DNA of 64,000 nt from an uncultured Bacteroidia bacterium (GTDB lineage: Bacteria; Bacteroidota; Bacteroidia; Bacteroidales; F082). Positions 1-64,000 of the stretch are shown here, in pieces; positions within the stretch are counted from its first letter, which is position 1; the number at the start of each line of letters is the position of its first letter. Under the pieces are notes generated by a model. It had not been told where the DNA came from and made no database searches. It saw only the letters and a list, made by a program, of their open reading frames with translations. Location of the stretch: NCBI GenBank assembly GCA_902801625.1, contig CADCJI010000006.1, positions 11,304 to 75,303 of the forward strand, given 5' to 3'. The position numbers were made by a program, and so were the translations under genes.

Positions 1-2591
1 TTACCGGCCTCAGCCCCGTCATCAGCATCGAGCAGAAGTCGGTGAACAAAAACCCGCGCTCTACTGTGGGCACCATCACAGAAATTTACGACTTTTTGCG
101 TCTGCTCTATGCCCGTATTGGCGAGGCCTATTCCTACAACACGGGCGAAAAAATGGTGCGATACACCGAGGAGCAAATCACCGATTTGATTCTGAACGAG
201 TTTAGTGGCAAACGCATCAACATTTTGGCACCTGCCGTCCGTGGCAGAAAAGGTCATTACCGCGAGCTGTTCGAACATATCCGCCAAGCAGGCTTCACCC
301 GAGTGCGTGTCGACGGCGTAATGCGCGAAATCGAATTCGGCTTGATGGTGGACCGCTACAAAACCCACGATATCGAAATTGTCGTCGACCGAATTGAAGT
401 CCATGAAGACAGCCTCACGCGCATCAAGAAGTCGGTGCAGACCGCTTTCCGTTACGGCAAAGGTCTGCTTATGGTGCTTGACAACGACAGCCAGCAGTTG
501 CGCTACTTCAGCCGCCTGCTGATGTGCCCCACCACTGGCATCTCCTACGAAGACCCCGAGCCCAACACTTTCTCATTCAACTCTCCCTATGGTGCCTGCC
601 CCAAGTGCAATGGCCTGGGCGAAATCGCCGTGGTGGATAAAGAGAAGCTCATCCCTAATCCTAACCTAAGCCTCCGTAAAGGAGGTCTGGCTCCAGCAGG
701 CGAATACAAAGCCGGTAGCTGGATCTTCAGACAGCTGGAAGCCATTGGACTAAAATACGGCTACACCCTCGACACTCCGATGAAAGACATCTCAGAGGAG
801 GCACTCGACGTCATCCTTTACGGCACCAACGAGACCTTCGAGGTGAAACGCGAGACTCTCGGCATCACCTCGACAGTCAAAATCAACTTCGAGGGCATCA
901 TCAACTTCATCGAGGACCAAAACAACGAAGAAGCCTCAGCAGCCATCGCACGCTGGGCAGGTTCGTTCATGAACCATGTGAGTTGTCCCATATGCGGAGG
1001 TACAAGGTTGAAGAAGGAATCGCAATGGTTCCGCATCGACGGGAAAAACATCGCTGAGGTGGCCAACTTGGACACACTCAGCCTCGGCAAGTGGATAGAT
1101 GAGTTGCCCAGCAAACTCACCGAAAGACAAAACGACATTGCCAAGGAAATCCTGCGCGAAATCCACAAGCGCGTGCATTTCCTCCTCGACATTGGCATCG
1201 ACTACCTCAATATGAATCGACCAGCAGCATCTTTGTCGGGCGGTGAAGCGCAACGCATCCGATTGGCCACACAAATCGGCTCGCAACTGACAGGTGTTTT
1301 GTATATTCTGGACGAGCCTAGCATCGGCTTGCACCAGCGCGACAACCAACGCCTTATCGAGTCGCTGAAGGAGTTGCGCGACATCGGCAACTCGGTCATC
1401 GTGGTAGAGCACGACAAAGACACCATGCTCAATGCCGACTATCTAGTCGACATCGGTCCAGGTGCAGGAAGGCACGGCGGCGAAGTCGTCTTTGCCGGCA
1501 CACCTTCTGAGACCAAAGAAGGCCATTCCATCACCTGCGACTACCTCAACGGCATCCGCCAAATCGAAGTGCCGAAATCAAGGCGCAAACCTTTGGAGGA
1601 TGACTTCCTCACCATCAAGGGCGCGAAAGGACATAACCTGAAGGATGTGGACTTGAAATTGCCCCTCGGTGTGATGGTCTGCGTGACAGGCGTCAGCGGC
1701 TCAGGTAAGTCCACCTTAATTAATGAGACCCTCTCCCCTATCCTCAGCCAAAAGTTCTACCGCTCGGTGAAGGAGCCCTTGCCCTACGACAGCATCGAAG
1801 GTTTGGAGAAAATCGATAAGATCATCCAGATAGACCAGGCACCCATTGGACGCACACCACGTTCAAACCCTGCCACCTACACCAAGGTCTTCGATGACAT
1901 CCGCAAACTCTATGGTGAGTTGCCCGAATCGAAGATCCGCAACTACAAGGCGGGGCGTTTCTCTTTCAACGTGAAAGGTGGTCGCTGCGAGGCATGCAAA
2001 GGTGCAGGCGTGCGTGTCATCGAAATGAACTTCCTGCCCGACGTGACGGTTTTATGCGAAGAATGCCAAGGCAAGCGCTACAACCGCGAGACCCTTGAGG
2101 TGCGCTACAAAGGCAAGTCAATCAACGATGTGCTCAACATGACCATCAATGAAGCTGTGGAGTTTTTTGAGAACATTCCAAGCATCATACAGAAAATCAA
2201 GACTTTGAAAGATGTAGGTTTGGGCTATCTGACCCTTGGCCAAGCCTCCACCACCATCTCGGGCGGCGAGGCGCAGCGTGTGAAACTGGCCACCGAATTG
2301 GCCAAACGCGACACGGGCAAAACGCTTTACGTTTTGGATGAGCCAACGACGGGCTTACACTTTGAGGACATCAAGGTGCTGATGAACGTGCTGAACAAGC
2401 TTGTCGACAAGGGCAATACCGTCCTCATCATCGAGCACAACATGGACGTCATCAAGATGGCGGATTGGATCATCGACATGGGTCCCGAGGGCGGCGACCG
2501 CGGCGGAAAAATCGTGTGCCAAGGCACGCCCGAAGAAGTGGCGCAATGCGCCGAGAGTTACACAGGGCATTTTTTGAAGGAAGAACTATAG
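1..2591 (+). CDS. uvrA: Excinuclease ABC subunit A (UvrA); 5' end lies upstream of the window
   Basis: The frame is open from nt 3 (TGLSPVISIEQKSVNKNPRSTVGT...). Two ABC modules are present (LSGGEAQRIRLA, Walker A GVSGSGKST, ISGGEAQRVKLA) with CxxC zinc-finger pairs (CPKCNGLG, CEACKGAG..CEECQGKRY). Confidence 0.97.
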   Translation, partial: TGLSPVISIEQKSVNKNPRSTVGTITEIYDFLRLLYARIGEAYSYNTGEKMVRYTEEQITDLILNEFSGKRINILAPAVRGRKGHYRELFEHIRQAGFTRVRVDGVMREIEFGLMVDRYKTHDIEIVVDRIEVHEDSLTRIKKSVQTAFRYGKGLLMVLDNDSQQLRYFSRLLMCPTTGISYEDPEPNTFSFNSPYGACPKCNGLGEIAVVDKEKLIPNPNLSLRKGGLAPAGEYKAGSWIFRQLEAIGLKYGYTLDTPMKDISEEALDVILYGTNETFEVKRETLGITSTVKINFEGIINFIEDQNNEEASAAIARWAGSFMNHVSCPICGGTRLKKESQWFRIDGKNIAEVANLDTLSLGKWIDELPSKLTERQNDIAKEILREIHKRVHFLLDIGIDYLNMNRPAASLSGGEAQRIRLATQIGSQLTGVLYILDEPSIGLHQRDNQRLIESLKELRDIGNSVIVVEHDKDTMLNADYLVDIGPGAGRHGGEVVFAGTPSETKEGHSITCDYLNGIRQIEVPKSRRKPLEDDFLTIKGAKGHNLKDVDLKLPLGVMVCVTGVSGSGKSTLINETLSPILSQKFYRSVKEPLPYDSIEGLEKIDKIIQIDQAPIGRTPRSNPATYTKVFDDIRKLYGELPESKIRNYKAGRFSFNVKGGRCEACKGAGVRVIEMNFLPDVTVLCEECQGKRYNRETLEVRYKGKSINDVLNMTINEAVEFFENIPSIIQKIKTLKDVGLGYLTLGQASTTISGGEAQRVKLATELAKRDTGKTLYVLDEPTTGLHFEDIKVLMNVLNKLVDKGNTVLIIEHNMDVIKMADWIIDMGPEGGDRGGKIVCQGTPEEVAQCAESYTGHFLKEEL

Positions 2592-2678
2592 TAAAGTCCT
2601 AAAAAGCTGTATTCAGTATTCTCTCTCATTTATTTTCACAAAAACACAAAAAAAAGCGATTTACATTGAAAAAATGTT

Positions 2679-2686
2679 TATCTTTG
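2679..2686 (+). promoter_or_regulatory. Bacteroidota -7 promoter box TAnnTTTG (TATCTTTG)
   Basis: Exact consensus match in the AT-rich spacer ~100 nt upstream of ATG 2784. Confidence 0.5.
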
Positions 2687-2783
2687 CTCGCTTAAACTAC
2701 ATATATTGTACACATTGGAATTATCTGAAACACAAGGACTTTACAAGTCTTTAACATAATTATTAACTCAATTTTAACTAAAC

Positions 2784-5339
2784 ATGAAGAAGCTTTTCCT
2801 CATTGCAATGACTTTGATACTCGGTGTCAGTGTCATGGCACAGCAAAAGATTCAGTTGCGTTCGACCGACAAAGTTGAATGCGTAAAGAGCGACATGACG
2901 GGCCTCAAGGCTTCGTTCTCTTTTTCAACCATTGAGGCGCAGGACTATGAAAGTGAGCGCGGAACCTTCTCCTGGCTCAGCCTGCCCAACACCGTTATCG
3001 GCGGTAATGAGGGTGACCCCCAGATTCCCGTCATCAACCAACTCATCGCCGTGCCTTTCGGTGCCAACCCAAGCATCGAAATCACGAGCTACAGCACGAC
3101 GGACTACCGTCTCGATGATCACGATATGAAGACTTTGGTGCCTCGCCAACTTCCAGTGCGCAAGAGCCAACGTCCCGAGGATGTGCCTTTCATCATGAAC
3201 GAGTCCGCCTACCAGGTCAGTGGCTTGCGTTCTGAGCCCAAGGCCATCGTTAGTGTGGAAGGCATCATGCGTGGCGTGCAACTCGGCAAGATGACCATCG
3301 AGCCCGTGAGCTATGACCCCGTCAACAACACCATCCGCGTGTTCAACGACATTGAGGTCACTGTTCGCTTCGACGGCGCCAATGCCAAGGCAACGGAGGA
3401 CATGCTGGTAAAGACCTACAGCCCTTATTTCGACATCGTCTATAAGCAGTTGTTCAATGGTAGAGCTATTACGGATGCCTATACCGACCATCCCGACCTC
3501 TACCAAACCCCAGTGAAGATGCTTGTTGTGACGACTTCGACCTATCAGAATAGCGAAGCTTATCAGAATTGGCTGACTTGGAAAAAGCAGAAGGGTATTA
3601 GTGTGGACGAATATATTGTAACCAGCAGTACGACATCATCCACCATCCGCTCGGGCATCCAAAGCAGATACAACTCTAACCACCCGACCTTCTTGGTTAT
3701 CGTGGGCGACGAAACCGTTGTCAAAGCCTATAAGACGAATTGGAGTTGTGATAGTTATTATGGCAACTGCGTCAATGACTTGGAATATGCTTCCGTTGAT
3801 AGTGACGTGTATCATGACATGTATATGAGTCGCATGGCAGTGTCATCCACTACTGAACTCAGCAACCTTGTGAGCAAGATTTTGACCTACGAGAAATACA
3901 CCATGTCCGATCCGAGTTACCTGAGCAAGGTGTTGCTTATCGCAGGAAATGATGACAGTTCAGGCAATTGGGATGAGGCAGTTGGCAGACCCACAATCCA
4001 GTATGCTGTCAACAACTATTACAATTCGGCACATGGATTCACCAACGTGTATAAATATAATACTTCCTCAAATTACAGTGGTTGCTACAATTACTTAAGT
4101 TCTGGTGTTGGTTTCCTCAACTACACCGCTCATGGTGATATCCAAGCATTGTCAGACCCGTCATTCACCAATTCCAACGTCAATAGCTTAACCAACAACG
4201 ACAAGTATTTTTGGATTGTGGCCAACTGCTGTCTGACAGCCAACTGGGGCAACAACACATATAAGCCCTGTCTTGGTGAGGCAATGATTCGTGCTGCCAA
4301 CAAAGGTGCTTTCGGATATATTGGCTCAATTCCAGAAACTTTATGGTATGAGGATTATTATTTTGGTGTAGGTGCTTTCCGATATGTTGCACAAACCGTA
4401 CAAACTACTTCATCCACCACAACGGGTATGTACGATGCCCTCTTTGATGACACAGGTTTCAATACTTTGAACTCGGTGCCTTTTATCGGTAATGTTGCTG
4501 TGACCTATGCACATGCTAAAGGTTATCAAAGCAGTGTTAACGACGAATACTATTGGAGAGCCTACCAGTGCTTGGGCGACGGTTCTGTAATGCCTTATCT
4601 TGTGAATCCCGCTGCCAACACCGTCAGCCACAACAGCACCATCCCCGCCGGCGCAAGCAGTTTCAGAGTGTATGCCGACGCCAGATCCTATGTGGCCATC
4701 ACCGTCAATAATAATATTATAGGTGTGGCTGCCGTTCCGGCCAACGCCACCTACGTTGACGTGTCTTTCACCACCGCTCCTGCCGCAGGCCAATCTGCCA
4801 TGATTGTGGTGACCCGCAACCAACGTCAGCCCTACATCACCACCGTTCCTGTTGTCGGTATGCCTACCGTAACCACTACAGCCGTCAGCGATATCGACAA
4901 GACCACGGCCACAGGCGGCGGCAACGTCACGGATAACGGCGGCGCCGACGTTACGGCACGCGGCATCTGCTGGAGTACCTCACAGAACCCCACTATCAGT
5001 GGTAGCCATACCACCGACGGCACGGGCACGGGCAGCTTCACCAGCGCGATGACCGGCCTCACCGCCAACACCACCTACTACGTGCGCGCCTACGCCACCA
5101 ACAGCGCCAGCACCGCCTACGGCGAGCAACTGAGCTTCACCACCTTGCCCAACGGCATGACAGGTGATGTTAACGGGGATAATCGATTCAATCTCGCCGA
5201 CATCTCCCTTATTCTCAGCTATCTCATGGGCGATTCCCAGCTTACAGGACAAGCCTTCACCAATGCTGATGTCAATGGAGACAATCGGGTTAACCTCAGC
5301 GATGTCTCGTTGTTGTTAGGCATACTAATGAACCAGTAA
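2784..5339 (+). CDS. Peptidase C25 (gingipain family, Kgp-like) with C-terminal Fn3-like module and dockerin-type repeat pair
   Basis: Signal peptide MKKLFLIAMTLILGVSVMAQQ. Catalytic His context LNYTAHGD and Cys context DKYFWIVANCCLTANWG resemble Lys-gingipain (NYTAHGSE / DKYFLAIGNCCITAQFD, recalled from memory). An Fn3-like module (ARGICWSTSQNPT..YYVRAYATN..YGEQLSFTT) is followed by DVNGDNRFNLADISLILSYLMG..DVNGDNRVNLSDVSLLLGILMN. No T9SS CTD is present. Confidence 0.9.
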   Translation: MKKLFLIAMTLILGVSVMAQQKIQLRSTDKVECVKSDMTGLKASFSFSTIEAQDYESERGTFSWLSLPNTVIGGNEGDPQIPVINQLIAVPFGANPSIEITSYSTTDYRLDDHDMKTLVPRQLPVRKSQRPEDVPFIMNESAYQVSGLRSEPKAIVSVEGIMRGVQLGKMTIEPVSYDPVNNTIRVFNDIEVTVRFDGANAKATEDMLVKTYSPYFDIVYKQLFNGRAITDAYTDHPDLYQTPVKMLVVTTSTYQNSEAYQNWLTWKKQKGISVDEYIVTSSTTSSTIRSGIQSRYNSNHPTFLVIVGDETVVKAYKTNWSCDSYYGNCVNDLEYASVDSDVYHDMYMSRMAVSSTTELSNLVSKILTYEKYTMSDPSYLSKVLLIAGNDDSSGNWDEAVGRPTIQYAVNNYYNSAHGFTNVYKYNTSSNYSGCYNYLSSGVGFLNYTAHGDIQALSDPSFTNSNVNSLTNNDKYFWIVANCCLTANWGNNTYKPCLGEAMIRAANKGAFGYIGSIPETLWYEDYYFGVGAFRYVAQTVQTTSSTTTGMYDALFDDTGFNTLNSVPFIGNVAVTYAHAKGYQSSVNDEYYWRAYQCLGDGSVMPYLVNPAANTVSHNSTIPAGASSFRVYADARSYVAITVNNNIIGVAAVPANATYVDVSFTTAPAAGQSAMIVVTRNQRQPYITTVPVVGMPTVTTTAVSDIDKTTATGGGNVTDNGGADVTARGICWSTSQNPTISGSHTTDGTGTGSFTSAMTGLTANTTYYVRAYATNSASTAYGEQLSFTTLPNGMTGDVNGDNRFNLADISLILSYLMGDSQLTGQAFTNADVNGDNRVNLSDVSLLLGILMNQ
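5163..5336 (+). other. Dockerin-type module (two EF-hand-like Ca-binding loop + helix segments) at the C-terminus of C25 protease 1
   Basis: GDVNGDNRFNLADISLILSYLMGDSQLTGQAFTNADVNGDNRVNLSDVSLLLGILMNQ matches the type I dockerin duplicated-segment consensus DVNGDGxVNxxDxxLLxxYLLG. Confidence 0.75.
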
Positions 5340-5365
5340 AGATAACCCAATACTTATTAATTAAT

Positions 5366-7903
5366 ATGAAAAAAACACTCCTTTCATTCTTCATTCTTTG
5401 CCTTGCCCTGACAACCATGGCGCAAGAATGGACAAGTATTACCAGTAGCACACCTGAGTCGTTCAAGAAGGTGTTGGTTTCTTCTTCGGAAGACCAGATC
5501 CAGGTCAGACTGCAAGTTCCGGGATTCTATACGACTGCCGTGAACACGCCCCGTGGTGAGGCCTATGTCGTCACCATGCCCAAGGCCGTCAACACGGCTG
5601 AGGCTGGCGAACCCAACATGCCCATGACGGGTATCCCCGTAATGATTGGTGACAGGGCTCGCATGGACATCCGTGTGGTCAATGCCAAGTATCAAGACTT
5701 CGAAGGCATCGAAGTGGCCCCTTCGAAAGGCGACTTCCCACGCAGCATAGACCCTGCCACCGTGCCTTACACCTATGGCGAATGCTACAATCAGGACGCA
5801 TTCTTCCCTGCAAGCAATGTGGGTCTGTATGACCCCTACATCATCCGTGACTTCCGTGGCCAGAACATGGTGGTCTACCCCTTCGCCTACAACCCCGTCA
5901 CCAAGACCCTCCGCGTCTACTACGACATGACCGTGGAGATGTACAAGGTGGACAACAACGGCGAGAATGTCATGACTTCCCGCCGCAGCAACACGGTGAA
6001 GTTGGATCCCGATTTCAAGAGCGTCTACCAGCGTCACTTCATCAACTATGAAGCTTCGATGAACCGTTATACCCCCGTCGACGAAGAAGGCGACCTGCTC
6101 ATCATCTGCTACGACAACTTCATCAGCTCGATGACCGACTTCGTCAACTGGAAGAAGACCCGTGGCATCAACACCACCATCGTGGGTACCAGCACGGCTG
6201 GCTCCACTGCTTCGACCATCAAAAGCTATATCCAAAGCCAATACAATGCCAACAATAATTTGACCCATGTGCTGCTCGTCGGTGATGTGGCTCAGATTCC
6301 TGGTAATTCATTTACTGCTTCCAGTACTTCTGAAGGAGATTGGAGCGGAAAAGGCGACAACCTGTATGGGCAAATTGTCGGTAACGACATCTATAATGAT
6401 GTTTTTATCGGTCGTTTCTCCGCCAGCAGCGCTGCTCAAGTGACCACTCAGGTCAACCGTATCATCACTTACGAGAGAGACCTCACCACCAGTGCCACCT
6501 GGTGCCAAAACGGTTTGGGTATCAGCACCACCGAAGGTTCAGGTGGTCATAATAATGAAGATGACTACCAACACATTGAAAACCTCCGCACCGACTTGTC
6601 GAACTATGGTTATGGCACAGTCTATCAAGATTATTATAATGTGAGTGGCTATCCTTCATCCTCTACCACTACCATCAGCAACCATATCAATAGTGGCGTG
6701 GGTATTATCAATTACTGCAACCACGGACAGGAAACAGGATGGCAGTCCCACTCGCCTTATTATACAAACACCTACGTCAATGCTTTGACCAACAATAACA
6801 AACTGCCTTTCATCTTCTCGGTGGCCTGTTTGGTGGGTAAATATGATTACGCCAGTGGAGACTGCTTCGCTGAGACATGGATGCACGCTACCAATGGTTC
6901 CAATCCAACCGGAGCTATCGGTGGTTTCTTCTCCTATATCTCACAACCTTGGATTCCGCCTATGTGGGCACAAGACGAGTTTGTTGACATTCTTTGTGAA
7001 CTTAAGAGCAACAACATCAAACACACGTTGGGTGGAGTAGGCGTTAACAGTCTGTTTAGCATCTTTGACCACTATAGTACTTCATCAGCTGCAGCCAAGG
7101 GTACCTACCAAGCATGGGTGCTTTACGGTGACCCGAGCCTGATGCTCCGCACCAAGACCCCGCAGGCCATGACCGTCACCCACGCCGGTACGATAGCGCC
7201 TACGGCCACCACTTATTCAGTGAGCGTCAGCAACGGCAACGGTGCTTTAGCCACCATCACCGACGCCAACCACAACATCCTGGGCAAAGCCACGGTGAGC
7301 GGCGGCACCGCCACCATCACCCTCAACGGCACTTTGACCGCTGGCACAGAACTCACCCTCTGTGTGTTCGGTTACAATAAGATGACCGATCTCCAGACCA
7401 TCGCTGTCAGCAACCCGGCAACGGTGGCTACCGTGACCACCACAGCCATCAGCAATATCGACAAGACCACGGCCACGGGCGGCGGCAATGTCACGGCTGA
7501 CGGCGGCGCCACCGTTACGGCACGCGGCATCTGCTGGAGCACCTCGCAGAACCCCACTATCAGTGGTAGCCATACCACCGACGGCACGGGCACGGGCAGC
7601 TTCTCCAGCGCGATGACCGGCTTGACCGCCAACACCACCTACTATGTGCGTGCCTACGCCACCAACAGCGCCGGCACCGCCTACGGCGAGCAGGTGAGCT
7701 TCACCACCTTGCCCGAGGGCATGACAGGCGACGTTAACGGTGATAATCGATTCAATCTCGCCGACATCTCCCTTATTCTAAGCTACCTCATGGGCGATTC
7801 CCAGCTTACAGGACAGGCCTTCACCAATGCTGATGTCAATGGAGACAATCGGGTTAACCTCAGCGATGTCTCATTGCTGTTGGGTATACTAATGAACCAA
7901 TAA
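5366..7903 (+). CDS. Peptidase C25 (gingipain family, Rgp-like) with C-terminal Fn3-like module and dockerin-type repeat pair
   Basis: Signal peptide MKKTLLSFFILCLALTTMAQE. INYCNHGQETGW (His), NKLPFIFSVACLVGKYD (Cys), CFAETWMHA, AQDEFVDILCELKSNNIKHTLGGV and LYGDPSLMLRT parallel RgpB motifs recalled from memory. The C-terminal cassette is the same as in the upstream gene. Confidence 0.9.
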   Translation: MKKTLLSFFILCLALTTMAQEWTSITSSTPESFKKVLVSSSEDQIQVRLQVPGFYTTAVNTPRGEAYVVTMPKAVNTAEAGEPNMPMTGIPVMIGDRARMDIRVVNAKYQDFEGIEVAPSKGDFPRSIDPATVPYTYGECYNQDAFFPASNVGLYDPYIIRDFRGQNMVVYPFAYNPVTKTLRVYYDMTVEMYKVDNNGENVMTSRRSNTVKLDPDFKSVYQRHFINYEASMNRYTPVDEEGDLLIICYDNFISSMTDFVNWKKTRGINTTIVGTSTAGSTASTIKSYIQSQYNANNNLTHVLLVGDVAQIPGNSFTASSTSEGDWSGKGDNLYGQIVGNDIYNDVFIGRFSASSAAQVTTQVNRIITYERDLTTSATWCQNGLGISTTEGSGGHNNEDDYQHIENLRTDLSNYGYGTVYQDYYNVSGYPSSSTTTISNHINSGVGIINYCNHGQETGWQSHSPYYTNTYVNALTNNNKLPFIFSVACLVGKYDYASGDCFAETWMHATNGSNPTGAIGGFFSYISQPWIPPMWAQDEFVDILCELKSNNIKHTLGGVGVNSLFSIFDHYSTSSAAAKGTYQAWVLYGDPSLMLRTKTPQAMTVTHAGTIAPTATTYSVSVSNGNGALATITDANHNILGKATVSGGTATITLNGTLTAGTELTLCVFGYNKMTDLQTIAVSNPATVATVTTTAISNIDKTTATGGGNVTADGGATVTARGICWSTSQNPTISGSHTTDGTGTGSFSSAMTGLTANTTYYVRAYATNSAGTAYGEQVSFTTLPEGMTGDVNGDNRFNLADISLILSYLMGDSQLTGQAFTNADVNGDNRVNLSDVSLLLGILMNQ
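7727..7900 (+). other. Dockerin-type module at the C-terminus of C25 protease 2
   Basis: The peptide is identical to the dockerin of protease 1, and the DNA is nearly identical. Confidence 0.75.
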
Positions 7904-8086
7904 AAAGGGTACTAAAACAAGTACATGAGTAAATTGAGCCAACATATAGAGACAGTGACTTGTGACAATGACCATGACCGCTTCAACGGAAGTGAAAGCA
8001 GTCTCGGGTCATAGTCACGGGTTATAGTCCCGAAGGCAAATAATAAAATTAATTTAAACTGTTACTTGTATGTCATTAATTTTCAC

Positions 8087-8094
8087 TATTTTTG
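8087..8094 (+). promoter_or_regulatory. TAnnTTTG promoter box (TATTTTTG, followed by CAGCCC)
   Basis: Consensus match ~195 nt upstream of ATG 8289. The predicted 5' UTR contains the heptamer hairpin at 8157-8229. Confidence 0.5.
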
Positions 8095-8156
8095 CAGCCC
8101 GAAATTAAATAGATGAACATAAATAGATTCCATAAAAGACGCGAGATTATAACATA

Positions 8157-8229
8157 GCAGTCAGCTTTCAGCCATCAGCAATCAGCCCGGTTCAACCAAG
8201 CTGATAGCTGATAGCTGACGGCTGATAGC
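8157..8229. repeat. Heptamer-periodic inverted repeat (NNTCAGC x4 / GCTGANN x4) forming a long imperfect hairpin
   Basis: The left arm gcagtcagctttcagccatcagcaatcagc and right arm gctgatagctgatagctgacggctgatagc pair at 23 of 30 positions as counted by eye, with a 13-nt loop. Confidence 0.8.
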
Positions 8230-8288
8230 CACATAATTAGTAAAGAACAAGCACAAATAAAACAAATCATTAAACAAAAAACTACACA

Positions 8289-11200
8289 ATGAAAAGAAAA
8301 TCATTACTCATCATGCTGCTGGTGGCCCTCTTCGTGCCATTGGCAATGAATGCACAGACCAGGACGCTCAGAAAGAGCGCCAAGGGTCTTCCCAAGCTCG
8401 AAGTGAACGCCCCTGCCAAGGCGATGCCTTCTAATCCTATGCTTTCACAGCTCGAGTCTGCAAAAGAGGCCGCTTTGGAAGAATTGAATGGCCGCGGCGA
8501 GCGTGCTACCAACGAACTGCTGACCCAAGGATTCGAAAGTATGTCAAGCATCAGCACCAGCTATTCTTCCACCGGATGGTATGCCTACAATGCCGGTAGT
8601 GGCAAAAACTGGACACTTAATTCGTCTTCCAGCTATGCAAATAATAGCTCAAAGAGTGCTCAGGTAGAGTATAGTTCACGCTATGCTGCAAACTGCTACT
8701 TAGTTTCCGCCCCGTTTACTGTAAGTTCCAGCATGTCCGAGCTTACTGTAAGCCTGTATGAGAGGGTTCGCAGTGGAAGTTATGCTGAGACGTTTGAGGT
8801 GTTCTTCGTAAAGGCAAGCGATGTTAGCAATCTTGCTGGTGTTGCTTCTGCAACAAAGTACAACGCTATTGCTTCTGCTTCCTATACCAATACAACCTAT
8901 GCTCAGCAATCTGGAACTGTCACGAATTCCGCACTGGCTGGCCAAAGCGTAAGGGTCGTTGTTCATTGCACCTCTGCTGCCAATATGTGGTATCTCTATA
9001 TTGATGACATCACTGTTACCGAGAAGACAGTTGTAGAAGGCTGCTCTGCACCTACCAACTTTGCCGCCACCAATGTGACCACGAACTCAGCTACCTTCAG
9101 TTGGACTGAGACGGGCACATCTGATACATGGGTGATTTTCTACATGGCCGAAGATGATGCAGAATCAAGCTATGAAATTGCCGACACCAATCCATACACC
9201 CTCACAGGCCTGAATCCTGCCACGAATTATTACGCAGTTGTAATACCTTATTGTGGCGATTATGATCAGTATAGCGACGAGATTGAATTCACCACCCAAG
9301 ATCTTCCTTGCTCCAAGCCTACCGATTTGAACGTCACAGCGATGACACCTTCCTCCGCCACAGTTAGCTGGAGTGGAGAGGCTGATAGCTATACCATTCA
9401 ATACAGAGTCCCCAGTGGTTTTAGGTATGACTTCGAATCAGCCACTGCATTCGCGGTTGACGATTTTTCACCCTGCACCACATACGATGGCGATGGATAT
9501 GCCACTTATACCATTCAGAATGTAACATTCGACAATCAAGGATATACGGGTTCGTTCATCAATTTCCAGAGCGGGATAGCTTCGGGTTTGTCCGCACATG
9601 GTGGCAATTCCTTCGGAGCATGCTTTGCAGCCACAACAGCTCCTAATAATGACTGGTTCATCCTGCCCGCAATCACCATCAATAATGGTGATGTTTTCTC
9701 TTTCTGGGCGAAGGAATACACCGACTCTTATCCCGAAGCCTTCAAAGTGGGTATCTATCGTGGGAACGGAGCCTTCTCGTCCTATTTGGCAGGAAGCGCA
9801 TCCTCGTCGATTACTCCGACTACAACTTGGACAGAATACAGCTATGACTTGTCGGCTTACGCCGGACAAACGATTCAATTGGCCATCCAATGCGTCTCAA
9901 ACGATGCCTTTATATTCTGCATTGATGACATCTTTGTGGGGAACCCCAATGGCAATGATTCTTGGGATGTGACTCTTACCGATGTCACCTCTCCCTACAC
10001 CATCACTGGTTTGCAAGCTGAAACCACTTACGAGTGGCAAGTTCAGGGCGACTGTGGTTCCGACGGCCTAAGCCTTTGGTCATCCATCGCCACCTTCACC
10101 ACGCCTTCGGCTTGCGGCACCCCCACGGGCTTGACCACTACAGACATCACAAACAATTCAGCCACCCTCAGCTGGACTGAAGTTTTGGATGCCTACAATG
10201 TGCGTTACAGAAAAGGTTTCGTTTACGACTTTGAATCTGCCGAGCCTTGGGCTGTTGACAATTTTGCACCTTGCACCACCTACGACGGTGATCAATATGG
10301 AACTTATGGCTTTAACTCTTGGTCGTTCCCCAATGCAGGCTATACAGGTGCTTGTATCGCTTTCAATAATGACAACCAAGGTTCTGACAACATGTACTCA
10401 CATAGTGGCAATGCTTTCGGTGTGATGTTCGATGCTGGTTCGTCTTCCGTTCAGACCAATGACTGGTTTATCCTTCCCGAGCTTACCATCGCGAGTGGTG
10501 ATGTCTTCTCATTCTGGGGCAGAGAAATAACTGACCAGTACGGAGCCGAGACTATTAATGTAGGTGTTTATGGTTCCACCAATGGCACTTTCTCCGCTTA
10601 TCTGGCCCAAAACGTTTCCGTATCTTCGACGGAGTGGACTGAATTTAGCTATGACTTGTCAAGCTATGCTGGCCAGACTATTAAATTGGCCATCAACTGC
10701 GTCTCGCAGGATATTTTCGGCTTCATGTTTGACGACATCTTCGTAGGCAACCCCAGCAACGACTGGAGCACTCCTGTCGCTGTCAATGGTTCTACCTATG
10801 CTCTTACAGGTCTGGATATGGAAACCAGCTATACTTGGCAAGTGCAAGGCGTCGACTGCGACGGCAACGGCAGCACCACCAGCTGGGCTAGCGATTACTT
10901 CACCACAATTAATGGCACCCTCGTCACTGAAATCACTGCTGATGATGTCGAAGTGGTTGTTGGTGCTACTGCCAACATCACCAACCTCGTTGTGCTTCCT
11001 GCCGATGCCACCAACCCGGCTGTCACCTACACTTCGAATGACGAGACCATCGCCACCGTTGAAAATGGCGTTGTGACTGGCGTTGCCGTGGGTACCACCA
11101 CCATCACCATCGCTGCCACCGACGGCTCAGGTGTCACTGCCACCATCAACGTGACAGTGAACGGTATTGATGTCACTGGCATCACTGCTGAGAATGTCAC

Positions 11201-18000: not shown

Positions 18001-19017
18001 ACCAGCACCTACGACCTCTACAGCTTCGACCAAACCCAAGATATGGAATGGCGCAACTATAGGGTAAACAGCTTCGAATTGGTCAACGGCCAAGGCTACC
18101 TCTACGCCCACAAGACTGATATCGACCTGGTCTTCACAGGCGCTGCCAACAGCGAAACCACACAAGAAGTGCCCCTCCACAAGACCGCCGAAGCCACCGG
18201 CCTCGACTTCCCAGCCTGGAACCTCGTGGGCAACCCCTTCACCGAGATTGCTTACCCTGTTGAAGATTATGACTTCTACACTTTGAGCAGCGATGCTACC
18301 TTGATTGTTGAAGTTAATGACGATTTCAACAGCATCGAACCCATGGAAGGTATCTTCGTGAATGCTGAAAACGACGGCGATGTCCTTACCTTCACCACCA
18401 CCCCAACCAACAATACGGGGAAGGGCTTTGTCCTTAACCTCAGCCAAAACCATGGTCTCATCGACCGTGCTGTCGTCCGCTTCGGTGAAGGCCGCACGTT
18501 GCCCAAGTTCCAGATCAAGAAGAACAGCACGAAGGTCTACATCCCGATGGATGGCCAAGACTACGCCGTGGTGCGCAGCGAAGAGGTGGGCGAGATGCCC
18601 GTCAGCTTCAAGGCTGAAGAGAACGGCAACTACACGCTGAGCCTCTCCGCCCTGAACACGGAGTTCGCCTACCTGCACCTCATCGACAACCTCACCGGCA
18701 ACGACGTCGACCTGCTCCAAACCCCGAGCTACAGCTTCGAGGCCAAGACGACCGACTACGAAAGCCGCTTCAAGCTCGTGTTCGCCACCGGCAACAACAG
18801 CAACGACGACAACTTTGCTTTCTTCAGCAACGGCAGCTTCGTCATCAACAACAAGGGTGAAGCCACCCTGCAAGTGATCGACGTTACCGGCCGCGTCCTG
18901 AAGAGCGAGACCATCAACGGTTGCGCCAACGTCAACGTGGACGGTGCCACCGGTGTCTACATGCTCCGCCTGATCAACGGCGACAACATGAAGGTACAGA
19001 AGGTGGTTGTCAGATAA
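15028..19017 (+). CDS. Giant T9SS-sorted surface adhesin, paralogue of 8289-13043 lacking the Big_2/cohesin-like segment
   Basis: Signal peptide MKKISIFLMMLCFACFGVANAQ. Choice-of-anchor-J/cleaved-adhesin-like modules (SDQWLITPQVNLGGTLKFYA..FEVLLSTSG), Fn3-like units and a DSYGDGWNGN module are present. The C-terminal ~385 aa are collinear with the paralogue and end in the same T9SS CTD. Confidence 0.88.
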   Translation: MKKISIFLMMLCFACFGVANAQQSLPYSYGFENNNLATDGWTTQNPSGLNASEFGIIGTAAQNGSYGFRFSSYNDRGASTQYLISPELNTPRGVVVQFSYKASSSYTSGETFQVGYSTTDDNISSFTFGSENNATNTSWEQTEELVFPAGTKYVAVYYSANYQYRLYVDDFSFEENLPCAKPENLSVTTDGQTATVTWDGTASNNFIVTVNGTPASGQTSPYTFNVALSTTYNISVTANCGSDGLSSPVSTSFTTPDCIGGHTINYTLNDSYGDGWNGNAIQIFDGCGDLVETLSIASGSTNSGTLVLCGDYYQFVWHTGSFASETSFTLTDNGTALYSNQAGSSLTDGQVLYTIGIQPPVMPTALTAGTPGTNEVQLSWTENGTATTWQICINDDENNLVVANSNPFTLTGLDAVTPYTVKVRSTDGTNVSCWSNVVSFTTDSSCPTPTNLTATNVMPTSATLNWEGDDDVESYNVRYRTAASSSETTTFSEDFENGIPATWTTIDGDDDGNNWLALSEVSTVYTSYSGTMSDWAHSGNNAATSPSFANSAGCFDSDQWLITPQVNLGGTLKFYAASTYSDLDAFEVLLSTSGTAISDFTTTLQTMHDAPYALNDGTDDWEEVTIDLSSYSGQGYIAIHHVSNCMYFLVIDDFAIYANEPAGEWLPNATGASTSDNSLPITGLTPETTYEFQVQADCGTDGESNWSNIATFTTPDACAVPTGLTAEVTGNAAELSWTGVQENYNVQYREVDPTVPATIILNVPTDIWNDGTGYQMLLDADATAYGDVFTATGGWTATDYSAFEYLIPTDAECSADATHIVLENSVSIQIPAGTYDWCIVNPSPADSKIYIAASNGNVGGRQDDYVFEPGVTYEFTPSIYGTNDGIDVTITDNNEWTLVEGVNNPYMLENLSAQTTYKYKVQGVDCDGNGNNTDWSASATFTTGEFYVKHITGYGTGTGNWYLIASPLADNVDPASLGMITDDLGTNATPETSTYDLYSFDQTQDMEWRNYRVNSFELVNGQGYLYAHKTDIDLVFTGAANSETTQEVPLHKTAEATGLDFPAWNLVGNPFTEIAYPVEDYDFYTLSSDATLIVEVNDDFNSIEPMEGIFVNAENDGDVLTFTTTPTNNTGKGFVLNLSQNHGLIDRAVVRFGEGRTLPKFQIKKNSTKVYIPMDGQDYAVVRSEEVGEMPVSFKAEENGNYTLSLSALNTEFAYLHLIDNLTGNDVDLLQTPSYSFEAKTTDYESRFKLVFATGNNSNDDNFAFFSNGSFVINNKGEATLQVIDVTGRVLKSETINGCANVNVDGATGVYMLRLINGDNMKVQKVVVR

Positions 19018-19019
19018 TT

Positions 19020-19147
19020 GAGATTCCCCTTGCGGGGAATGGATAGAGCATAAATGCTCAATGCGGCGGCATGGAACGTTTACGATGCGTAAGCGTTTCG
19101 TGCCGCCGCTGGTTACAAAAGACATAATCCATTCCGAAAGGAATCTC
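19020..19147. repeat. Nested-palindrome element, copy C
   Basis: gagattccccttgcggggaatgga...gcggcggca..[inner hairpin acgtttacg/cgtaagcgt]..tgccgccgc...tccattccgaaaggaatctc. Confidence 0.85.
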
Positions 19148-19168
19148 ATACGCATAACAGCAAGCATT

Positions 19169-19294
19169 GAGTTTCCCAAGGGAATGGAAAGAAGACATAA
19201 GTTGGAACGCGGCGGTTGGTAGGGCTACAAATTGGTAACGGTTTCGTGCAGCGGCAGTTAACAATAAACAAGCTCCATTCCCGAAGGGAGTCCC
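19169..19294. repeat. Nested-palindrome element, copy D (degenerate inner stem)
   Basis: gagtttcccaagggaatggaa...cgcggcgg...gcagcggca...ctccattcccgaagggagtccc. It lies between convergent genes. Confidence 0.75.
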
Positions 19295-19295
19295 T

Positions 19296-20258
19296 TTACC
19301 TCAGCCAAATAACTTGACCTTTGCTAATACGAGTGCCTTCCTTCATGCCGTTCTTCTTCAAAATCTTCTCGGGCTTCACTGCGAAACGCAAAGCCACATC
19401 GCGAAGGGTCTCCCCTTCCTGGACGGTGTATTTCTTGGCCTTCCAGTTCTTGTTTCTCAGCTTTTCGAGATACACCACATCACCGCTGTGAAAGACCACT
19501 TCTTCAGGATGTTTCAGACAGTTGTATTGACAGAAACGCTTGAACTTAATTCCAAATGTTTTTGCCATACTCTCCGGCGTCTCTCCTTCCTTGGCGTAAA
19601 CAAAGCGCACACCGTTGTTCTCATAGATGAATCGACCTTCAGGAGTCATATCAGCCAAAGGAAATATGGATTTGTCCTTAGGAGAATAAGCTAACTCAAA
19701 ATACTCATCAGCATCAGGATCAATAGGTTCCACATCACTCTCCGCAAGCAAACCAAGGGCAATCTGGTCATATTGGGTCAGGTCGTAAAGCTTGATGCGG
19801 TCAATGAGCAATTGGGCATATTTCGGATTGGTGGCATAGCCTGCCGCTTTCAATCCTTTCGCCCAACCTTCATAATCGGTGATGTCGAGATCGAACAATG
19901 CGGCATAACGGCTACGGCCACATAAAAACTCGGAATGGTCGCGGAACGATTGCTCAACATCATCATATTTCCGAAAACACTCGTTCTTCTCATCGTCATC
20001 CATGTAATAGGTGTCGCCTTCCCAGCCTTTGTGGCACTTGATGCCAAAATGGTTTTTGGCTTCCCGAGCCAAAGCGCTATTACCCGCCCCCGATTCCAGC
20101 AATCCCTGCGCTAAGGTAATCGATGCCGGAATCTTATGGGCCTTCATTTCACGTATGGCAATGTCCTTATAGGTCTGGATATATTCTTCAGGGGTGATGC
20201 GCTGTGCCGTTAGTGTCAAAGGTATCAGGAGCAATAATAGCAGTGGGAACTTCTTCAT
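19296..20258 (-). CDS. Peptidoglycan hydrolase: GH73 N-acetylglucosaminidase domain + two LysM domains
   Basis: Signal peptide. ITLAQGLLESGAGNSALAREAKNHFGIKCH is the glucosaminidase motif. LysM-like YTVQEGETLRDVALRFAVKPEKILKKNGM..ISKGQVIWL is present. Confidence 0.85.
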   Translation of the reverse strand: MKKFPLLLLLLIPLTLTAQRITPEEYIQTYKDIAIREMKAHKIPASITLAQGLLESGAGNSALAREAKNHFGIKCHKGWEGDTYYMDDDEKNECFRKYDDVEQSFRDHSEFLCGRSRYAALFDLDITDYEGWAKGLKAAGYATNPKYAQLLIDRIKLYDLTQYDQIALGLLAESDVEPIDPDADEYFELAYSPKDKSIFPLADMTPEGRFIYENNGVRFVYAKEGETPESMAKTFGIKFKRFCQYNCLKHPEEVVFHSGDVVYLEKLRNKNWKAKKYTVQEGETLRDVALRFAVKPEKILKKNGMKEGTRISKGQVIWLR

Positions 20259-20294
20259 TTTTCTAGTGCTTTTGTACTAAGGCTCATGGCCAAA

Positions 20295-20357
20295 GGACCC
20301 TGAGCTTGTCGAAGGGCCGATTTATTATTGGTCGGCGTTTCGACAGGCTCAACGACC
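20295..20357. repeat. REP-like palindrome (GPSTxS-arm family), complete hairpin copy
   Basis: The left arm ggaccctgagcttgtcgaagggccga and right arm tcggcgtttcgacaggctcaacgacc are imperfect reverse complements with an 11-nt loop. Confidence 0.75.
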
Positions 20358-20430
20358 TTAGCTTTAAACGTAAAACCCACGAAAATCGTATGAAACCAAA
20401 ATAAAAAAGCTATCGTTCCATTTTTTTCCG

Positions 20431-20438
20431 TATTTTTG
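20431..20438 (+). promoter_or_regulatory. TAnnTTTG promoter box (TATTTTTG) for rsmG
   Basis: The box overlaps the TTG start at 20436 given by the ORF track, which favours ATG 20460 as the start. Confidence 0.5.
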
Positions 20439-20459
20439 AAGCCAATTTTTGTTAATCGT

Positions 20460-21086
20460 ATGGACACAACCAGCCTATTCAAGTACTTCCCAGAGCTGAA
20501 CGACAAGCAGAAAGAGCAGTATAACCAACTGAAAGACTTATATTTGGACTGGAACAGCAAAATCAATGTCATCTCACGCAAGGACATGGAGCATTTCTAT
20601 GAGCACCATGTGTTGCACTCATTGGCCATTGCCAAATACTATGAGCTATTGCCTGGCATGAAAGTCATGGACTTGGGCACAGGCGGTGGCTTTCCGGGAA
20701 TTCCCTTGGCCATCATGTTTCCGCAGACCCAATTCTACCTCATTGACGGGACTGGAAAGAAAATCAAGGTTGTGAACGCTGTGAAAGACGCCATCGGTTT
20801 GGAGAATGTGATAGCCGAGCAAAAACGAGCAGAGGAAGTGAAGGAAAAATTTGATGTAATTACTGGTCGTGCCGTGATGACCTTGCCCGAGATCGCCAAC
20901 CTTGCTGGCAACAAGCTGAGAATCAGAGGTGACGCGGAGGCAGGGGGTATCCTTTACCTCAAAGGAGGCGACTTGACCGAAGAGTTCAAGGCCCTTGGAC
21001 GTTATTGGAAGTACAAGAAAGCCATTATCAGCAAATGGTTTAAGGAGGATTATTTTGTGGAGAAGTATGTGGTGCATTTATATTAG
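20460..21086 (+). CDS. rsmG: 16S rRNA (guanine527-N7)-methyltransferase RsmG/GidB
   Basis: ..LDWNSKINVISRKDMEHFYEHHVLHSL.. and the SAM motif MDLGTGGGFPGIPLAI; ~208 aa. Confidence 0.9.
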   Translation: MDTTSLFKYFPELNDKQKEQYNQLKDLYLDWNSKINVISRKDMEHFYEHHVLHSLAIAKYYELLPGMKVMDLGTGGGFPGIPLAIMFPQTQFYLIDGTGKKIKVVNAVKDAIGLENVIAEQKRAEEVKEKFDVITGRAVMTLPEIANLAGNKLRIRGDAEAGGILYLKGGDLTEEFKALGRYWKYKKAIISKWFKEDYFVEKYVVHLY

Positions 21087-21087
21087 T

Positions 21088-21219
21088 AGATTCCCTTACG
21101 GGAATGGAAATTCAATGGAATAGTGAACTGCGGCGGCTTGCAACAATTTATAGTTCGTAGACTGGACCTGCCGCCGCACGAAACAAACACAACTTACGCC
21201 ATTCCCGAAAGGGAATCTC
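21088..21219. repeat. Nested-palindrome element, copy E
   Basis: agattcccttacgggaatggaaa...ctgcggcggc...ctgccgccgcacg...gccattcccgaaagggaatctc, starting directly after the rsmG stop. Confidence 0.85.
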
Positions 21220-21259
21220 AAAATGAAAAACAAACAGTTAAACAACAAATATTAATCAA

Positions 21260-24061
21260 ATGAAAAAACTTACACTAACCCTTTTGGCAATGCTTGCCCT
21301 CAGTGCGACCATGTTCGCCCAGCAAGCCATGCCCGTGCCCTTCGACCAAAACATCAGAAGAGGCAAATTGGAGAACGGATTGACTTACTACATCCGTCAC
21401 AACGAGAAACCCGCTCAGCGCGCCAACTTCTACATCGCGCAGAAGGTCGGCTCCATCCTTGAAGAAGACGACCAGCAGGGTTTGGCCCACTTCCTCGAGC
21501 ACATGGCCTTCAACGGCACGAAGAACTTCCCCGGCAAGAATCTGCTCAACTACATGGAGCATAACGGCGTGAAGTTTGGTGAAAATGTCAACGCCTGGAC
21601 CAGCATCGAGCAAACCGTCTACATGCTGACCAATGTGCCCACCACCAACATGAACCTCGTCGACTCGTGCATTCTCATCCTCCACGACTGGTCGAGTTTC
21701 ATTTCCTTGGAAGGTCCCGAAATCGACAAGGAACGCGGTGTCATCCTTGAGGAAAAACGCACCCGCAACGATGCCCAGCAGCGTATGTGGGAAAAGATGC
21801 TGCCTGAGATTTATCCCAACAGCCCCTACGGCCACCGTATGCCTATCGGAACCGAGGAAGTCATCACTGGCTTCGACCATGAGGCATTGCGCGCCTACTA
21901 CCACAAGTGGTATCGCCCCGACTTGCAAGGCATCATCATCATCGGCGATGTCGACGTGAACGAGGTGGAGAACCATCTGAAGACCATCTTCGAGGACATT
22001 CCCGCTCCCGTCAACCCCGCTGAGCGCACCCGCTTTGAGGTGGCCGACAACAAGGAACCCATCGTGAGCATCTGCACTGACCGCGAAGAGACCAACTACA
22101 ACATTTCGTTGTACTACAAGCACGATGTCGTACCGAACGAGGAGAAAGGCGATATCCAATACTGGCTGAAGGGCTACATTGACCAGCTCGTCGCCACCAT
22201 GTACAACAACCGCATGGAAGAACTCACTCAGAAGGCCAATCCGCCTTTTATCTTCGGCTATGGCTATTACGGCACTTTCTTTGTCAGTGACACCAAAGAC
22301 GCTTGGACGACCCTGGCCTACGCCAAGGATGAGAACGGCATTGACGAGGCTCTGAACGCACTTGTGGCCGAGAACAAACGCATGCAACAATACGGCTTCA
22401 CAGCATCCGAATTTGAACGTGCCAAAGCCGACCTCATGAAACGCATCGAAAACCAATATGACGAGCGCGACAAGCAAGAGACTGCCCGCTACCTCAACCC
22501 CATCCTCGCCCACTTCCTCACCAACGAGCCGCTGATGGGCATCGAGAACGAGTATATGCTGCTCAGCCAAATCCTTCCCGCCCTGCCTGTTGAGGCCATC
22601 AACCAATATGTTCCGGAACTCATCCGTGAGGACAACATCGTCATCACGCTGACCGGTCCCGAAAAAGAAGGCGTAAAACTGCCCACCAAGGAAGAGCTTG
22701 TCAACCTGCTCAACAAAGCCAAGGAAGTTGAAGTGGAACCCTATGTGGAGACCGTCAGCAACGAGCCTTTGATTGCCACGCTGCCTGTGAAAGGCTCCAT
22801 CGAGAGCAGAAAACACGATGACACCTTTGATGCTACCGTGCTCACCCTGAAGAACGGCGTGAAGGTCATCTATAAGCCCACCACTTTCAAAGATGATGAA
22901 ATCCTGATGAATGCATACAGCTTTGGAGGCTATTCCGCCATGGACCAAAGCGATCCCTTCACCTTACAGGAAATCAATTCCTTAGCTACTCTCGGCGGCG
23001 TTGGCAACTTCAGTGCCATCGACCTGCCTAAGGTACTGGCTGGCAAGAGAGCTAGCGTTACCCCCAACATCAGCACCTTCACTGAAGGCATGAGTGGCAA
23101 CTGCTCGGCCCGTGACCTTGAAACCATGCTTCAACTTACCTATTTGTATTTCACCTCACCCCGTAGCGACGAAGAGGCTTTCCAATCCTACATCACCCGC
23201 ACCAAGGCCATGGTCGCCAACATCGAGTCCGACCCGAACACCGCCTTCCGCGACAACCTCATGTTCGCCATGTACGACAATCACCCGCTCATCAAGCGCA
23301 TGAGAGCCGAAGACTACGACAAAGTCGACTATGCCAAGGCACTTAAGCTTTATGCCGACCGCTTCAAGGATGCCAACAACTTCGTGTTCACCTTCGTGGG
23401 CAACATCGACCCCGAAACCTTCGAGCCCATGATTGAGCAATACATTGGTTCATTGAAGGCAAAGAAAAACGATGAGACTTGGACAGCCAACGCTCCCGTC
23501 ATCACCGACAAGGATGTCAACAGCCACTACACCAAGGCCATGGAGAACCCCAAGGTCACTTGCTACATGATCTACAATGGCGACATGGAGTACACCATGG
23601 AGAACCAATTGAAGATGAGAGTGTTGGGTGATGTAATGGACATTGTCTACACCGAGAAAATCCGTGAAGATGAAGGTGGCACCTACGGTGTGGGCGTGCA
23701 AGGCAACCTCAGCCTCCGTCCGAAACCCAGTTTCATGTTCTTCATCGGCTTCGACACCAACAAAGAGATGTATGAAAAACTGATGGGCGTTGCCATTGCC
23801 GAATTACAAAATGTGGCCAACCAAGGCCCGCGCCCCGAAGACCTGAAGAAGGTGAAAGAGTTCCTCGTCAAGAAGCATGCAGAAGACCTGGAGAACAACC
23901 GTTACTGGATGGGCTGCATCCAAACCATGGATCGTGACAAATACAACCCGATGGCCAACTACGAGCAGATCGTCAACAGCATCACTGCCGACGATGTCGC
24001 CAACATGGCCAAGGCCGTGCTGAAAGGCTATAAGAAAGAAGTGGTGCAAATACCAGAATAA
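21260..24061 (+). CDS. M16-family zinc metallopeptidase (pitrilysin-like), secreted
   Basis: Signal peptide and the inverted zinc motif HxxEH in GLAHFLEHMAFNGT. The 933-aa, four-domain size is typical of Bacteroidota M16 proteins. Confidence 0.9.
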   Translation: MKKLTLTLLAMLALSATMFAQQAMPVPFDQNIRRGKLENGLTYYIRHNEKPAQRANFYIAQKVGSILEEDDQQGLAHFLEHMAFNGTKNFPGKNLLNYMEHNGVKFGENVNAWTSIEQTVYMLTNVPTTNMNLVDSCILILHDWSSFISLEGPEIDKERGVILEEKRTRNDAQQRMWEKMLPEIYPNSPYGHRMPIGTEEVITGFDHEALRAYYHKWYRPDLQGIIIIGDVDVNEVENHLKTIFEDIPAPVNPAERTRFEVADNKEPIVSICTDREETNYNISLYYKHDVVPNEEKGDIQYWLKGYIDQLVATMYNNRMEELTQKANPPFIFGYGYYGTFFVSDTKDAWTTLAYAKDENGIDEALNALVAENKRMQQYGFTASEFERAKADLMKRIENQYDERDKQETARYLNPILAHFLTNEPLMGIENEYMLLSQILPALPVEAINQYVPELIREDNIVITLTGPEKEGVKLPTKEELVNLLNKAKEVEVEPYVETVSNEPLIATLPVKGSIESRKHDDTFDATVLTLKNGVKVIYKPTTFKDDEILMNAYSFGGYSAMDQSDPFTLQEINSLATLGGVGNFSAIDLPKVLAGKRASVTPNISTFTEGMSGNCSARDLETMLQLTYLYFTSPRSDEEAFQSYITRTKAMVANIESDPNTAFRDNLMFAMYDNHPLIKRMRAEDYDKVDYAKALKLYADRFKDANNFVFTFVGNIDPETFEPMIEQYIGSLKAKKNDETWTANAPVITDKDVNSHYTKAMENPKVTCYMIYNGDMEYTMENQLKMRVLGDVMDIVYTEKIREDEGGTYGVGVQGNLSLRPKPSFMFFIGFDTNKEMYEKLMGVAIAELQNVANQGPRPEDLKKVKEFLVKKHAEDLENNRYWMGCIQTMDRDKYNPMANYEQIVNSITADDVANMAKAVLKGYKKEVVQIPE

Positions 24062-24063
24062 TT

Positions 24064-24166
24064 TGCTACTGGCTTATAGCTTCTGGCTACTGGTAGCTTG
24101 ATGTAAAGGTAAAATTTACAGTTTATAACAAGCAGCCAAAAGCCAATAGCCAGAGGCCAGAAGCCA
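24064..24166. repeat. Heptamer-periodic inverted arrays (CTGGCNN / GCCANNN) directly after the M16 gene stop
   Basis: tgctactggcttatagcttctggctactggtagctt ... aagcagccaaaagccaatagccagaggccagaagcca. It belongs to the same family as 13047-13218. Confidence 0.8.
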
Positions 24167-24202
24167 TAAAACCGAAATCTTAAATCTTAAAATCAAACAA
24201 AT

Positions 24203-25822
24203 ATGACAGAAAAACTCACATTGAGAGACAACCCCACCATGAGGTGGGTTGCCTTGCTGCTGTTGGCTTTGGCCATGTTTTGCAGCTACATTTTCATGGA
24301 CATTTTGTCCCCCATCAAGGATTTGATGCAGACCGAGCGCGGTTGGGACAGTGCATCGTTCGGCCGTATGCAGGGTGCAGAAGTATTCCTTAATGTCTAT
24401 GTGTTCTTCCTCATCATTGCCGGTATTATCCTCGACAAGATGGGCGTTCGCTTTACGGCAGTACTTTCAGGTGCTGTGATGCTTGTCGGCGGACTGATTA
24501 AGTTCTATGCCTGCAGTGAAAACTTCATTGGCACAAGCATGGAGACTTGGTTCAACACACACCTCAACTGGAATGTCAACATTCCGTTCATTGGCGACAT
24601 TTTGCCTTTTGCTGACGGAATGCCCGGCTCAGCCAAACTGGCCGCCATCGGATTCATGATCTTTGGTAGCGGCTGCGAAATGGCCGGTATCACCGTAAGC
24701 CGTGGTATTGTGAAATGGTTCAAGGGCCGTGAAACCGCCTTGGCCATGGGTTCGGAGATGGCTCTTGCCCGTCTCGGCGTGGCCACCTGCATGATTTTCT
24801 CGCCCTATTTTGCCCGTCTCGGCGGCACCATCAATGTGAGCCGTTCCGTTGCTTTCGGCGTGGTGCTCCTCTGCATCGCCTTGATCATGTTCATCGTCTA
24901 CTTCTTCATGGACAAGAAACTCGACAGTCAGACTGGTGAAGCCGAAGAGAAAGACGACCCGTTCAAGATTTCCGACATCGGCAAAATCCTGTCGAGCCTC
25001 GGTTTCTGGCTGGTCGCCCTGCTCTGCGTGCTGTATTACAGCGCCATCTTCCCGTTCCAGAAGTATGCCGTTAACATGCTGCAGTGCAACCTGACCTTGA
25101 CCTTGCCTGCCGAAGGTTCCTTCTGGGCTGGAGACTCCGTCACCATCGTGCAATATGTCATCATGCTTTTGGTTGCCATTTGCTCCTTCGCCAGCAACTT
25201 CTCGAAGAAGAAGGGTATGAAGATTGGTTTGATGCTTGTTGCCATTGTTGCCCTTGTGGTTTACTGCTACATGGGTTACATGCGTGGCACCGCCGAGACC
25301 ATCTTCGCCGTGTTCCCGCTGCTGGCCGTGGCTATCACTCCTATCCTCGGCAGCTATGTCGACCACAAAGGTAAGGCCGCCACGATGCTTATGCTCGGCT
25401 CCTTGCTGCTTGTCGTATGCCACCTCACCTTTGCCTTCGTTTTGCCTGGTGTTTCAGCCAGTTCATCTGTTGGCGGTGTCATCGTGGCTTATGTGACCAT
25501 CTTGGTGCTCGGCGCCTCGTTCTCCTTGGTGCCTGCCGCTTTGTGGCCGAGCGTGCCGAAGCTGGTGGACGAAAAGATCATCGGTTCGGCCTACGCTCTG
25601 ATTTTCTGGATCCAGAATATCGGCCTCGGCCTCTTCCCGACCCTCATCGGCAACGTGCTGCAAAAGACCAATGCTGAAGGCACTGCCGCACACGAGTTGG
25701 ACTACACCTGGGCTCTCGTCATGCTGGCCGCCCTCGGTATCGCAGCCCTGCTCATCTCGGTCTACCTCAAGGCCGTCGACAAGAAGAAGCACTTCGGTTT
25801 GGAAGAACCCAATATTAAATAA
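24203..25822 (+). CDS. MFS-type transporter
   Basis: 539 aa with ~12-14 hydrophobic segments throughout. The substrate cannot be deduced. Confidence 0.75.
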   Translation: MTEKLTLRDNPTMRWVALLLLALAMFCSYIFMDILSPIKDLMQTERGWDSASFGRMQGAEVFLNVYVFFLIIAGIILDKMGVRFTAVLSGAVMLVGGLIKFYACSENFIGTSMETWFNTHLNWNVNIPFIGDILPFADGMPGSAKLAAIGFMIFGSGCEMAGITVSRGIVKWFKGRETALAMGSEMALARLGVATCMIFSPYFARLGGTINVSRSVAFGVVLLCIALIMFIVYFFMDKKLDSQTGEAEEKDDPFKISDIGKILSSLGFWLVALLCVLYYSAIFPFQKYAVNMLQCNLTLTLPAEGSFWAGDSVTIVQYVIMLLVAICSFASNFSKKKGMKIGLMLVAIVALVVYCYMGYMRGTAETIFAVFPLLAVAITPILGSYVDHKGKAATMLMLGSLLLVVCHLTFAFVLPGVSASSSVGGVIVAYVTILVLGASFSLVPAALWPSVPKLVDEKIIGSAYALIFWIQNIGLGLFPTLIGNVLQKTNAEGTAAHELDYTWALVMLAALGIAALLISVYLKAVDKKKHFGLEEPNIK

Positions 25823-25845
25823 ACCAGGAATCTGGTTGAATAACC

Positions 25846-25880
25846 TGTAGGGCTGCCACGGTGTGACAGCCCTACATTTT
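25846..25880. terminator. Bidirectional hairpin terminator between convergent genes
   Basis: tgtagggctg / cagccctaca 10-bp stem followed by TTTTATTT. Confidence 0.75.
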
Positions 25881-26217
25881 ATTTATGCACAAACGGGACC
25901 TCACACATTTCGAGGATTTCCTTGACAAATCTCCTTTCGCGAGGACCGAAATGTGTATCGGAACGCGAAACCTGGGTCATCATAAGTGAAAAGATGCGCT
26001 TCTTTTCTATCGGCATCATTTTCAGTGTGTTATAGGCTTGTTTAGGCAACTCGTTTCTTGGGATCGGCACAAAACCTGTGGTATCAAACTCAAGTTCCTT
26101 CATACAGGCATCGATGCATTCGCGCTCGGCATTGCGGGTACGAAAGTCGGCCTTGGCCAAATTGTAAAGCACGCTGGCGATGGCCTTTTGTTCCACTTGG
26201 GTGAATTTTTCGTCCAT
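25879..26217 (-). CDS. Hypothetical cytoplasmic protein (112 aa)
   Basis: Clean ORF with coding-like composition and no recognisable motif. Confidence 0.55.
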   Translation of the reverse strand: MDEKFTQVEQKAIASVLYNLAKADFRTRNAERECIDACMKELEFDTTGFVPIPRNELPKQAYNTLKMMPIEKKRIFSLMMTQVSRSDTHFGPRERRFVKEILEMCEVPFVHK

Positions 26218-26252
26218 AACAACAAATTTTAGTGCAAAGAAACGATTTTTTC

Positions 26253-26260
26253 TAATTTTG
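26253..26260 (+). promoter_or_regulatory. TAnnTTTG promoter box (TAATTTTG)
   Basis: 32 nt upstream of ATG 26292. Confidence 0.5.
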
Positions 26261-26291
26261 CAGCAACAATCAACATAAAAAAACAGCTGAC

Positions 26292-28172
26292 ATGAAGAAA
26301 CTCACTTTACTATTCTTGACTTTAGCTTCCATAGTAACATTGAAAGCCCAGTGGGTCGACGACCCAGCCTCCAACACCCGCATTGCCAATTGTGCCGATG
26401 GTGCCGCCGAGGTGTATGTTTCAACCGATGTCTCGACGGGTGACTCATATGTGCAGTGGCATTACCAAGGCGAAAACGGTTGGTCGCCATGGTTGCAACG
26501 GCTAGATGCCGACGGCGTTCCGCAATGGCCTGCCAGCGGGATCCATGTCACCACACCCGATTTTGCGACCTGGTCTCCAGGCTATTCCATGACCGCTGTC
26601 AACGGAGGCGTGGTAACGGTATTCCGCACCCTCGGTCCTCATCACTGGGCGGTCAAAATCAATGCCGACGGCTCCTTCCCATGGGGTGAACATGGACTCA
26701 TGCTCTTTGATGGTGAAGGCGGCGGCCGCTCCGAAGTGTTGTCAACCTATTCCTTTAACCATGATGACGGTGTATGGGCCTTGGGCACCGACATGGACAG
26801 CACCTTCCTGCAATATATCGATGCCGACGGCACGCTGCGCCCCAAGACCACCATCAAAGACCCTGCAAAAAAATGCACCAATGGTCTGTTGATACCTGCT
26901 GAAGACGGTGTCTTTGTGGTGTATGCCAAGCAGACCCTTCAAGGCTATACCAATTACAATAAGGAAATCCATGTCGCCGGTTACAATAAAGGCGGAGAAC
27001 AGATTTTTCCCGAAACGCTTTTGTTCGGACAACAAACTGTAGGTGCCAGTTATGTGCATTATGCCATCCCCGACAACCAGGGAGGCGGCTATGTCTATCA
27101 ATTCCACAACGCCATAGGTGGTGTGTATAACACCTATGTCACGCATTTCGACAAGAACGGCACAGCTACCATCACAGACCCCAACGGCATCGCTGTACAC
27201 AGTCCCGACAACAGTCACTTTTACACCAATGCCTACGGCACCGTCGACCCCGAGAGTAACGATCTCATCATCGCCTATCTCCAAAAGGATGGAGCCTCCC
27301 AATCCGAACATCGAGTCTATGTCAACCGCATCACGGAATCAGGTGAAAAGCCTTGGGGTGACGGCATTCTTGTGGCAGACTATACAAATCGTTCCTATAG
27401 CGACATCCATGTAGATGCCATCGATGCCGTATATGGATTCGTAGTGACCTACGGTACCAGTCAAGGCACAATTGAAGCTGTGGGCTACGACAACGAAGGA
27501 AACCAGCAGTGGAGCACTATCATGAGTTCGACCCGCTACAATAAAACCATCAGCGAAAACACTACTGGCTTTTATGACGGACAAAACATTGTGGCATGGG
27601 TCAACAGTGATGATGGCGGTGTCTATGGACAAAACATCGGATGGGACGGTGCCTTGGGTGAGGTCAGTCCCCTGCCGCCCCCGCCAGTTCCTTGCTGCTA
27701 TGCACCTGAAAACTTCGAAGGCAACTACCTATACAATGAAGAGACTGCAACCTACGGCGCCATGCTCACATGGGAGGCTCCCGCCTACAGCGTTTTCCAC
27801 TTCAACCTTTACAGGCAAAACCTTGATGAAGGCACAACAGACATCATCGAAATTGATGCCGATGTAACATCCTACTTTGATGAGACGGCACCCGCCATGT
27901 ATAAATACCAACTCACAGCCATGTACGATGACTTTGAGTCCGAGTTCGCCCTAACCCCTGATGGAGAGGACTATATTATTATAGAGGTGACATCGGTTTC
28001 CGAAAACAATAGCGAAAACGAAATCATCACAGTCTTAAAAATCTATTCCACCAATGGCCAGGTGATTCGTAAGGCTAACTTTGGCGAACTGAGTCCAGGC
28101 GTTTACATCGTCCAAGGGCTAACCTCCACAGGGAAACTTGTCACAAAGAAGGTCGTTTTAAACAATCAATAA
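26292..28172 (+). CDS. T9SS-sorted secreted protein, tandem paralogue 1 (function unknown)
   Basis: Signal peptide ..LKAQWVDDP. Repeated ..ADG..PWGE.G.. units suggest a beta-propeller-like fold. An Fn3-like unit (..YKYQLTAMYDD.ESEF) is followed by the CTD ITVLKIYSTNGQVIRKANFGELSPGVYIVQGLTSTGKLVTKKVVL. Confidence 0.8.
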   Translation: MKKLTLLFLTLASIVTLKAQWVDDPASNTRIANCADGAAEVYVSTDVSTGDSYVQWHYQGENGWSPWLQRLDADGVPQWPASGIHVTTPDFATWSPGYSMTAVNGGVVTVFRTLGPHHWAVKINADGSFPWGEHGLMLFDGEGGGRSEVLSTYSFNHDDGVWALGTDMDSTFLQYIDADGTLRPKTTIKDPAKKCTNGLLIPAEDGVFVVYAKQTLQGYTNYNKEIHVAGYNKGGEQIFPETLLFGQQTVGASYVHYAIPDNQGGGYVYQFHNAIGGVYNTYVTHFDKNGTATITDPNGIAVHSPDNSHFYTNAYGTVDPESNDLIIAYLQKDGASQSEHRVYVNRITESGEKPWGDGILVADYTNRSYSDIHVDAIDAVYGFVVTYGTSQGTIEAVGYDNEGNQQWSTIMSSTRYNKTISENTTGFYDGQNIVAWVNSDDGGVYGQNIGWDGALGEVSPLPPPPVPCCYAPENFEGNYLYNEETATYGAMLTWEAPAYSVFHFNLYRQNLDEGTTDIIEIDADVTSYFDETAPAMYKYQLTAMYDDFESEFALTPDGEDYIIIEVTSVSENNSENEIITVLKIYSTNGQVIRKANFGELSPGVYIVQGLTSTGKLVTKKVVLNNQ

Positions 28173-28196
28173 TAGGAATTTAAAAATCATATCATC

Positions 28197-30068
28197 ATGA
28201 AAAAACTTGTACTTTTCTTAGCAGGCTTATTCGTTTTCACAGCACTGCATGCTCAATGGGTCGACGACCCAACTACCAACACCTTCATCGCTAACAGCTC
28301 GGCAGACGCTGGTGAAGTCTATCTCTCCACCGATGAAGTCTCTGGCGATACTTATTTGCAATTCAACCAGATGCGCTCCAATGGTTGGGTACCAACCTTA
28401 CAGAGACTCACTTTTGAAGGCATTCCACAATGGGGTGACAACGGCATCACCATCACGGGGCAGACCCTTTCCTCATGGTCGGAAGGCGTTGCTATGGTCG
28501 CCACCAATGATGGCGGCGTGGTGAGCTGCTTCTCCAACGAAGCCGGACAATCTGTAGCCGTCAGGATCAATGCCGATGGCACTTTCCCATGGGGCGAGCA
28601 GGGCATCACCCTCTTTGGCGGACAAGGCGGCTCGCGCACCGAACTTCTCGCTGGAAACGACGGAGGCGTTTGGGCGCTCGGTACCGACTACAACAACACT
28701 TATTTGCAATATGTCAACGCCAATGGCACTTTAGGACCCGCCATCACCATGGGAGATGGCGAACACCAATATATGTTCGGCCTTATGGTACCCTCCGTTG
28801 ACGATAGAGTTTTGGTGGTCTTTGAAAAAGAGAACTGGGCGTACACCTATTATTATGAGAAATCCATTTATGTAGCCTGCTACACCCGTGAAGGCGAACA
28901 AATCGGTGATGAGACTCTACTCATGCTGCCACAAACTATCGGTGGCAGCTATTGCCATTATGTGGTTCCCGATGGAGAAGGCGGCGGCTATGCATACATC
29001 TGGCATCCTGCCATAGGAGGTGCATTCAACACTTATGTCTTCCACTTTGATGTAAATGGCATCTCCACCATCAGCGACCAGAATGGCATTCCCGTTCACT
29101 CTACTGACCCATCAAATTTCTATCTTAGTGCTTATGGCACCGTCGACCCCGTGAGCCACGACCTCATCCTCGCCTACGAACAAACTGATGCTTCAACCCA
29201 GTCACAAAGCAGAATCTACATGAACCGCATCACTGCAACTGGCGAGCGTGTGTGGGGCGAAGGCATTTTGGTTGCCGACAACGATGGTTCCAGCTATAGC
29301 GAAATAAAAGTCGATGCCTTCGAAGACGGCAGCGGTTTCTCCATCATCTACAAGAAAAGCAATAGCTACAGCGACGAAGTGGTGAATGCTAAGGGCTACG
29401 ACATGGAAGGCAACCAAATCTGGGCCAAATCCATGAGTTCGAGCCATTATCCCCGTGCCGTGTGCGATAATAGCACAGGCTTTCACATGGGACAAAATAT
29501 AGTGGCATGGGTGAACAGCAGCAATGGCGGCATTTACGGCCAAAACATCGGTCCCGACGGCAACATGGGTCCCATCGAACCACCCGTTCCGACCTGCCTC
29601 CCGCCTGAGAACCTTGAAGGCGATTATGTCTACGATATGGAAGAGCAACTATATGGCGTGCAGATCAGTTGGATAGCCCCCGATACACAACCGCTGCATT
29701 ATAACCTCTATCGTTACAGCGAAATCTACAAGGACGAAACCATCATCGAAGTGGCAGCTGACGCCACCTCCTATTTTGACGAAACCGGTATTGGAGCCTA
29801 CAAATACCAACTCACCGCCGTCTACGAGGACTGCGAATCCGACTTTGCCCTTACGCCCGAAGGAGAGAACCATGTCTATATCGAAGTCACTGGAATTGAG
29901 GAAAATACCGATAGCAGAATCGTCAATGTGTTGAATGTTTACAACATGACCGGCCAGCGCATTATGGTCAACGACATAAACGAGCTGAACACGGGCGTCT
30001 ACATCCTCCAAGGCTTGACAGAAGACGGCCGTTTGGTCAACCAAAAAGTGATGGTCGATAAAAAATAA
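28197..30068 (+). CDS. T9SS-sorted secreted protein, tandem paralogue 2
   Basis: Collinear with 26292-28172 (AQWVDDPTTNTFIAN.., INADGTFPWGEQG, IVAWVNSSNGGIYGQNIG, YKYQLTAVYEDCESDF). CTD: VNVLNVYNMTGQRIMVNDINELNTGVYILQGLTEDGRLVNQKVMV. Confidence 0.8.
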   Translation: MKKLVLFLAGLFVFTALHAQWVDDPTTNTFIANSSADAGEVYLSTDEVSGDTYLQFNQMRSNGWVPTLQRLTFEGIPQWGDNGITITGQTLSSWSEGVAMVATNDGGVVSCFSNEAGQSVAVRINADGTFPWGEQGITLFGGQGGSRTELLAGNDGGVWALGTDYNNTYLQYVNANGTLGPAITMGDGEHQYMFGLMVPSVDDRVLVVFEKENWAYTYYYEKSIYVACYTREGEQIGDETLLMLPQTIGGSYCHYVVPDGEGGGYAYIWHPAIGGAFNTYVFHFDVNGISTISDQNGIPVHSTDPSNFYLSAYGTVDPVSHDLILAYEQTDASTQSQSRIYMNRITATGERVWGEGILVADNDGSSYSEIKVDAFEDGSGFSIIYKKSNSYSDEVVNAKGYDMEGNQIWAKSMSSSHYPRAVCDNSTGFHMGQNIVAWVNSSNGGIYGQNIGPDGNMGPIEPPVPTCLPPENLEGDYVYDMEEQLYGVQISWIAPDTQPLHYNLYRYSEIYKDETIIEVAADATSYFDETGIGAYKYQLTAVYEDCESDFALTPEGENHVYIEVTGIEENTDSRIVNVLNVYNMTGQRIMVNDINELNTGVYILQGLTEDGRLVNQKVMVDKK

Positions 30069-30085
30069 GACGCAATCCTAACATC

Positions 30086-31051
30086 ATGAGCAGGCTACAA
30101 ATCGTTATCAGCCCGCAGTACGACCCCTTCCTCAACCGCGCCGTCGAGCAATACCTCACTGAGTGCCAAGAGGAAGGAGTCGTTACTATGTACCTTTGGA
30201 AAAACCAGCAGACCGTCGTCATCGGATACAACCAGAATCCATACGCGGAATGCAATGTAAAACTTTTGCTCAACGAAGGCGGACATCTCATGCGACGCGG
30301 CACAGGCGGCGGTGCGGTCTATCACGATTTGGGCAACATCAATTTTTCTTTCATTGCCGACAAAAGGCTGTATGATGTGAAGAAACAACTCTCCGTGATT
30401 CAAAACGCGCTCCTCTCCTATGGCATACATACCGAAATCTCTGGCCGCAACGACCTCACCTGCCAAGGGCGCAAATTCAGTGGCAACGCCTTCGCGAAAG
30501 GTCAGAGAAATAATCTTCACCACGGCACCATCCTCATCAAGATAGATGGAGCAATGATGCAACGCTACCTCATTGTCGACAAGGCCAAGCTGCTGAAAAA
30601 CGGAGTGAAGAGCGTGGCATCAAGGGTCATCAACCTCAGCGAACTCATTCCCGAGCTGACCTCGGAGAACATCAAGATGCCGTTGATTGCCTCATTTGAA
30701 AAGGTTTATGATGGCAAGGCAGAAGTATTAGACTTCGACACCTTTATTAATAATAGCGAAGTGCAAGCCATCAGAGCGCACATCGCATCAAACGATTTCC
30801 TCTTCGGCCGTTGGGAGCAGTTCAAGACCACCAAAAAAGCCCGTTTCACCTGGGGCGGAGTGGAAATCGCCTTACAAATCGATGAGGCCAATGCCATCAT
30901 CAAAGACATACAAATCGCCTCGGATTGCCTTGAACCAGAGACCATACAGCTGGCAAAACAATTGCTGAGTGGTGCCTCCACCAAAACCGCACCCGAGCAT
31001 GATTCCGATAACGAAATCCTTCAAGACATCGTCAACTTGATTTACGGCTGA
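30086..31051 (+). CDS. lplA: Lipoate-protein ligase A
   Basis: RRGTGGGAVYHDLGNINFSF, GRKFSGNAF and HHGTILI motifs. Confidence 0.88.
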   Translation: MSRLQIVISPQYDPFLNRAVEQYLTECQEEGVVTMYLWKNQQTVVIGYNQNPYAECNVKLLLNEGGHLMRRGTGGGAVYHDLGNINFSFIADKRLYDVKKQLSVIQNALLSYGIHTEISGRNDLTCQGRKFSGNAFAKGQRNNLHHGTILIKIDGAMMQRYLIVDKAKLLKNGVKSVASRVINLSELIPELTSENIKMPLIASFEKVYDGKAEVLDFDTFINNSEVQAIRAHIASNDFLFGRWEQFKTTKKARFTWGGVEIALQIDEANAIIKDIQIASDCLEPETIQLAKQLLSGASTKTAPEHDSDNEILQDIVNLIYG

Positions 31052-31062
31052 ATAAAAAAGCG

Positions 31063-31070
31063 TATTTTTG
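31063..31070 (+). promoter_or_regulatory. TAnnTTTG promoter box (TATTTTTG + CAGCCC)
   Basis: ~117 nt upstream of ATG 31187. Confidence 0.5.
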
Positions 31071-31092
31071 CAGCCCGATTCAAACCAGCTAA

Positions 31093-31118
31093 GGTCCCTG
31101 AGCCCGTCGAAGGGCCGA
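31093..31118. repeat. REP-like single arm (GPSTxS-arm family), intergenic
   Basis: ggtccctgagcccgtcgaagggccga matches the left arm at 20295-20320 at 23/26 positions (by eye). Confidence 0.7.
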
Positions 31119-31150
31119 CAGATAAAATGATGGCGCTCAGCAACCTGCTA

Positions 31151-31186
31151 TAACTGAACAACTGACAACTATCAACTGATAACTGA
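31151..31186. repeat. AACTGAN heptamer-periodic array in the miaB 5' UTR
   Basis: taactgaacaactgacaactatcaactgataactga ends immediately before ATG 31187. Confidence 0.7.
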
Positions 31187-32569
31187 ATGAAATACTTTCT
31201 TCTCCCCCTAGGCTGCCAGATGAACTTGAGCGACACGGAGCGCGTCCGCACGGTACTCAACGGCATGGGCTTCGTCCAAACCGAAAACGAAGATGAAGCT
31301 ACTATTCTCGGAATCATTGCCTGCTCAGTGCGCCAAAAAGGCATCGACAAAGTGTATGGCCGCATTGAGAAATGGAACGCCATGAAGAACCGCCAAAATG
31401 TCATCACCTTTGTGTCGGGCTGCATCCTGCCCGCCGACCGTCTGCGTTTCCTCAAGCTCTTCGACCTGGTCTTTGCCATGAACGAGTTGCCTAATCTGCC
31501 CGAGATGATTCGCCAATATGGTATTGTCACGCCAGCCTCATTGAAATTTGGAGAAGAGATTGAATACCAACCCGTGGTCAAGCCGTTGGCACCGCTGTTC
31601 CACAAGGACGACAAGATCAACCCCTCGGCCAACATGGACAAGTTTTGGGCCATCACGCCGACACAGACCTCCACTTTCGAGGCCTTCATCCCAATCCAGA
31701 ACGGCTGCAACAAGTTCTGCACCTACTGCGCCGTGCCTTACACCCGTGGCCGCGAGGTGTCGCGTCCGTCGGAAGAGATTTTGGCTGAGTTGAAAGACCT
31801 CGTTGAAAAAGGCTACAAGAGCATCACCTTGCTTGGACAGAATGTCAACTCCTACGGCCTCGACAAGAAAGGCGAAGAGATTGACTTCGCCGAACTGTTG
31901 CGCCGCGTGGGCGAATATGGCAAGACAAGCGGCAAGGAGTTTTGGGTGTATTACACCGCGCCGCATCCCCGCGACATGAAAGATGATGTCATCGAAGTGA
32001 TGGCGCAATACGACTGCCTCGGCAAGCAGATCCACATCCCCATCCAGAGTGGCGACGAGAACATGCTGCAACGCATGAACCGCCACCACGACTTGGCTAC
32101 CTACCGTCACATCATCGAGACCATCCGCGAGAAACTGCCGACGGCCACCATCTTCACTGACATCATCGTGGGCTTCACCCATGAGACCGAAGAGGAGTTT
32201 GAGAACACGCGCAAAGCCATGGAGGAGTTCAAATACAACATGGCATTCATCGCTCAATACAGTGTGCGCCCAGGCGCTGTGGCCTCGGAATGGGACGACG
32301 ATGTGCCGAAGGAAGTGAAACGCGAACGCTACCACCGCCTCACCGAGGAACTGATGAAACACAGCCTCGTCTACAACCAAGGCCTCATTGGTAAGACTGT
32401 CAAGATGCTCGTGGAGAGCCATGACCGCAAAAATGGCTACCTCACTGGCCACACGGAAGGGAAGATTGTCATCCGCTTTGCTTCGAGAGACACTAGCCTT
32501 ATCGGGCAGATTGTGAATGTGAAAGTGACTTCGGCTTCGCCGCTGTCGATTGAGGGAGTGTTAGTTTAG
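31187..32569 (+). CDS. miaB: Radical-SAM methylthiotransferase, MiaB-type
   Basis: N-terminal LGCQMN, radical SAM motif GCNKFCTYCAVPYTRGREVSRP, C-terminal TRAM-like ..VNVKVTSASPLSIEGVLV. Confidence 0.78.
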   Translation: MKYFLLPLGCQMNLSDTERVRTVLNGMGFVQTENEDEATILGIIACSVRQKGIDKVYGRIEKWNAMKNRQNVITFVSGCILPADRLRFLKLFDLVFAMNELPNLPEMIRQYGIVTPASLKFGEEIEYQPVVKPLAPLFHKDDKINPSANMDKFWAITPTQTSTFEAFIPIQNGCNKFCTYCAVPYTRGREVSRPSEEILAELKDLVEKGYKSITLLGQNVNSYGLDKKGEEIDFAELLRRVGEYGKTSGKEFWVYYTAPHPRDMKDDVIEVMAQYDCLGKQIHIPIQSGDENMLQRMNRHHDLATYRHIIETIREKLPTATIFTDIIVGFTHETEEEFENTRKAMEEFKYNMAFIAQYSVRPGAVASEWDDDVPKEVKRERYHRLTEELMKHSLVYNQGLIGKTVKMLVESHDRKNGYLTGHTEGKIVIRFASRDTSLIGQIVNVKVTSASPLSIEGVLV

Positions 32570-32598
32570 AGTTTAGAGTTTAGGGTTTAGAGTTTAGA
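32564..32598. repeat. GTTTAGA/GTTTAGG heptamer array x5 that fills the whole miaB-mtaB spacer
   Basis: gtttaga gtttaga gtttagg gtttaga gtttaga. It contains the miaB stop codon (32567-32569) and ends 4 nt before ATG 32603. Confidence 0.9.
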
Positions 32599-32602
32599 GT
32601 CG

Positions 32603-33889
32603 ATGAAGAAAGTAGCGTTCAAGACTTTAGGTTGCCGCGTCAACCTTTATGAGACCGATGCCTTAGCTTCGCGCTTCAAAGCGGCGGGCTACGACATCGC
32701 CGACAGCGATGCCGACGCTGATATCTTCGTCGTGAACACCTGCACCGTCACCAACACCAGCGACCAGAAATGCCGTCAAGCCATTCACCAGATTCGACGC
32801 AAACACCCTAATGCTTTGATTGCTGTCACAGGCTGCATGGTCAACCATAGGAAAGAGGAATTGCTGCAATCAGGCATCGCCGACTATGTCATCGACAACG
32901 AACGCAAAGCAGCCCTGTTCGACATCATCGATGAGCATTTCAAGACGGGCCACAGCGACCCTGAGGGCTACGACCGCGACCTGTTCAGCTACCAGCCTGC
33001 CTTCGACACCTTCCACACCCGCAGCCTCATCAAGATCCATGATGGCTGCAACAACTTTTGCTCCTATTGCATCATCCCGATGGTAAGAGGACGCTCCACA
33101 AGCCGTCCCGCCAAGGACATATATAATAATGTGCGCGAAGTCATCGCCCACGGCTTCAAGGAAGTCGTGCTGACCGGTGTCAACATGGGGCGTTACCAAT
33201 ATGAAAACACGAACTTCGAACAACTCGTGGAAAACATCCTGGAAATCGACGGTGACTTTCGTGTCCGAGTCTCCTCCATCGAGCCTGATCAGTTTAGTGA
33301 CCGTTTTTTGCAGCTCTTCCAACATGAGAAACTCGCTCCCCACATGCACATCTGTTTGCAAAGCGGCTCCGACGACACCTTGAAACGGATGCACCGCTTT
33401 TATACCGTCGCTCAATTCCGTGACATGTGCCAGCGCATCAAGACTTTCCGCCCTGACTTCAATCTCACTACCGACATCATTGTGGGCTTCCCAGGCGAGA
33501 CTGAGCAAACCTTCAAGGAGAGTTGCGACTTTGCGAGAGAAATCGGATTCAGCCACATTCACACTTTCAAATACTCAGTTCGCAATGGCACAAAGGCAGC
33601 CACAATGCCTAACCAAGTACCTGAAAGCATCAAGACGGAACGCAGCGAGGTCATGCGACAAATCTCTTTGGAGAACAAAATAAAGTTTTTTGAGATGATG
33701 CAAGGTAAGACACAGCGCATGCTCATCGAACGTATCGACAGCAAAGGCGTGGCGCGAGGCTATGGCGAAAATTACATTCCCGTCATCGCTAGCGGAAAAG
33801 ACCTGGAAAAGAACACCTTTATTAATATAAGGCTCAATGAAATCCTCCACCGTGAAAACGAAGAGAAGATGGCTTTTAACACATTATAA
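32603..33889 (+). CDS. mtaB: Radical-SAM methylthiotransferase, MtaB-type
   Basis: FKTLGCRVNLYETDA, DGCNNFCSYCIIPMVRGRSTSRP; 428 aa. Confidence 0.72.
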   Translation: MKKVAFKTLGCRVNLYETDALASRFKAAGYDIADSDADADIFVVNTCTVTNTSDQKCRQAIHQIRRKHPNALIAVTGCMVNHRKEELLQSGIADYVIDNERKAALFDIIDEHFKTGHSDPEGYDRDLFSYQPAFDTFHTRSLIKIHDGCNNFCSYCIIPMVRGRSTSRPAKDIYNNVREVIAHGFKEVVLTGVNMGRYQYENTNFEQLVENILEIDGDFRVRVSSIEPDQFSDRFLQLFQHEKLAPHMHICLQSGSDDTLKRMHRFYTVAQFRDMCQRIKTFRPDFNLTTDIIVGFPGETEQTFKESCDFAREIGFSHIHTFKYSVRNGTKAATMPNQVPESIKTERSEVMRQISLENKIKFFEMMQGKTQRMLIERIDSKGVARGYGENYIPVIASGKDLEKNTFINIRLNEILHRENEEKMAFNTL

Positions 33890-33955
33890 ATCAGATTTAT
33901 ACATTTTTTATTGAAAAAATTTCAAATAATGGGTTGGCATTTCGAAGAAAAGTTG

Positions 33956-33963
33956 TAATTTTG
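33956..33963 (+). promoter_or_regulatory. TAnnTTTG promoter box (TAATTTTG + CAGCCC) for rpsT
   Basis: 45 nt upstream of ATG 34008. Confidence 0.55.
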
Positions 33964-34007
33964 CAGCCCAAAATAAAAAGAACAAAAAGCATAAAGGAAT
34001 AAGAGAT

Positions 34008-34262
34008 ATGGCAAACCACAAAGATGCAATCAAGAGAATTCGTCAGACTGAGAAGAGACGCTTGCACAACCGTTACTACGCCAAGAACATGCGTAACGAA
34101 ATCAAGAAATTCAGGGCTTTGACCAGCAAGTCGGAAGCTGAAGGACAACTTTCGAAGTTGTACTCCGTTATCGACAAGGTCGCCAAGCGCGGTATCATCC
34201 ACAAGAACAAAGCCGCCAACCTGAAGTCGAAGCTGACGAAGTTCACGGCAAAATTGGCATAA
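34008..34262 (+). CDS. rpsT: 30S ribosomal protein S20
   Basis: MANHKDAIKRIRQTEKRRLHNR..; 84 aa and basic. Confidence 0.95.
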   Translation: MANHKDAIKRIRQTEKRRLHNRYYAKNMRNEIKKFRALTSKSEAEGQLSKLYSVIDKVAKRGIIHKNKAANLKSKLTKFTAKLA

Positions 34263-34289
34263 TTGGAAGTTTTATTCATACATGTTGGT

Positions 34290-34320
34290 GCCTCTTCTAC
34301 TCTGTGGAAGAGGCTTTTTT
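34290..34320 (+). terminator. Rho-independent terminator of rpsT
   Basis: gcctcttc / gaagaggc stem followed by T6. Confidence 0.85.
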
Positions 34321-34373
34321 GCTTGAGGTAAGCAGAAAAACGCTATCTTTACCGCCCAAAACACTTCACTGAC

Positions 34374-35069
34374 ATGACCCAGAAGAAATCCATCAAGGAA
34401 TGGGCTGCCGACGACCAGCCGCGTGAAAAAATGATGGCCAAAGGCAAGAATGCTCTCAGCAACGCCGAATTACTGGCCATCCTGCTGCGCACGGGCGACA
34501 TTGGGACCTCGGCCGTTGAACTCTCGCGCTCCATCTTGGACAGCGTCGACAACGACCTCATCGCACTCTCCAATTTGACCCTGGATGACCTCATGCAGCA
34601 CAAAGGCATCGGCGAAGCCAAGGCCATTACCATCATGGCCGCCCTCGAACTCGGCAAACGCCGTCGCGGGGCAGAAGCCAACCTTCCCACCGAAGTGAAA
34701 GACTCGAAAGATTCCTTTGAACGATTTCTTCCCTACATCGACGACATGAGGCAAGAGCATTTCCTAGTCTTGTACCTCAACCAAAGCAACCACGCACTGA
34801 AGGTGGAATGCCTCAGCAACGGTGGCACCACCAATGTCATCGCCGATCCGAAACTCATCTTCAAGAACGCTTTAAGCCTCGGCGCCACCTGTCTCGTCTT
34901 GGGGCACAACCATCCTTCAGGCAACCCACGCCCCAGCGAAGACGACCGGCAACTGACCAAGAAGTTGGTAGCGGCCGGCAAACTCTTAGACATCACCGTC
35001 ATCGACCATATCATCATCGGCAACGAACGCTACTACAGCTTCCGCGACCACGGAGAAATGACCTTTTGA
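34374..35069 (+). CDS. radC: RadC-family JAB-domain protein
   Basis: ..LSNAELLAILLRTG.., HhH region, JAMM motif GHNHPSGNPRPSEDD. Confidence 0.9.
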   Translation: MTQKKSIKEWAADDQPREKMMAKGKNALSNAELLAILLRTGDIGTSAVELSRSILDSVDNDLIALSNLTLDDLMQHKGIGEAKAITIMAALELGKRRRGAEANLPTEVKDSKDSFERFLPYIDDMRQEHFLVLYLNQSNHALKVECLSNGGTTNVIADPKLIFKNALSLGATCLVLGHNHPSGNPRPSEDDRQLTKKLVAAGKLLDITVIDHIIIGNERYYSFRDHGEMTF

Positions 35070-35083
35070 AACATCGCACACCC

Positions 35084-36250
35084 ATGAAACTTGTCACCAT
35101 CATCGGGGCTCGTCCCCAAATCATCAAGGCAGCCGCATTGAGCCGCGCCATCCGTAACCATTATGCCGACCGCATACAAGAAGTCATTGTCCACACGGGA
35201 CAACACTACGACGACAACATGTCGCAAGTCTTCTTCGATGAGCTGCAAATCCCGCGTCCCGACTACAATCTCCATGTCGGCTCGGCTTCGCACGGTGTGC
35301 AGACCGCCCGCATGACCGAAGGCATAGAAGCTATATTAATAAAGGAACAACCCGACTTTATCGTGCTCTATGGCGACACCAACTCAACCCTCGCTGGTGC
35401 CGTGGCCGCCGCCAAAATCCATGTGCCCATCGTCCATATCGAAGCAGGACTGCGCTCGTTCAACAAAAGCATGCCCGAGGAAATCAACCGCATCGTGTGC
35501 GACCACTGCTCCACCTTGCTCTTCACGCCTACCAAGGCGGGACTGGAAAACCTAAAACGGGAAGGGTTTTCTATCGATGAAGGCGGCCCTTCGACAGGCT
35601 CAACGACCGCTATCCCGACCATCGACAACCCCAAGGTCTACCATTGCGGCGACATCATGTACGACAACAGTCTGCATTTTGCCAACATTGCCGAAGAAAA
35701 GACCGACATCATACAGCGCTTGGAACTAAAAGGCAAGCCTTTCATTTTGGCCACCATCCACCGCGACAGCAACACCGACCAACCCGAACGGCTCGGCGCC
35801 ATTTTCAACGCTTTAATTCAACTTTCCAAAGAATGTCAAGTCGTGTTGCCCTTACACCCAAGGACATCCAAACTATTGAAAACCAACCTTGAAGAGAAAC
35901 TTCAGGAGCAGATTTTCAACAGCCCGAATATCATTCTGATCCCACCCGTTTCCTTCTTGGAAATCATCGCCCTTGAGCGTCACGCCCAATTGGTAATCAC
36001 CGACTCGGGCGGTGTGCAAAAAGAGGCCTATTTTTTCAAGAAGCCTTGTATCATCCTCAGACCAGAGACCGAATGGGTGGAAATTGTTCAGACTGGCAAC
36101 GCCATCCTCGCCGATGCCGACGGAAGCCGCATCATGGACGCTTGGCAACACTTCAAGAATAACCCACCCACTGCTTTTCCCGAAATTTTCGGCGACGGCC
36201 ATGCAGCAGAGTTCATGCTTGACATAATAATTTCTTGTAAAGTGTTGTAG
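35084..36250 (+). CDS. wecB: UDP-N-acetylglucosamine 2-epimerase (non-hydrolysing, WecB family)
   Basis: MKLVTIIGARPQIIKAAALSRAI..HTGQHYD.NMS.VFF.EL. The ORF-track start at 34808 is an out-of-frame overlap with radC and was rejected. Confidence 0.9.
   Translation: MKLVTIIGARPQIIKAAALSRAIRNHYADRIQEVIVHTGQHYDDNMSQVFFDELQIPRPDYNLHVGSASHGVQTARMTEGIEAILIKEQPDFIVLYGDTNSTLAGAVAAAKIHVPIVHIEAGLRSFNKSMPEEINRIVCDHCSTLLFTPTKAGLENLKREGFSIDEGGPSTGSTTAIPTIDNPKVYHCGDIMYDNSLHFANIAEEKTDIIQRLELKGKPFILATIHRDSNTDQPERLGAIFNALIQLSKECQVVLPLHPRTSKLLKTNLEEKLQEQIFNSPNIILIPPVSFLEIIALERHAQLVITDSGGVQKEAYFFKKPCIILRPETEWVEIVQTGNAILADADGSRIMDAWQHFKNNPPTAFPEIFGDGHAAEFMLDIIISCKVL
35582..35607. repeat. REP-like single arm embedded in frame in wecB (encodes GGPSTGSTT)
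   Basis: cggcccttcgacaggctcaacgacc matches the right arm at 20333-20357 at 23/25 positions (by eye). Confidence 0.7.
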
Positions 36251-36266
36251 ATTAAGAAAAAAGTCG

Positions 36267-36274
36267 TACTTTTG
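36267..36274 (+). promoter_or_regulatory. TAnnTTTG promoter box (TACTTTTG) for rpsF-rpsR-rplI
   Basis: ~63 nt upstream of ATG 36337. Confidence 0.55.
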
Positions 36275-36336
36275 CACCCACGATTTCAGAATCGTAGTAT
36301 TAAACACTAATTACTTAATAATCAATCAATTCAATT

Positions 36337-36693
36337 ATGAATCAGTACGAAACCGTTTTCATTTTAACTCCCGTTTTGTCTGACGAACAGATGAAGGAAG
36401 CGGTAAAGAAGTATGAAGATCATCTGGCCAATGCTGGTGCAGAGATTGTTCATGAAGAGAACTGGGGCATGCGCAAGCTTGCCTATCCTATCCAAAAGAA
36501 GTCCACGGGCTTTTACCAACTCATTGAGTACAAGGCCGAGGGTAATGTGATCGCCGATGTCGAAACCGAGCTGAAGCGTGACGAGCGCATCTTGCGTTTC
36601 CTCACTGTGAAACTCGACAAGCACGCTATTGCCTACAACGAGAAGAAACGTAACAAGAAAGCCGAAGCCGCCGCTGAAGAAGCTCAAGCTTAA
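36337..36693 (+). CDS. rpsF: 30S ribosomal protein S6
   Basis: [30 protein letters not shown]. Confidence 0.95.
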
Positions 36694-36719
36694 TGTTGAA
36701 CAATTAAAACTGAAGAAAA

Positions 36720-36995
36720 ATGGCACAAGTGAACAACAATAACGACATCAAATATCTGACTCCCATCGCAGTCGATACCAAGAGAAAGAAATACTGCCGC
36801 TTCAAGAAGAACCGCATCAAGTACATCGACTACAAAGATGCCGACTTCTTGCTGAAGTTCGTCAACGAGCAGGGAAAGATCCTGCCCCGCCGCATCACCG
36901 GCACTTCAACGAAATACCAGCGCAAGGTTGCCCAAGCCGTCAAGCGTGCCCGTCACCTCGCCCTGATGCCATTCGTAGCAGATTGTTTGAAATAA
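36720..36995 (+). CDS. rpsR: 30S ribosomal protein S18
   Basis: ..[48 protein letters not shown]. Confidence 0.95.
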
Positions 36996-37013
36996 TTTGA
37001 AGGAGGACACATC

Positions 37014-37463
37014 ATGGATATCATTCTGAAACAAGACGTTATCAATTTAGGATATAAGAACGACATCGTCAGCGTGAAGCCCGGCTACGGCCGCAACTTC
37101 CTCATTCCACAAGGTTTAGCCATCCTCGCCACCGAGCGCAACCGCAAAATCTTGGCCGAAGAGATGCGCCAGCAGGCTCACAAGGAACAAAAGATCAAGG
37201 ACGAAGCCACCGAGAAAGCCAAAGCTTTGGAAGGCCTGAAGCTGCAAATCCCCGCCAAGGCTGCCGCCACGGGTAAGATTTTCGGCTCGGTCAACACCAT
37301 CATGATTGCCAACGCCATCAAGGAAGCCACCGGCATCGAAGTGGACCGCAAGCACATCGTCCTCAACGAAGACGCCATCAAGGAAGTGGGCGACTACACC
37401 GCCAAGATTAAACTCCACAAGGAAGTGGCCGTCGATATCAACTTCAACGTTTTCGCTGAATAA
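37014..37463 (+). CDS. rplI: 50S ribosomal protein L9
   Basis: MDIILKQDVINLGYKNDIVSVKPGYGRNFLIPQGLA. Confidence 0.95.
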   Translation: MDIILKQDVINLGYKNDIVSVKPGYGRNFLIPQGLAILATERNRKILAEEMRQQAHKEQKIKDEATEKAKALEGLKLQIPAKAAATGKIFGSVNTIMIANAIKEATGIEVDRKHIVLNEDAIKEVGDYTAKIKLHKEVAVDINFNVFAE

Positions 37464-37489
37464 GAAAAACAAACTTTTTCATGTTTTTG

Positions 37490-37521
37490 GGCTGTCTCCC
37501 CTGTGGGACGGCCTTTTTTTG
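37490..37521 (+). terminator. Rho-independent terminator after rplI
   Basis: ggctgtc / gacggcc stem followed by T7. Confidence 0.7.
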
Positions 37522-37529
37522 TACTTTTG
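37522..37529 (+). promoter_or_regulatory. TAnnTTTG promoter box (TACTTTTG) only 6 nt before ATG 37536
   Basis: The box abuts the terminator T-run. The spacing implies a leaderless or near-leaderless mRNA. Confidence 0.4.
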
Positions 37530-37535
37530 CGCAAC

Positions 37536-38273
37536 ATGCTCACCAAAAACACCATAAAACAAATCGCCTCACTTCGTCAGCAAAAGTTTCGCAAGGAGCT
37601 TGGCCTCTTCGTTGTGGAAGGCCGCAAAATGACGGAAGAATTGCTCCGCTCCAGCTTCGAGACAGTTGGACTCTATGCCACTGAAGTTTTCCTCACGGAT
37701 TATCCCGCCTTCGCTGAAGCCGAAACTGTTAGTGATGTACAGATGCAACAGATGAGCGGTCAGGACACGCCCCCTGGCATCCTCGCCGTGGTTAGGATTC
37801 CCAAACAGGATGAAATCAAAGTCTCCTCGCGGATTGTCCTCGCTTTGGACGGCATCGCTAACCCGGGCAACATGGGCACACTCATCCGCACTGCAGAATG
37901 GTTTGGCATCCAAGATGTGGTATGCAGCTCAGACTGTGTCGAGCTTTGGAATCCGAAAGTGGTGCAGGCCACCATGGGTTCGCTGTTCAGAGTGAAGATT
38001 TGGAAGACTGAGTTGACGGTATTTCTGCAAAAGGCGAAAAGCGAGGGCAAGGCCATTTACGGTGCCTTACTCGAAGGGGAAAACCTTTTCGAAATGAAGA
38101 GGAATCCCGAAGGTATCATTGTCATCGGGAGCGAGTCGCACGGCATCCGCAAAGAGGTGTTGCCTTGCATCACGCATCCCATCACTATCCCGCGTGTAGG
38201 CGGCAGCGCAACCGAGTCGCTCAACGCCGCCGTGGCTGGTGCAATTCTAATGGCAGAAATGACAAGGCCATGA
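37536..38273 (+). CDS. TrmH/SpoU-family RNA 2'-O-methyltransferase
   Basis: LDGIANPGNMGTLIRTAEWFG, IGSESHGI, ESLNAAVAGAILMAEM. Start moved from GTG 37503 to ATG 37536. Confidence 0.85.
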   Translation: MLTKNTIKQIASLRQQKFRKELGLFVVEGRKMTEELLRSSFETVGLYATEVFLTDYPAFAEAETVSDVQMQQMSGQDTPPGILAVVRIPKQDEIKVSSRIVLALDGIANPGNMGTLIRTAEWFGIQDVVCSSDCVELWNPKVVQATMGSLFRVKIWKTELTVFLQKAKSEGKAIYGALLEGENLFEMKRNPEGIIVIGSESHGIRKEVLPCITHPITIPRVGGSATESLNAAVAGAILMAEMTRP

Positions 38274-38722
38274 ACATCAAAGATATCACGCCAGATTTCT
38301 TATGGGAAAACGGCATTAATCCTGAGGGGATGCGGTTTGGACCTAATTTCTATCCCTACAATCCTAAGTTGAAACAATTTAGCAGGGACTTGAGAAACCA
38401 CGGACAATTGTCGGAAGCATTGCTCTGGAAATGCCTGAAAGGGAAAAAGACAGGACATCTCTTTCTTCGCCAAAGGCCCATCTTAAACTACATTGTTGAC
38501 TTTTTTTGCTACGAGCTTAAACTGGTAATCGAAATTGACGGAGCATCACATTTTTCTGCCGAAGCACAAAAACGAGATGCCGAAAGAGACCGACAAATGC
38601 GAGCCATCGGACTTAGGATTATCAGGGTTTTAGATAGCGATGTGCGCAAAAATTCAGAAAGTGTTGTTCAAGGAATTATGGAACAATTAACTCCTGAAGA
38701 AGGAAAAGAAGATTTTCTTTGA
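38270..38722 (+). CDS. DUF559 (Vsr-like) endonuclease-domain protein
   Basis: SEALLWKCLKGKK..FLRQRPILNYIVDFFCYELKLVIEIDGASH..RDAERDRQMRAIGLRIIRV. The start ATG overlaps the upstream stop (ATGA). Confidence 0.85.
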   Translation: MNIKDITPDFLWENGINPEGMRFGPNFYPYNPKLKQFSRDLRNHGQLSEALLWKCLKGKKTGHLFLRQRPILNYIVDFFCYELKLVIEIDGASHFSAEAQKRDAERDRQMRAIGLRIIRVLDSDVRKNSESVVQGIMEQLTPEEGKEDFL

Positions 38723-38735
38723 ATAGGCAAGGTGG

Positions 38736-38958
38736 GTCTTCGAATCCCCGATTAGACTAAGGCGAGTGTCTTCGAATCCCCCCTGCCCCCTTTGAAAAGG
38801 GGGATGGCGCAAAGCGGCGTGGGAGCAAAGCCATGCATAGTCTTAATCTAAATGACATGACTTTTTTTCCGAAGTCGAAGACTTCGGCAGCACCCCGGTA
38901 GGCCAGCATCCGGTAGGCAGTTCCCCCTTTGCAAAGGGGGCTAGGGGGATTCAACGAA
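38736..38958. repeat. MITE-like composite palindromic element (CCCCCTTTGNAAAGGGGG hairpins inside ~32-bp terminal inverted repeats)
   Basis: The left end tcgaatcccccctgccccctttgaaaaggggg faces the right end ccccctttgcaaagggggctagggggattcaacga. An internal hairpin ccgaagtcgaagacttcgg is present, with direct repeats gtcttcgaatcccc x2 and ccggtaggc x3. Confidence 0.55.
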
Positions 38959-38978
38959 CCCCGGTAGGCAAAACAAAC

Positions 38979-39010
38979 AAAAAAAACCGCCCCAAAAGGA
39001 GCGGTTTTTT
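38979..39010 (-). terminator. Rho-independent (bidirectional A/T-flanked) terminator of the minus-strand T9SS gene
   Basis: On the minus strand: aaccgctcc tttt ggggcggtt followed by T8. Confidence 0.8.
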
Positions 39011-39030
39011 CATTCAATCCAGTGGATTGA

Positions 39031-41514
39031 TTACTTCACGATGACAACGCGTTGGACGCTGTTGCGGCCATTGTTGTCATAGATGCTGAAGAAGTAGACA
39101 CCAGCTTCAACATTCATGTCGATGTTGTTGACCATGTTGTCGAGCTTCACCACGCGGACGAGCTGACCAGCCACATTGTAGATGGCCACGCTGTTCAGGT
39201 TCTCGCCTTCGAGGGTGACCTGCGAAGTGGCGGGGTTAGGATAGATGCTAGCCAATTCAACACCACTGTTTTCAACCACACCATCAGTGACGGCGAGAGT
39301 GACAGGGATCTCAACGTGATCCAGTTCGGCATCATTGGTGTTGATGACGAGGTTAGCATTGTAATCCGTGCCCATAGCAAGGCCGATGGAGTTCAGGCTG
39401 AGGGTGATGGTCTCGCTTTGACCGCCCATGATAGAGCCTTCGGTCTTGTTCATAGTGGCCCAAGTGGCGGGAATGAGTTCACCTTGGCAATTGACGGTGA
39501 TCAACCAAGCACCAGCAAAACCATCACTTCCACCCGAAGGAGCCGAATAGCAGTGGCTGAAGCTGTTGCCATTGGTGCTGAGCCAGTTGCCATCTTGCTC
39601 TTCACCATATTCACCACCGTCCATGCTCATAGGATACTCGCCAGCATTCTGTTCGAGAGAAACAGTAGCCCACATGGCTTGACCTGTCATATAAACAGGC
39701 TCATCGAAGGTAGCGGTGATCCAGGTACCAGCAGCAGTGGAGTTGATGGTCTTTTCGGCAAGGAGTTCACCGGGTTGGTTGTGGAGGCCTTGGCCGTAGA
39801 TACGGAAGGTGTAGTTGTGGTCAGCAGCCTGATACTGTGTACCAACAAGGTATTGGGCAGAAACGATTCTCATACCCATGGCAGCACCAGCATAAGCAGT
39901 GGCAGGCAGACGAATACCCATCTCACGGGTGTAAGCAGCATCTGAACCGATGCCTTGGTTCTCTTCACCATTGTGATAGTAAAGGTCAGCGGTTTGTGAA
40001 CCAGCGCCACCTTGACCGAAGTCGATCCAGCCAGCCCAGTCACCGATGGAGTTACCATCGTTGTTGATGGTGACATCAACAGTGGTCATGTCGTCTTCAG
40101 CAAGTTCCTCAGTGACTTCCATAGGAGTAATGTGGAGCTCAGGAGCGCTTTCGCCACCGATCTTCTTGAAGCTGAAGTTGTCGAGGTAATACTCGGAAGT
40201 AGCAGCATCCTCAGGCGGATAGAAGTCCATGGCACCGAGGGTACGGTCAACCACATTCTCACCAAAGCTATCCAAGCTCCATTGCCATTCGCAGACGAGC
40301 ACTTCGTCTTCGCCAGGAGCGGTATAGTAGTAACGAGCGACGTCCGTGTCGGTGTCGACATTCAGACGGAAGTGCATCCAAGCATCATAGACGCAAGGCA
40401 CATCGGCAGTGTTGTTGCTACCAGCGTGGATAGTACCGTGGCCAGGAGCCGGAGTTGAGTTCTGACCATCGTTGGTCATGTGGAGGTAGCACTGCATAGC
40501 CCATTTGCTGTTAGAGCCAGCGAAGTGGTGCAGGATGTTAAAGTAACCGTTCTTACCTTCGGGAACGAGGATGTCGAACTCAAGGTCGTAGTTACCATTC
40601 TCTTCATCACCGAGGAGGAGGACTTGGTCGTTGCCATAGGTGAGGTGACCGCACTGAGTGCCATCGAAGTTGGCAACCACGCCGTCTTCGGAACCGCCGG
40701 GAGCGTTGCTCCATGTGGTCCACCAGTCGTTACCATGCAAAATGGCATCTTGGGCAATCTTATTACCCACGGTGTAGTCCTCGAAGGGGTCGAAAATCAG
40801 CACCTCGTCGTTGCTCTGCAGCGTGACGGTGAGGTTGTCGATGTAGTACTCGGAAGTAGCGGCATTCTCAGGCGGGAAGAAGTCCATGGCACCGAGGATA
40901 CGGTTGGTGGTGTTCTCACCAAAGCTGTCCAAGCTCCACTGCCAAGTAGCATAAAGCTCTTCAGCCTGGCCTACCACATTGAAATAGAGTTCGGCAACAT
41001 CGTTGTCGGCATCGACATGCACGCGGAAGTGCATCCATTCATCATAGACGCAAGGCAGGTCGCAAGTGTTGTTGCTACCAGCGTGTACAGTGCCATGGCC
41101 AGGAGCTTGGGTTGAGTTCTGACCGTCGTTGGTCTCATGCATGTAGACCTGAATAGCCCAAATGCAGTTGTTGCTGTTGTTACCATCAAAATGGTGCAAC
41201 ACATTGAAGTAACCATTCTTGCCTTGAGGAACGAAAGCGTCGAATTCAAGGTCGTAAACACCTACTTCATGGTCGCCAAGGTAAAGAATCTGGTCGTTGC
41301 CATAGGTGAAGTGGGCGGCCATGGAGCCACCAGCCTCATCAAAGACACCGTCCTCAGAACCACCAGGATGGTTGGTCCATGTGGTCCAAGGCATACCATA
41401 GGTCTCAGCGATCTTAGCGCCGGCAACGCCGTCGTTAAAATCATAGCTCATCTGTGCAAAAGCATTGCCAAAAACAAAGGCAATCATCGCAATGAGTAAA
41501 GATACTTTTTTCAT
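39031..41514 (-). CDS. T9SS-sorted secreted protein with two tandem ~215-aa lectin-like repeats (function unknown)
   Basis: Start set at MKKVSLLIAMIAFVFGNAFAQ. Internal duplication: YDLEFDAFVPQGKNGYFNVLHHF / YDLEFDILVPEGKNGYFNILHHF and TNDGQNSTQAPGHGTVHAGSNNT / TNDGQNSTPAPGHGTIHAGSNNT. CTD: IYPNPATSQVTLEG..VAIYNVAGQLV..GVYFFSIYD..VVIVK. Confidence 0.85.
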   Translation of the reverse strand: MKKVSLLIAMIAFVFGNAFAQMSYDFNDGVAGAKIAETYGMPWTTWTNHPGGSEDGVFDEAGGSMAAHFTYGNDQILYLGDHEVGVYDLEFDAFVPQGKNGYFNVLHHFDGNNSNNCIWAIQVYMHETNDGQNSTQAPGHGTVHAGSNNTCDLPCVYDEWMHFRVHVDADNDVAELYFNVVGQAEELYATWQWSLDSFGENTTNRILGAMDFFPPENAATSEYYIDNLTVTLQSNDEVLIFDPFEDYTVGNKIAQDAILHGNDWWTTWSNAPGGSEDGVVANFDGTQCGHLTYGNDQVLLLGDEENGNYDLEFDILVPEGKNGYFNILHHFAGSNSKWAMQCYLHMTNDGQNSTPAPGHGTIHAGSNNTADVPCVYDAWMHFRLNVDTDTDVARYYYTAPGEDEVLVCEWQWSLDSFGENVVDRTLGAMDFYPPEDAATSEYYLDNFSFKKIGGESAPELHITPMEVTEELAEDDMTTVDVTINNDGNSIGDWAGWIDFGQGGAGSQTADLYYHNGEENQGIGSDAAYTREMGIRLPATAYAGAAMGMRIVSAQYLVGTQYQAADHNYTFRIYGQGLHNQPGELLAEKTINSTAAGTWITATFDEPVYMTGQAMWATVSLEQNAGEYPMSMDGGEYGEEQDGNWLSTNGNSFSHCYSAPSGGSDGFAGAWLITVNCQGELIPATWATMNKTEGSIMGGQSETITLSLNSIGLAMGTDYNANLVINTNDAELDHVEIPVTLAVTDGVVENSGVELASIYPNPATSQVTLEGENLNSVAIYNVAGQLVRVVKLDNMVNNIDMNVEAGVYFFSIYDNNGRNSVQRVVIVK

Positions 41515-41580
41515 TTTTTTTGAAATTTTAGTTAGTATTAAGTGAGTTGATTTGATTAAATGATTCTCAAAAATGCGCTG

Positions 41581-41588
41581 CAAATATA
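41581..41588 (-). promoter_or_regulatory. TAnnTTTG promoter box (TATATTTG on the minus strand)
   Basis: 67 nt upstream of ATG 41514. It overlaps the longer ORF-track start at 41583, which supports the shorter start. Confidence 0.5.
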
Positions 41589-41628
41589 ACCATTTTTTGT
41601 TTGTTGCAACGAGGATGGGGATTTTTTT

Positions 41629-41658
41629 AGTTGTTCAGTTGGGAGTTGTTCAGTTGGA
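41629..41658. repeat. 15-nt tandem repeat AGTTGTTCAGTTGGR x2
   Basis: agttgttcagttggg agttgttcagttgga. The CAGTT core is the complement of the AACTG array at 31151-31186. Confidence 0.7.
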
Positions 41659-41709
41659 AGTTTTGAGTGAAGAGTTCAATGTTTCCCTGCGAGGAATGGA
41701 ACAAAGCAA

Positions 41710-42123
41710 TTAAGGAAAATGTCGTTGAATAAAATCGGCAGGAGTCATCACCTCTATCGAAGCAAAACCATAATCCTTTATGTTCCTGGTTAATAAGTAA
41801 TCAGCATTGGCATATACTGCCGAGAAATACTGCAACGCATCCTCAAAATCTCGAGCCTTCAACACAAGCGCCTCGTCAACTGCCTCTTCTCCAACTGGTA
41901 CAATTGTGAACACTGGACGAAAAACCGAGATGGTTTCATAAAACTTGTCAATAGTGAAGTCTTTTCGGGTAATATACTTGATATTGGCAATACTCAAATC
42001 AGAAATCAAAAGTTCCAATTTTCCGTCCACAGCAAGGTCGAAAACCTTAAGCGAATCGGCAAGAAATCTTTCACGCCTACAAAGCAAATCAAGAAAGATA
42101 TTCGTATCTATGAAAACTTTCAT
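41710..42123 (-). CDS. PIN-domain ribonuclease toxin (VapC-like), paralogue of 14044-14457
   Basis: MKVFIDTNIFLDLL.., ..FEDALQY.., ..LLTRNIKDYGF. The start is chosen by analogy with the paralogue; the alternative ATG 42135 overlaps the antitoxin. Confidence 0.85.
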   Translation of the reverse strand: MKVFIDTNIFLDLLCRRERFLADSLKVFDLAVDGKLELLISDLSIANIKYITRKDFTIDKFYETISVFRPVFTIVPVGEEAVDEALVLKARDFEDALQYFSAVYANADYLLTRNIKDYGFASIEVMTPADFIQRHFP

Positions 42124-42125
42124 GG

Positions 42126-42380
42126 CTATTGGCATGCATATTTTTCGGTTAGATAGTCTTCTTTTTCCTGTTTCCAGTCGTCAGAGTCACTTTTTTCGAA
42201 TACGCCTATCATTTCCCGGATTTTTGCTTTCTGCTCGGCACGCTTCTTTGCCTGCAAAGTTTCCTCGTCATGGTATATGGCGGATATGGCATCGAGAATT
42301 CGTTTCCACAGGGAAGCATTAGTTTTGTCGAATTGCTGAAGCAGTTGCATTGTATCAGTTTGTAATTCTACTGCAGTCAT
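42126..42380 (-). CDS. Putative antitoxin, paralogue of 13766-14047
   Basis: MTAVELQTDTMQLLQQF...DYLTEKYACQ. The start is set 21 nt downstream of a promoter box, and the stop lies 2 nt before the toxin ATG. Confidence 0.6.
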   Translation of the reverse strand: MTAVELQTDTMQLLQQFDKTNASLWKRILDAISAIYHDEETLQAKKRAEQKAKIREMIGVFEKSDSDDWKQEKEDYLTEKYACQ

Positions 42381-42400
42381 GGTTGTTATCTTTTTCGGTG

Positions 42401-42408
42401 CAAAGATA
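42401..42408 (-). promoter_or_regulatory. TAnnTTTG promoter box (TATCTTTG on the minus strand) for the second TA operon
   Basis: The same octamer occurs upstream of the first TA operon (13728-13735). Confidence 0.5.
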
Positions 42409-42458
42409 AACAAAAATAATACAAGGCGCAACCTGAAGAGGATTTTTAGTGAATCCCA

Positions 42459-43229
42459 CTATTGCTCCTTCGCTTCTTTCCAATAGGCAATCATCTCTTC
42501 GAGAGTGAGGTGCTGCACGCCTTTGCCTTGCTCGCGGGCTTTCTGTTCAACATGAGCGAAACGCTCACGGAACTTCTTGTTGGTCTTTTCGAGGGCATCG
42601 TCGGGATTCACACCAATATAGATGCCGTAAGCCGCCAAGGCGAAAAGCAAGTCGCCGTATTCCTCCTCGATACGCTCCGTGTTGTCGGGCTTTTGAAGCT
42701 CGGCAAAAAGCTCGGCTTTCTCCTCCTCAACTTTCTGCCAAGCCTGTTCAGCATCGGGCCAACGGAAACCCACACCCGCAGTTTTTTGGTGCATACGATA
42801 AGCCTTCAACAACGAAGGCAAGCCTTCAGGCACGCCACCCAACACACTGCGGTTATGCTCGCGTTCCAACTTGATTTTTTCCCAGTTTTGTTCCACCTGC
42901 TCGGCATTCTCAACATGCTCATTGCCAAAGATATGCGGATGACGCACGATCATCTTGTCGCAGATGCCGTTAAGCACATCAGCGATATCAAAGGCACCTT
43001 GCTCCTGCCCTATCTTGGCATAAAAGACAAGATGCAGCATAAGGTCGCCGAGTTCCTTCTTTACCTCGTTGAGGTCGTCGTTGAGGATGGCTTGGCTGAG
43101 TTCGTAAGTCTCCTCAATGGTAAGGTGGCGCAGGCTTTGAATGGTTTGGGTGCTATCCCAAGGGCAGCCCGCACGCACTGCATCCATGATATCTAACAAA
43201 CGCTTGAATGCGGATAATCTTTCGTCCAT
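42459..43229 (-). CDS. mazG: Nucleoside triphosphate pyrophosphohydrolase MazG
   Basis: RAGCPWDSTQTIQSLRHLTIEETYEL; two MazG repeats (..EELGDLMLHLVF.. / ..EEYGDLLFAL..). Confidence 0.9.
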   Translation of the reverse strand: MDERLSAFKRLLDIMDAVRAGCPWDSTQTIQSLRHLTIEETYELSQAILNDDLNEVKKELGDLMLHLVFYAKIGQEQGAFDIADVLNGICDKMIVRHPHIFGNEHVENAEQVEQNWEKIKLEREHNRSVLGGVPEGLPSLLKAYRMHQKTAGVGFRWPDAEQAWQKVEEEKAELFAELQKPDNTERIEEEYGDLLFALAAYGIYIGVNPDDALEKTNKKFRERFAHVEQKAREQGKGVQHLTLEEMIAYWKEAKEQ

Positions 43230-43247
43230 ATCAATAAAAATTTGATG

Positions 43248-43255
43248 CAAAAATA
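43248..43255 (-). promoter_or_regulatory. TAnnTTTG promoter box (TATTTTTG on the minus strand) for mazG
   Basis: 19 nt upstream of ATG 43229 and downstream of the longer ORF-track start at 43259. Confidence 0.5.
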
Positions 43256-43413
43256 ACACTTTGTCTTTTGGGATTGCCCAAGGGCAAGAAATCTTTCAAA
43301 AATCAATATTAAAATCATTCAAAATCAATAATTTATAACTATTTAGTATTTGAAGATTTTCAACGATTTTGGATAGATTTCTTGCGAAGCAATCCCCATA
43401 ATTTCCTTTTTCG

Positions 43414-43421
43414 TACCTTTG
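43414..43421 (+). promoter_or_regulatory. TAnnTTTG promoter box (TACCTTTG + CAGCCCC) 8 nt before ATG 43430
   Basis: The spacing implies a leaderless or near-leaderless mRNA. Confidence 0.4.
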
Positions 43422-43429
43422 CAGCCCCA

Positions 43430-44626
43430 ATGGAAAGACAAAAACGCCATATCTTTTTCGTACTGCTTACCTTATTATTAATGGGAAAGGCAACGAATGC
43501 ACAATTGAGCCACCGCAACTATGAGATTGAGGCGCGGATGCACTATGGTTATATGTATTTCCAAAACGACCAATACCATTCTGCCTTAGGACGTTACAGC
43601 CGACACACGCCTGCCTTCGAGTTCTCGTTACACCGTAACACCTACGGTGAAAACCGTTGGGAAGTGCTTCACAACTACCCTTCCATCGGGTTCACCTTCT
43701 ACTATTCAGGCTTCGGCAACGACGAAATCTCTGCTGAGTTGGGCAAGGTGTTCGCCCTTTATCCTTTCATCAACTTTCCCATCATCCCAGGAGAGAACAG
43801 CAGACTGACCTTCAAACTGGGTGTAGGCGTGTCGTATCTCACCAACAAGTTTGACCCGAAAGAGAATTTCCACAATTACGCCATTGGCTCGCATGTGAAC
43901 GCCGCCATTAACCTGTCGTTCGAATACCGCCAACGCATTATCGACCGACTGCATTGGGTAACCTCAGTAGGCTTGACCCATTTCTCGAACGGTGCCACAC
44001 GCTCGCCCAACATGGGCATCAACATTTTCAGTGTGGCCAGCGGCTTGTCATGGTATTTGGCTCCGCCTAAAGCACACATTGACAAGAAACTACGCACCAA
44101 AAACTACCTCTTCGAGTTCGACGGCAAACGGCACTTTGTCACCGATTACCAATATACTCTCGGGTTCAAGGACATGAGCCAACAATACGGCACACACCAA
44201 TACTTCTTTGTCCACAACCCTGCCGCCAACTTCATGTTCCAAATCACCGAACGCGACCGTCTCGGCCTCGGCCTTGAATTGGTCTACGACTATTCCGACA
44301 AGATTACCAAGCCCGACTGGGATATTTACTTGAAGCCCGGCTTCCTGCTCGCCTACGAGATGATGCTCGACCGTGTCAGCTTTATGTTCAATGTCGGGTT
44401 ACGCAACAATGTACCGCTCAATTCACCCACATTCGGGATGCTGTTTTACCAGAAAGTCGCGGCCCGTTATTATTTCAACGACAACCTGTTTGCTACGCTT
44501 GCTTTCACCACTTACGACATCAAGGCCGACTTCATCAGTTTCGGCATAGGCTATCACATCCAGCACAAATACTACTTACCACGTTATGAAAAGAAACACC
44601 GTCGCAATCCTGTTTTTCCTCGTTAG
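43430..44626 (+). CDS. Outer-membrane acyloxyacyl hydrolase / lipid A deacylase (PagL-like) family protein
   Basis: Signal peptide. The beta-barrel-like alternating pattern and the HFSNG motif (GLTHFSNGATRSPNMGIN) resemble the PagL His-x-Ser active site. Confidence 0.5.
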   Translation: MERQKRHIFFVLLTLLLMGKATNAQLSHRNYEIEARMHYGYMYFQNDQYHSALGRYSRHTPAFEFSLHRNTYGENRWEVLHNYPSIGFTFYYSGFGNDEISAELGKVFALYPFINFPIIPGENSRLTFKLGVGVSYLTNKFDPKENFHNYAIGSHVNAAINLSFEYRQRIIDRLHWVTSVGLTHFSNGATRSPNMGINIFSVASGLSWYLAPPKAHIDKKLRTKNYLFEFDGKRHFVTDYQYTLGFKDMSQQYGTHQYFFVHNPAANFMFQITERDRLGLGLELVYDYSDKITKPDWDIYLKPGFLLAYEMMLDRVSFMFNVGLRNNVPLNSPTFGMLFYQKVAARYYFNDNLFATLAFTTYDIKADFISFGIGYHIQHKYYLPRYEKKHRRNPVFPR

Positions 44627-45410
44627 TCTGATGGTAGCATCTTGCAGCAAGGTCGACACGCTGTTCAACAATGGCGAGCCCATCACCGAACTGCGTGAAT
44701 TGGGTCATCGTTTCGTCGCCATTTCGATGTACAACAATGTGAATGTCAAGCTGGTACACGATAGCCATCCACACATGGAACTGACTTGTCCGAAGAACCT
44801 CATTGAAAAAGTCACCACCGAAATTGACGGCGACACTTTGTACATCAAGAACGAGAATGACTACAACTGGCTGCGCAGTTACGACTATAGTATTGACCTG
44901 ACCGTATATTACGACAGCTTGCGTCTGATCAATTTTGCCTCAGTTGGCGACCTGCGCTGTTCCGACTCCATCAAGGGAATGTTTGAGAAAAGCATTGACA
45001 CGATTGGGATGAGCATCGACACAACCGAAACAAGCATCGACACCATTTGGGATATCGAAACCTCTTGGATACAAAGTTTCAACTTGAACATCAACGAAGG
45101 TTGCGGTGACATTGACCTCACTCTAGACTGCGACGTGGTGAAAAGCAACTTCGGCAACGGCACTTCATTCGTGACATTAAAAGGCCTTGCAGAATACACC
45201 GAGATTATCATGAGAAGCTATGGGGTGATCCATGCCGAAAACCTCAACTCCAACTTCGTCAGGGTGCAGTCTCATTCCACCAATGATGCCTATGTTTGGG
45301 CCCGAACCAAGCTCACAGTATGGCTCTATAGCATTGGAAACGTGTATTATAAGGGCAATCCTCAAGTCGTCGAAGACTGCCCGAGCGAAGGCCGAGTTTT
45401 CAGATTATAA
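44586..45410 (+). CDS. Lipoprotein, DUF2807-like (putative beta-helical GIN domain)
   Basis: Lipobox ..LMVASCS. FVAISMYNNVNVKLVHDSHPHMELTCPKNLIEKVTTEIDGDTLYIKN is typical of DUF2807. The gene overlaps the upstream gene by 41 nt. Confidence 0.5.
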   Translation: MKRNTVAILFFLVSLMVASCSKVDTLFNNGEPITELRELGHRFVAISMYNNVNVKLVHDSHPHMELTCPKNLIEKVTTEIDGDTLYIKNENDYNWLRSYDYSIDLTVYYDSLRLINFASVGDLRCSDSIKGMFEKSIDTIGMSIDTTETSIDTIWDIETSWIQSFNLNINEGCGDIDLTLDCDVVKSNFGNGTSFVTLKGLAEYTEIIMRSYGVIHAENLNSNFVRVQSHSTNDAYVWARTKLTVWLYSIGNVYYKGNPQVVEDCPSEGRVFRL

Positions 45411-45513
45411 AACCCCAAAAATAATCATGAGAAAAATCAATTTTGGTATGAAATTTGTATAATTCTTGAGGAATAACTATACCTATTGACAAACAAATAA
45501 AACATTCAATACA

Positions 45514-46794
45514 ATGAAAGCGTTAAGATTCATTCCCATCATTGCCTTAATGGCCTTCGTCAGCTGCTCGGCAAATCGCCAGACAGCCAAAGACGACACC
45601 TACTATTCGCCTTACGGCAATACAGGCGGCCAAATGACTAGAGGCAACGGCTCATACGTGAGCCCAAGCATCAGCAGCAACTCGGAATATGACTACCAAG
45701 CCTATTATTCCGACAGCAAGAATTACGTCAACAATGCTGACCCCGTTTACCAGACCACTGAGACGGTGACCGACACCAACGGCGTGGTGTACACCACCAC
45801 AGAGACGTATTACGATGCCGACTTTGCCACACGCATCAAGCGTTTCGGCACGCAGGCCTCCTCAACAAGAGACTATTATGACGACTACTACACTTACGAC
45901 GGCGGCGGTAACACCTACGTCTATGTGAACAGTTACGATCCCTTCTATTGGGACTACTACCCGACCTACTATTATGGATGGAGCTATCGTCCCTATTGGA
46001 GCAGCTATTGGAGCTGGAACTGGTATTGGGGTTATCCTTACTACTATAGCTACTGGGGCTGGGATCCTTACTGGTCTTATGGTTGGGGCTATTACAGCCA
46101 CTATTACTGGCATCACCCGCATCACCACCACTATCACGGTGATTGGCACCATGGCGGAGGTCATCACAATAACGGAATCGGCGGCAGCAGTCTGAGCAGT
46201 TATGTGGCCAGCGTCAGACACGGCAACTCCACCGGCTCTATGAGCCACGCCTTGCCCAACAGTGGCCGTAGTGGCAGCATGTCGACCCGTCCACAAGCAT
46301 CGGCCGGTTCATCCTTGGCTCGCGTAGGTAGCAGTTCAAGCAGCATGAGTCGTCCCACGATGAGCGGCAGGCCCACCGTAGGCAGCAGTTCCTCTCCACA
46401 ACGCCCTGCCAAGAAAGAAGTTGCCCGCCCTGGCAGCCAAAGCGGTGAACGCCAAAACTACACCTCACCCAACAATAGCCGTCCTTCACGCTCCAGCTCA
46501 GAATATGTGCGTCCGTCGAACTCATCTTCATCACGTCCTTCCTCTGACTCGAGCAGAAGAAGCTCCAGCAGCAGCTATAACAGAAGTAGCAGTTCAAGCC
46601 CCTCAAGCAGCTCTTACAACAGAAGCAATTCCTCTCCTTCGAGAAGTTCTTCTTCAAGCTCAAGCCGTAGCTCAGGTGGCAGTTACAGTAGCGGAAGCCG
46701 TGGTTCGAGCTCAAGCTCCTCAAGCCACAGCTCAAGTTCAAGTAGCCACAGCTCTGGCGGAAGCCGTGGAGGCTCAGGCGGTGGAAGAAGATAA
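45514..46794 (+). CDS. Low-complexity lipoprotein: Tyr/Trp/His-rich block followed by ~200-aa Ser-rich tail
   Basis: Lipobox ..AFVSCSA. Residues 121-220 contain 56 aromatic or His residues (counted), e.g. YWSSYWSWNWYWGYPYYYSYWGWDPYW..HHPHHHHYHGDWHH. The tail is dominated by S with R/G/N/P. Confidence 0.7.
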   Translation: MKALRFIPIIALMAFVSCSANRQTAKDDTYYSPYGNTGGQMTRGNGSYVSPSISSNSEYDYQAYYSDSKNYVNNADPVYQTTETVTDTNGVVYTTTETYYDADFATRIKRFGTQASSTRDYYDDYYTYDGGGNTYVYVNSYDPFYWDYYPTYYYGWSYRPYWSSYWSWNWYWGYPYYYSYWGWDPYWSYGWGYYSHYYWHHPHHHHYHGDWHHGGGHHNNGIGGSSLSSYVASVRHGNSTGSMSHALPNSGRSGSMSTRPQASAGSSLARVGSSSSSMSRPTMSGRPTVGSSSSPQRPAKKEVARPGSQSGERQNYTSPNNSRPSRSSSEYVRPSNSSSSRPSSDSSRRSSSSSYNRSSSSSPSSSSYNRSNSSPSRSSSSSSSRSSGGSYSSGSRGSSSSSSSHSSSSSSHSSGGSRGGSGGGRR

Positions 46795-46825
46795 TTTGCT
46801 TTCCGCAAGTGATATTTGACAAAAA

Positions 46826-46866
46826 AGACTACCTTTGCAGACTGAAACGCAAGGTAGTCTTTTTTT
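46826..46866 (+). terminator. Rho-independent terminator whose stem contains the next gene's promoter box
   Basis: agactacctt / aaggtagtct 10-bp stem followed by T6, flanked by A6 upstream. Confidence 0.75.
46830..46837 (+). promoter_or_regulatory. TAnnTTTG promoter box (TACCTTTG) for the OMP gene
   Basis: 42 nt upstream of ATG 46879 and embedded in the left arm of the terminator hairpin. Confidence 0.4.
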
Positions 46867-46878
46867 ATCCTTTCGACC

Positions 46879-48330
46879 ATGAAGAAGACACTCACAACAG
46901 TCATAGCATTATTATCCATCATAGTTGCATTCGCGCAGGGCGCTGCCGACGCTTGCATCTTTTCCCAAACCTTCTATCAAGGCACAGCCAAAGCCCTGGG
47001 CATGGGCAACGCCATGGGTGCAGTAGGCGGCGACATGACCTCCATTTGCATCAACCCAGCCGGGATGGGCATCTACCGCAGCAACGAGTTCACCACCACC
47101 CTCAGCCTGATGGACAATTTCCAGCAGTCCACCTATTACGGGACAAGCAACGGAGCCAACAAGATGCGCCTGTCCATTCCCAACATCGGCTATGTCAACG
47201 CCAAACAAAGAAGCAACTTCCGCCCGCTGCGGTCCACTCAATTTGGCATCGGGCTCACCCGCACCAACGACTTCAACATACACACTTTGACCAAAGGCAT
47301 CAACCCCACCAGCTCTAAGATTGACTCTTATTTAGCCCAAATTGATGGCTACTCTCAATTTGAGCTTAAAGATGCTTTCCCTTACGACATCTATCCAGCC
47401 TGGAGCACCTATCTCATCGACCTTTACGAAGATGAAATCGGTCCGTATTACAGCAGTCCTGTTCCTCAAGGCAACATCTGGCAAGGCGAGGAGAACGACT
47501 TCAAGGGACGTTCGGAAGAATGGACCTTTGCGGGCAGTGCCAACTACTTCGACCAACTTTTCATCGGCATAAGCGTGAATTTGGCTCACATCAAAAGAGA
47601 GGGCACAAAGAACTTCACGGAAAGCCAAGTTGAAGGGTCTCACACGGAGTTTAACCAATGGAACTATAAGGAGGACCTCAGCAGCAATGCTCTGGGTGGC
47701 AATCTGAAAGTAGGACTTCTCTATCTAGCCACTCCTTGGCTCCGTCTTGGAGCGGCCTTCCACTCCCCTACATTTTACAATTTTGACGAGACTTGGCAAA
47801 CCGAGACCGAATCACAGATTCTCAGTATCACCCGCAAATACATCAGTCCCGATTCGCATTATGAATACAATTTCATACAACCTTTGAAATGGGTAGGCAG
47901 CATGGCTTTTGTTGTTGGCGAACAAGGCATCATCAGCCTCGACGCAGAATACACCAACTATGGTGCGGCACGTTTCAAGGCCAACGACTACGACTACAGC
48001 GCCACCAACGAAGACATCAAAAACACTTACGGAAAAACCTTCAACTTCCGCTTGGGCAGCGAGTGGTCGTTGGGCAACTCCTATCTGAGATTGGGCGCAG
48101 CTTACTATGGAAGTCCTTTCGGGCTAGGTGAAAAGGGCGGCAGCGTCAAGAAAGCTTCATGCGGCATCAGCGTGCCCGTTTCCTTCGACACCACCTTCGA
48201 TTTCGCTTACGAGCTGAGCTACGGTCAGTCCTATCACATCCTTTATGATGCTGGAGAGTTGGGCATAGAGCCCGTCACGCAAAAGCAGTTCAAGAACCTT
48301 GTAGCCGCCACGCTCAAAGTAAAATTCTGA
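46879..48330 (+). CDS. Outer-membrane beta-barrel transport protein (FadL/TodX/OmpP1-like)
   Basis: Signal peptide. GTAKALGMGNAMGAVGGDMTSICINPAGMG resembles the FadL-family N-terminal motif. The C-terminal ..TLKVKF ends with Phe. Confidence 0.55.
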   Translation: MKKTLTTVIALLSIIVAFAQGAADACIFSQTFYQGTAKALGMGNAMGAVGGDMTSICINPAGMGIYRSNEFTTTLSLMDNFQQSTYYGTSNGANKMRLSIPNIGYVNAKQRSNFRPLRSTQFGIGLTRTNDFNIHTLTKGINPTSSKIDSYLAQIDGYSQFELKDAFPYDIYPAWSTYLIDLYEDEIGPYYSSPVPQGNIWQGEENDFKGRSEEWTFAGSANYFDQLFIGISVNLAHIKREGTKNFTESQVEGSHTEFNQWNYKEDLSSNALGGNLKVGLLYLATPWLRLGAAFHSPTFYNFDETWQTETESQILSITRKYISPDSHYEYNFIQPLKWVGSMAFVVGEQGIISLDAEYTNYGAARFKANDYDYSATNEDIKNTYGKTFNFRLGSEWSLGNSYLRLGAAYYGSPFGLGEKGGSVKKASCGISVPVSFDTTFDFAYELSYGQSYHILYDAGELGIEPVTQKQFKNLVAATLKVKF

Positions 48331-48867
48331 CTATCCCTTGGATTGTTTCCTAAACGAATAGAACTTATTCGTCAAGTAGCTGAACGTCACGCAGATGACG
48401 GAGATGATGATATAGGAAACAGTCGGCCAAATGTGCCACACTTCCACGAAGAGTTTCAGGCCGAAATAGTTGATGAGGATATTGCCTACGGTCACAAGAA
48501 AATACCTGACTATCTGCGTTCTACCTTTCAATGTCGAGCCCGAGAAACTGATGTGGCGCGCCATCCAAAAACCCGTGAGGAAGGTTATGGGGAACTTGAA
48601 CACAAAAGCGGCGATGTGAGGCGTGAAGGCCAAGATAGCGATATGTCGCTTGAAGAGGATATAGCCAAGATCGAAGATCTGACCTTTGAAAATGAAATGA
48701 TAAAAAACATAGTACAGCACCCATTCCAAAACGAGGTTCAAGCCTCCGCAGGCCGCATAGCGGAACAGCTCGAGGCTCATCACCTTGCGGAAAGGCGGAT
48801 AGAAAAAGTCGATGACCGTGGTCAAGGTGCGTTCTGTCCAGGCTTCTATGTTTTTCAGGGCTGACAT
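48331..48867 (-). CDS. GtrA-family membrane protein
   Basis: FRYAACGGLNLVLEWVLYYVF..; four TM segments; 178 aa. Confidence 0.65.
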   Translation of the reverse strand: MSALKNIEAWTERTLTTVIDFFYPPFRKVMSLELFRYAACGGLNLVLEWVLYYVFYHFIFKGQIFDLGYILFKRHIAILAFTPHIAAFVFKFPITFLTGFWMARHISFSGSTLKGRTQIVRYFLVTVGNILINYFGLKLFVEVWHIWPTVSYIIISVICVTFSYLTNKFYSFRKQSKG

Positions 48868-48888
48868 TGAGGCTGCAAAAATAGCAAT

Positions 48889-49830
48889 TTAGAGCCAAAT
48901 AACATCAAACTTTGAAGGCATGTCATTCCTTGCAAGGCCAGTGCGATTGGAATCTATGCCTTCAAAGCCAAGCAATTTATTTGTTTTAACCACATCATCC
49001 GTGAAGCCCAACACATAACCGCCACCGCCTGATCCTGAGATTTTTACACCAAAGTTGAAATCGTAATCGGTCGTGAAAAGGTCTAGCGTGTTTTCGGTTA
49101 TCATGGGGCGAAGGAACTGCAATTGGCCTTTGTTAAGTTGTTTCAATGATTTGAAAAACAATTCTTTGTTACTACTAATCATTGCATCAATGCAAGAGGT
49201 TACACTAGGCACATACTCCGCTTGGAATCGGTTCAAAAAATCGGGATTCTCACGTTGTGCCTTGAAATGCTCGACCAAAGGCTTAGTATTGCTCTTTAAC
49301 TTGGTGTCAATCAAGCAGATGTGGATGTCTTTTTTTAGGAAGTCATCGGTAAGCAGTTGTACACCCTCTGGCGTGATTTTGAACGGTTGGCCCAGATAGC
49401 ATTGCAAGGGGTCGATGCCGGAACTGCTGCCGTGGAAGTGGCTTTCCATTTGGCCGAATAGGGTCTTCAGTTGTAAGTAATCATCGGTTTTCTTTATCGC
49501 ATAGCGGTCGTATACAGCTGCCACCAAGGTTCCTGAGCTGCCCAAGCCATAGCTTGATGGCACATTGGAGGCAAGGAAAAGCCCATCATCCAAATCCCTT
49601 CTTAAAGCCTGTAAATCAAAGAGTTCCGATAGTTCTTCGTTTTCGGAGAGATACTGGCAAAAACGTTTCAGACTTTGGTTGGAGGTCAAAAAAGCAGTCT
49701 TGTTACGGCTTTGTGGAAACTGCCATTGCGCTGAAAAGCGTTTCAGCGGTATCATCAAGGCTGTGGCGTCGAAAATCATCGAATACTCGCCGAAAAGGAT
49801 GACTTTGCTATAGTATCGGTCTCTCATCAC
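48889..49830 (-). CDS. GHMP-family kinase (mevalonate kinase-like)
   Basis: SKVILFGEYSMIF.., GLGSSGTLVAAVY (GHMP motif II), KISGSGGGGYVLGF. It overlaps mvaD by 4 nt. Confidence 0.7.
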   Translation of the reverse strand: MMRDRYYSKVILFGEYSMIFDATALMIPLKRFSAQWQFPQSRNKTAFLTSNQSLKRFCQYLSENEELSELFDLQALRRDLDDGLFLASNVPSSYGLGSSGTLVAAVYDRYAIKKTDDYLQLKTLFGQMESHFHGSSSGIDPLQCYLGQPFKITPEGVQLLTDDFLKKDIHICLIDTKLKSNTKPLVEHFKAQRENPDFLNRFQAEYVPSVTSCIDAMISSNKELFFKSLKQLNKGQLQFLRPMITENTLDLFTTDYDFNFGVKISGSGGGGYVLGFTDDVVKTNKLLGFEGIDSNRTGLARNDMPSKFDVIWL

Positions 49831-50933
49831 AGCAGTTTTTTCGGTCCGTCGCCCACTCGGTCAGCAATCCAGCGGCCCTGGTCGCAGTAATTCGTCAAAA
49901 CATCCTGGATGAAATGCTCCACTTTGGTTGCCTCACTATCGGGATAGAGCAGATGCACATTAGGACCTGCGTCCAAGGTGAAGCAGAGAGGTGCCTTTGT
50001 CTCGTCGCGAAATTGTCGGATGATTTCTATAATGCGTAATGTATTGGGTTTCATCAAGATGTAAGACGGATTAGAGCACATCATCAAAGCGTGGAGTTGC
50101 AACGCTTCCGACTCGGTGATATTAATAAAGGTGTCCAAATCGCCACCTTTCAAGGCGGCAAGCAAGTTCTTGATATTCTCGTTGGCTTGTGCATAACGCG
50201 CTGGTGCGTAAGGATTTCCTTCCATCAAGGCGTGACCGGCACGGCTAGAGACGGATTTGGTCTTGCCGCTGACAATCAAAATACTGTCGTGATAAGTCTT
50301 GAAAACTGGATGGATGTCATCAGACAACGAAATGGCATATTCGTCAGAGCTGCCTTTATAGTAGGGTGTTGCTCCCCAAAGCGCCATTTTCGGGAACACT
50401 GAGCGTGCCGCACTACCCGAAGCCAATCGCGAGAAGTAAGAAGCCTTGCATAAATCTAAGGACCCTGAGTCTGTCGAAGGACCGACCAACTTGGATTCGA
50501 TGTCAAGCAAGCACATCACAAAAGCACTCATTGACGAGGCCGAGGAAGCAATACCAGAGGAATGGGGGAAAGTATTGCGGCTCTCGACTTTCAGATTCTG
50601 TTGATTGATAAACGGGAAAAACGCATGATTGTCCATCAGGAACTTCTCGATTTTCGCGCCGAACGCAGGATTCTCCTTGCCTTCAAAAAAGAAGCTGAAT
50701 CCAAAGCGGTCGGCTTTTTCAAACTCGACGAAAGTCTCGGAGCGACATTCCGACAATGTGAAACTAATCGAAGGATTTTGAGGGATTTGTTTCCCCTTTT
50801 TGCCCCAATACTTCACCAAAGCGATGTTCGACAGGCTTGCCCAGCCTACCTTGCCTTGAAAGCCGCTCGGCATCTCGCCCTTGAAGGCCTCGTTCAACCA
50901 TTTGTTTTCCATTTCCATTGCATTTAACTCCAT
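49827..50933 (-). CDS. mvaD: Diphosphomevalonate (or phosphomevalonate) decarboxylase
   Basis: SNIALVKYWGKKGKQIPQNPSISFTL, SSGIASSASSMSAF, ASGSAARS. Confidence 0.85.
   Translation of the reverse strand: MELNAMEMENKWLNEAFKGEMPSGFQGKVGWASLSNIALVKYWGKKGKQIPQNPSISFTLSECRSETFVEFEKADRFGFSFFFEGKENPAFGAKIEKFLMDNHAFFPFINQQNLKVESRNTFPHSSGIASSASSMSAFVMCLLDIESKLVGPSTDSGSLDLCKASYFSRLASGSAARSVFPKMALWGATPYYKGSSDEYAISLSDDIHPVFKTYHDSILIVSGKTKSVSSRAGHALMEGNPYAPARYAQANENIKNLLAALKGGDLDTFINITESEALQLHALMMCSNPSYILMKPNTLRIIEIIRQFRDETKAPLCFTLDAGPNVHLLYPDSEATKVEHFIQDVLTNYCDQGRWIADRVGDGPKKLL
50460..50485. repeat. REP-like single arm embedded in frame in mvaD (encodes VGPSTDSGS on the minus strand)
   Basis: ggaccctgagtctgtcgaaggaccga matches the left arm at 20295-20320 at 23/26 positions (by eye). 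Confidence 0.7.
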
Positions 50934-51017
50934 AGAAATCTATGATACGGCGTTAGTCAATCTTATTATTTCAAGCCGCGAAGATAAGGATTTATTTGGA
51001 GTTTCAGACCAAATCTT

Positions 51018-51025
51018 TATTTTTG
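51018..51025 (+). promoter_or_regulatory. TAnnTTTG promoter box (TATTTTTG)
   Basis: 27 nt upstream of ATG 51052. Confidence 0.5.
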
Positions 51026-51051
51026 CACCTTAATTAATATAAACACACTCC

Positions 51052-52848
51052 ATGAACCTATTCCAACTCTTCAAAAACGTTAGCCCTTTTGTCAAGCCTT
51101 ATAAATGGCTGGTTTTCATTACTTTGATACTGACATTAATTGGCTCCCTAATGGCGCAGGTAAACGCCATTGTACTTGACTGGACTGTCGACCAGGTCAA
51201 CGGTTTGGTCACAGCTGGCGAACAGTGGGGCCAAGCCGCTGCTCACATCGTGATTATGATTTCGGTAGTATTGCTGGGCAAGGAAATCCTCTCGGCCTTC
51301 ATCACCTATGCGCAAAACTACTTCGGCGAACGAATGCGCATCTTCGTCAGTCGCGACTTGGCCCAAAGCGTCATCGAGAAGGTGCTCACCTTCAAGATGG
51401 CTTTTTTCAACACGGGCGACAACGCCACAGGCAAGCTCCAGGCCCGTATCGACCAAGGTGTCAGCTCGTTATCACGCACAGTTCAGAACTTCTTCATCGA
51501 CCTGTTGCCCTTGTTCACGAGTGCCCTTTTGGCTTTGATACTGATGTTCATTGCCAATGTGTATGTCGGCTTGGTGGCCTTGGCCATCGTGCCCGTCTAT
51601 TTCTGGATTACCTACCGACAGGCCCGTCGGCTCAAGGGCTGGCGTCGTGAGATGCGCGGCCATTTGGAGACCAAGAGCCAAGGCATCAAGAATATCATCG
51701 ACTCCATCAACGTCATCAAGAGTTTCAACCGAGAGAAGATCGAAGCCCAGAAACAGTTGGATATCCAAAATCAAGTGACTGAAAACCAAATGAAGACACG
51801 TAGTGTGGCGTTCTATTACAATGGCGTGAAGAGCTTCGTAAAGCAGGTGGGTACCGTGTTGGTCATCATCCTGACGGCCTACCTTGTATTAATTGGTTAT
51901 CCAGGCATGACTATCGGTAAAATCATGTACCACGTGATGCTTTTCAGCAACGTCATCGCACCCATCACACAGTTGCAGCGTATCTTCGACGACGTGAACG
52001 ACGCCTTGATTTATGCAGAGGGTTTCTTCAGCATCATCGATTCGAAGGAGGACGTGGAACCTTCAGGCAGTTACCGTCCCGAAAAGATTCACGGCAAGTT
52101 CGAAATCAAACATGTCGACTTCACCTATCCCAATGGCAACCAAGCTCTTTTCGATGTGAACATGACCATCGACCCAGGCAAGATTACTGCTTTGGTCGGA
52201 CTCTCTGGTGCAGGCAAGAGTACCATTGTCAACCTGTTGGATAAATTCTATGAGCCTCAAGTAGGCCAGATTCTGCTTGACGGTGTGGATTTGCGCGAAT
52301 ACGACACCCAGTACCTCCGCGAAAACATCGGTCTCGTGCTGCAGAAGAACCACATCTTCGACGGCACCATCGAGGAGAACATCCTTTACGGCAACCCCAA
52401 AGCCACCCACGAAGACGTGGTGGAAGCCGCCAAGAAGTCGCATCTCTACGACCAGGTGATGGAACTGCCGAAGCAGTTCAACAACAATGCCGCCGACCTT
52501 TCAGGCGGTCAGCAGCAACGTGTGGCCATCGCCCGCATGTTCCTCAAGAACCCGCCCATCATCTTCCTTGACGAGCCCACGGCCAGCCTCGATGCCATCG
52601 CCACCGAGCAAATCAAAAACAGCATCGACGCCATCAAGAAAGACCGCACCGTCATCATCATCTCGCACAGCATCTCACAGATCATCGACGCCGACTACAT
52701 CTATGCCCTACAGCAAGGCCGTGTTGAAGAGGACGGCGACCCCGACAGCATCTACAAGAAAGGCGGCATCTACAAAGACATCATCGACGCCTCGGCACGC
52801 AGCCTCAACATCGAGAAGATTGCCCGGACAATTGAAGACAAGAATTAA
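51052..52848 (+). CDS. ABC exporter, fused permease + ATPase (MsbA-like)
   Basis: Six N-terminal TM segments, Walker A GLSGAGKST, signature LSGGQQQRVAIAR, Walker B IIFLDEPT. Confidence 0.9.
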   Translation: MNLFQLFKNVSPFVKPYKWLVFITLILTLIGSLMAQVNAIVLDWTVDQVNGLVTAGEQWGQAAAHIVIMISVVLLGKEILSAFITYAQNYFGERMRIFVSRDLAQSVIEKVLTFKMAFFNTGDNATGKLQARIDQGVSSLSRTVQNFFIDLLPLFTSALLALILMFIANVYVGLVALAIVPVYFWITYRQARRLKGWRREMRGHLETKSQGIKNIIDSINVIKSFNREKIEAQKQLDIQNQVTENQMKTRSVAFYYNGVKSFVKQVGTVLVIILTAYLVLIGYPGMTIGKIMYHVMLFSNVIAPITQLQRIFDDVNDALIYAEGFFSIIDSKEDVEPSGSYRPEKIHGKFEIKHVDFTYPNGNQALFDVNMTIDPGKITALVGLSGAGKSTIVNLLDKFYEPQVGQILLDGVDLREYDTQYLRENIGLVLQKNHIFDGTIEENILYGNPKATHEDVVEAAKKSHLYDQVMELPKQFNNNAADLSGGQQQRVAIARMFLKNPPIIFLDEPTASLDAIATEQIKNSIDAIKKDRTVIIISHSISQIIDADYIYALQQGRVEEDGDPDSIYKKGGIYKDIIDASARSLNIEKIARTIEDKN

Positions 52849-52853
52849 CTCTA

Positions 52854-52887
52854 TAGAGACGCGATTGATCGCGTCTCTACATTTTTA
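52854..52887 (+). terminator. Rho-independent terminator
   Basis: tagagacgcgat / atcgcgtctcta 12-bp stem followed by ACATTTTT. Confidence 0.8.
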
Positions 52888-53023
52888 ATACATTTTTCTG
52901 ACGCATTTTTCTCAACCAATCCAAATATTTTCTATTTTAGCCGATTGTTTTTGAAGACGAATGTAATTCTTCGAATTTTAAATTTTGAATCTTTAAATCT
53001 TTTGAATCAACAAATAAGATAAT

Positions 53024-54970
53024 ATGAGCACCAACTTTGACCCACGCGCCAACTACGAGCTGACCAAGCAACAGGCCGGCTACGTCGAGCGCAAGAAAGC
53101 CACTCAGGAAGACTATGACCGCATAGGCTTCATGTCGGGACTGGAAGTGCACCAGCAGATCAAGACCAAAGAGAAGCTGTTCTGCCACTGTCCCGCCGGA
53201 CAATTCAACAAGTTTGAGGACTACGATGCCGAGCTGATCCGTCACATGCGCCCAACCCTTTCAGAGTTAGGCGAATATGACGGCACGGCCTTGATGGAGT
53301 TCAAGACGAAGAAGGAAATCGTCTACCGCATCAAGAACGGCACCGCCTGCACCTACGACATCGACGACACCCCGCCGTTCCCCATCAACCGCGAGGCCTT
53401 GCACAACGCCATCATCATCGCCCTGCGTTCGAACCTGAACATCGTGGGCGAAGTGCATATCACCCGTAAACAATACCTCGACGGCTCCATCCCGACGGGC
53501 TTCCAACGTACCGCCATCGTGGGCGTGGAAGGCCTGCTCAAACTGCCGAAGAAGGACATCCGCCTCATCCAGCTGAGCATCGAGGAGGACGCCTGCCGCG
53601 AAATCAGCGACATCGGTCACCGCCGTATCTATCAAACCGACCGTCTCGGCGTGCCGTTGATTGAGACCGTCACCTATCCCGACTGCAAGAATCCCGATGA
53701 GTTGCGCGAGACCTGCGAATACATCCGCTTCCTCGGCCGCAGCACGGGTTTGGTCCGCACGGGCATGGGCGCTGGTCGCCAAGACGTCAACGTGAGCTGC
53801 ACGGGTGGCACCCGCATCGAGTTGAAGGGTGTTCAACATGCCAAGTGGATCCCTGAATTGTCGCACAACGAGTGCTTCCGCCAGTGGTCGTTGGTGCAGT
53901 TGCAAGAGCGCCTCAACCGCGAGGTCGGCAAAGAAGGCTGGAAAGTGGAAGTGGCCGATGTGTCGTTCCCGACCGACTACCTGCCTATCCTCGACAATAA
54001 AGCCAAGGGCGGTGCCTTGAAACTCGTCAAGTTGCCGAAGTTCCGTGGCGTACTTTCGCACTTCACCCAACCTGGCAAGATGTTCGCCGACGAAATCGCC
54101 GACCGCCTGAAGGTCATCGCCTGCCTCGAGCGTCCCAACATGCTTCACGACGAGATGCTGGAACCCGTTTTGACCCACTCGCAATGGCATAAGCTGGCCA
54201 AGCGTGTCCATGCCACCGACGAAGATGCCCTCATCCTTGTTTGGGGTCCGCAAAACGACATGCCCACCGCCATCGAGACCATCGAAGAGCGTTGCCTCAT
54301 GGCCTTCGACGGCGTGCCGAAGGAGACCCGTAAGGCCATCTGCAATGGCATCACCATCTTCGAGCGTGTGCTCCCTGGTGCCGACCGTATGTATCCCGAT
54401 ACCGACTCGGCTCCCATCCCGCTCGACCCGGCTTTCATCAAGGCCCTGCGTGCCGAGATGCCTACCGAGATCATCGACCGTTACTACAAACTCAAGGAGT
54501 GGAACGTGCCGGAGGACTGCTTCCGTTACATCTTCGCGAAGAACTGGTTCCCCGCCATGGCCGAAGTCGTCGAGAAACTCGGCGTGGATGGCCGCACCGT
54601 GGGCCGCTTCGTCGGTATGAGACTCAAGCACCTGCTGGGCAAGAACGCTGCTTCGAAGTTCAACGGCGAGACCTTGTACAAACTCTTCGCTTTCCTGAAG
54701 GAGCAAGGTCTTGACTATCGTCTGGCTTGGAACATGGCTCCCGCTTTGGTGGAAGACGCCACGATGCCGATGGAGCAGGTTTTGGACAAGATCGGCTTCA
54801 AGCGTTATGCGAAAGACGACCTTTTGACCAAACTCGACAACCTTTGCGCTGGCTTCGCCCCAAAGAAGAAGTCCTGCACCGACCTCGACCGCATGAACTG
54901 GATCATGGGTCAGATGAAGGAAGCGATGGGCAACATCGAAATGAAAGAATTGGCTAACAACATCAAATAA
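53024..54970 (+). CDS. gatE: Archaeal-type Glu-tRNA(Gln) amidotransferase subunit E homologue
   Basis: GLEVHQQIKTKEKLFCHCP, MRPTLSELG, RKQYLDGSIPTGFQRT, LSIEEDACR, DRLGVPLIETVTYP and GRQDVNVSCTGGTRIELKGVQ parallel archaeal GatE motifs recalled from memory; 648 aa. Confidence 0.85.
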   Translation: MSTNFDPRANYELTKQQAGYVERKKATQEDYDRIGFMSGLEVHQQIKTKEKLFCHCPAGQFNKFEDYDAELIRHMRPTLSELGEYDGTALMEFKTKKEIVYRIKNGTACTYDIDDTPPFPINREALHNAIIIALRSNLNIVGEVHITRKQYLDGSIPTGFQRTAIVGVEGLLKLPKKDIRLIQLSIEEDACREISDIGHRRIYQTDRLGVPLIETVTYPDCKNPDELRETCEYIRFLGRSTGLVRTGMGAGRQDVNVSCTGGTRIELKGVQHAKWIPELSHNECFRQWSLVQLQERLNREVGKEGWKVEVADVSFPTDYLPILDNKAKGGALKLVKLPKFRGVLSHFTQPGKMFADEIADRLKVIACLERPNMLHDEMLEPVLTHSQWHKLAKRVHATDEDALILVWGPQNDMPTAIETIEERCLMAFDGVPKETRKAICNGITIFERVLPGADRMYPDTDSAPIPLDPAFIKALRAEMPTEIIDRYYKLKEWNVPEDCFRYIFAKNWFPAMAEVVEKLGVDGRTVGRFVGMRLKHLLGKNAASKFNGETLYKLFAFLKEQGLDYRLAWNMAPALVEDATMPMEQVLDKIGFKRYAKDDLLTKLDNLCAGFAPKKKSCTDLDRMNWIMGQMKEAMGNIEMKELANNIK

Positions 54971-54978
54971 AGAAGAAC

Positions 54979-56367
54979 ATGGCTGAAGATTTTTTCCAAG
55001 GATATTGGGGTGCCTCGCTTGAGGTGCTCAAGAAATACAACTGCCGCGTGTGGAGCCAGGCCGAGTGCCAGACCACGGGTGGCCTCTTCAAAGGCACGAT
55101 CCTGCCTCGAGCCGCCTTCCAGGACGACCAACATATCGTCATGAAGGTCAACACGGGCTACAACATCGGCGTCGACATCAGCACCATCACGGGCATGGTC
55201 GAGACCGACTACAAGAAAGCCAACTACCACATCCCCGAGAAGGAATTTCCATATACTGAGGGACTTCCGCACGTAAAGCTACTCGGTACGGGTGGCACCA
55301 TCGCCTCGCGCTTGGACTACCGTACAGGTGCTGTGATTCCCGCTTTCTCGCCAGGTGAGTTGTATGGCGCCGTGCCGGAGTTGGCCGACATCTGCAACCT
55401 CGACACCGAGAAGGTATTCGCCGTGTTTTCCGAGAACATGTCGCCCAAGGAATACATTGCCTTGGCCAAGAAGATTGGCGAGGAAATCCAGAACGGCATC
55501 GACGGCATCGTCATCGGCCACGGCACCGACACGCTGGCCCACACCGCCGCTGCCCTGACCTTCATGTGCCAGAACCTGCCTGTGCCGATTGTCTTGGTCG
55601 GCTCACAGCGTTCTTCCGACCGTCCATCATCCGACGCCGCCTTGAACCTCATGCATGCCATGACCGCTGCCGGTCACGGTGACGTGGCCGAGGTGATGGT
55701 CTGTATGTTTGGTCCCACCTCTGACGAGTACGGTTTCCTGCACCGTGGCACACGTGTACGTAAGATGCACTCTTCGTACCGTTCTACCTTCCGCACTATA
55801 GGCGACACGCCTGTCGCTACAGTCGACCGCAAGCGTGGCGTTGTGCCGATCAAGGAGGTCTACAACCACCGCCGCAACGACCGCGATGTAAAGATCATCC
55901 CAACCTTCGACGACCGCGTGGCCATCCTCTACTACTATCCCGGCATGAAGCCCGATGTGCTTGACGCACTGGTCGACAATGGCTATCAGGGCATCGTTTG
56001 GGACGGCACGGGCTTGGGTCACGTCAACCGTGGCATGTTCGACGCCATCCAGCGTGCCACCGACAAGGGTGTGCACCAGTACATGACTGTGCAGACCATC
56101 TGGGGCTATGCCCATATGTTCGTCTATGACACCGGCCGCGACCTGATGGACCGTGGCATCATCCCCGCACAGAACATGCTCGCCGAGACCGCCTACATCA
56201 AGTTGGGTTGGGCTTTGGGCCAAACCCATGACCGCGAAGAGGTGAAGAACATCATGCTCACTCCTGTGAACAGTGAAATCACCCCGAGAGAGCCTTACAA
56301 CGGCTACCTCGTCTACCAAGGCGGAGTGCCTGAGGTTGAAGAGTTTATCCGCAAGGTGCATAAATAA
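54979..56367 (+). CDS. gatD: Archaeal-type Glu-tRNA(Gln) amidotransferase subunit D homologue (asparaginase-fold glutaminase)
   Basis: The N-terminal domain contains VMKVNTGYNIGVDI. The asparaginase core contains LGTGGTIASRLDYRTGAV, GHGTDTLAHTAAAL and LVGSQRSSDRPSSDA. It starts 8 nt after the gatE stop. Confidence 0.85.
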   Translation: MAEDFFQGYWGASLEVLKKYNCRVWSQAECQTTGGLFKGTILPRAAFQDDQHIVMKVNTGYNIGVDISTITGMVETDYKKANYHIPEKEFPYTEGLPHVKLLGTGGTIASRLDYRTGAVIPAFSPGELYGAVPELADICNLDTEKVFAVFSENMSPKEYIALAKKIGEEIQNGIDGIVIGHGTDTLAHTAAALTFMCQNLPVPIVLVGSQRSSDRPSSDAALNLMHAMTAAGHGDVAEVMVCMFGPTSDEYGFLHRGTRVRKMHSSYRSTFRTIGDTPVATVDRKRGVVPIKEVYNHRRNDRDVKIIPTFDDRVAILYYYPGMKPDVLDALVDNGYQGIVWDGTGLGHVNRGMFDAIQRATDKGVHQYMTVQTIWGYAHMFVYDTGRDLMDRGIIPAQNMLAETAYIKLGWALGQTHDREEVKNIMLTPVNSEITPREPYNGYLVYQGGVPEVEEFIRKVHK

Positions 56368-56421
56368 TATAAGGTGCCGACATGTCCGGCATTTGCTACT
56401 CATATTAAATGTAATTAAACC

Positions 56422-58164
56422 ATGCCATTTTCTGACTTTAAAACCCTGAAGCGTTTGTTGAAATCAGACTTGAGTGCTCTACCCTTGATAAAAGTGGCTC
56501 TGCTGGGTGATACAGCAACGCAGTTTCTTGCCACAGCCATCCGAGGGACCGGTGTGGAGCGAGGCTATCATATTGACCTCTACGAGGCAGAATACGACCA
56601 AGTGGAAAGACAACTGCTTGACCCGACGAGTGAATTCTACGAGTTCAATGCAGACTTCATTATATTGTTCCAAAGTACGCACAAACTTGGCGAAAACCAC
56701 GCGATGCTCAGCTCGGAACAACAGACCACCTTGGCTGAGGACAGACTCAACTTCGTGGCCTCAATATGTTCCAATCCTGCCCTCGAAGGCAAAAAGATCA
56801 TCTATTTCAACTATCCTGAGATAGACGATGCCGTGTTTGGCAGCTATGCCAACCACGTGCCGCAATCGCTGACATGGCAAGTAAGGCGGCTGAATTGCGG
56901 ACTGATGGATTTGACGCAGCAGTACCCGAACCTCTTCATTTGCGATCTTGCAGCGCTGCAAAACAAGTTGGGACGCGATGCCATGTTTGCCGCCAATGTT
57001 TACACCAGCACAGAGATGGTGTTGAGCATGGATGTATTGCCCTATGTTGCGAGCCGAGTGATGGACATCATTTGTGCCGTAAAGGGACAATTCAAGAAAT
57101 GCCTCATTTTGGACCTTGACAACACGGTATGGGGTGGCGTGATTGGTGATGACGGACTTGAAGGCATCCAGCTAGGTCATGGACTAGGCATTGGCAAGGC
57201 CTTCACTGAGTTCCAGATGTGGGTCAAGAAGCTCAAGCAGCGTGGCATTATCATTTGCGTAGCCTCGAAGAACAATGAAGAGACTGCCAAGGAACCCTTT
57301 GAGAAGCATCCTGACATGGTGCTCAAGCTGGACGACATTGCTGTGTTCCAAGCCAATTGGGAGACCAAAGTCGACAATATACGTACCATTCAAAGCATTT
57401 TGAACATCAGCTTTGATAGCATGGTGTTCTTGGATGACAACCCCTTCGAACGGAATATTGTACGCGAAAACATCAAAGGCATCACCGTGCCTGAGTTGCC
57501 CGAAGACCCTGCGGATTACTTGGAATACCTTTATGGGCTGAATCTATTTGAAACCGCCAGCTACAGTTCTGCCGACAAGGACCGTACGAAGCAATATCAA
57601 GTGGAGGCTCAACGTGTGTCGCTGAGCAAGACCTTCACCAATGAAGCAGACTTCCTCAAATCATTGGATATGGTTTCTGTCGTAAGCGGTTTCACCAAAT
57701 TCAATACGCCCCGTGTCGCACAACTTACCCAAAGGAGCAACCAGTTTAATTTGCGTACTGTCCGATACACTGATGCCGACATCGAATCATTCGCATCGGA
57801 TACAGAAGTGATTGACCTGAGCTTCACCTTACAGGACAAGTTTGGCGACAATGGCTTGATCGCTGTCATCATCATGAAGCCGAAGGACAAAGAAACACTC
57901 TTTGTGGATACTTGGTTGATGAGCTGTAGGGTATTGAAACGTGGTGTTGAGAATTTCACTTTGAACACCATGGTGGAGATTGCCAAGTCAAAGGGATACA
58001 AGCGAATCATAGGAGAATACCTGCCAACGCCTAAGAATGGCATGGTGGCATTGCATTATCCAGAACTTGGTTTCAAACCCATAGAGGGCAGCCCAACTGC
58101 CCAATGGGTTCTCGATTTGGAGAACTACCAGCCCCGCGAGTGTTTTATTGTTGCTAATGAATAA
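56422..58164 (+). CDS. FkbH-like HAD-IIIC family protein
   Basis: HAD motif I LILDLDNTVWGGVIGDDGLEGIQLG, VASKNNEETA and FLDDNPFER, plus a C-terminal GNAT-like region; 580 aa. Confidence 0.75.
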   Translation: MPFSDFKTLKRLLKSDLSALPLIKVALLGDTATQFLATAIRGTGVERGYHIDLYEAEYDQVERQLLDPTSEFYEFNADFIILFQSTHKLGENHAMLSSEQQTTLAEDRLNFVASICSNPALEGKKIIYFNYPEIDDAVFGSYANHVPQSLTWQVRRLNCGLMDLTQQYPNLFICDLAALQNKLGRDAMFAANVYTSTEMVLSMDVLPYVASRVMDIICAVKGQFKKCLILDLDNTVWGGVIGDDGLEGIQLGHGLGIGKAFTEFQMWVKKLKQRGIIICVASKNNEETAKEPFEKHPDMVLKLDDIAVFQANWETKVDNIRTIQSILNISFDSMVFLDDNPFERNIVRENIKGITVPELPEDPADYLEYLYGLNLFETASYSSADKDRTKQYQVEAQRVSLSKTFTNEADFLKSLDMVSVVSGFTKFNTPRVAQLTQRSNQFNLRTVRYTDADIESFASDTEVIDLSFTLQDKFGDNGLIAVIIMKPKDKETLFVDTWLMSCRVLKRGVENFTLNTMVEIAKSKGYKRIIGEYLPTPKNGMVALHYPELGFKPIEGSPTAQWVLDLENYQPRECFIVANE

Positions 58165-58167
58165 GTT

Positions 58168-58590
58168 ATGACAATTGCCGAATTAGCAGAACAGACAGGG
58201 AAAATAGAACACACTTATCAGGTGACTCCTGAAGTGTACCATGCGTTCCAGTTATGCAGTGGCGACTTCAACCCGTTACACACCGACATGGCTTTTGCCC
58301 AAAGCAAAGGCTTTAACGATTGTGTGATGTACGGCAACATCTTGAATGCCTTTATCAGCCACTTTGTAGGGATGCTACTTCCGACAAAGGAGGTGATGAT
58401 TCAGAGCCAAGACATCAGTTTCCACAAGCCTGTGTTCATGAACGACAAAGTCGCCTTAGAGGCCACAGTGGATACTGTTTCCGAGGCTGTCGGCATCATT
58501 GAATATAAATTTAAATTCAGGCGCATAAGTGATGGCGTCAAGCCCGAGCTTGTCGCCAAAGGCCATGTGCAGATAGGATTATTAAAATGA
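58168..58590 (+). CDS. MaoC-like hotdog-fold dehydratase
   Basis: SGDFNPLHTD motif; 140 aa. Confidence 0.75.
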   Translation: MTIAELAEQTGKIEHTYQVTPEVYHAFQLCSGDFNPLHTDMAFAQSKGFNDCVMYGNILNAFISHFVGMLLPTKEVMIQSQDISFHKPVFMNDKVALEATVDTVSEAVGIIEYKFKFRRISDGVKPELVAKGHVQIGLLK

Positions 58591-59411
58591 TTGACAAAGA
58601 GTTAATTAATCAATTGGAGCAGCTTGCCAAAAAGATCCGGGTGGATATCATACGCACTGGATATTTGGCAGGCAAGAATGGTGCCCACTTTGGAGGCAGC
58701 CTCTCCCCTGTTGAGATATTGGCAGTGCTGTATTCCTGCTTTGTCTCCTTCGACAAAAACGATATGGAGCATCGTGACAGGGTCATCCTGAGTAAGGGTC
58801 ACGCCGCCTTGGCACACTACTGCACTTTGTATGAATGCGGAATCATGACCAAAGCAGACCTCGACTCTTTTGAGCAGAATGGCAGTGACATTGTCGCCCA
58901 TGCCAAACGGAACTTATCGAGAGGTTTGGATTTCTCTGGAGGCAGCCTAAGCCTTGGCACCTCTTATTCCGTTGGCGTTGCCCATGCCTGCAAGCGCAAA
59001 GGTCTTAACAACCACATATACACCCTCATCGGAGACGGTGAAATGAATGAAGGTCTGATTTGGGAAGCACTGATGTATGCTGGACACAACCATCTTGACA
59101 ATCTCACCGTCATTATAGACCATAACCACCTTCAGGCCGATGGTACTATCGAGGAAGTAATGAATACCGCCCCGCTTGAAGACAAACTGAAAGCCTTTGG
59201 ATTTGATGTGATTCAAGTGGATGGGCACTCCGTAAGCGAATTACACGAAGCCTTTAGTCAACGACCTAATGGCCGTCCAATGGCCATCATTGCAGAAACA
59301 GTGAAGGGCAAAGGCGTTTCGTTTATCGAAAACAAAGCCAAATGGCATCACAGCAGCCTAAACGAGGCTCGTTACCAAAAGGCGCTAAAAGATTTAGGAG
59401 AGGAGGTATAG
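58587..59411 (+). CDS. Transketolase, N-terminal (TPP-binding) subunit
   Basis: HFGGSLSPVEILAVLY, SKGHAALAHY, IGDGEMNEGLIWEA. It overlaps the hotdog gene by 4 nt. Confidence 0.85.
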   Translation: MIDKELINQLEQLAKKIRVDIIRTGYLAGKNGAHFGGSLSPVEILAVLYSCFVSFDKNDMEHRDRVILSKGHAALAHYCTLYECGIMTKADLDSFEQNGSDIVAHAKRNLSRGLDFSGGSLSLGTSYSVGVAHACKRKGLNNHIYTLIGDGEMNEGLIWEALMYAGHNHLDNLTVIIDHNHLQADGTIEEVMNTAPLEDKLKAFGFDVIQVDGHSVSELHEAFSQRPNGRPMAIIAETVKGKGVSFIENKAKWHHSSLNEARYQKALKDLGEEV

Positions 59412-59412
59412 A

Positions 59413-60378
59413 ATGGCTAATATGAATGTTCAACAATATGCTGGCTCCGGACAGGCTGCGGCCATATTTGGGATGTATTTGCCTGACCATATCGAGGAGT
59501 ACCCCAATGTACAAGTGCTCTCCGCCGACATGTCGGTGGCAGCCAGCCTTGACCGTTTTATTTATCAAAGCCCCGAAAAATTCACTGAATTAGGCATAGC
59601 TGAGCAAAATCTGGTAGGAATTTCTGCTGGCATGGCCTCAGAAGGCTATACATGTGTGGCTGTTGCCCAAGCTGCCTTTATTACTATGCGAGCCTACGAA
59701 ATGGATCGCCAGTATTTAGGCTATATGCAAAACAAGGTTATCCTTGTCGGTTTGAATTCCGGCTTCTATCTCCAATACTTTGGCAACACACACTACTGCA
59801 TAGAAGACCTTGCCATCATGCGCCAGATTCCTGGAATGACGGTCTTGTCTCCCGCAGATGCTGGTGAAGCCGTCATGGCCTTTGAGGCTGCATTAAATTG
59901 CCCAGGTCCGGTTTACATTCGACTCACAGGGGGCTCGCAAGCTCCTACGGTTTATCATGAGACTTGCCCGTTTACCATTGGCAAAAACAATATACTCCGT
60001 GAAGGTCAGGATGTCTGCCTCTTTACCACTGGTGCTTGTACGGGCTACTCCATCCAAGCCGCCGAAATCTTGTCTCAACAAGGCATTGAAACAAGGCTCG
60101 TGGATGTCCATTCCTTGAAACCATTTGACATCGAGTCTGTTAGAGAAGCCAAAAACCACAAACTGATTGTATCGGCAGAAGAACACAATATAGTTGGTGG
60201 TCTTGGCACTGCCATTGCAGACATTATTGCAGAAGAAGGTGGTTATCCACCTCTTTTGAAACTGGGTGTCAAAGACCGTTTCTCCAAGCCCGGTGATTAT
60301 GATTATGTGATGCAGCAGCACAGGCTCTCGCCTGAATTGATTGCAGAAGACATCAAAAACAAATTACAATCGTTATAA
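59413..60378 (+). CDS. Transketolase, C-terminal (pyrimidine-binding) subunit
   Basis: FTELGIAEQNLVGISAGMASEGY. It starts 1 nt after the upstream stop. Confidence 0.85.
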   Translation: MANMNVQQYAGSGQAAAIFGMYLPDHIEEYPNVQVLSADMSVAASLDRFIYQSPEKFTELGIAEQNLVGISAGMASEGYTCVAVAQAAFITMRAYEMDRQYLGYMQNKVILVGLNSGFYLQYFGNTHYCIEDLAIMRQIPGMTVLSPADAGEAVMAFEAALNCPGPVYIRLTGGSQAPTVYHETCPFTIGKNNILREGQDVCLFTTGACTGYSIQAAEILSQQGIETRLVDVHSLKPFDIESVREAKNHKLIVSAEEHNIVGGLGTAIADIIAEEGGYPPLLKLGVKDRFSKPGDYDYVMQQHRLSPELIAEDIKNKLQSL

Positions 60379-60406
60379 ATAAACAAGAATCAAAATATCT
60401 ATTGTT

Positions 60407-60649
60407 ATGGAAAGATCTGAAATTTACGAAAAACTCAACGAAATCTTTTGTGACGTGCTGGATTTAGACGAGGTACACCTTACCGATGCATCCGTTGCCG
60501 ACGACATCGAGGAATGGGACTCCCTGAGTCATATCCAGTTGATTGTGGCTATTGAAAAAGCCTTTGGAATCAAGTTCACTTCTCTTGAGATCATGAAGTG
60601 GAACAATGTGGGCGAGATGGTGAATTCAATCATTGCCAAAAAGCAATAA
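60407..60649 (+). CDS. Acyl/peptidyl carrier protein (DltC-sized, 80 aa)
   Basis: Phosphopantetheine attachment context EEWDSLSHIQLIVAIEKAFG. Confidence 0.8.
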   Translation: MERSEIYEKLNEIFCDVLDLDEVHLTDASVADDIEEWDSLSHIQLIVAIEKAFGIKFTSLEIMKWNNVGEMVNSIIAKKQ

Positions 60650-60652
60650 CCG

Positions 60653-62122
60653 ATGGTTATCAACTCTTTTAGGTTCTTAGCCTTTTTTGCAGTAGTCTTC
60701 TTGGTTTATTTCCTGCCGTGGATGCGACAGCGTCACACGCGGCAGAACTTATGGCTATTGCTTGCCAGTTATTTTTTCTATGGCTTCGTGGATTGGAAGA
60801 TGCTTCCAGTCCTTTTGGCCATTACGGTGGCGTTTTGGTTTTTGGGCGGATTCATCCGCAAGGCCATTGACCGAGGTAATGCGAAAGCGGCATCGCGGTT
60901 CACTACGTTAGGTGTCGTGTTGGGTATAGGACTCTTGTTTTACTTTAAATACCTGAACTTCTTTGCCGGTTCTTTTGCTAAACTACTTAATGCCATTGGA
61001 TTACAGGTCAATTGGTCCACGCTAAACATTGTCCTTCCCGTTGGTGTGAGTTTTTTCACTTTCAAACTCATCAGCTATGTGATTGAAATCCATCGAGAGA
61101 AGATCCAGCCCAGCGAGAACTTTCTGGAGTTTGCCACCTATATCGCCTTCTTCCCCACCATCATGGCAGGTCCTATCGACCGTCCTGGAAAGTTCCTTCC
61201 CCAGTTGCGCCAAGCCCACCAATTCAACTACAACTTGGCCATGGACGGCTGCCAGCAGATACTTTGGGGTATCTTCACCAAGATGGTCATAGCCGACAGT
61301 ATTGCAGTAATTACACATGACGCGTGGTCTCTTTATCCAGAAAAAACCTCTTGGTACCTAATTTACGCTGCCTTGTTATCACCAATACAAGTCTATGCTG
61401 ATTTTGACGGATATTCCAACATGGCCATTGGCGTGGGTAAGATTCTAGAATTCAACATCACCAAGAACTTTGACCATCCATTGCTAGCACGCAATGTGTC
61501 GGAATACTGGCGTCGTTGGCATATTTCCCTAACGGGTTGGATCACTGACTATGTGTTCATGCCGCTCAATGTCAGGTTCCGCAATTGGGGTAATTTAGGA
61601 ATTTTCCTCGCCATCAGCATCAACCTTATTGTGATTGGTATGTGGCACGGGGCGAATTGGACCTATGTCTTGTTCGGTGTTTACCACAGCCTGCTTTTCT
61701 TACCGCTCATACTTACGGGGAAGTTTGGAAAGAATAAAAAGCTCAAACCTGGCCGATGGGGTTGCATACAGTTTAAGGACTTTTTAGGGATGATTGGAAC
61801 CCATCTCCTGATGGCTGTGGGTCATATTATCATATTCTCCGCTGGAGTACCATCCATCATCCGGCTTTTCAAATGCATGGTAAATGGAGATTGGTCATTC
61901 GTCAATCCTTTCTCATTACTTTCGTGGTATTCCATTTTAGCTATTGTGGTACTATTGGTCTTGGAATGGTGTACAAGGAACAAAGAATTTGCCATACAAC
62001 GTGTGTCTAAAGATTACACGAACAAGACCTTTAGAATCGTATTCCTCGACATGTTGCTGGCTTTGGCCATTGTGATTTTTAGTGCGAGTGCTAACGCAGA
62101 GTTTGTTTATTTCCAATTCTAA
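60653..62122 (+). CDS. MBOAT-family membrane O-acyltransferase (DltB/AlgI-like)
   Basis: LPVGVSFFTFKLISYVIE, YWRRWHISLTGWITDYVFMPL, conserved His in GMWHGANW. It starts 3 nt after the carrier-protein stop. Confidence 0.85.
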   Translation: MVINSFRFLAFFAVVFLVYFLPWMRQRHTRQNLWLLLASYFFYGFVDWKMLPVLLAITVAFWFLGGFIRKAIDRGNAKAASRFTTLGVVLGIGLLFYFKYLNFFAGSFAKLLNAIGLQVNWSTLNIVLPVGVSFFTFKLISYVIEIHREKIQPSENFLEFATYIAFFPTIMAGPIDRPGKFLPQLRQAHQFNYNLAMDGCQQILWGIFTKMVIADSIAVITHDAWSLYPEKTSWYLIYAALLSPIQVYADFDGYSNMAIGVGKILEFNITKNFDHPLLARNVSEYWRRWHISLTGWITDYVFMPLNVRFRNWGNLGIFLAISINLIVIGMWHGANWTYVLFGVYHSLLFLPLILTGKFGKNKKLKPGRWGCIQFKDFLGMIGTHLLMAVGHIIIFSAGVPSIIRLFKCMVNGDWSFVNPFSLLSWYSILAIVVLLVLEWCTRNKEFAIQRVSKDYTNKTFRIVFLDMLLALAIVIFSASANAEFVYFQF

Positions 62123-62132
62123 TTCATTGCTT

Positions 62133-63068
62133 ATGAAAAGGTTTATCAAACTATTTTGTTTTTTCTGGCTGTTTCTCATTTTGGCTATTGCTTGCATTCG
62201 GATAGCATGGATTCTAGTGACACCGCGAATCATGGAAAGGAACGTCCTTGATAAGGATATACATACCATTGTTTTGGGTGGTTCGGTTGGGATGGCCGAT
62301 TGGAATGATAGCATTATCCATGGTTCGAAGAATCTCTGTGCTTCGGCAATGACTTTTGGTGGAGCACTGAACAATCTGAAATGGGCCACTGAATATAACG
62401 AAAATAAACCTGACACGGTTATACTCGCAGCAGGACTAGTGTCGGTGGCTTATTTTTTTGACGATGTAGATGTACCCGAGGCGCTGTTAAAAAGAGATGA
62501 AGAAAAAAGAAATATCTTAAACTATTCCGTTTTCTTCAATAACTATAAACAGCATATCGAATATTGGGAATACATACTTGTTTCTTTTCCCTACAAGAAC
62601 CTTGAGGCATACAAGGGCGTTGAAGGTAATTTTTCCACTGAAGATCATATTGAAATAAATCATCCACTGGCCTTTAATCAAATTAATACAGCAATTGAGC
62701 GGGCTCACGAATATGACAAACAAGGTAATATGTCTGAAGAATATCTTAAGACATATTTCACATATCAGCTCGATAATCTTCATAAAATAAAGGAGTATTG
62801 TGGTGCCCATCAGCAGACGCTTATTATCTTGAACACTCCCATGTACAAAATCTTAGATATGGCGAGTGACAAGGGTTATCGGCAATTGATATGTTCGGAG
62901 TTAGGAGATAGTACGCTTGTAGCAGATTACAGTCATTTCAAAGTACCTGATTCAACCTATTTTAGAGACCCTGAACATTTAAACACAAAAGGGGCTCAAT
63001 ATTTTGGGGAACATATTTCAAGAGAAGGTTTGCAATTGCAATATGCAATAGACTATTGTATGAATTAG
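62133..63068 (+). CDS. Membrane-anchored DltD/SGNH-like protein (putative extracytoplasmic acyl-transfer partner of the MBOAT)
   Basis: N-terminal TM anchor MKRFIKLFCFFWLFLILAIACI. HTIVLGGSVG is block-I-like and DPEHLNTKGAQYF is a block-V-like DxxH. This is a weak by-eye call. Confidence 0.4.
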   Translation: MKRFIKLFCFFWLFLILAIACIRIAWILVTPRIMERNVLDKDIHTIVLGGSVGMADWNDSIIHGSKNLCASAMTFGGALNNLKWATEYNENKPDTVILAAGLVSVAYFFDDVDVPEALLKRDEEKRNILNYSVFFNNYKQHIEYWEYILVSFPYKNLEAYKGVEGNFSTEDHIEINHPLAFNQINTAIERAHEYDKQGNMSEEYLKTYFTYQLDNLHKIKEYCGAHQQTLIILNTPMYKILDMASDKGYRQLICSELGDSTLVADYSHFKVPDSTYFRDPEHLNTKGAQYFGEHISREGLQLQYAIDYCMN

Positions 63069-63123
63069 CTTTGGGTCATATTGGTTGTTTTCTCTATTTT
63101 TGCTGACCCAAATGTAGACATAT

Positions 63124-64000: not shown

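Follow-up and report, generated by a model that had tools for sequence, protein, structure and literature searches.

An archaeal-type GatE-GatD gene pair in a rumen Bacteroidales bacterium, predicted to encode a tRNA-dependent amidotransferase, belongs to a large bacterial clade

Bacteria usually form Gln-tRNA(Gln) and Asn-tRNA(Asn) through the amidotransferase GatCAB, and reviews up to 2022 describe GatDE as an enzyme found only in archaea. GatB (structures 3IP4, 3H0L, 3AL0, and 3KFU) is a paralogue of GatE and has the same cradle catalytic site, helical domain, YqeY tail, and kinase/transamidase chemistry, but it lacks the AspRS-like insertion domain that sets GatE apart, and its partners are the amidase-family GatA and GatC rather than an asparaginase-type GatD. 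GatB carries a 3-10 turn for recognition of the U1-A72 pair and a Lys-rich tail motif (PMC2811023). The roles of the D-loop pocket and of the GXXAXGX motif of GatE have been described in the same work, with the latter implicated in the rejection of Asp-tRNA(Asn) (PMC2811023). In tRNA(Gln), the first base pair is U1-A72 in bacteria and A1-U72 in archaea (PMC2330236).

We analyzed a 64-kb stretch of a Bacteroidota chromosome from a rumen bacterium (here, the window), in which two genes with ATG starts, coding for 648 and 462 amino acids, lie 8 nt apart (54971-54978) (Table 1). The original prediction presented them as full-length GatE and GatD, and open reading frame coordinates, profile models, and PDB matches all agree with this. 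Every motif quoted at the time is present in the translations, namely GLEVHQQ..KLFCHCP, RKQYLDGS..GFQRT, and GRQDVNVS..ELKGVQ in GatE and VMKVNTGYNIGVDI, TGGTIASRLDYRTGAV, HGTDT, and GSQRSSDRPSSDA in GatD. GatD scores 497 bits with TIGR02153 (cutoff, 324) and 493 bits with NF003217 (cutoff, 310), and Pfam recognizes GatD_N (residues 34 to 70) and both asparaginase domains (Asparaginase, 99 to 285; Asparaginase_C, 313 to 426). Its core (residues 96 to 435) also scores 371 bits with TIGR00519, the model of type I L-asparaginases (AnsA family), with which it has the Thr/Thr-Asp-Lys set in common, but it differs from these in the extra GatD_N domain, in its constant position beside gatE, and in the higher scores of the GatD-specific models. 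GatE scores 380 bits with TIGR00134 (cutoff, 319.6) and 434 bits with NF003107 over residues 28 to 644, slightly under the cutoff of 456, while GatB models give only 47 to 115 bits (cutoffs, 315 to 680); Pfam finds GatB_N and a weak GAD match (residues 327 to 411, E = 1.9e-4). The best PDB sequence matches are full-length (2d6f_C for GatE, E = 2e-82; 1zq1_A for GatD, E = 1e-112). An AlphaFold2 model of GatE (pLDDT 82, pTM 0.78) has as its top Foldseek matches the archaeal GatE structures 1zq1_C and 2d6f (E ~1e-37, target-normalized TM 0.72 to 0.76), followed by full-length GatB. Judged by these scores, membership in the GatE and GatD families is far above chance, and the alignments confirm both predicted proteins as full-length, with every catalytic motif intact.

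Table 1 Features of the gatE-gatD unit and its edges (window coordinates)
Feature	Coordinates	Strand	Basis
Intrinsic terminator of MsbA-like ABC transporter gene (51052-52848), left edge of the gatED unit	52854..52879	+	Stem and T-run
AT-rich 144-nt leader, presumed gatE promoter region	52880..53023	+	Sequence
gatE, predicted tRNA-dependent kinase/transamidase subunit	53024..54970	+	HMMs, PDB match, AlphaFold2, Foldseek, dN/dS
GatE cradle (catalytic) domain, N-terminal part, residues ~30-300	53111..53923	+	Alignment
Cradle loop V244-G251 (VRTGMGAG), first-base-pair loop	53753..53776	+	Alignment; role from PMC2811023
GatE AspRS-like (GAD-like) insertion domain, residues ~301-425	53924..54298	+	Pfam GAD, 2d6f_C
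GatE cradle domain, C-terminal part, residues ~426-475, GVPxETR and RMYPDTD	54299..54448	+	Alignment; invariant columns
GatE helical domain and YqeY-like tail, residues 476-648	54449..54967	+	hhalign, pLDDT
Tail motif N625-I638 (NWIMGQMKEAMGNI), Bacteroidota form of the D-loop pocket motif	54896..54937	+	Motif counts, alignment
gatD, predicted asparaginase-type glutaminase subunit	54979..56367	+	TIGR02153, NF003217, Pfam, 1zq1_A, dN/dS
Imperfect hairpin 3' of gatD, right edge of the unit	56375..56391	+	Folding, shuffles

The pair resembles the archaeal enzymes (Methanothermobacter thermautotrophicus, 2D6F; Pyrococcus abyssi, 1ZQ1) in having the same two subunits with catalytic residues kept in both, although the host here is bacterial and identity is modest (GatE, ~30 to 34% in structural alignments; GatD, 42 to 45%). 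GatE aligns collinearly over its full length, with cradle, AspRS-like insertion, helical domain, and YqeY-like tail, and GatD has the N-terminal domain followed by the type-I asparaginase core. The catalytic residues of GatD (T107, T183-D184, and K262) are conserved in alignment with archaeal GatD. In GatE, the catalytic-pocket motifs common to GatE and GatB are all kept when the protein is aligned to GatE structures of archaea and GatB structures of bacteria; the N-terminal part of the cradle contains GLEvH (E41, H43), RKQ (R148-Q150), GFQRT, EED (187-189), RLGvPLIE, RQDVNVS (252-258), ElKGV, and ExxRQ, and the cradle catalytic residues are invariant in 98 bacterial GatE sequences. The catalytic reading of the original prediction therefore stands on alignment. 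The insertion domain is collinear with 2d6f_C and has a pLDDT of ~90 or above over most of its length.

The elements that read the tRNA are a different matter. Residues 476 to 648 are only 11 to 17% identical to non-Bacteroidota GatE (12 to 15% to the archaeal helical and tail domains), and the Pfam YqeY model (PF02637) finds no match in the window GatE; yet hhalign pairs this region with the archaeal C terminus over 164 columns (probability 98.6%, E = 8e-16), and the pLDDT is 84 to 97 across it, so the helical and tail region of Bacteroidota is strongly diverged but homologous and, in the model, well folded. In the tail, the basic RG(K/R) of archaeal GatE is swapped for GN(I/V), and GXXAXGX, which precedes it, has been lost. 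GN[IVLMA] occurs in 75 of 78 Bacteroidota GatE proteins, and [RK]G[RK] in 94/118 other bacterial and 58/80 archaeal ones. The first-base-pair loop has also changed, from the archaeal VKRGLGT to VRTGMGAG, from which we infer an effect on function. The alignments thus indicate that Bacteroidota GatE retains the fold with remodeled tRNA-reading elements (GXXAXGX, RG(K/R) tail, and first-base-pair loop).

In neighbor-joining trees of representative sequences, bacterial and archaeal GatE are separated with a bootstrap of 100, and Bacteroidota form a subclade within the bacterial side (99); rooting with GatB recovers the bacterial clade as monophyletic in 78% of replicates. GatDE of other bacteria (Aminicenantes, Latescibacteria, KSB1, Calditrichia, Krumholzibacteria, and Desulfobacterota MAGs) has this clade and the operon order in common with the window pair. 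Identity in the GatE cradle domain is 58%, and GXXAXGX is lost here too, but most of them keep the RG(K/R) tail and a YqeY domain detectable with Pfam, in contrast to the NWIMGQ...GN(I/V) tail of the Bacteroidota subclade. The neighbors of the bacterial clade in the tree are Heimdall, Thor, Loki, Hod, and Odin sequences, and GatE of M. thermautotrophicus (2d6f_C) and P. abyssi falls in a distant main archaeal clade of 72. By distance and by tree, Asgard GatDE (Lokiarchaeum ossiferum, Thor-, Heimdall-, Hod-, and Odinarchaeota) would be the nearest archaeal relatives, with a sister relationship that is weakly supported (bootstrap, 14 to 21%). Heimdall GatE carries the bacterial-clade signatures RHMRPTLSELGEYD and RKQYLDGSIPTGFQRT; Asgard GatE nevertheless stays on the archaeal side of the main split, Heimdall has the canonical GXXAXGX and Thor part of it, and Heimdall, Thor, and Odin retain the RGK tail. 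The window GatD is 62% identical to another bacterial GatD, 48% to that of Lokiarchaeum (the nearest archaeal GatD), and 34 to 45% to other archaea, a ranking that agrees with the GatE phylogeny. The gatE-gatD order, with short spacers, is common to Lokiarchaeum and one Thorarchaeote and differs in the three other archaea examined. Asgard being the closest relatives and having this order in common, the data point to an ancient interdomain exchange of the whole operon, in either direction, involving Asgard archaea rather than methanogens.

Bacterial GatDE is carried by at least 593 GTDB species genomes, most of which, like their taxonomic labels, come from MAGs. The named carriers are Bacteroidales, Lentimicrobiaceae, and similar groups, together with Calditrichia, KSB1, Krumholzibacteria, Latescibacteria, Aminicenantes, Desulfaltia, Deltaproteobacteria, Desulfobacterota MAGs, and CSSED10-310. 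Within Bacteroidales the pair occurs in many families, and the other carrier phyla are mostly anaerobic and sediment associated. In our search of the literature we found no paper describing this clade; NCBI and JGI automatic annotations exist. The prevalence of MAGs could suggest an artefact of mis-binned archaeal contigs or chimeric assembly, but we regard this as extremely improbable, and rejected it. The pair is flanked on both sides by contiguous Bacteroidota genes in the window (T9SS cargo, gingipain-type peptidases, PagL, and UvrA), bearing out the claim that an archaeal-type pair sits in a true Bacteroidota genome; it is also found on circular bacterial contigs of 5.14 and 5.98 Mb, adjoining GldB, SecA, sigma-70, and RND genes, and bacterial envelope genes neighbor gatED in the 80 loci compared. 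The two genes are adjacent and codirectional in 66 of these 80 loci, as they are on the two circular contigs, and 4 more loci have gaps of 229 to 317 nt. A textbook archaea-only enzyme for glutamine-charged tRNA thus appears to be present, intact and conserved, in a rumen Bacteroidales bacterium.

A recent acquisition from methanogens of the same rumen or gut habitat, as proposed originally, had in its favor the rumen host and the composition of the pair, whose GC (0.57) and GC3 (0.75 to 0.79) are the highest of the 46 open reading frames in the window. However, across 67 loci, gatED GC3 follows that of the host flanks (r = 0.95, slope 1.22) over a range of 0.18 to 0.76, so the raised GC is no foreign signature. 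The nearest homologues are in hundreds of bacterial genomes at 60 to 99% identity, while the Methanobacteriales GatE, only ~30% identical in the structural alignment, groups with the distant archaeal sequences. A recurrent synteny, with LptD-like/AmiC/MlaD/OstA genes upstream and mce-mmdA-oadG-BCCP-oadB downstream, is kept across families over that same identity range, and a search for plasmid or phage copies of the pair found none. We therefore rejected recent methanogen import, which is very improbable; of the interdomain transfer first proposed, what survives is an ancient relationship pointing to Asgard archaea. The window pair is better described as a member of a large, old bacterial GatDE clade, and host base composition taken on with housekeeping synteny kept would reflect a long residence in Bacteroidales. 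Both genes are under very strong purifying selection (dN/dS, 0.03 to 0.09 for gatE and 0.01 to 0.09 for gatD, versus 0.05 to 0.13 for neighboring genes). Their synonymous divergence is 2 to 5 times lower than that of the neighbors, which could in part stem not from codon bias but from rumen strains having recombined recently.

As the best explanation of the data as a whole, we consider it probable that gatE-gatD is a self-contained operon for a working heterodimeric tRNA-dependent amidotransferase, alpha2-beta2 by analogy, whose product would most likely be Gln-tRNA(Gln). GatD, as a type-I-asparaginase-like glutaminase, would free ammonia from Gln or Asn; GatE would bind the mischarged tRNA and phosphorylate the side-chain carboxylate of its attached glutamate, and the channeled ammonia would then amidate the activated glutamate to give Gln-tRNA(Gln). 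We infer both the physiological role and the identity of the substrate as Glu-tRNA(Gln) charged by a non-discriminating GluRS. The expected tRNA(Gln) would have U1-A72 rather than the archaeal A1-U72, and the changes in the first-base-pair loop, GXXAXGX, and D-loop tail pocket are most simply read as an adaptation to it.

The loss of both GXXAXGX and the basic tail motif means that substrate specificity may differ from that of the archaeal enzyme. GatDE could then act on Asp-tRNA(Asn), alone or along with Glu-tRNA(Gln), giving tRNA-dependent asparagine synthesis as by bacterial GatCAB. Bacterial tRNA(Gln) and tRNA(Asn) both begin with U1-A72, so that a GatE reading this pair could accept both, and some cultured Bacteroidales lack asnA and asnB, such as Porphyromonas gingivalis and Bacteroidales bacterium CF (2014 survey, Table S1). 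We find this quite unlikely: within the Bacteroidota clade, cradle identity is 84% and all GatE-type residues are present, cultured Bacteroidales have AsnRS, and the motifs speak for it only indirectly. Recruitment to some other amidation reaction, also raised originally, may or may not have taken place, the catalytic residues being intact but the recognition elements altered.

The canonical role would be redundant if the organism also has GlnRS. In the 2014 survey, cultured Bacteroidales all had GlnRS and AsnRS and lacked GatCAB, with glnS in 8/8 genera, and GlnRS, AsnRS, and an amidotransferase (GatCAB) are documented as co-encoded in 68 bacterial genera. GatDE might thus provide a redundant or conditional second route to Gln-tRNA(Gln), or proofread mischarged Glu-tRNA(Gln). 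This is an unlikely reading, as dN/dS values this low, the top GC3 of the window, and unusually low dS typify a highly expressed core gene and not a backup, and the pair is kept in at least 593 species; the surveyed genera, moreover, belong to cultured, host-associated families, none of them among the organism-named GatDE matches.

The flanks of gatED vary among close relatives on both sides. Downstream, the FkbH, MaoC, split transketolase, ACP, and MBOAT genes from 56422 bear out the carrier-protein/MBOAT acylation cluster noted originally, and the hairpin in between is indeed weak (-9.8 kcal/mol, z = -0.37 against shuffles, poor T-tract) and no convincing terminator. With a gap of only 54 nt and a shared strand, GatDE could be coupled functionally to the cluster, for instance through amidation of a substrate at the cell surface or on a carrier. 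The original prediction saw no demonstrable link, and we can now go further and reject it as a general one: only the window and loci L001 and L092 have the cluster after gatD, while 100%-identical GatD in L090, L091, and L093 is followed by MntP, Endonuclease_1, CorA, and GldD genes. Relatives at 95 to 99% identity have still other neighbors, the GC of the cluster is 0.38 to 0.48 against 0.57 for gatED, and gatD is the sole invariant partner of gatE clade-wide. Coupling is therefore very unlikely, and the cluster is an unrelated, strain-specific island. Upstream, the terminator has an 11-bp stem with 6 GC pairs ahead of its T-run, and the leader, which has no sigma-70-type match and no Rfam family, is a variable insertion slot among close relatives. 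In relatives with identical GatD it is filled by a 285-aa open reading frame, by a CotH gene, or by a 636-aa gene together with one of AraC type, and in L001 to L003 a 253-aa gene occupies the slot.

The two co-directional ORFs of the original prediction are present with all the motifs quoted from them, separated by a spacer of 8 nt. Curated HMMs, Pfam, and full-length matches to archaeal crystal structures agree with the proposal that they encode full-length GatE and GatD. GatE scored 379.8 bits against TIGR00134 (cutoff of 319.55) and 434.2 bits against NF003107, slightly under the cutoff of 456 with an alignment spanning residues 28 to 644. GatD scored 497.3 bits against TIGR02153 (cutoff of 324) and 493 bits against NF003217 (cutoff of 310). 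Pfam recovered GatB_N and a weak GAD domain in GatE (residues 327 to 411; E = 1.9e-4, below the gathering score), together with GatD_N (PF18195; 42 bits), Asparaginase (PF00710; 193 bits), and Asparaginase_C (PF17763; 114 bits) in GatD, these three above their cutoffs. Alignments with the crystallised archaeal GatDE of M. thermautotrophicus (2D6F) and P. abyssi (1ZQ1) span the full length of both subunits.

Features of the gatE-gatD region and other features of the window
Feature	Coordinates	Strand	Description
Tandem gingipain-family proteases	2784-5339, 5366-7903		Peptidase_C25, propeptide, and Ig-like C-terminal domain
Adjacent ORFs	26292-28172, 28197-30068		~625 aa, between an MFS transporter gene and lplA
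Terminator of MsbA-like ABC transporter gene	52854-52879		strong, upstream of gatE
AT-rich leader			144 nt, before gatE
gatE	53024-54970	+	ORF of 648 aa, ATG start
Antisense shadow ORF over gatE	53267-54706	-	479 aa
gatD	54979-56367	+	ORF of 462 aa, ATG start
Antisense shadow ORF over gatD	55627-56403	-	258 aa
FkbH/MaoC/split-transketolase/ACP/MBOAT cluster	56422-63888 and beyond		starts 54 nt past gatD

We rejected the assignment of the GatE-like protein to GatB, its paralogue in GatCAB, as it falls below the GatB HMM thresholds (114.5 bits against the best GatB model, with a cutoff of 338 and residues 121 to 300 alone aligned) and contains the AspRS-like (GAD) insertion that is absent from GatB. 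This insertion is collinear with that of archaeal GatE and is confidently modelled, with a weak Foldseek match of the GatE model to the AspRS 4ah6_A (probability of 0.92). The top structural matches of the AlphaFold2 model of GatE (pLDDT of 82, pTM of 0.78) were two archaeal GatE (E ~1e-37, target-normalised TM of 0.72 to 0.76), followed by full-length GatB, with 3ip4_B aligned over 655 columns. Pfam is blank for the YqeY-type tail (PF02637) in the window GatE; in a profile-profile comparison (hhalign), the C terminus matched its archaeal equivalent with a probability of 98.6% and E = 8e-16 over 164 collinear columns, and the helical domain and YqeY-like tail were modelled with a pLDDT of 84 to 97.

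The active sites of both subunits are intact. An alignment of GatE to 2d6f_C, 1zq1_C, and three structures of GatB shows that it keeps all the motifs in common with archaeal GatE and GatB (GLEvH, RKq, GFQRT, EED, RLGvPLIE, RQDVNVS, ElKGV, ExxRQ, and RMYPDTD), and the catalytic and Mg-binding residues of the cradle (GLEvH, RKq, EED, RxDxNxS, ExK, and RxYPxxD) do not vary among 98 bacterial GatE. In GatD, the Thr nucleophile and the Thr-Asp-Lys triad correspond to T107 (GTGGT), T183-D184 (HGTDT), and K262 (VRKMH), which align with the catalytic residues of P. abyssi and M. thermautotrophicus GatD, so the expectation of a catalytically complete pair holds on proper alignment for both subunits. 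By analogy with the rest of the family, the most likely mechanism would be the four-step GatDE route (PMC2330236), in which GatD would free ammonia from glutamine or asparagine, the ammonia would be channelled to GatE, and GatE would phosphorylate the glutamate on tRNA(Gln) and amidate the activated intermediate to yield Gln-tRNA(Gln). The GatE model drops below a pLDDT of 50 only at residues 52 to 59, 72 to 99, 106 to 117, 151 to 159, 190 to 208, and 451 to 459 (about 53177 to 54400), segments that hold the most invariant motifs (RHMRPTLSELGEYDGTALMEF, LDGSIPTGF, CREISDIGH, and PGADRMYPD) and that presumably are active-site loops in need of bound GatD, tRNA, or nucleotide to become ordered. 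The dN/dS ratios were 0.03 to 0.09 for gatE and 0.01 to 0.09 for gatD (0.05 to 0.13 for neighbouring genes), and the synonymous divergence of both genes was 2 to 5 times below that of their neighbours. Such strong selection and low dS fit a highly expressed core gene, and recombination among rumen strains may contribute to the latter.

An archaeal pair in a metagenomic bin could be mis-binned DNA. This is excluded because gatE-gatD also lies on two multi-megabase circular bacterial contigs, one of 5.14 Mb, where it adjoins GldB, LytTR, and OMP genes, and one of 5.98 Mb, where it adjoins SecA, sigma-70, and RND genes; the rest of the window is likewise bacterial (UvrA, gingipain-type C25 peptidases, a T9SS-tailed protein, RsmG, LplA, MiaB/RimO-type enzymes, PagL, and MazG). 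The window GatE shares 99% identity with its counterpart in the rumen MAGs RUG245 and RUG382 ("uncultured Bacteroidales"). Among the best 120 database matches per subunit, identity ranged from 60 to 96% (GatE) and from 77 to 89% (GatD), and the named organisms were Bacteroidales, Bacteroidia, Lentimicrobium, and similar, and the proteins already carry automatic GatE or GatD annotations. When GTDB was scanned with one genome per species, bacterial-type GatE turned up in at least 593 genomes. The best 80 of them are MAGs of Bacteroidales, Lentimicrobiaceae, Salinivirgaceae, Prolixibacteraceae, and Marinilabiliales, along with a few under the labels Ignavibacteriaceae or Chlorobiota, and their sources are rumen, digesters, sediments, and groundwater. 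Beyond these, a database of 1.84 billion cluster representatives yielded a second tier of ~35 full-length GatE with 42 to 52% identity, whose named members, with labels that like the others come mostly from MAGs, are all bacterial (Deltaproteobacteria, CSSED10-310, Calditrichia, KSB1, Krumholzibacteria, Latescibacteria, Aminicenantes, Desulfaltia, and a Clostridiales MAG).

GatDE is stated explicitly to be restricted to archaea in reviews of 2009, 2021, and 2022, which is not borne out by a Bacteroidales host and a pair found in at least 593 bacterial species genomes. The restriction is a taxonomic generalisation and not a biochemical definition, and the presence of GatDE across hundreds of species of bacteria, abundant rumen Bacteroidales among them, makes the rule wrong. 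Judged by its sequence, the window pair appears to be a true GatDE in another domain of life, with remodelled tRNA recognition elements. No description of a bacterial GatDE was found in open-access papers and preprints, a report in a subscription journal being possible, and public databases already name the proteins GatD and GatE. The bacterial GatDE clade is under-described, and the window copy, inherited vertically, is one of its ordinary members.

The two genes were adjacent and co-directional in 66 of the 80 loci, with a slightly larger gap in 4 more, and the arrangement of the window is also seen in L083 to L086. Three rumen Bacteroidales MAGs carry one or two T9SS-sorted (Por_Secre_tail) genes between gatE and gatD (L006, 1910 to 3217; L011, 6958 to 9388; L014, 12087 to 16556), which leave a gap of 1.6 to 4.8 kb with both genes intact. 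The only locus without the partner gene despite contig space is L048 (9679 to 12380; Spi319_bin22), where gatE is followed by a PEMT/ICMT-family methyltransferase and there is no gatD within 9 kb downstream. Two contigs of the MAG Tb.RUG.400 (JAEETH01), L006 and L007, have a gatE each (98% and 97% identical to that of the window), which suggests that either two strains were binned together or the operon is duplicated.

Neighbours recur across 60 to 99% identity, with an LptD-like/AmiC-SPOR/MlaD/OstA-like block upstream and the genes for methylmalonyl-CoA epimerase and decarboxylase subunits downstream; no conserved neighbour related to translation was found, the recurring ones being envelope and methylmalonyl-CoA decarboxylase genes. 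The GC3 of gatE-gatD is the highest in the window (z = 1.6 to 1.9), which could be taken as a sign of recent transfer. However, over 67 loci it tracks the GC3 of the flanking genes (r = 0.95, slope of 1.22, host range of 0.18 to 0.76), so the comparison with neighbouring genes advised in the original prediction reveals a raised GC3 with no foreign signature, and the bump is amplified host codon bias. The long antisense shadow ORFs over both genes are due to this high GC3, and for the same reason one or the other gene was overlooked by a naive ORF caller in a few related loci. No plasmid or phage copies of the gene were found, except one on a haloarchaeal replicon of ~1 Mb.

In a neighbour-joining tree of 125 full-length GatE cluster representatives (Kimura-corrected distances), 45 bacterial sequences separated from 80 others with a bootstrap of 100, and the labelled members of the 80 are all archaeal (Heimdall-, Thor-, Loki-, Hod-, and Odinarchaeota, Thermoprotei, and "archaeon"). 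The Bacteroidota subclade (bootstrap of 99) is nested among other bacterial sequences. When the NJ tree was rooted with three partial GatB PDB sequences, the bacterial clade was monophyletic in 78% of replicates and the archaeal set in just 8%, and the bacterial clade stood beside Asgard sequences with a weak support of 14 to 21%. The relationships of GatD are congruent with this tree, the window protein being 79% identical to that of another Bacteroidota, 62% to a non-Bacteroidota bacterial one, 48% to that of Lokiarchaeum, and 34 to 45% to those of other archaea. Gene order in a small sample of five archaeal genomes is similar in this respect: both Asgard genomes share with bacteria the gatE-to-gatD order with a short spacer, and the other three have gatD-to-gatE (Thermoprotei), a gatE adjoining an AspRS gene, and a divergent pair. 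Together, these comparisons lead us to conclude that the relationship between bacterial and archaeal GatDE is a real and ancient one, which points to Asgard-like lineages and not to methanogens. The gut or rumen methanogens initially suggested as donors do not fit, as the reference from the Methanobacteriales, M. thermautotrophicus, falls with P. abyssi (Thermococcales) in a distant main clade of 72, across the split with a bootstrap of 100. Nor was the transfer recent, given an old and widespread Bacteroidota clade (bootstrap of 99) with recurrent synteny. The Asgard affinity and the common operon order make GatDE a clean case in which to study the ancient exchange of a core translation component between archaea and bacteria.

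Differences from archaeal GatE are found in the elements that read the tRNA. In tRNA(Gln), the first base pair is U1-A72 in bacteria and A1-U72 in archaea, and the tight co-evolution of GatDE with the archaeal tRNA(Gln) (A1-U72) is usually invoked to explain why GlnRS never entered Archaea and is also the basis for scenarios of the amidotransferases of LUCA. Three elements of GatE have been tied to tRNA recognition, a basic loop of the cradle, the GXXAXGX motif, and a D-loop pocket in the tail (PMC2811023), and all three are altered.

Elements of GatE tied to tRNA recognition in archaeal and bacterial sequences
Element	Characterised archaeal GatE	Bacterial GatE	Basis
Basic cradle loop adjoining first base pair	VKRGLGT	VRTG(M/I)GAG (Bacteroidota)	alignment
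GXXAXGX motif	present	absent across whole bacterial clade	alignment
Tail D-loop pocket motif	MG..M...RG(K/R).DG	NWIMGQ...GN(I/V) (Bacteroidota)	alignment and counts

The C-terminal third of Bacteroidota GatE is just 11 to 17% identical to any GatE outside the phylum, yet still homologous to and collinear with the archaeal C terminus. Where archaea have the GMGAMGP-type motif (GQRALGK in Heimdallarchaeota), the window protein shows ..DRMNW, and other bacterial GatE show.AR.R(Y/F). Relative to the reference form of the pocket, MG..M...RG(K/R)(A/I)(D/N)(G/P) with flanking basic residues, the window protein retains M628, G629, and G636 and has its basic residues substituted (NWIMGQMKEAMGNI). By simple regular expressions backed by alignment, GN[IVLMA] is found in 75 of the 78 Bacteroidota GatE, and the basic form of the tail is retained in other bacterial (94/118) and archaeal (58/80) sequences. 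These changes can be read as a probable adaptation to bacterial tRNA(Gln), because its first pair is U1-A72 rather than A1-U72. A rival explanation is that the specificity of GatE may have shifted or broadened; the lost GXXAXGX motif has been implicated in rejecting Asp-tRNA(Asn) (PMC2811023). The recognition elements of these enzymes are visibly changed, which makes the determinants of first-base-pair and D-loop recognition directly testable. A Heimdallarchaeota GatE (P0283) combines the bacterial-GatE signatures RHMRPTLSELGEYD and RKQYLDGSIPTGFQRT with the archaeal GXXAXGX and RGK tail and is a sequence intermediate between the two groups.

By the definition of the family, GatDE works alongside a non-discriminating GluRS in an organism devoid of GlnRS. 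Regarding other routes to Gln-tRNA(Gln), tblastn searches in which the queries were GlnRS of E. coli, the cradle of GatE, and an amidase signature found no glnS, gltX, or gatB in the window and 80 loci (~1.3 Mb), a negative of no weight given that ~0.5 hits per gene would be expected. There are no tRNA genes within the window and no tRNA-Gln gene in the 60 loci scanned. According to a 2014 survey, GlnRS and AsnRS are encoded by all eight genera of cultured Bacteroidales, none of which has GatCAB, and Cytophagia use GatCAB without GlnRS (PMC4206432). The idea that Bacteroides encodes GatCAB is contradicted by Table S1 of that paper. With GlnRS in Bacteroidales versus GatCAB in Cytophagia, the phylum is already a mosaic of routes, to which GatDE would add a third solution. 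A broader reading, which we hold only tentatively and consider rather unlikely, is that GatDE serves as the sole route to Gln-tRNA(Gln) in many anaerobic Bacteroidales and in related FCB-group and sediment phyla, none of which would have GlnRS or GatCAB. It would comprise an ancient exchange of gatE-gatD as a unit with Asgard archaea and a re-engineered reading of the tRNA, whose elements (the first-base-pair loop altered, GXXAXGX lost, and the tail pocket without its basic ring) would now read U1-A72 tRNA(Gln), or tRNA(Asn) also. If true, GatDE would no longer be an archaeal signature, and these bacteria would offer a natural experiment on the co-evolution of GatDE and tRNA(Gln).

The pair lies directly upstream of the carrier-protein/MBOAT acylation cluster, as originally described, and the hairpin between them is indeed weak, an imperfect structure with no folding advantage over shuffled sequence (z = -0.37). 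The region of the pair matched no Rfam family, and a scan without coverage of Bacteroidota promoters found no sigma-70-type promoter for it. A functional link between the pair and the cluster was rejected, because an identical 462-aa GatD is followed by MntP, Endonuclease_1, CorA, and GldD in L090, L091, and L093; the window, L001, and L092 are the only loci with the cluster after gatD, and relatives with 95 to 99% identity have yet other genes beside the pair. Its GC content is 38 to 48%, compared with 57% for gatE-gatD, and in L092, it stops just ahead of the methylmalonyl-CoA epimerase gene, the usual neighbour of gatD. It is a strain-specific island of ~9.4 kb (11444 to 20612 in L092) inserted between these two genes, which comprises FkbH, a MaoC dehydratase, a split transketolase, ACP, MBOAT, a 313- to 328-aa protein, a second MBOAT, and a 335-aa protein. 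By analogy, it looks like a system for glyceryl- or glycolyl-ACP synthesis and DltB-like O-acylation of a surface polymer.

The slot between the ABC transporter gene and gatE is also variable in content. At least 20 rumen-metagenome contigs with an identical GatD have two entirely different right flanks and four different inserts in this slot, and the pair lies between hot spots of rearrangement and insertion. Along with the 2- to 5-times-lower dS, this suggests that the operon may recombine among related rumen lineages.

Elsewhere in the window, the two adjacent ORFs of ~625 aa have essentially no Pfam match, with a marginal one to the RGI_lyase beta-sheet domain in the second only. Last, both tandem C25 proteases end in a type I dockerin (PF00404, E ~1e-9), which is unusual for Bacteroidales C25 and hints at cohesin-mediated surface display in a rumen organism.
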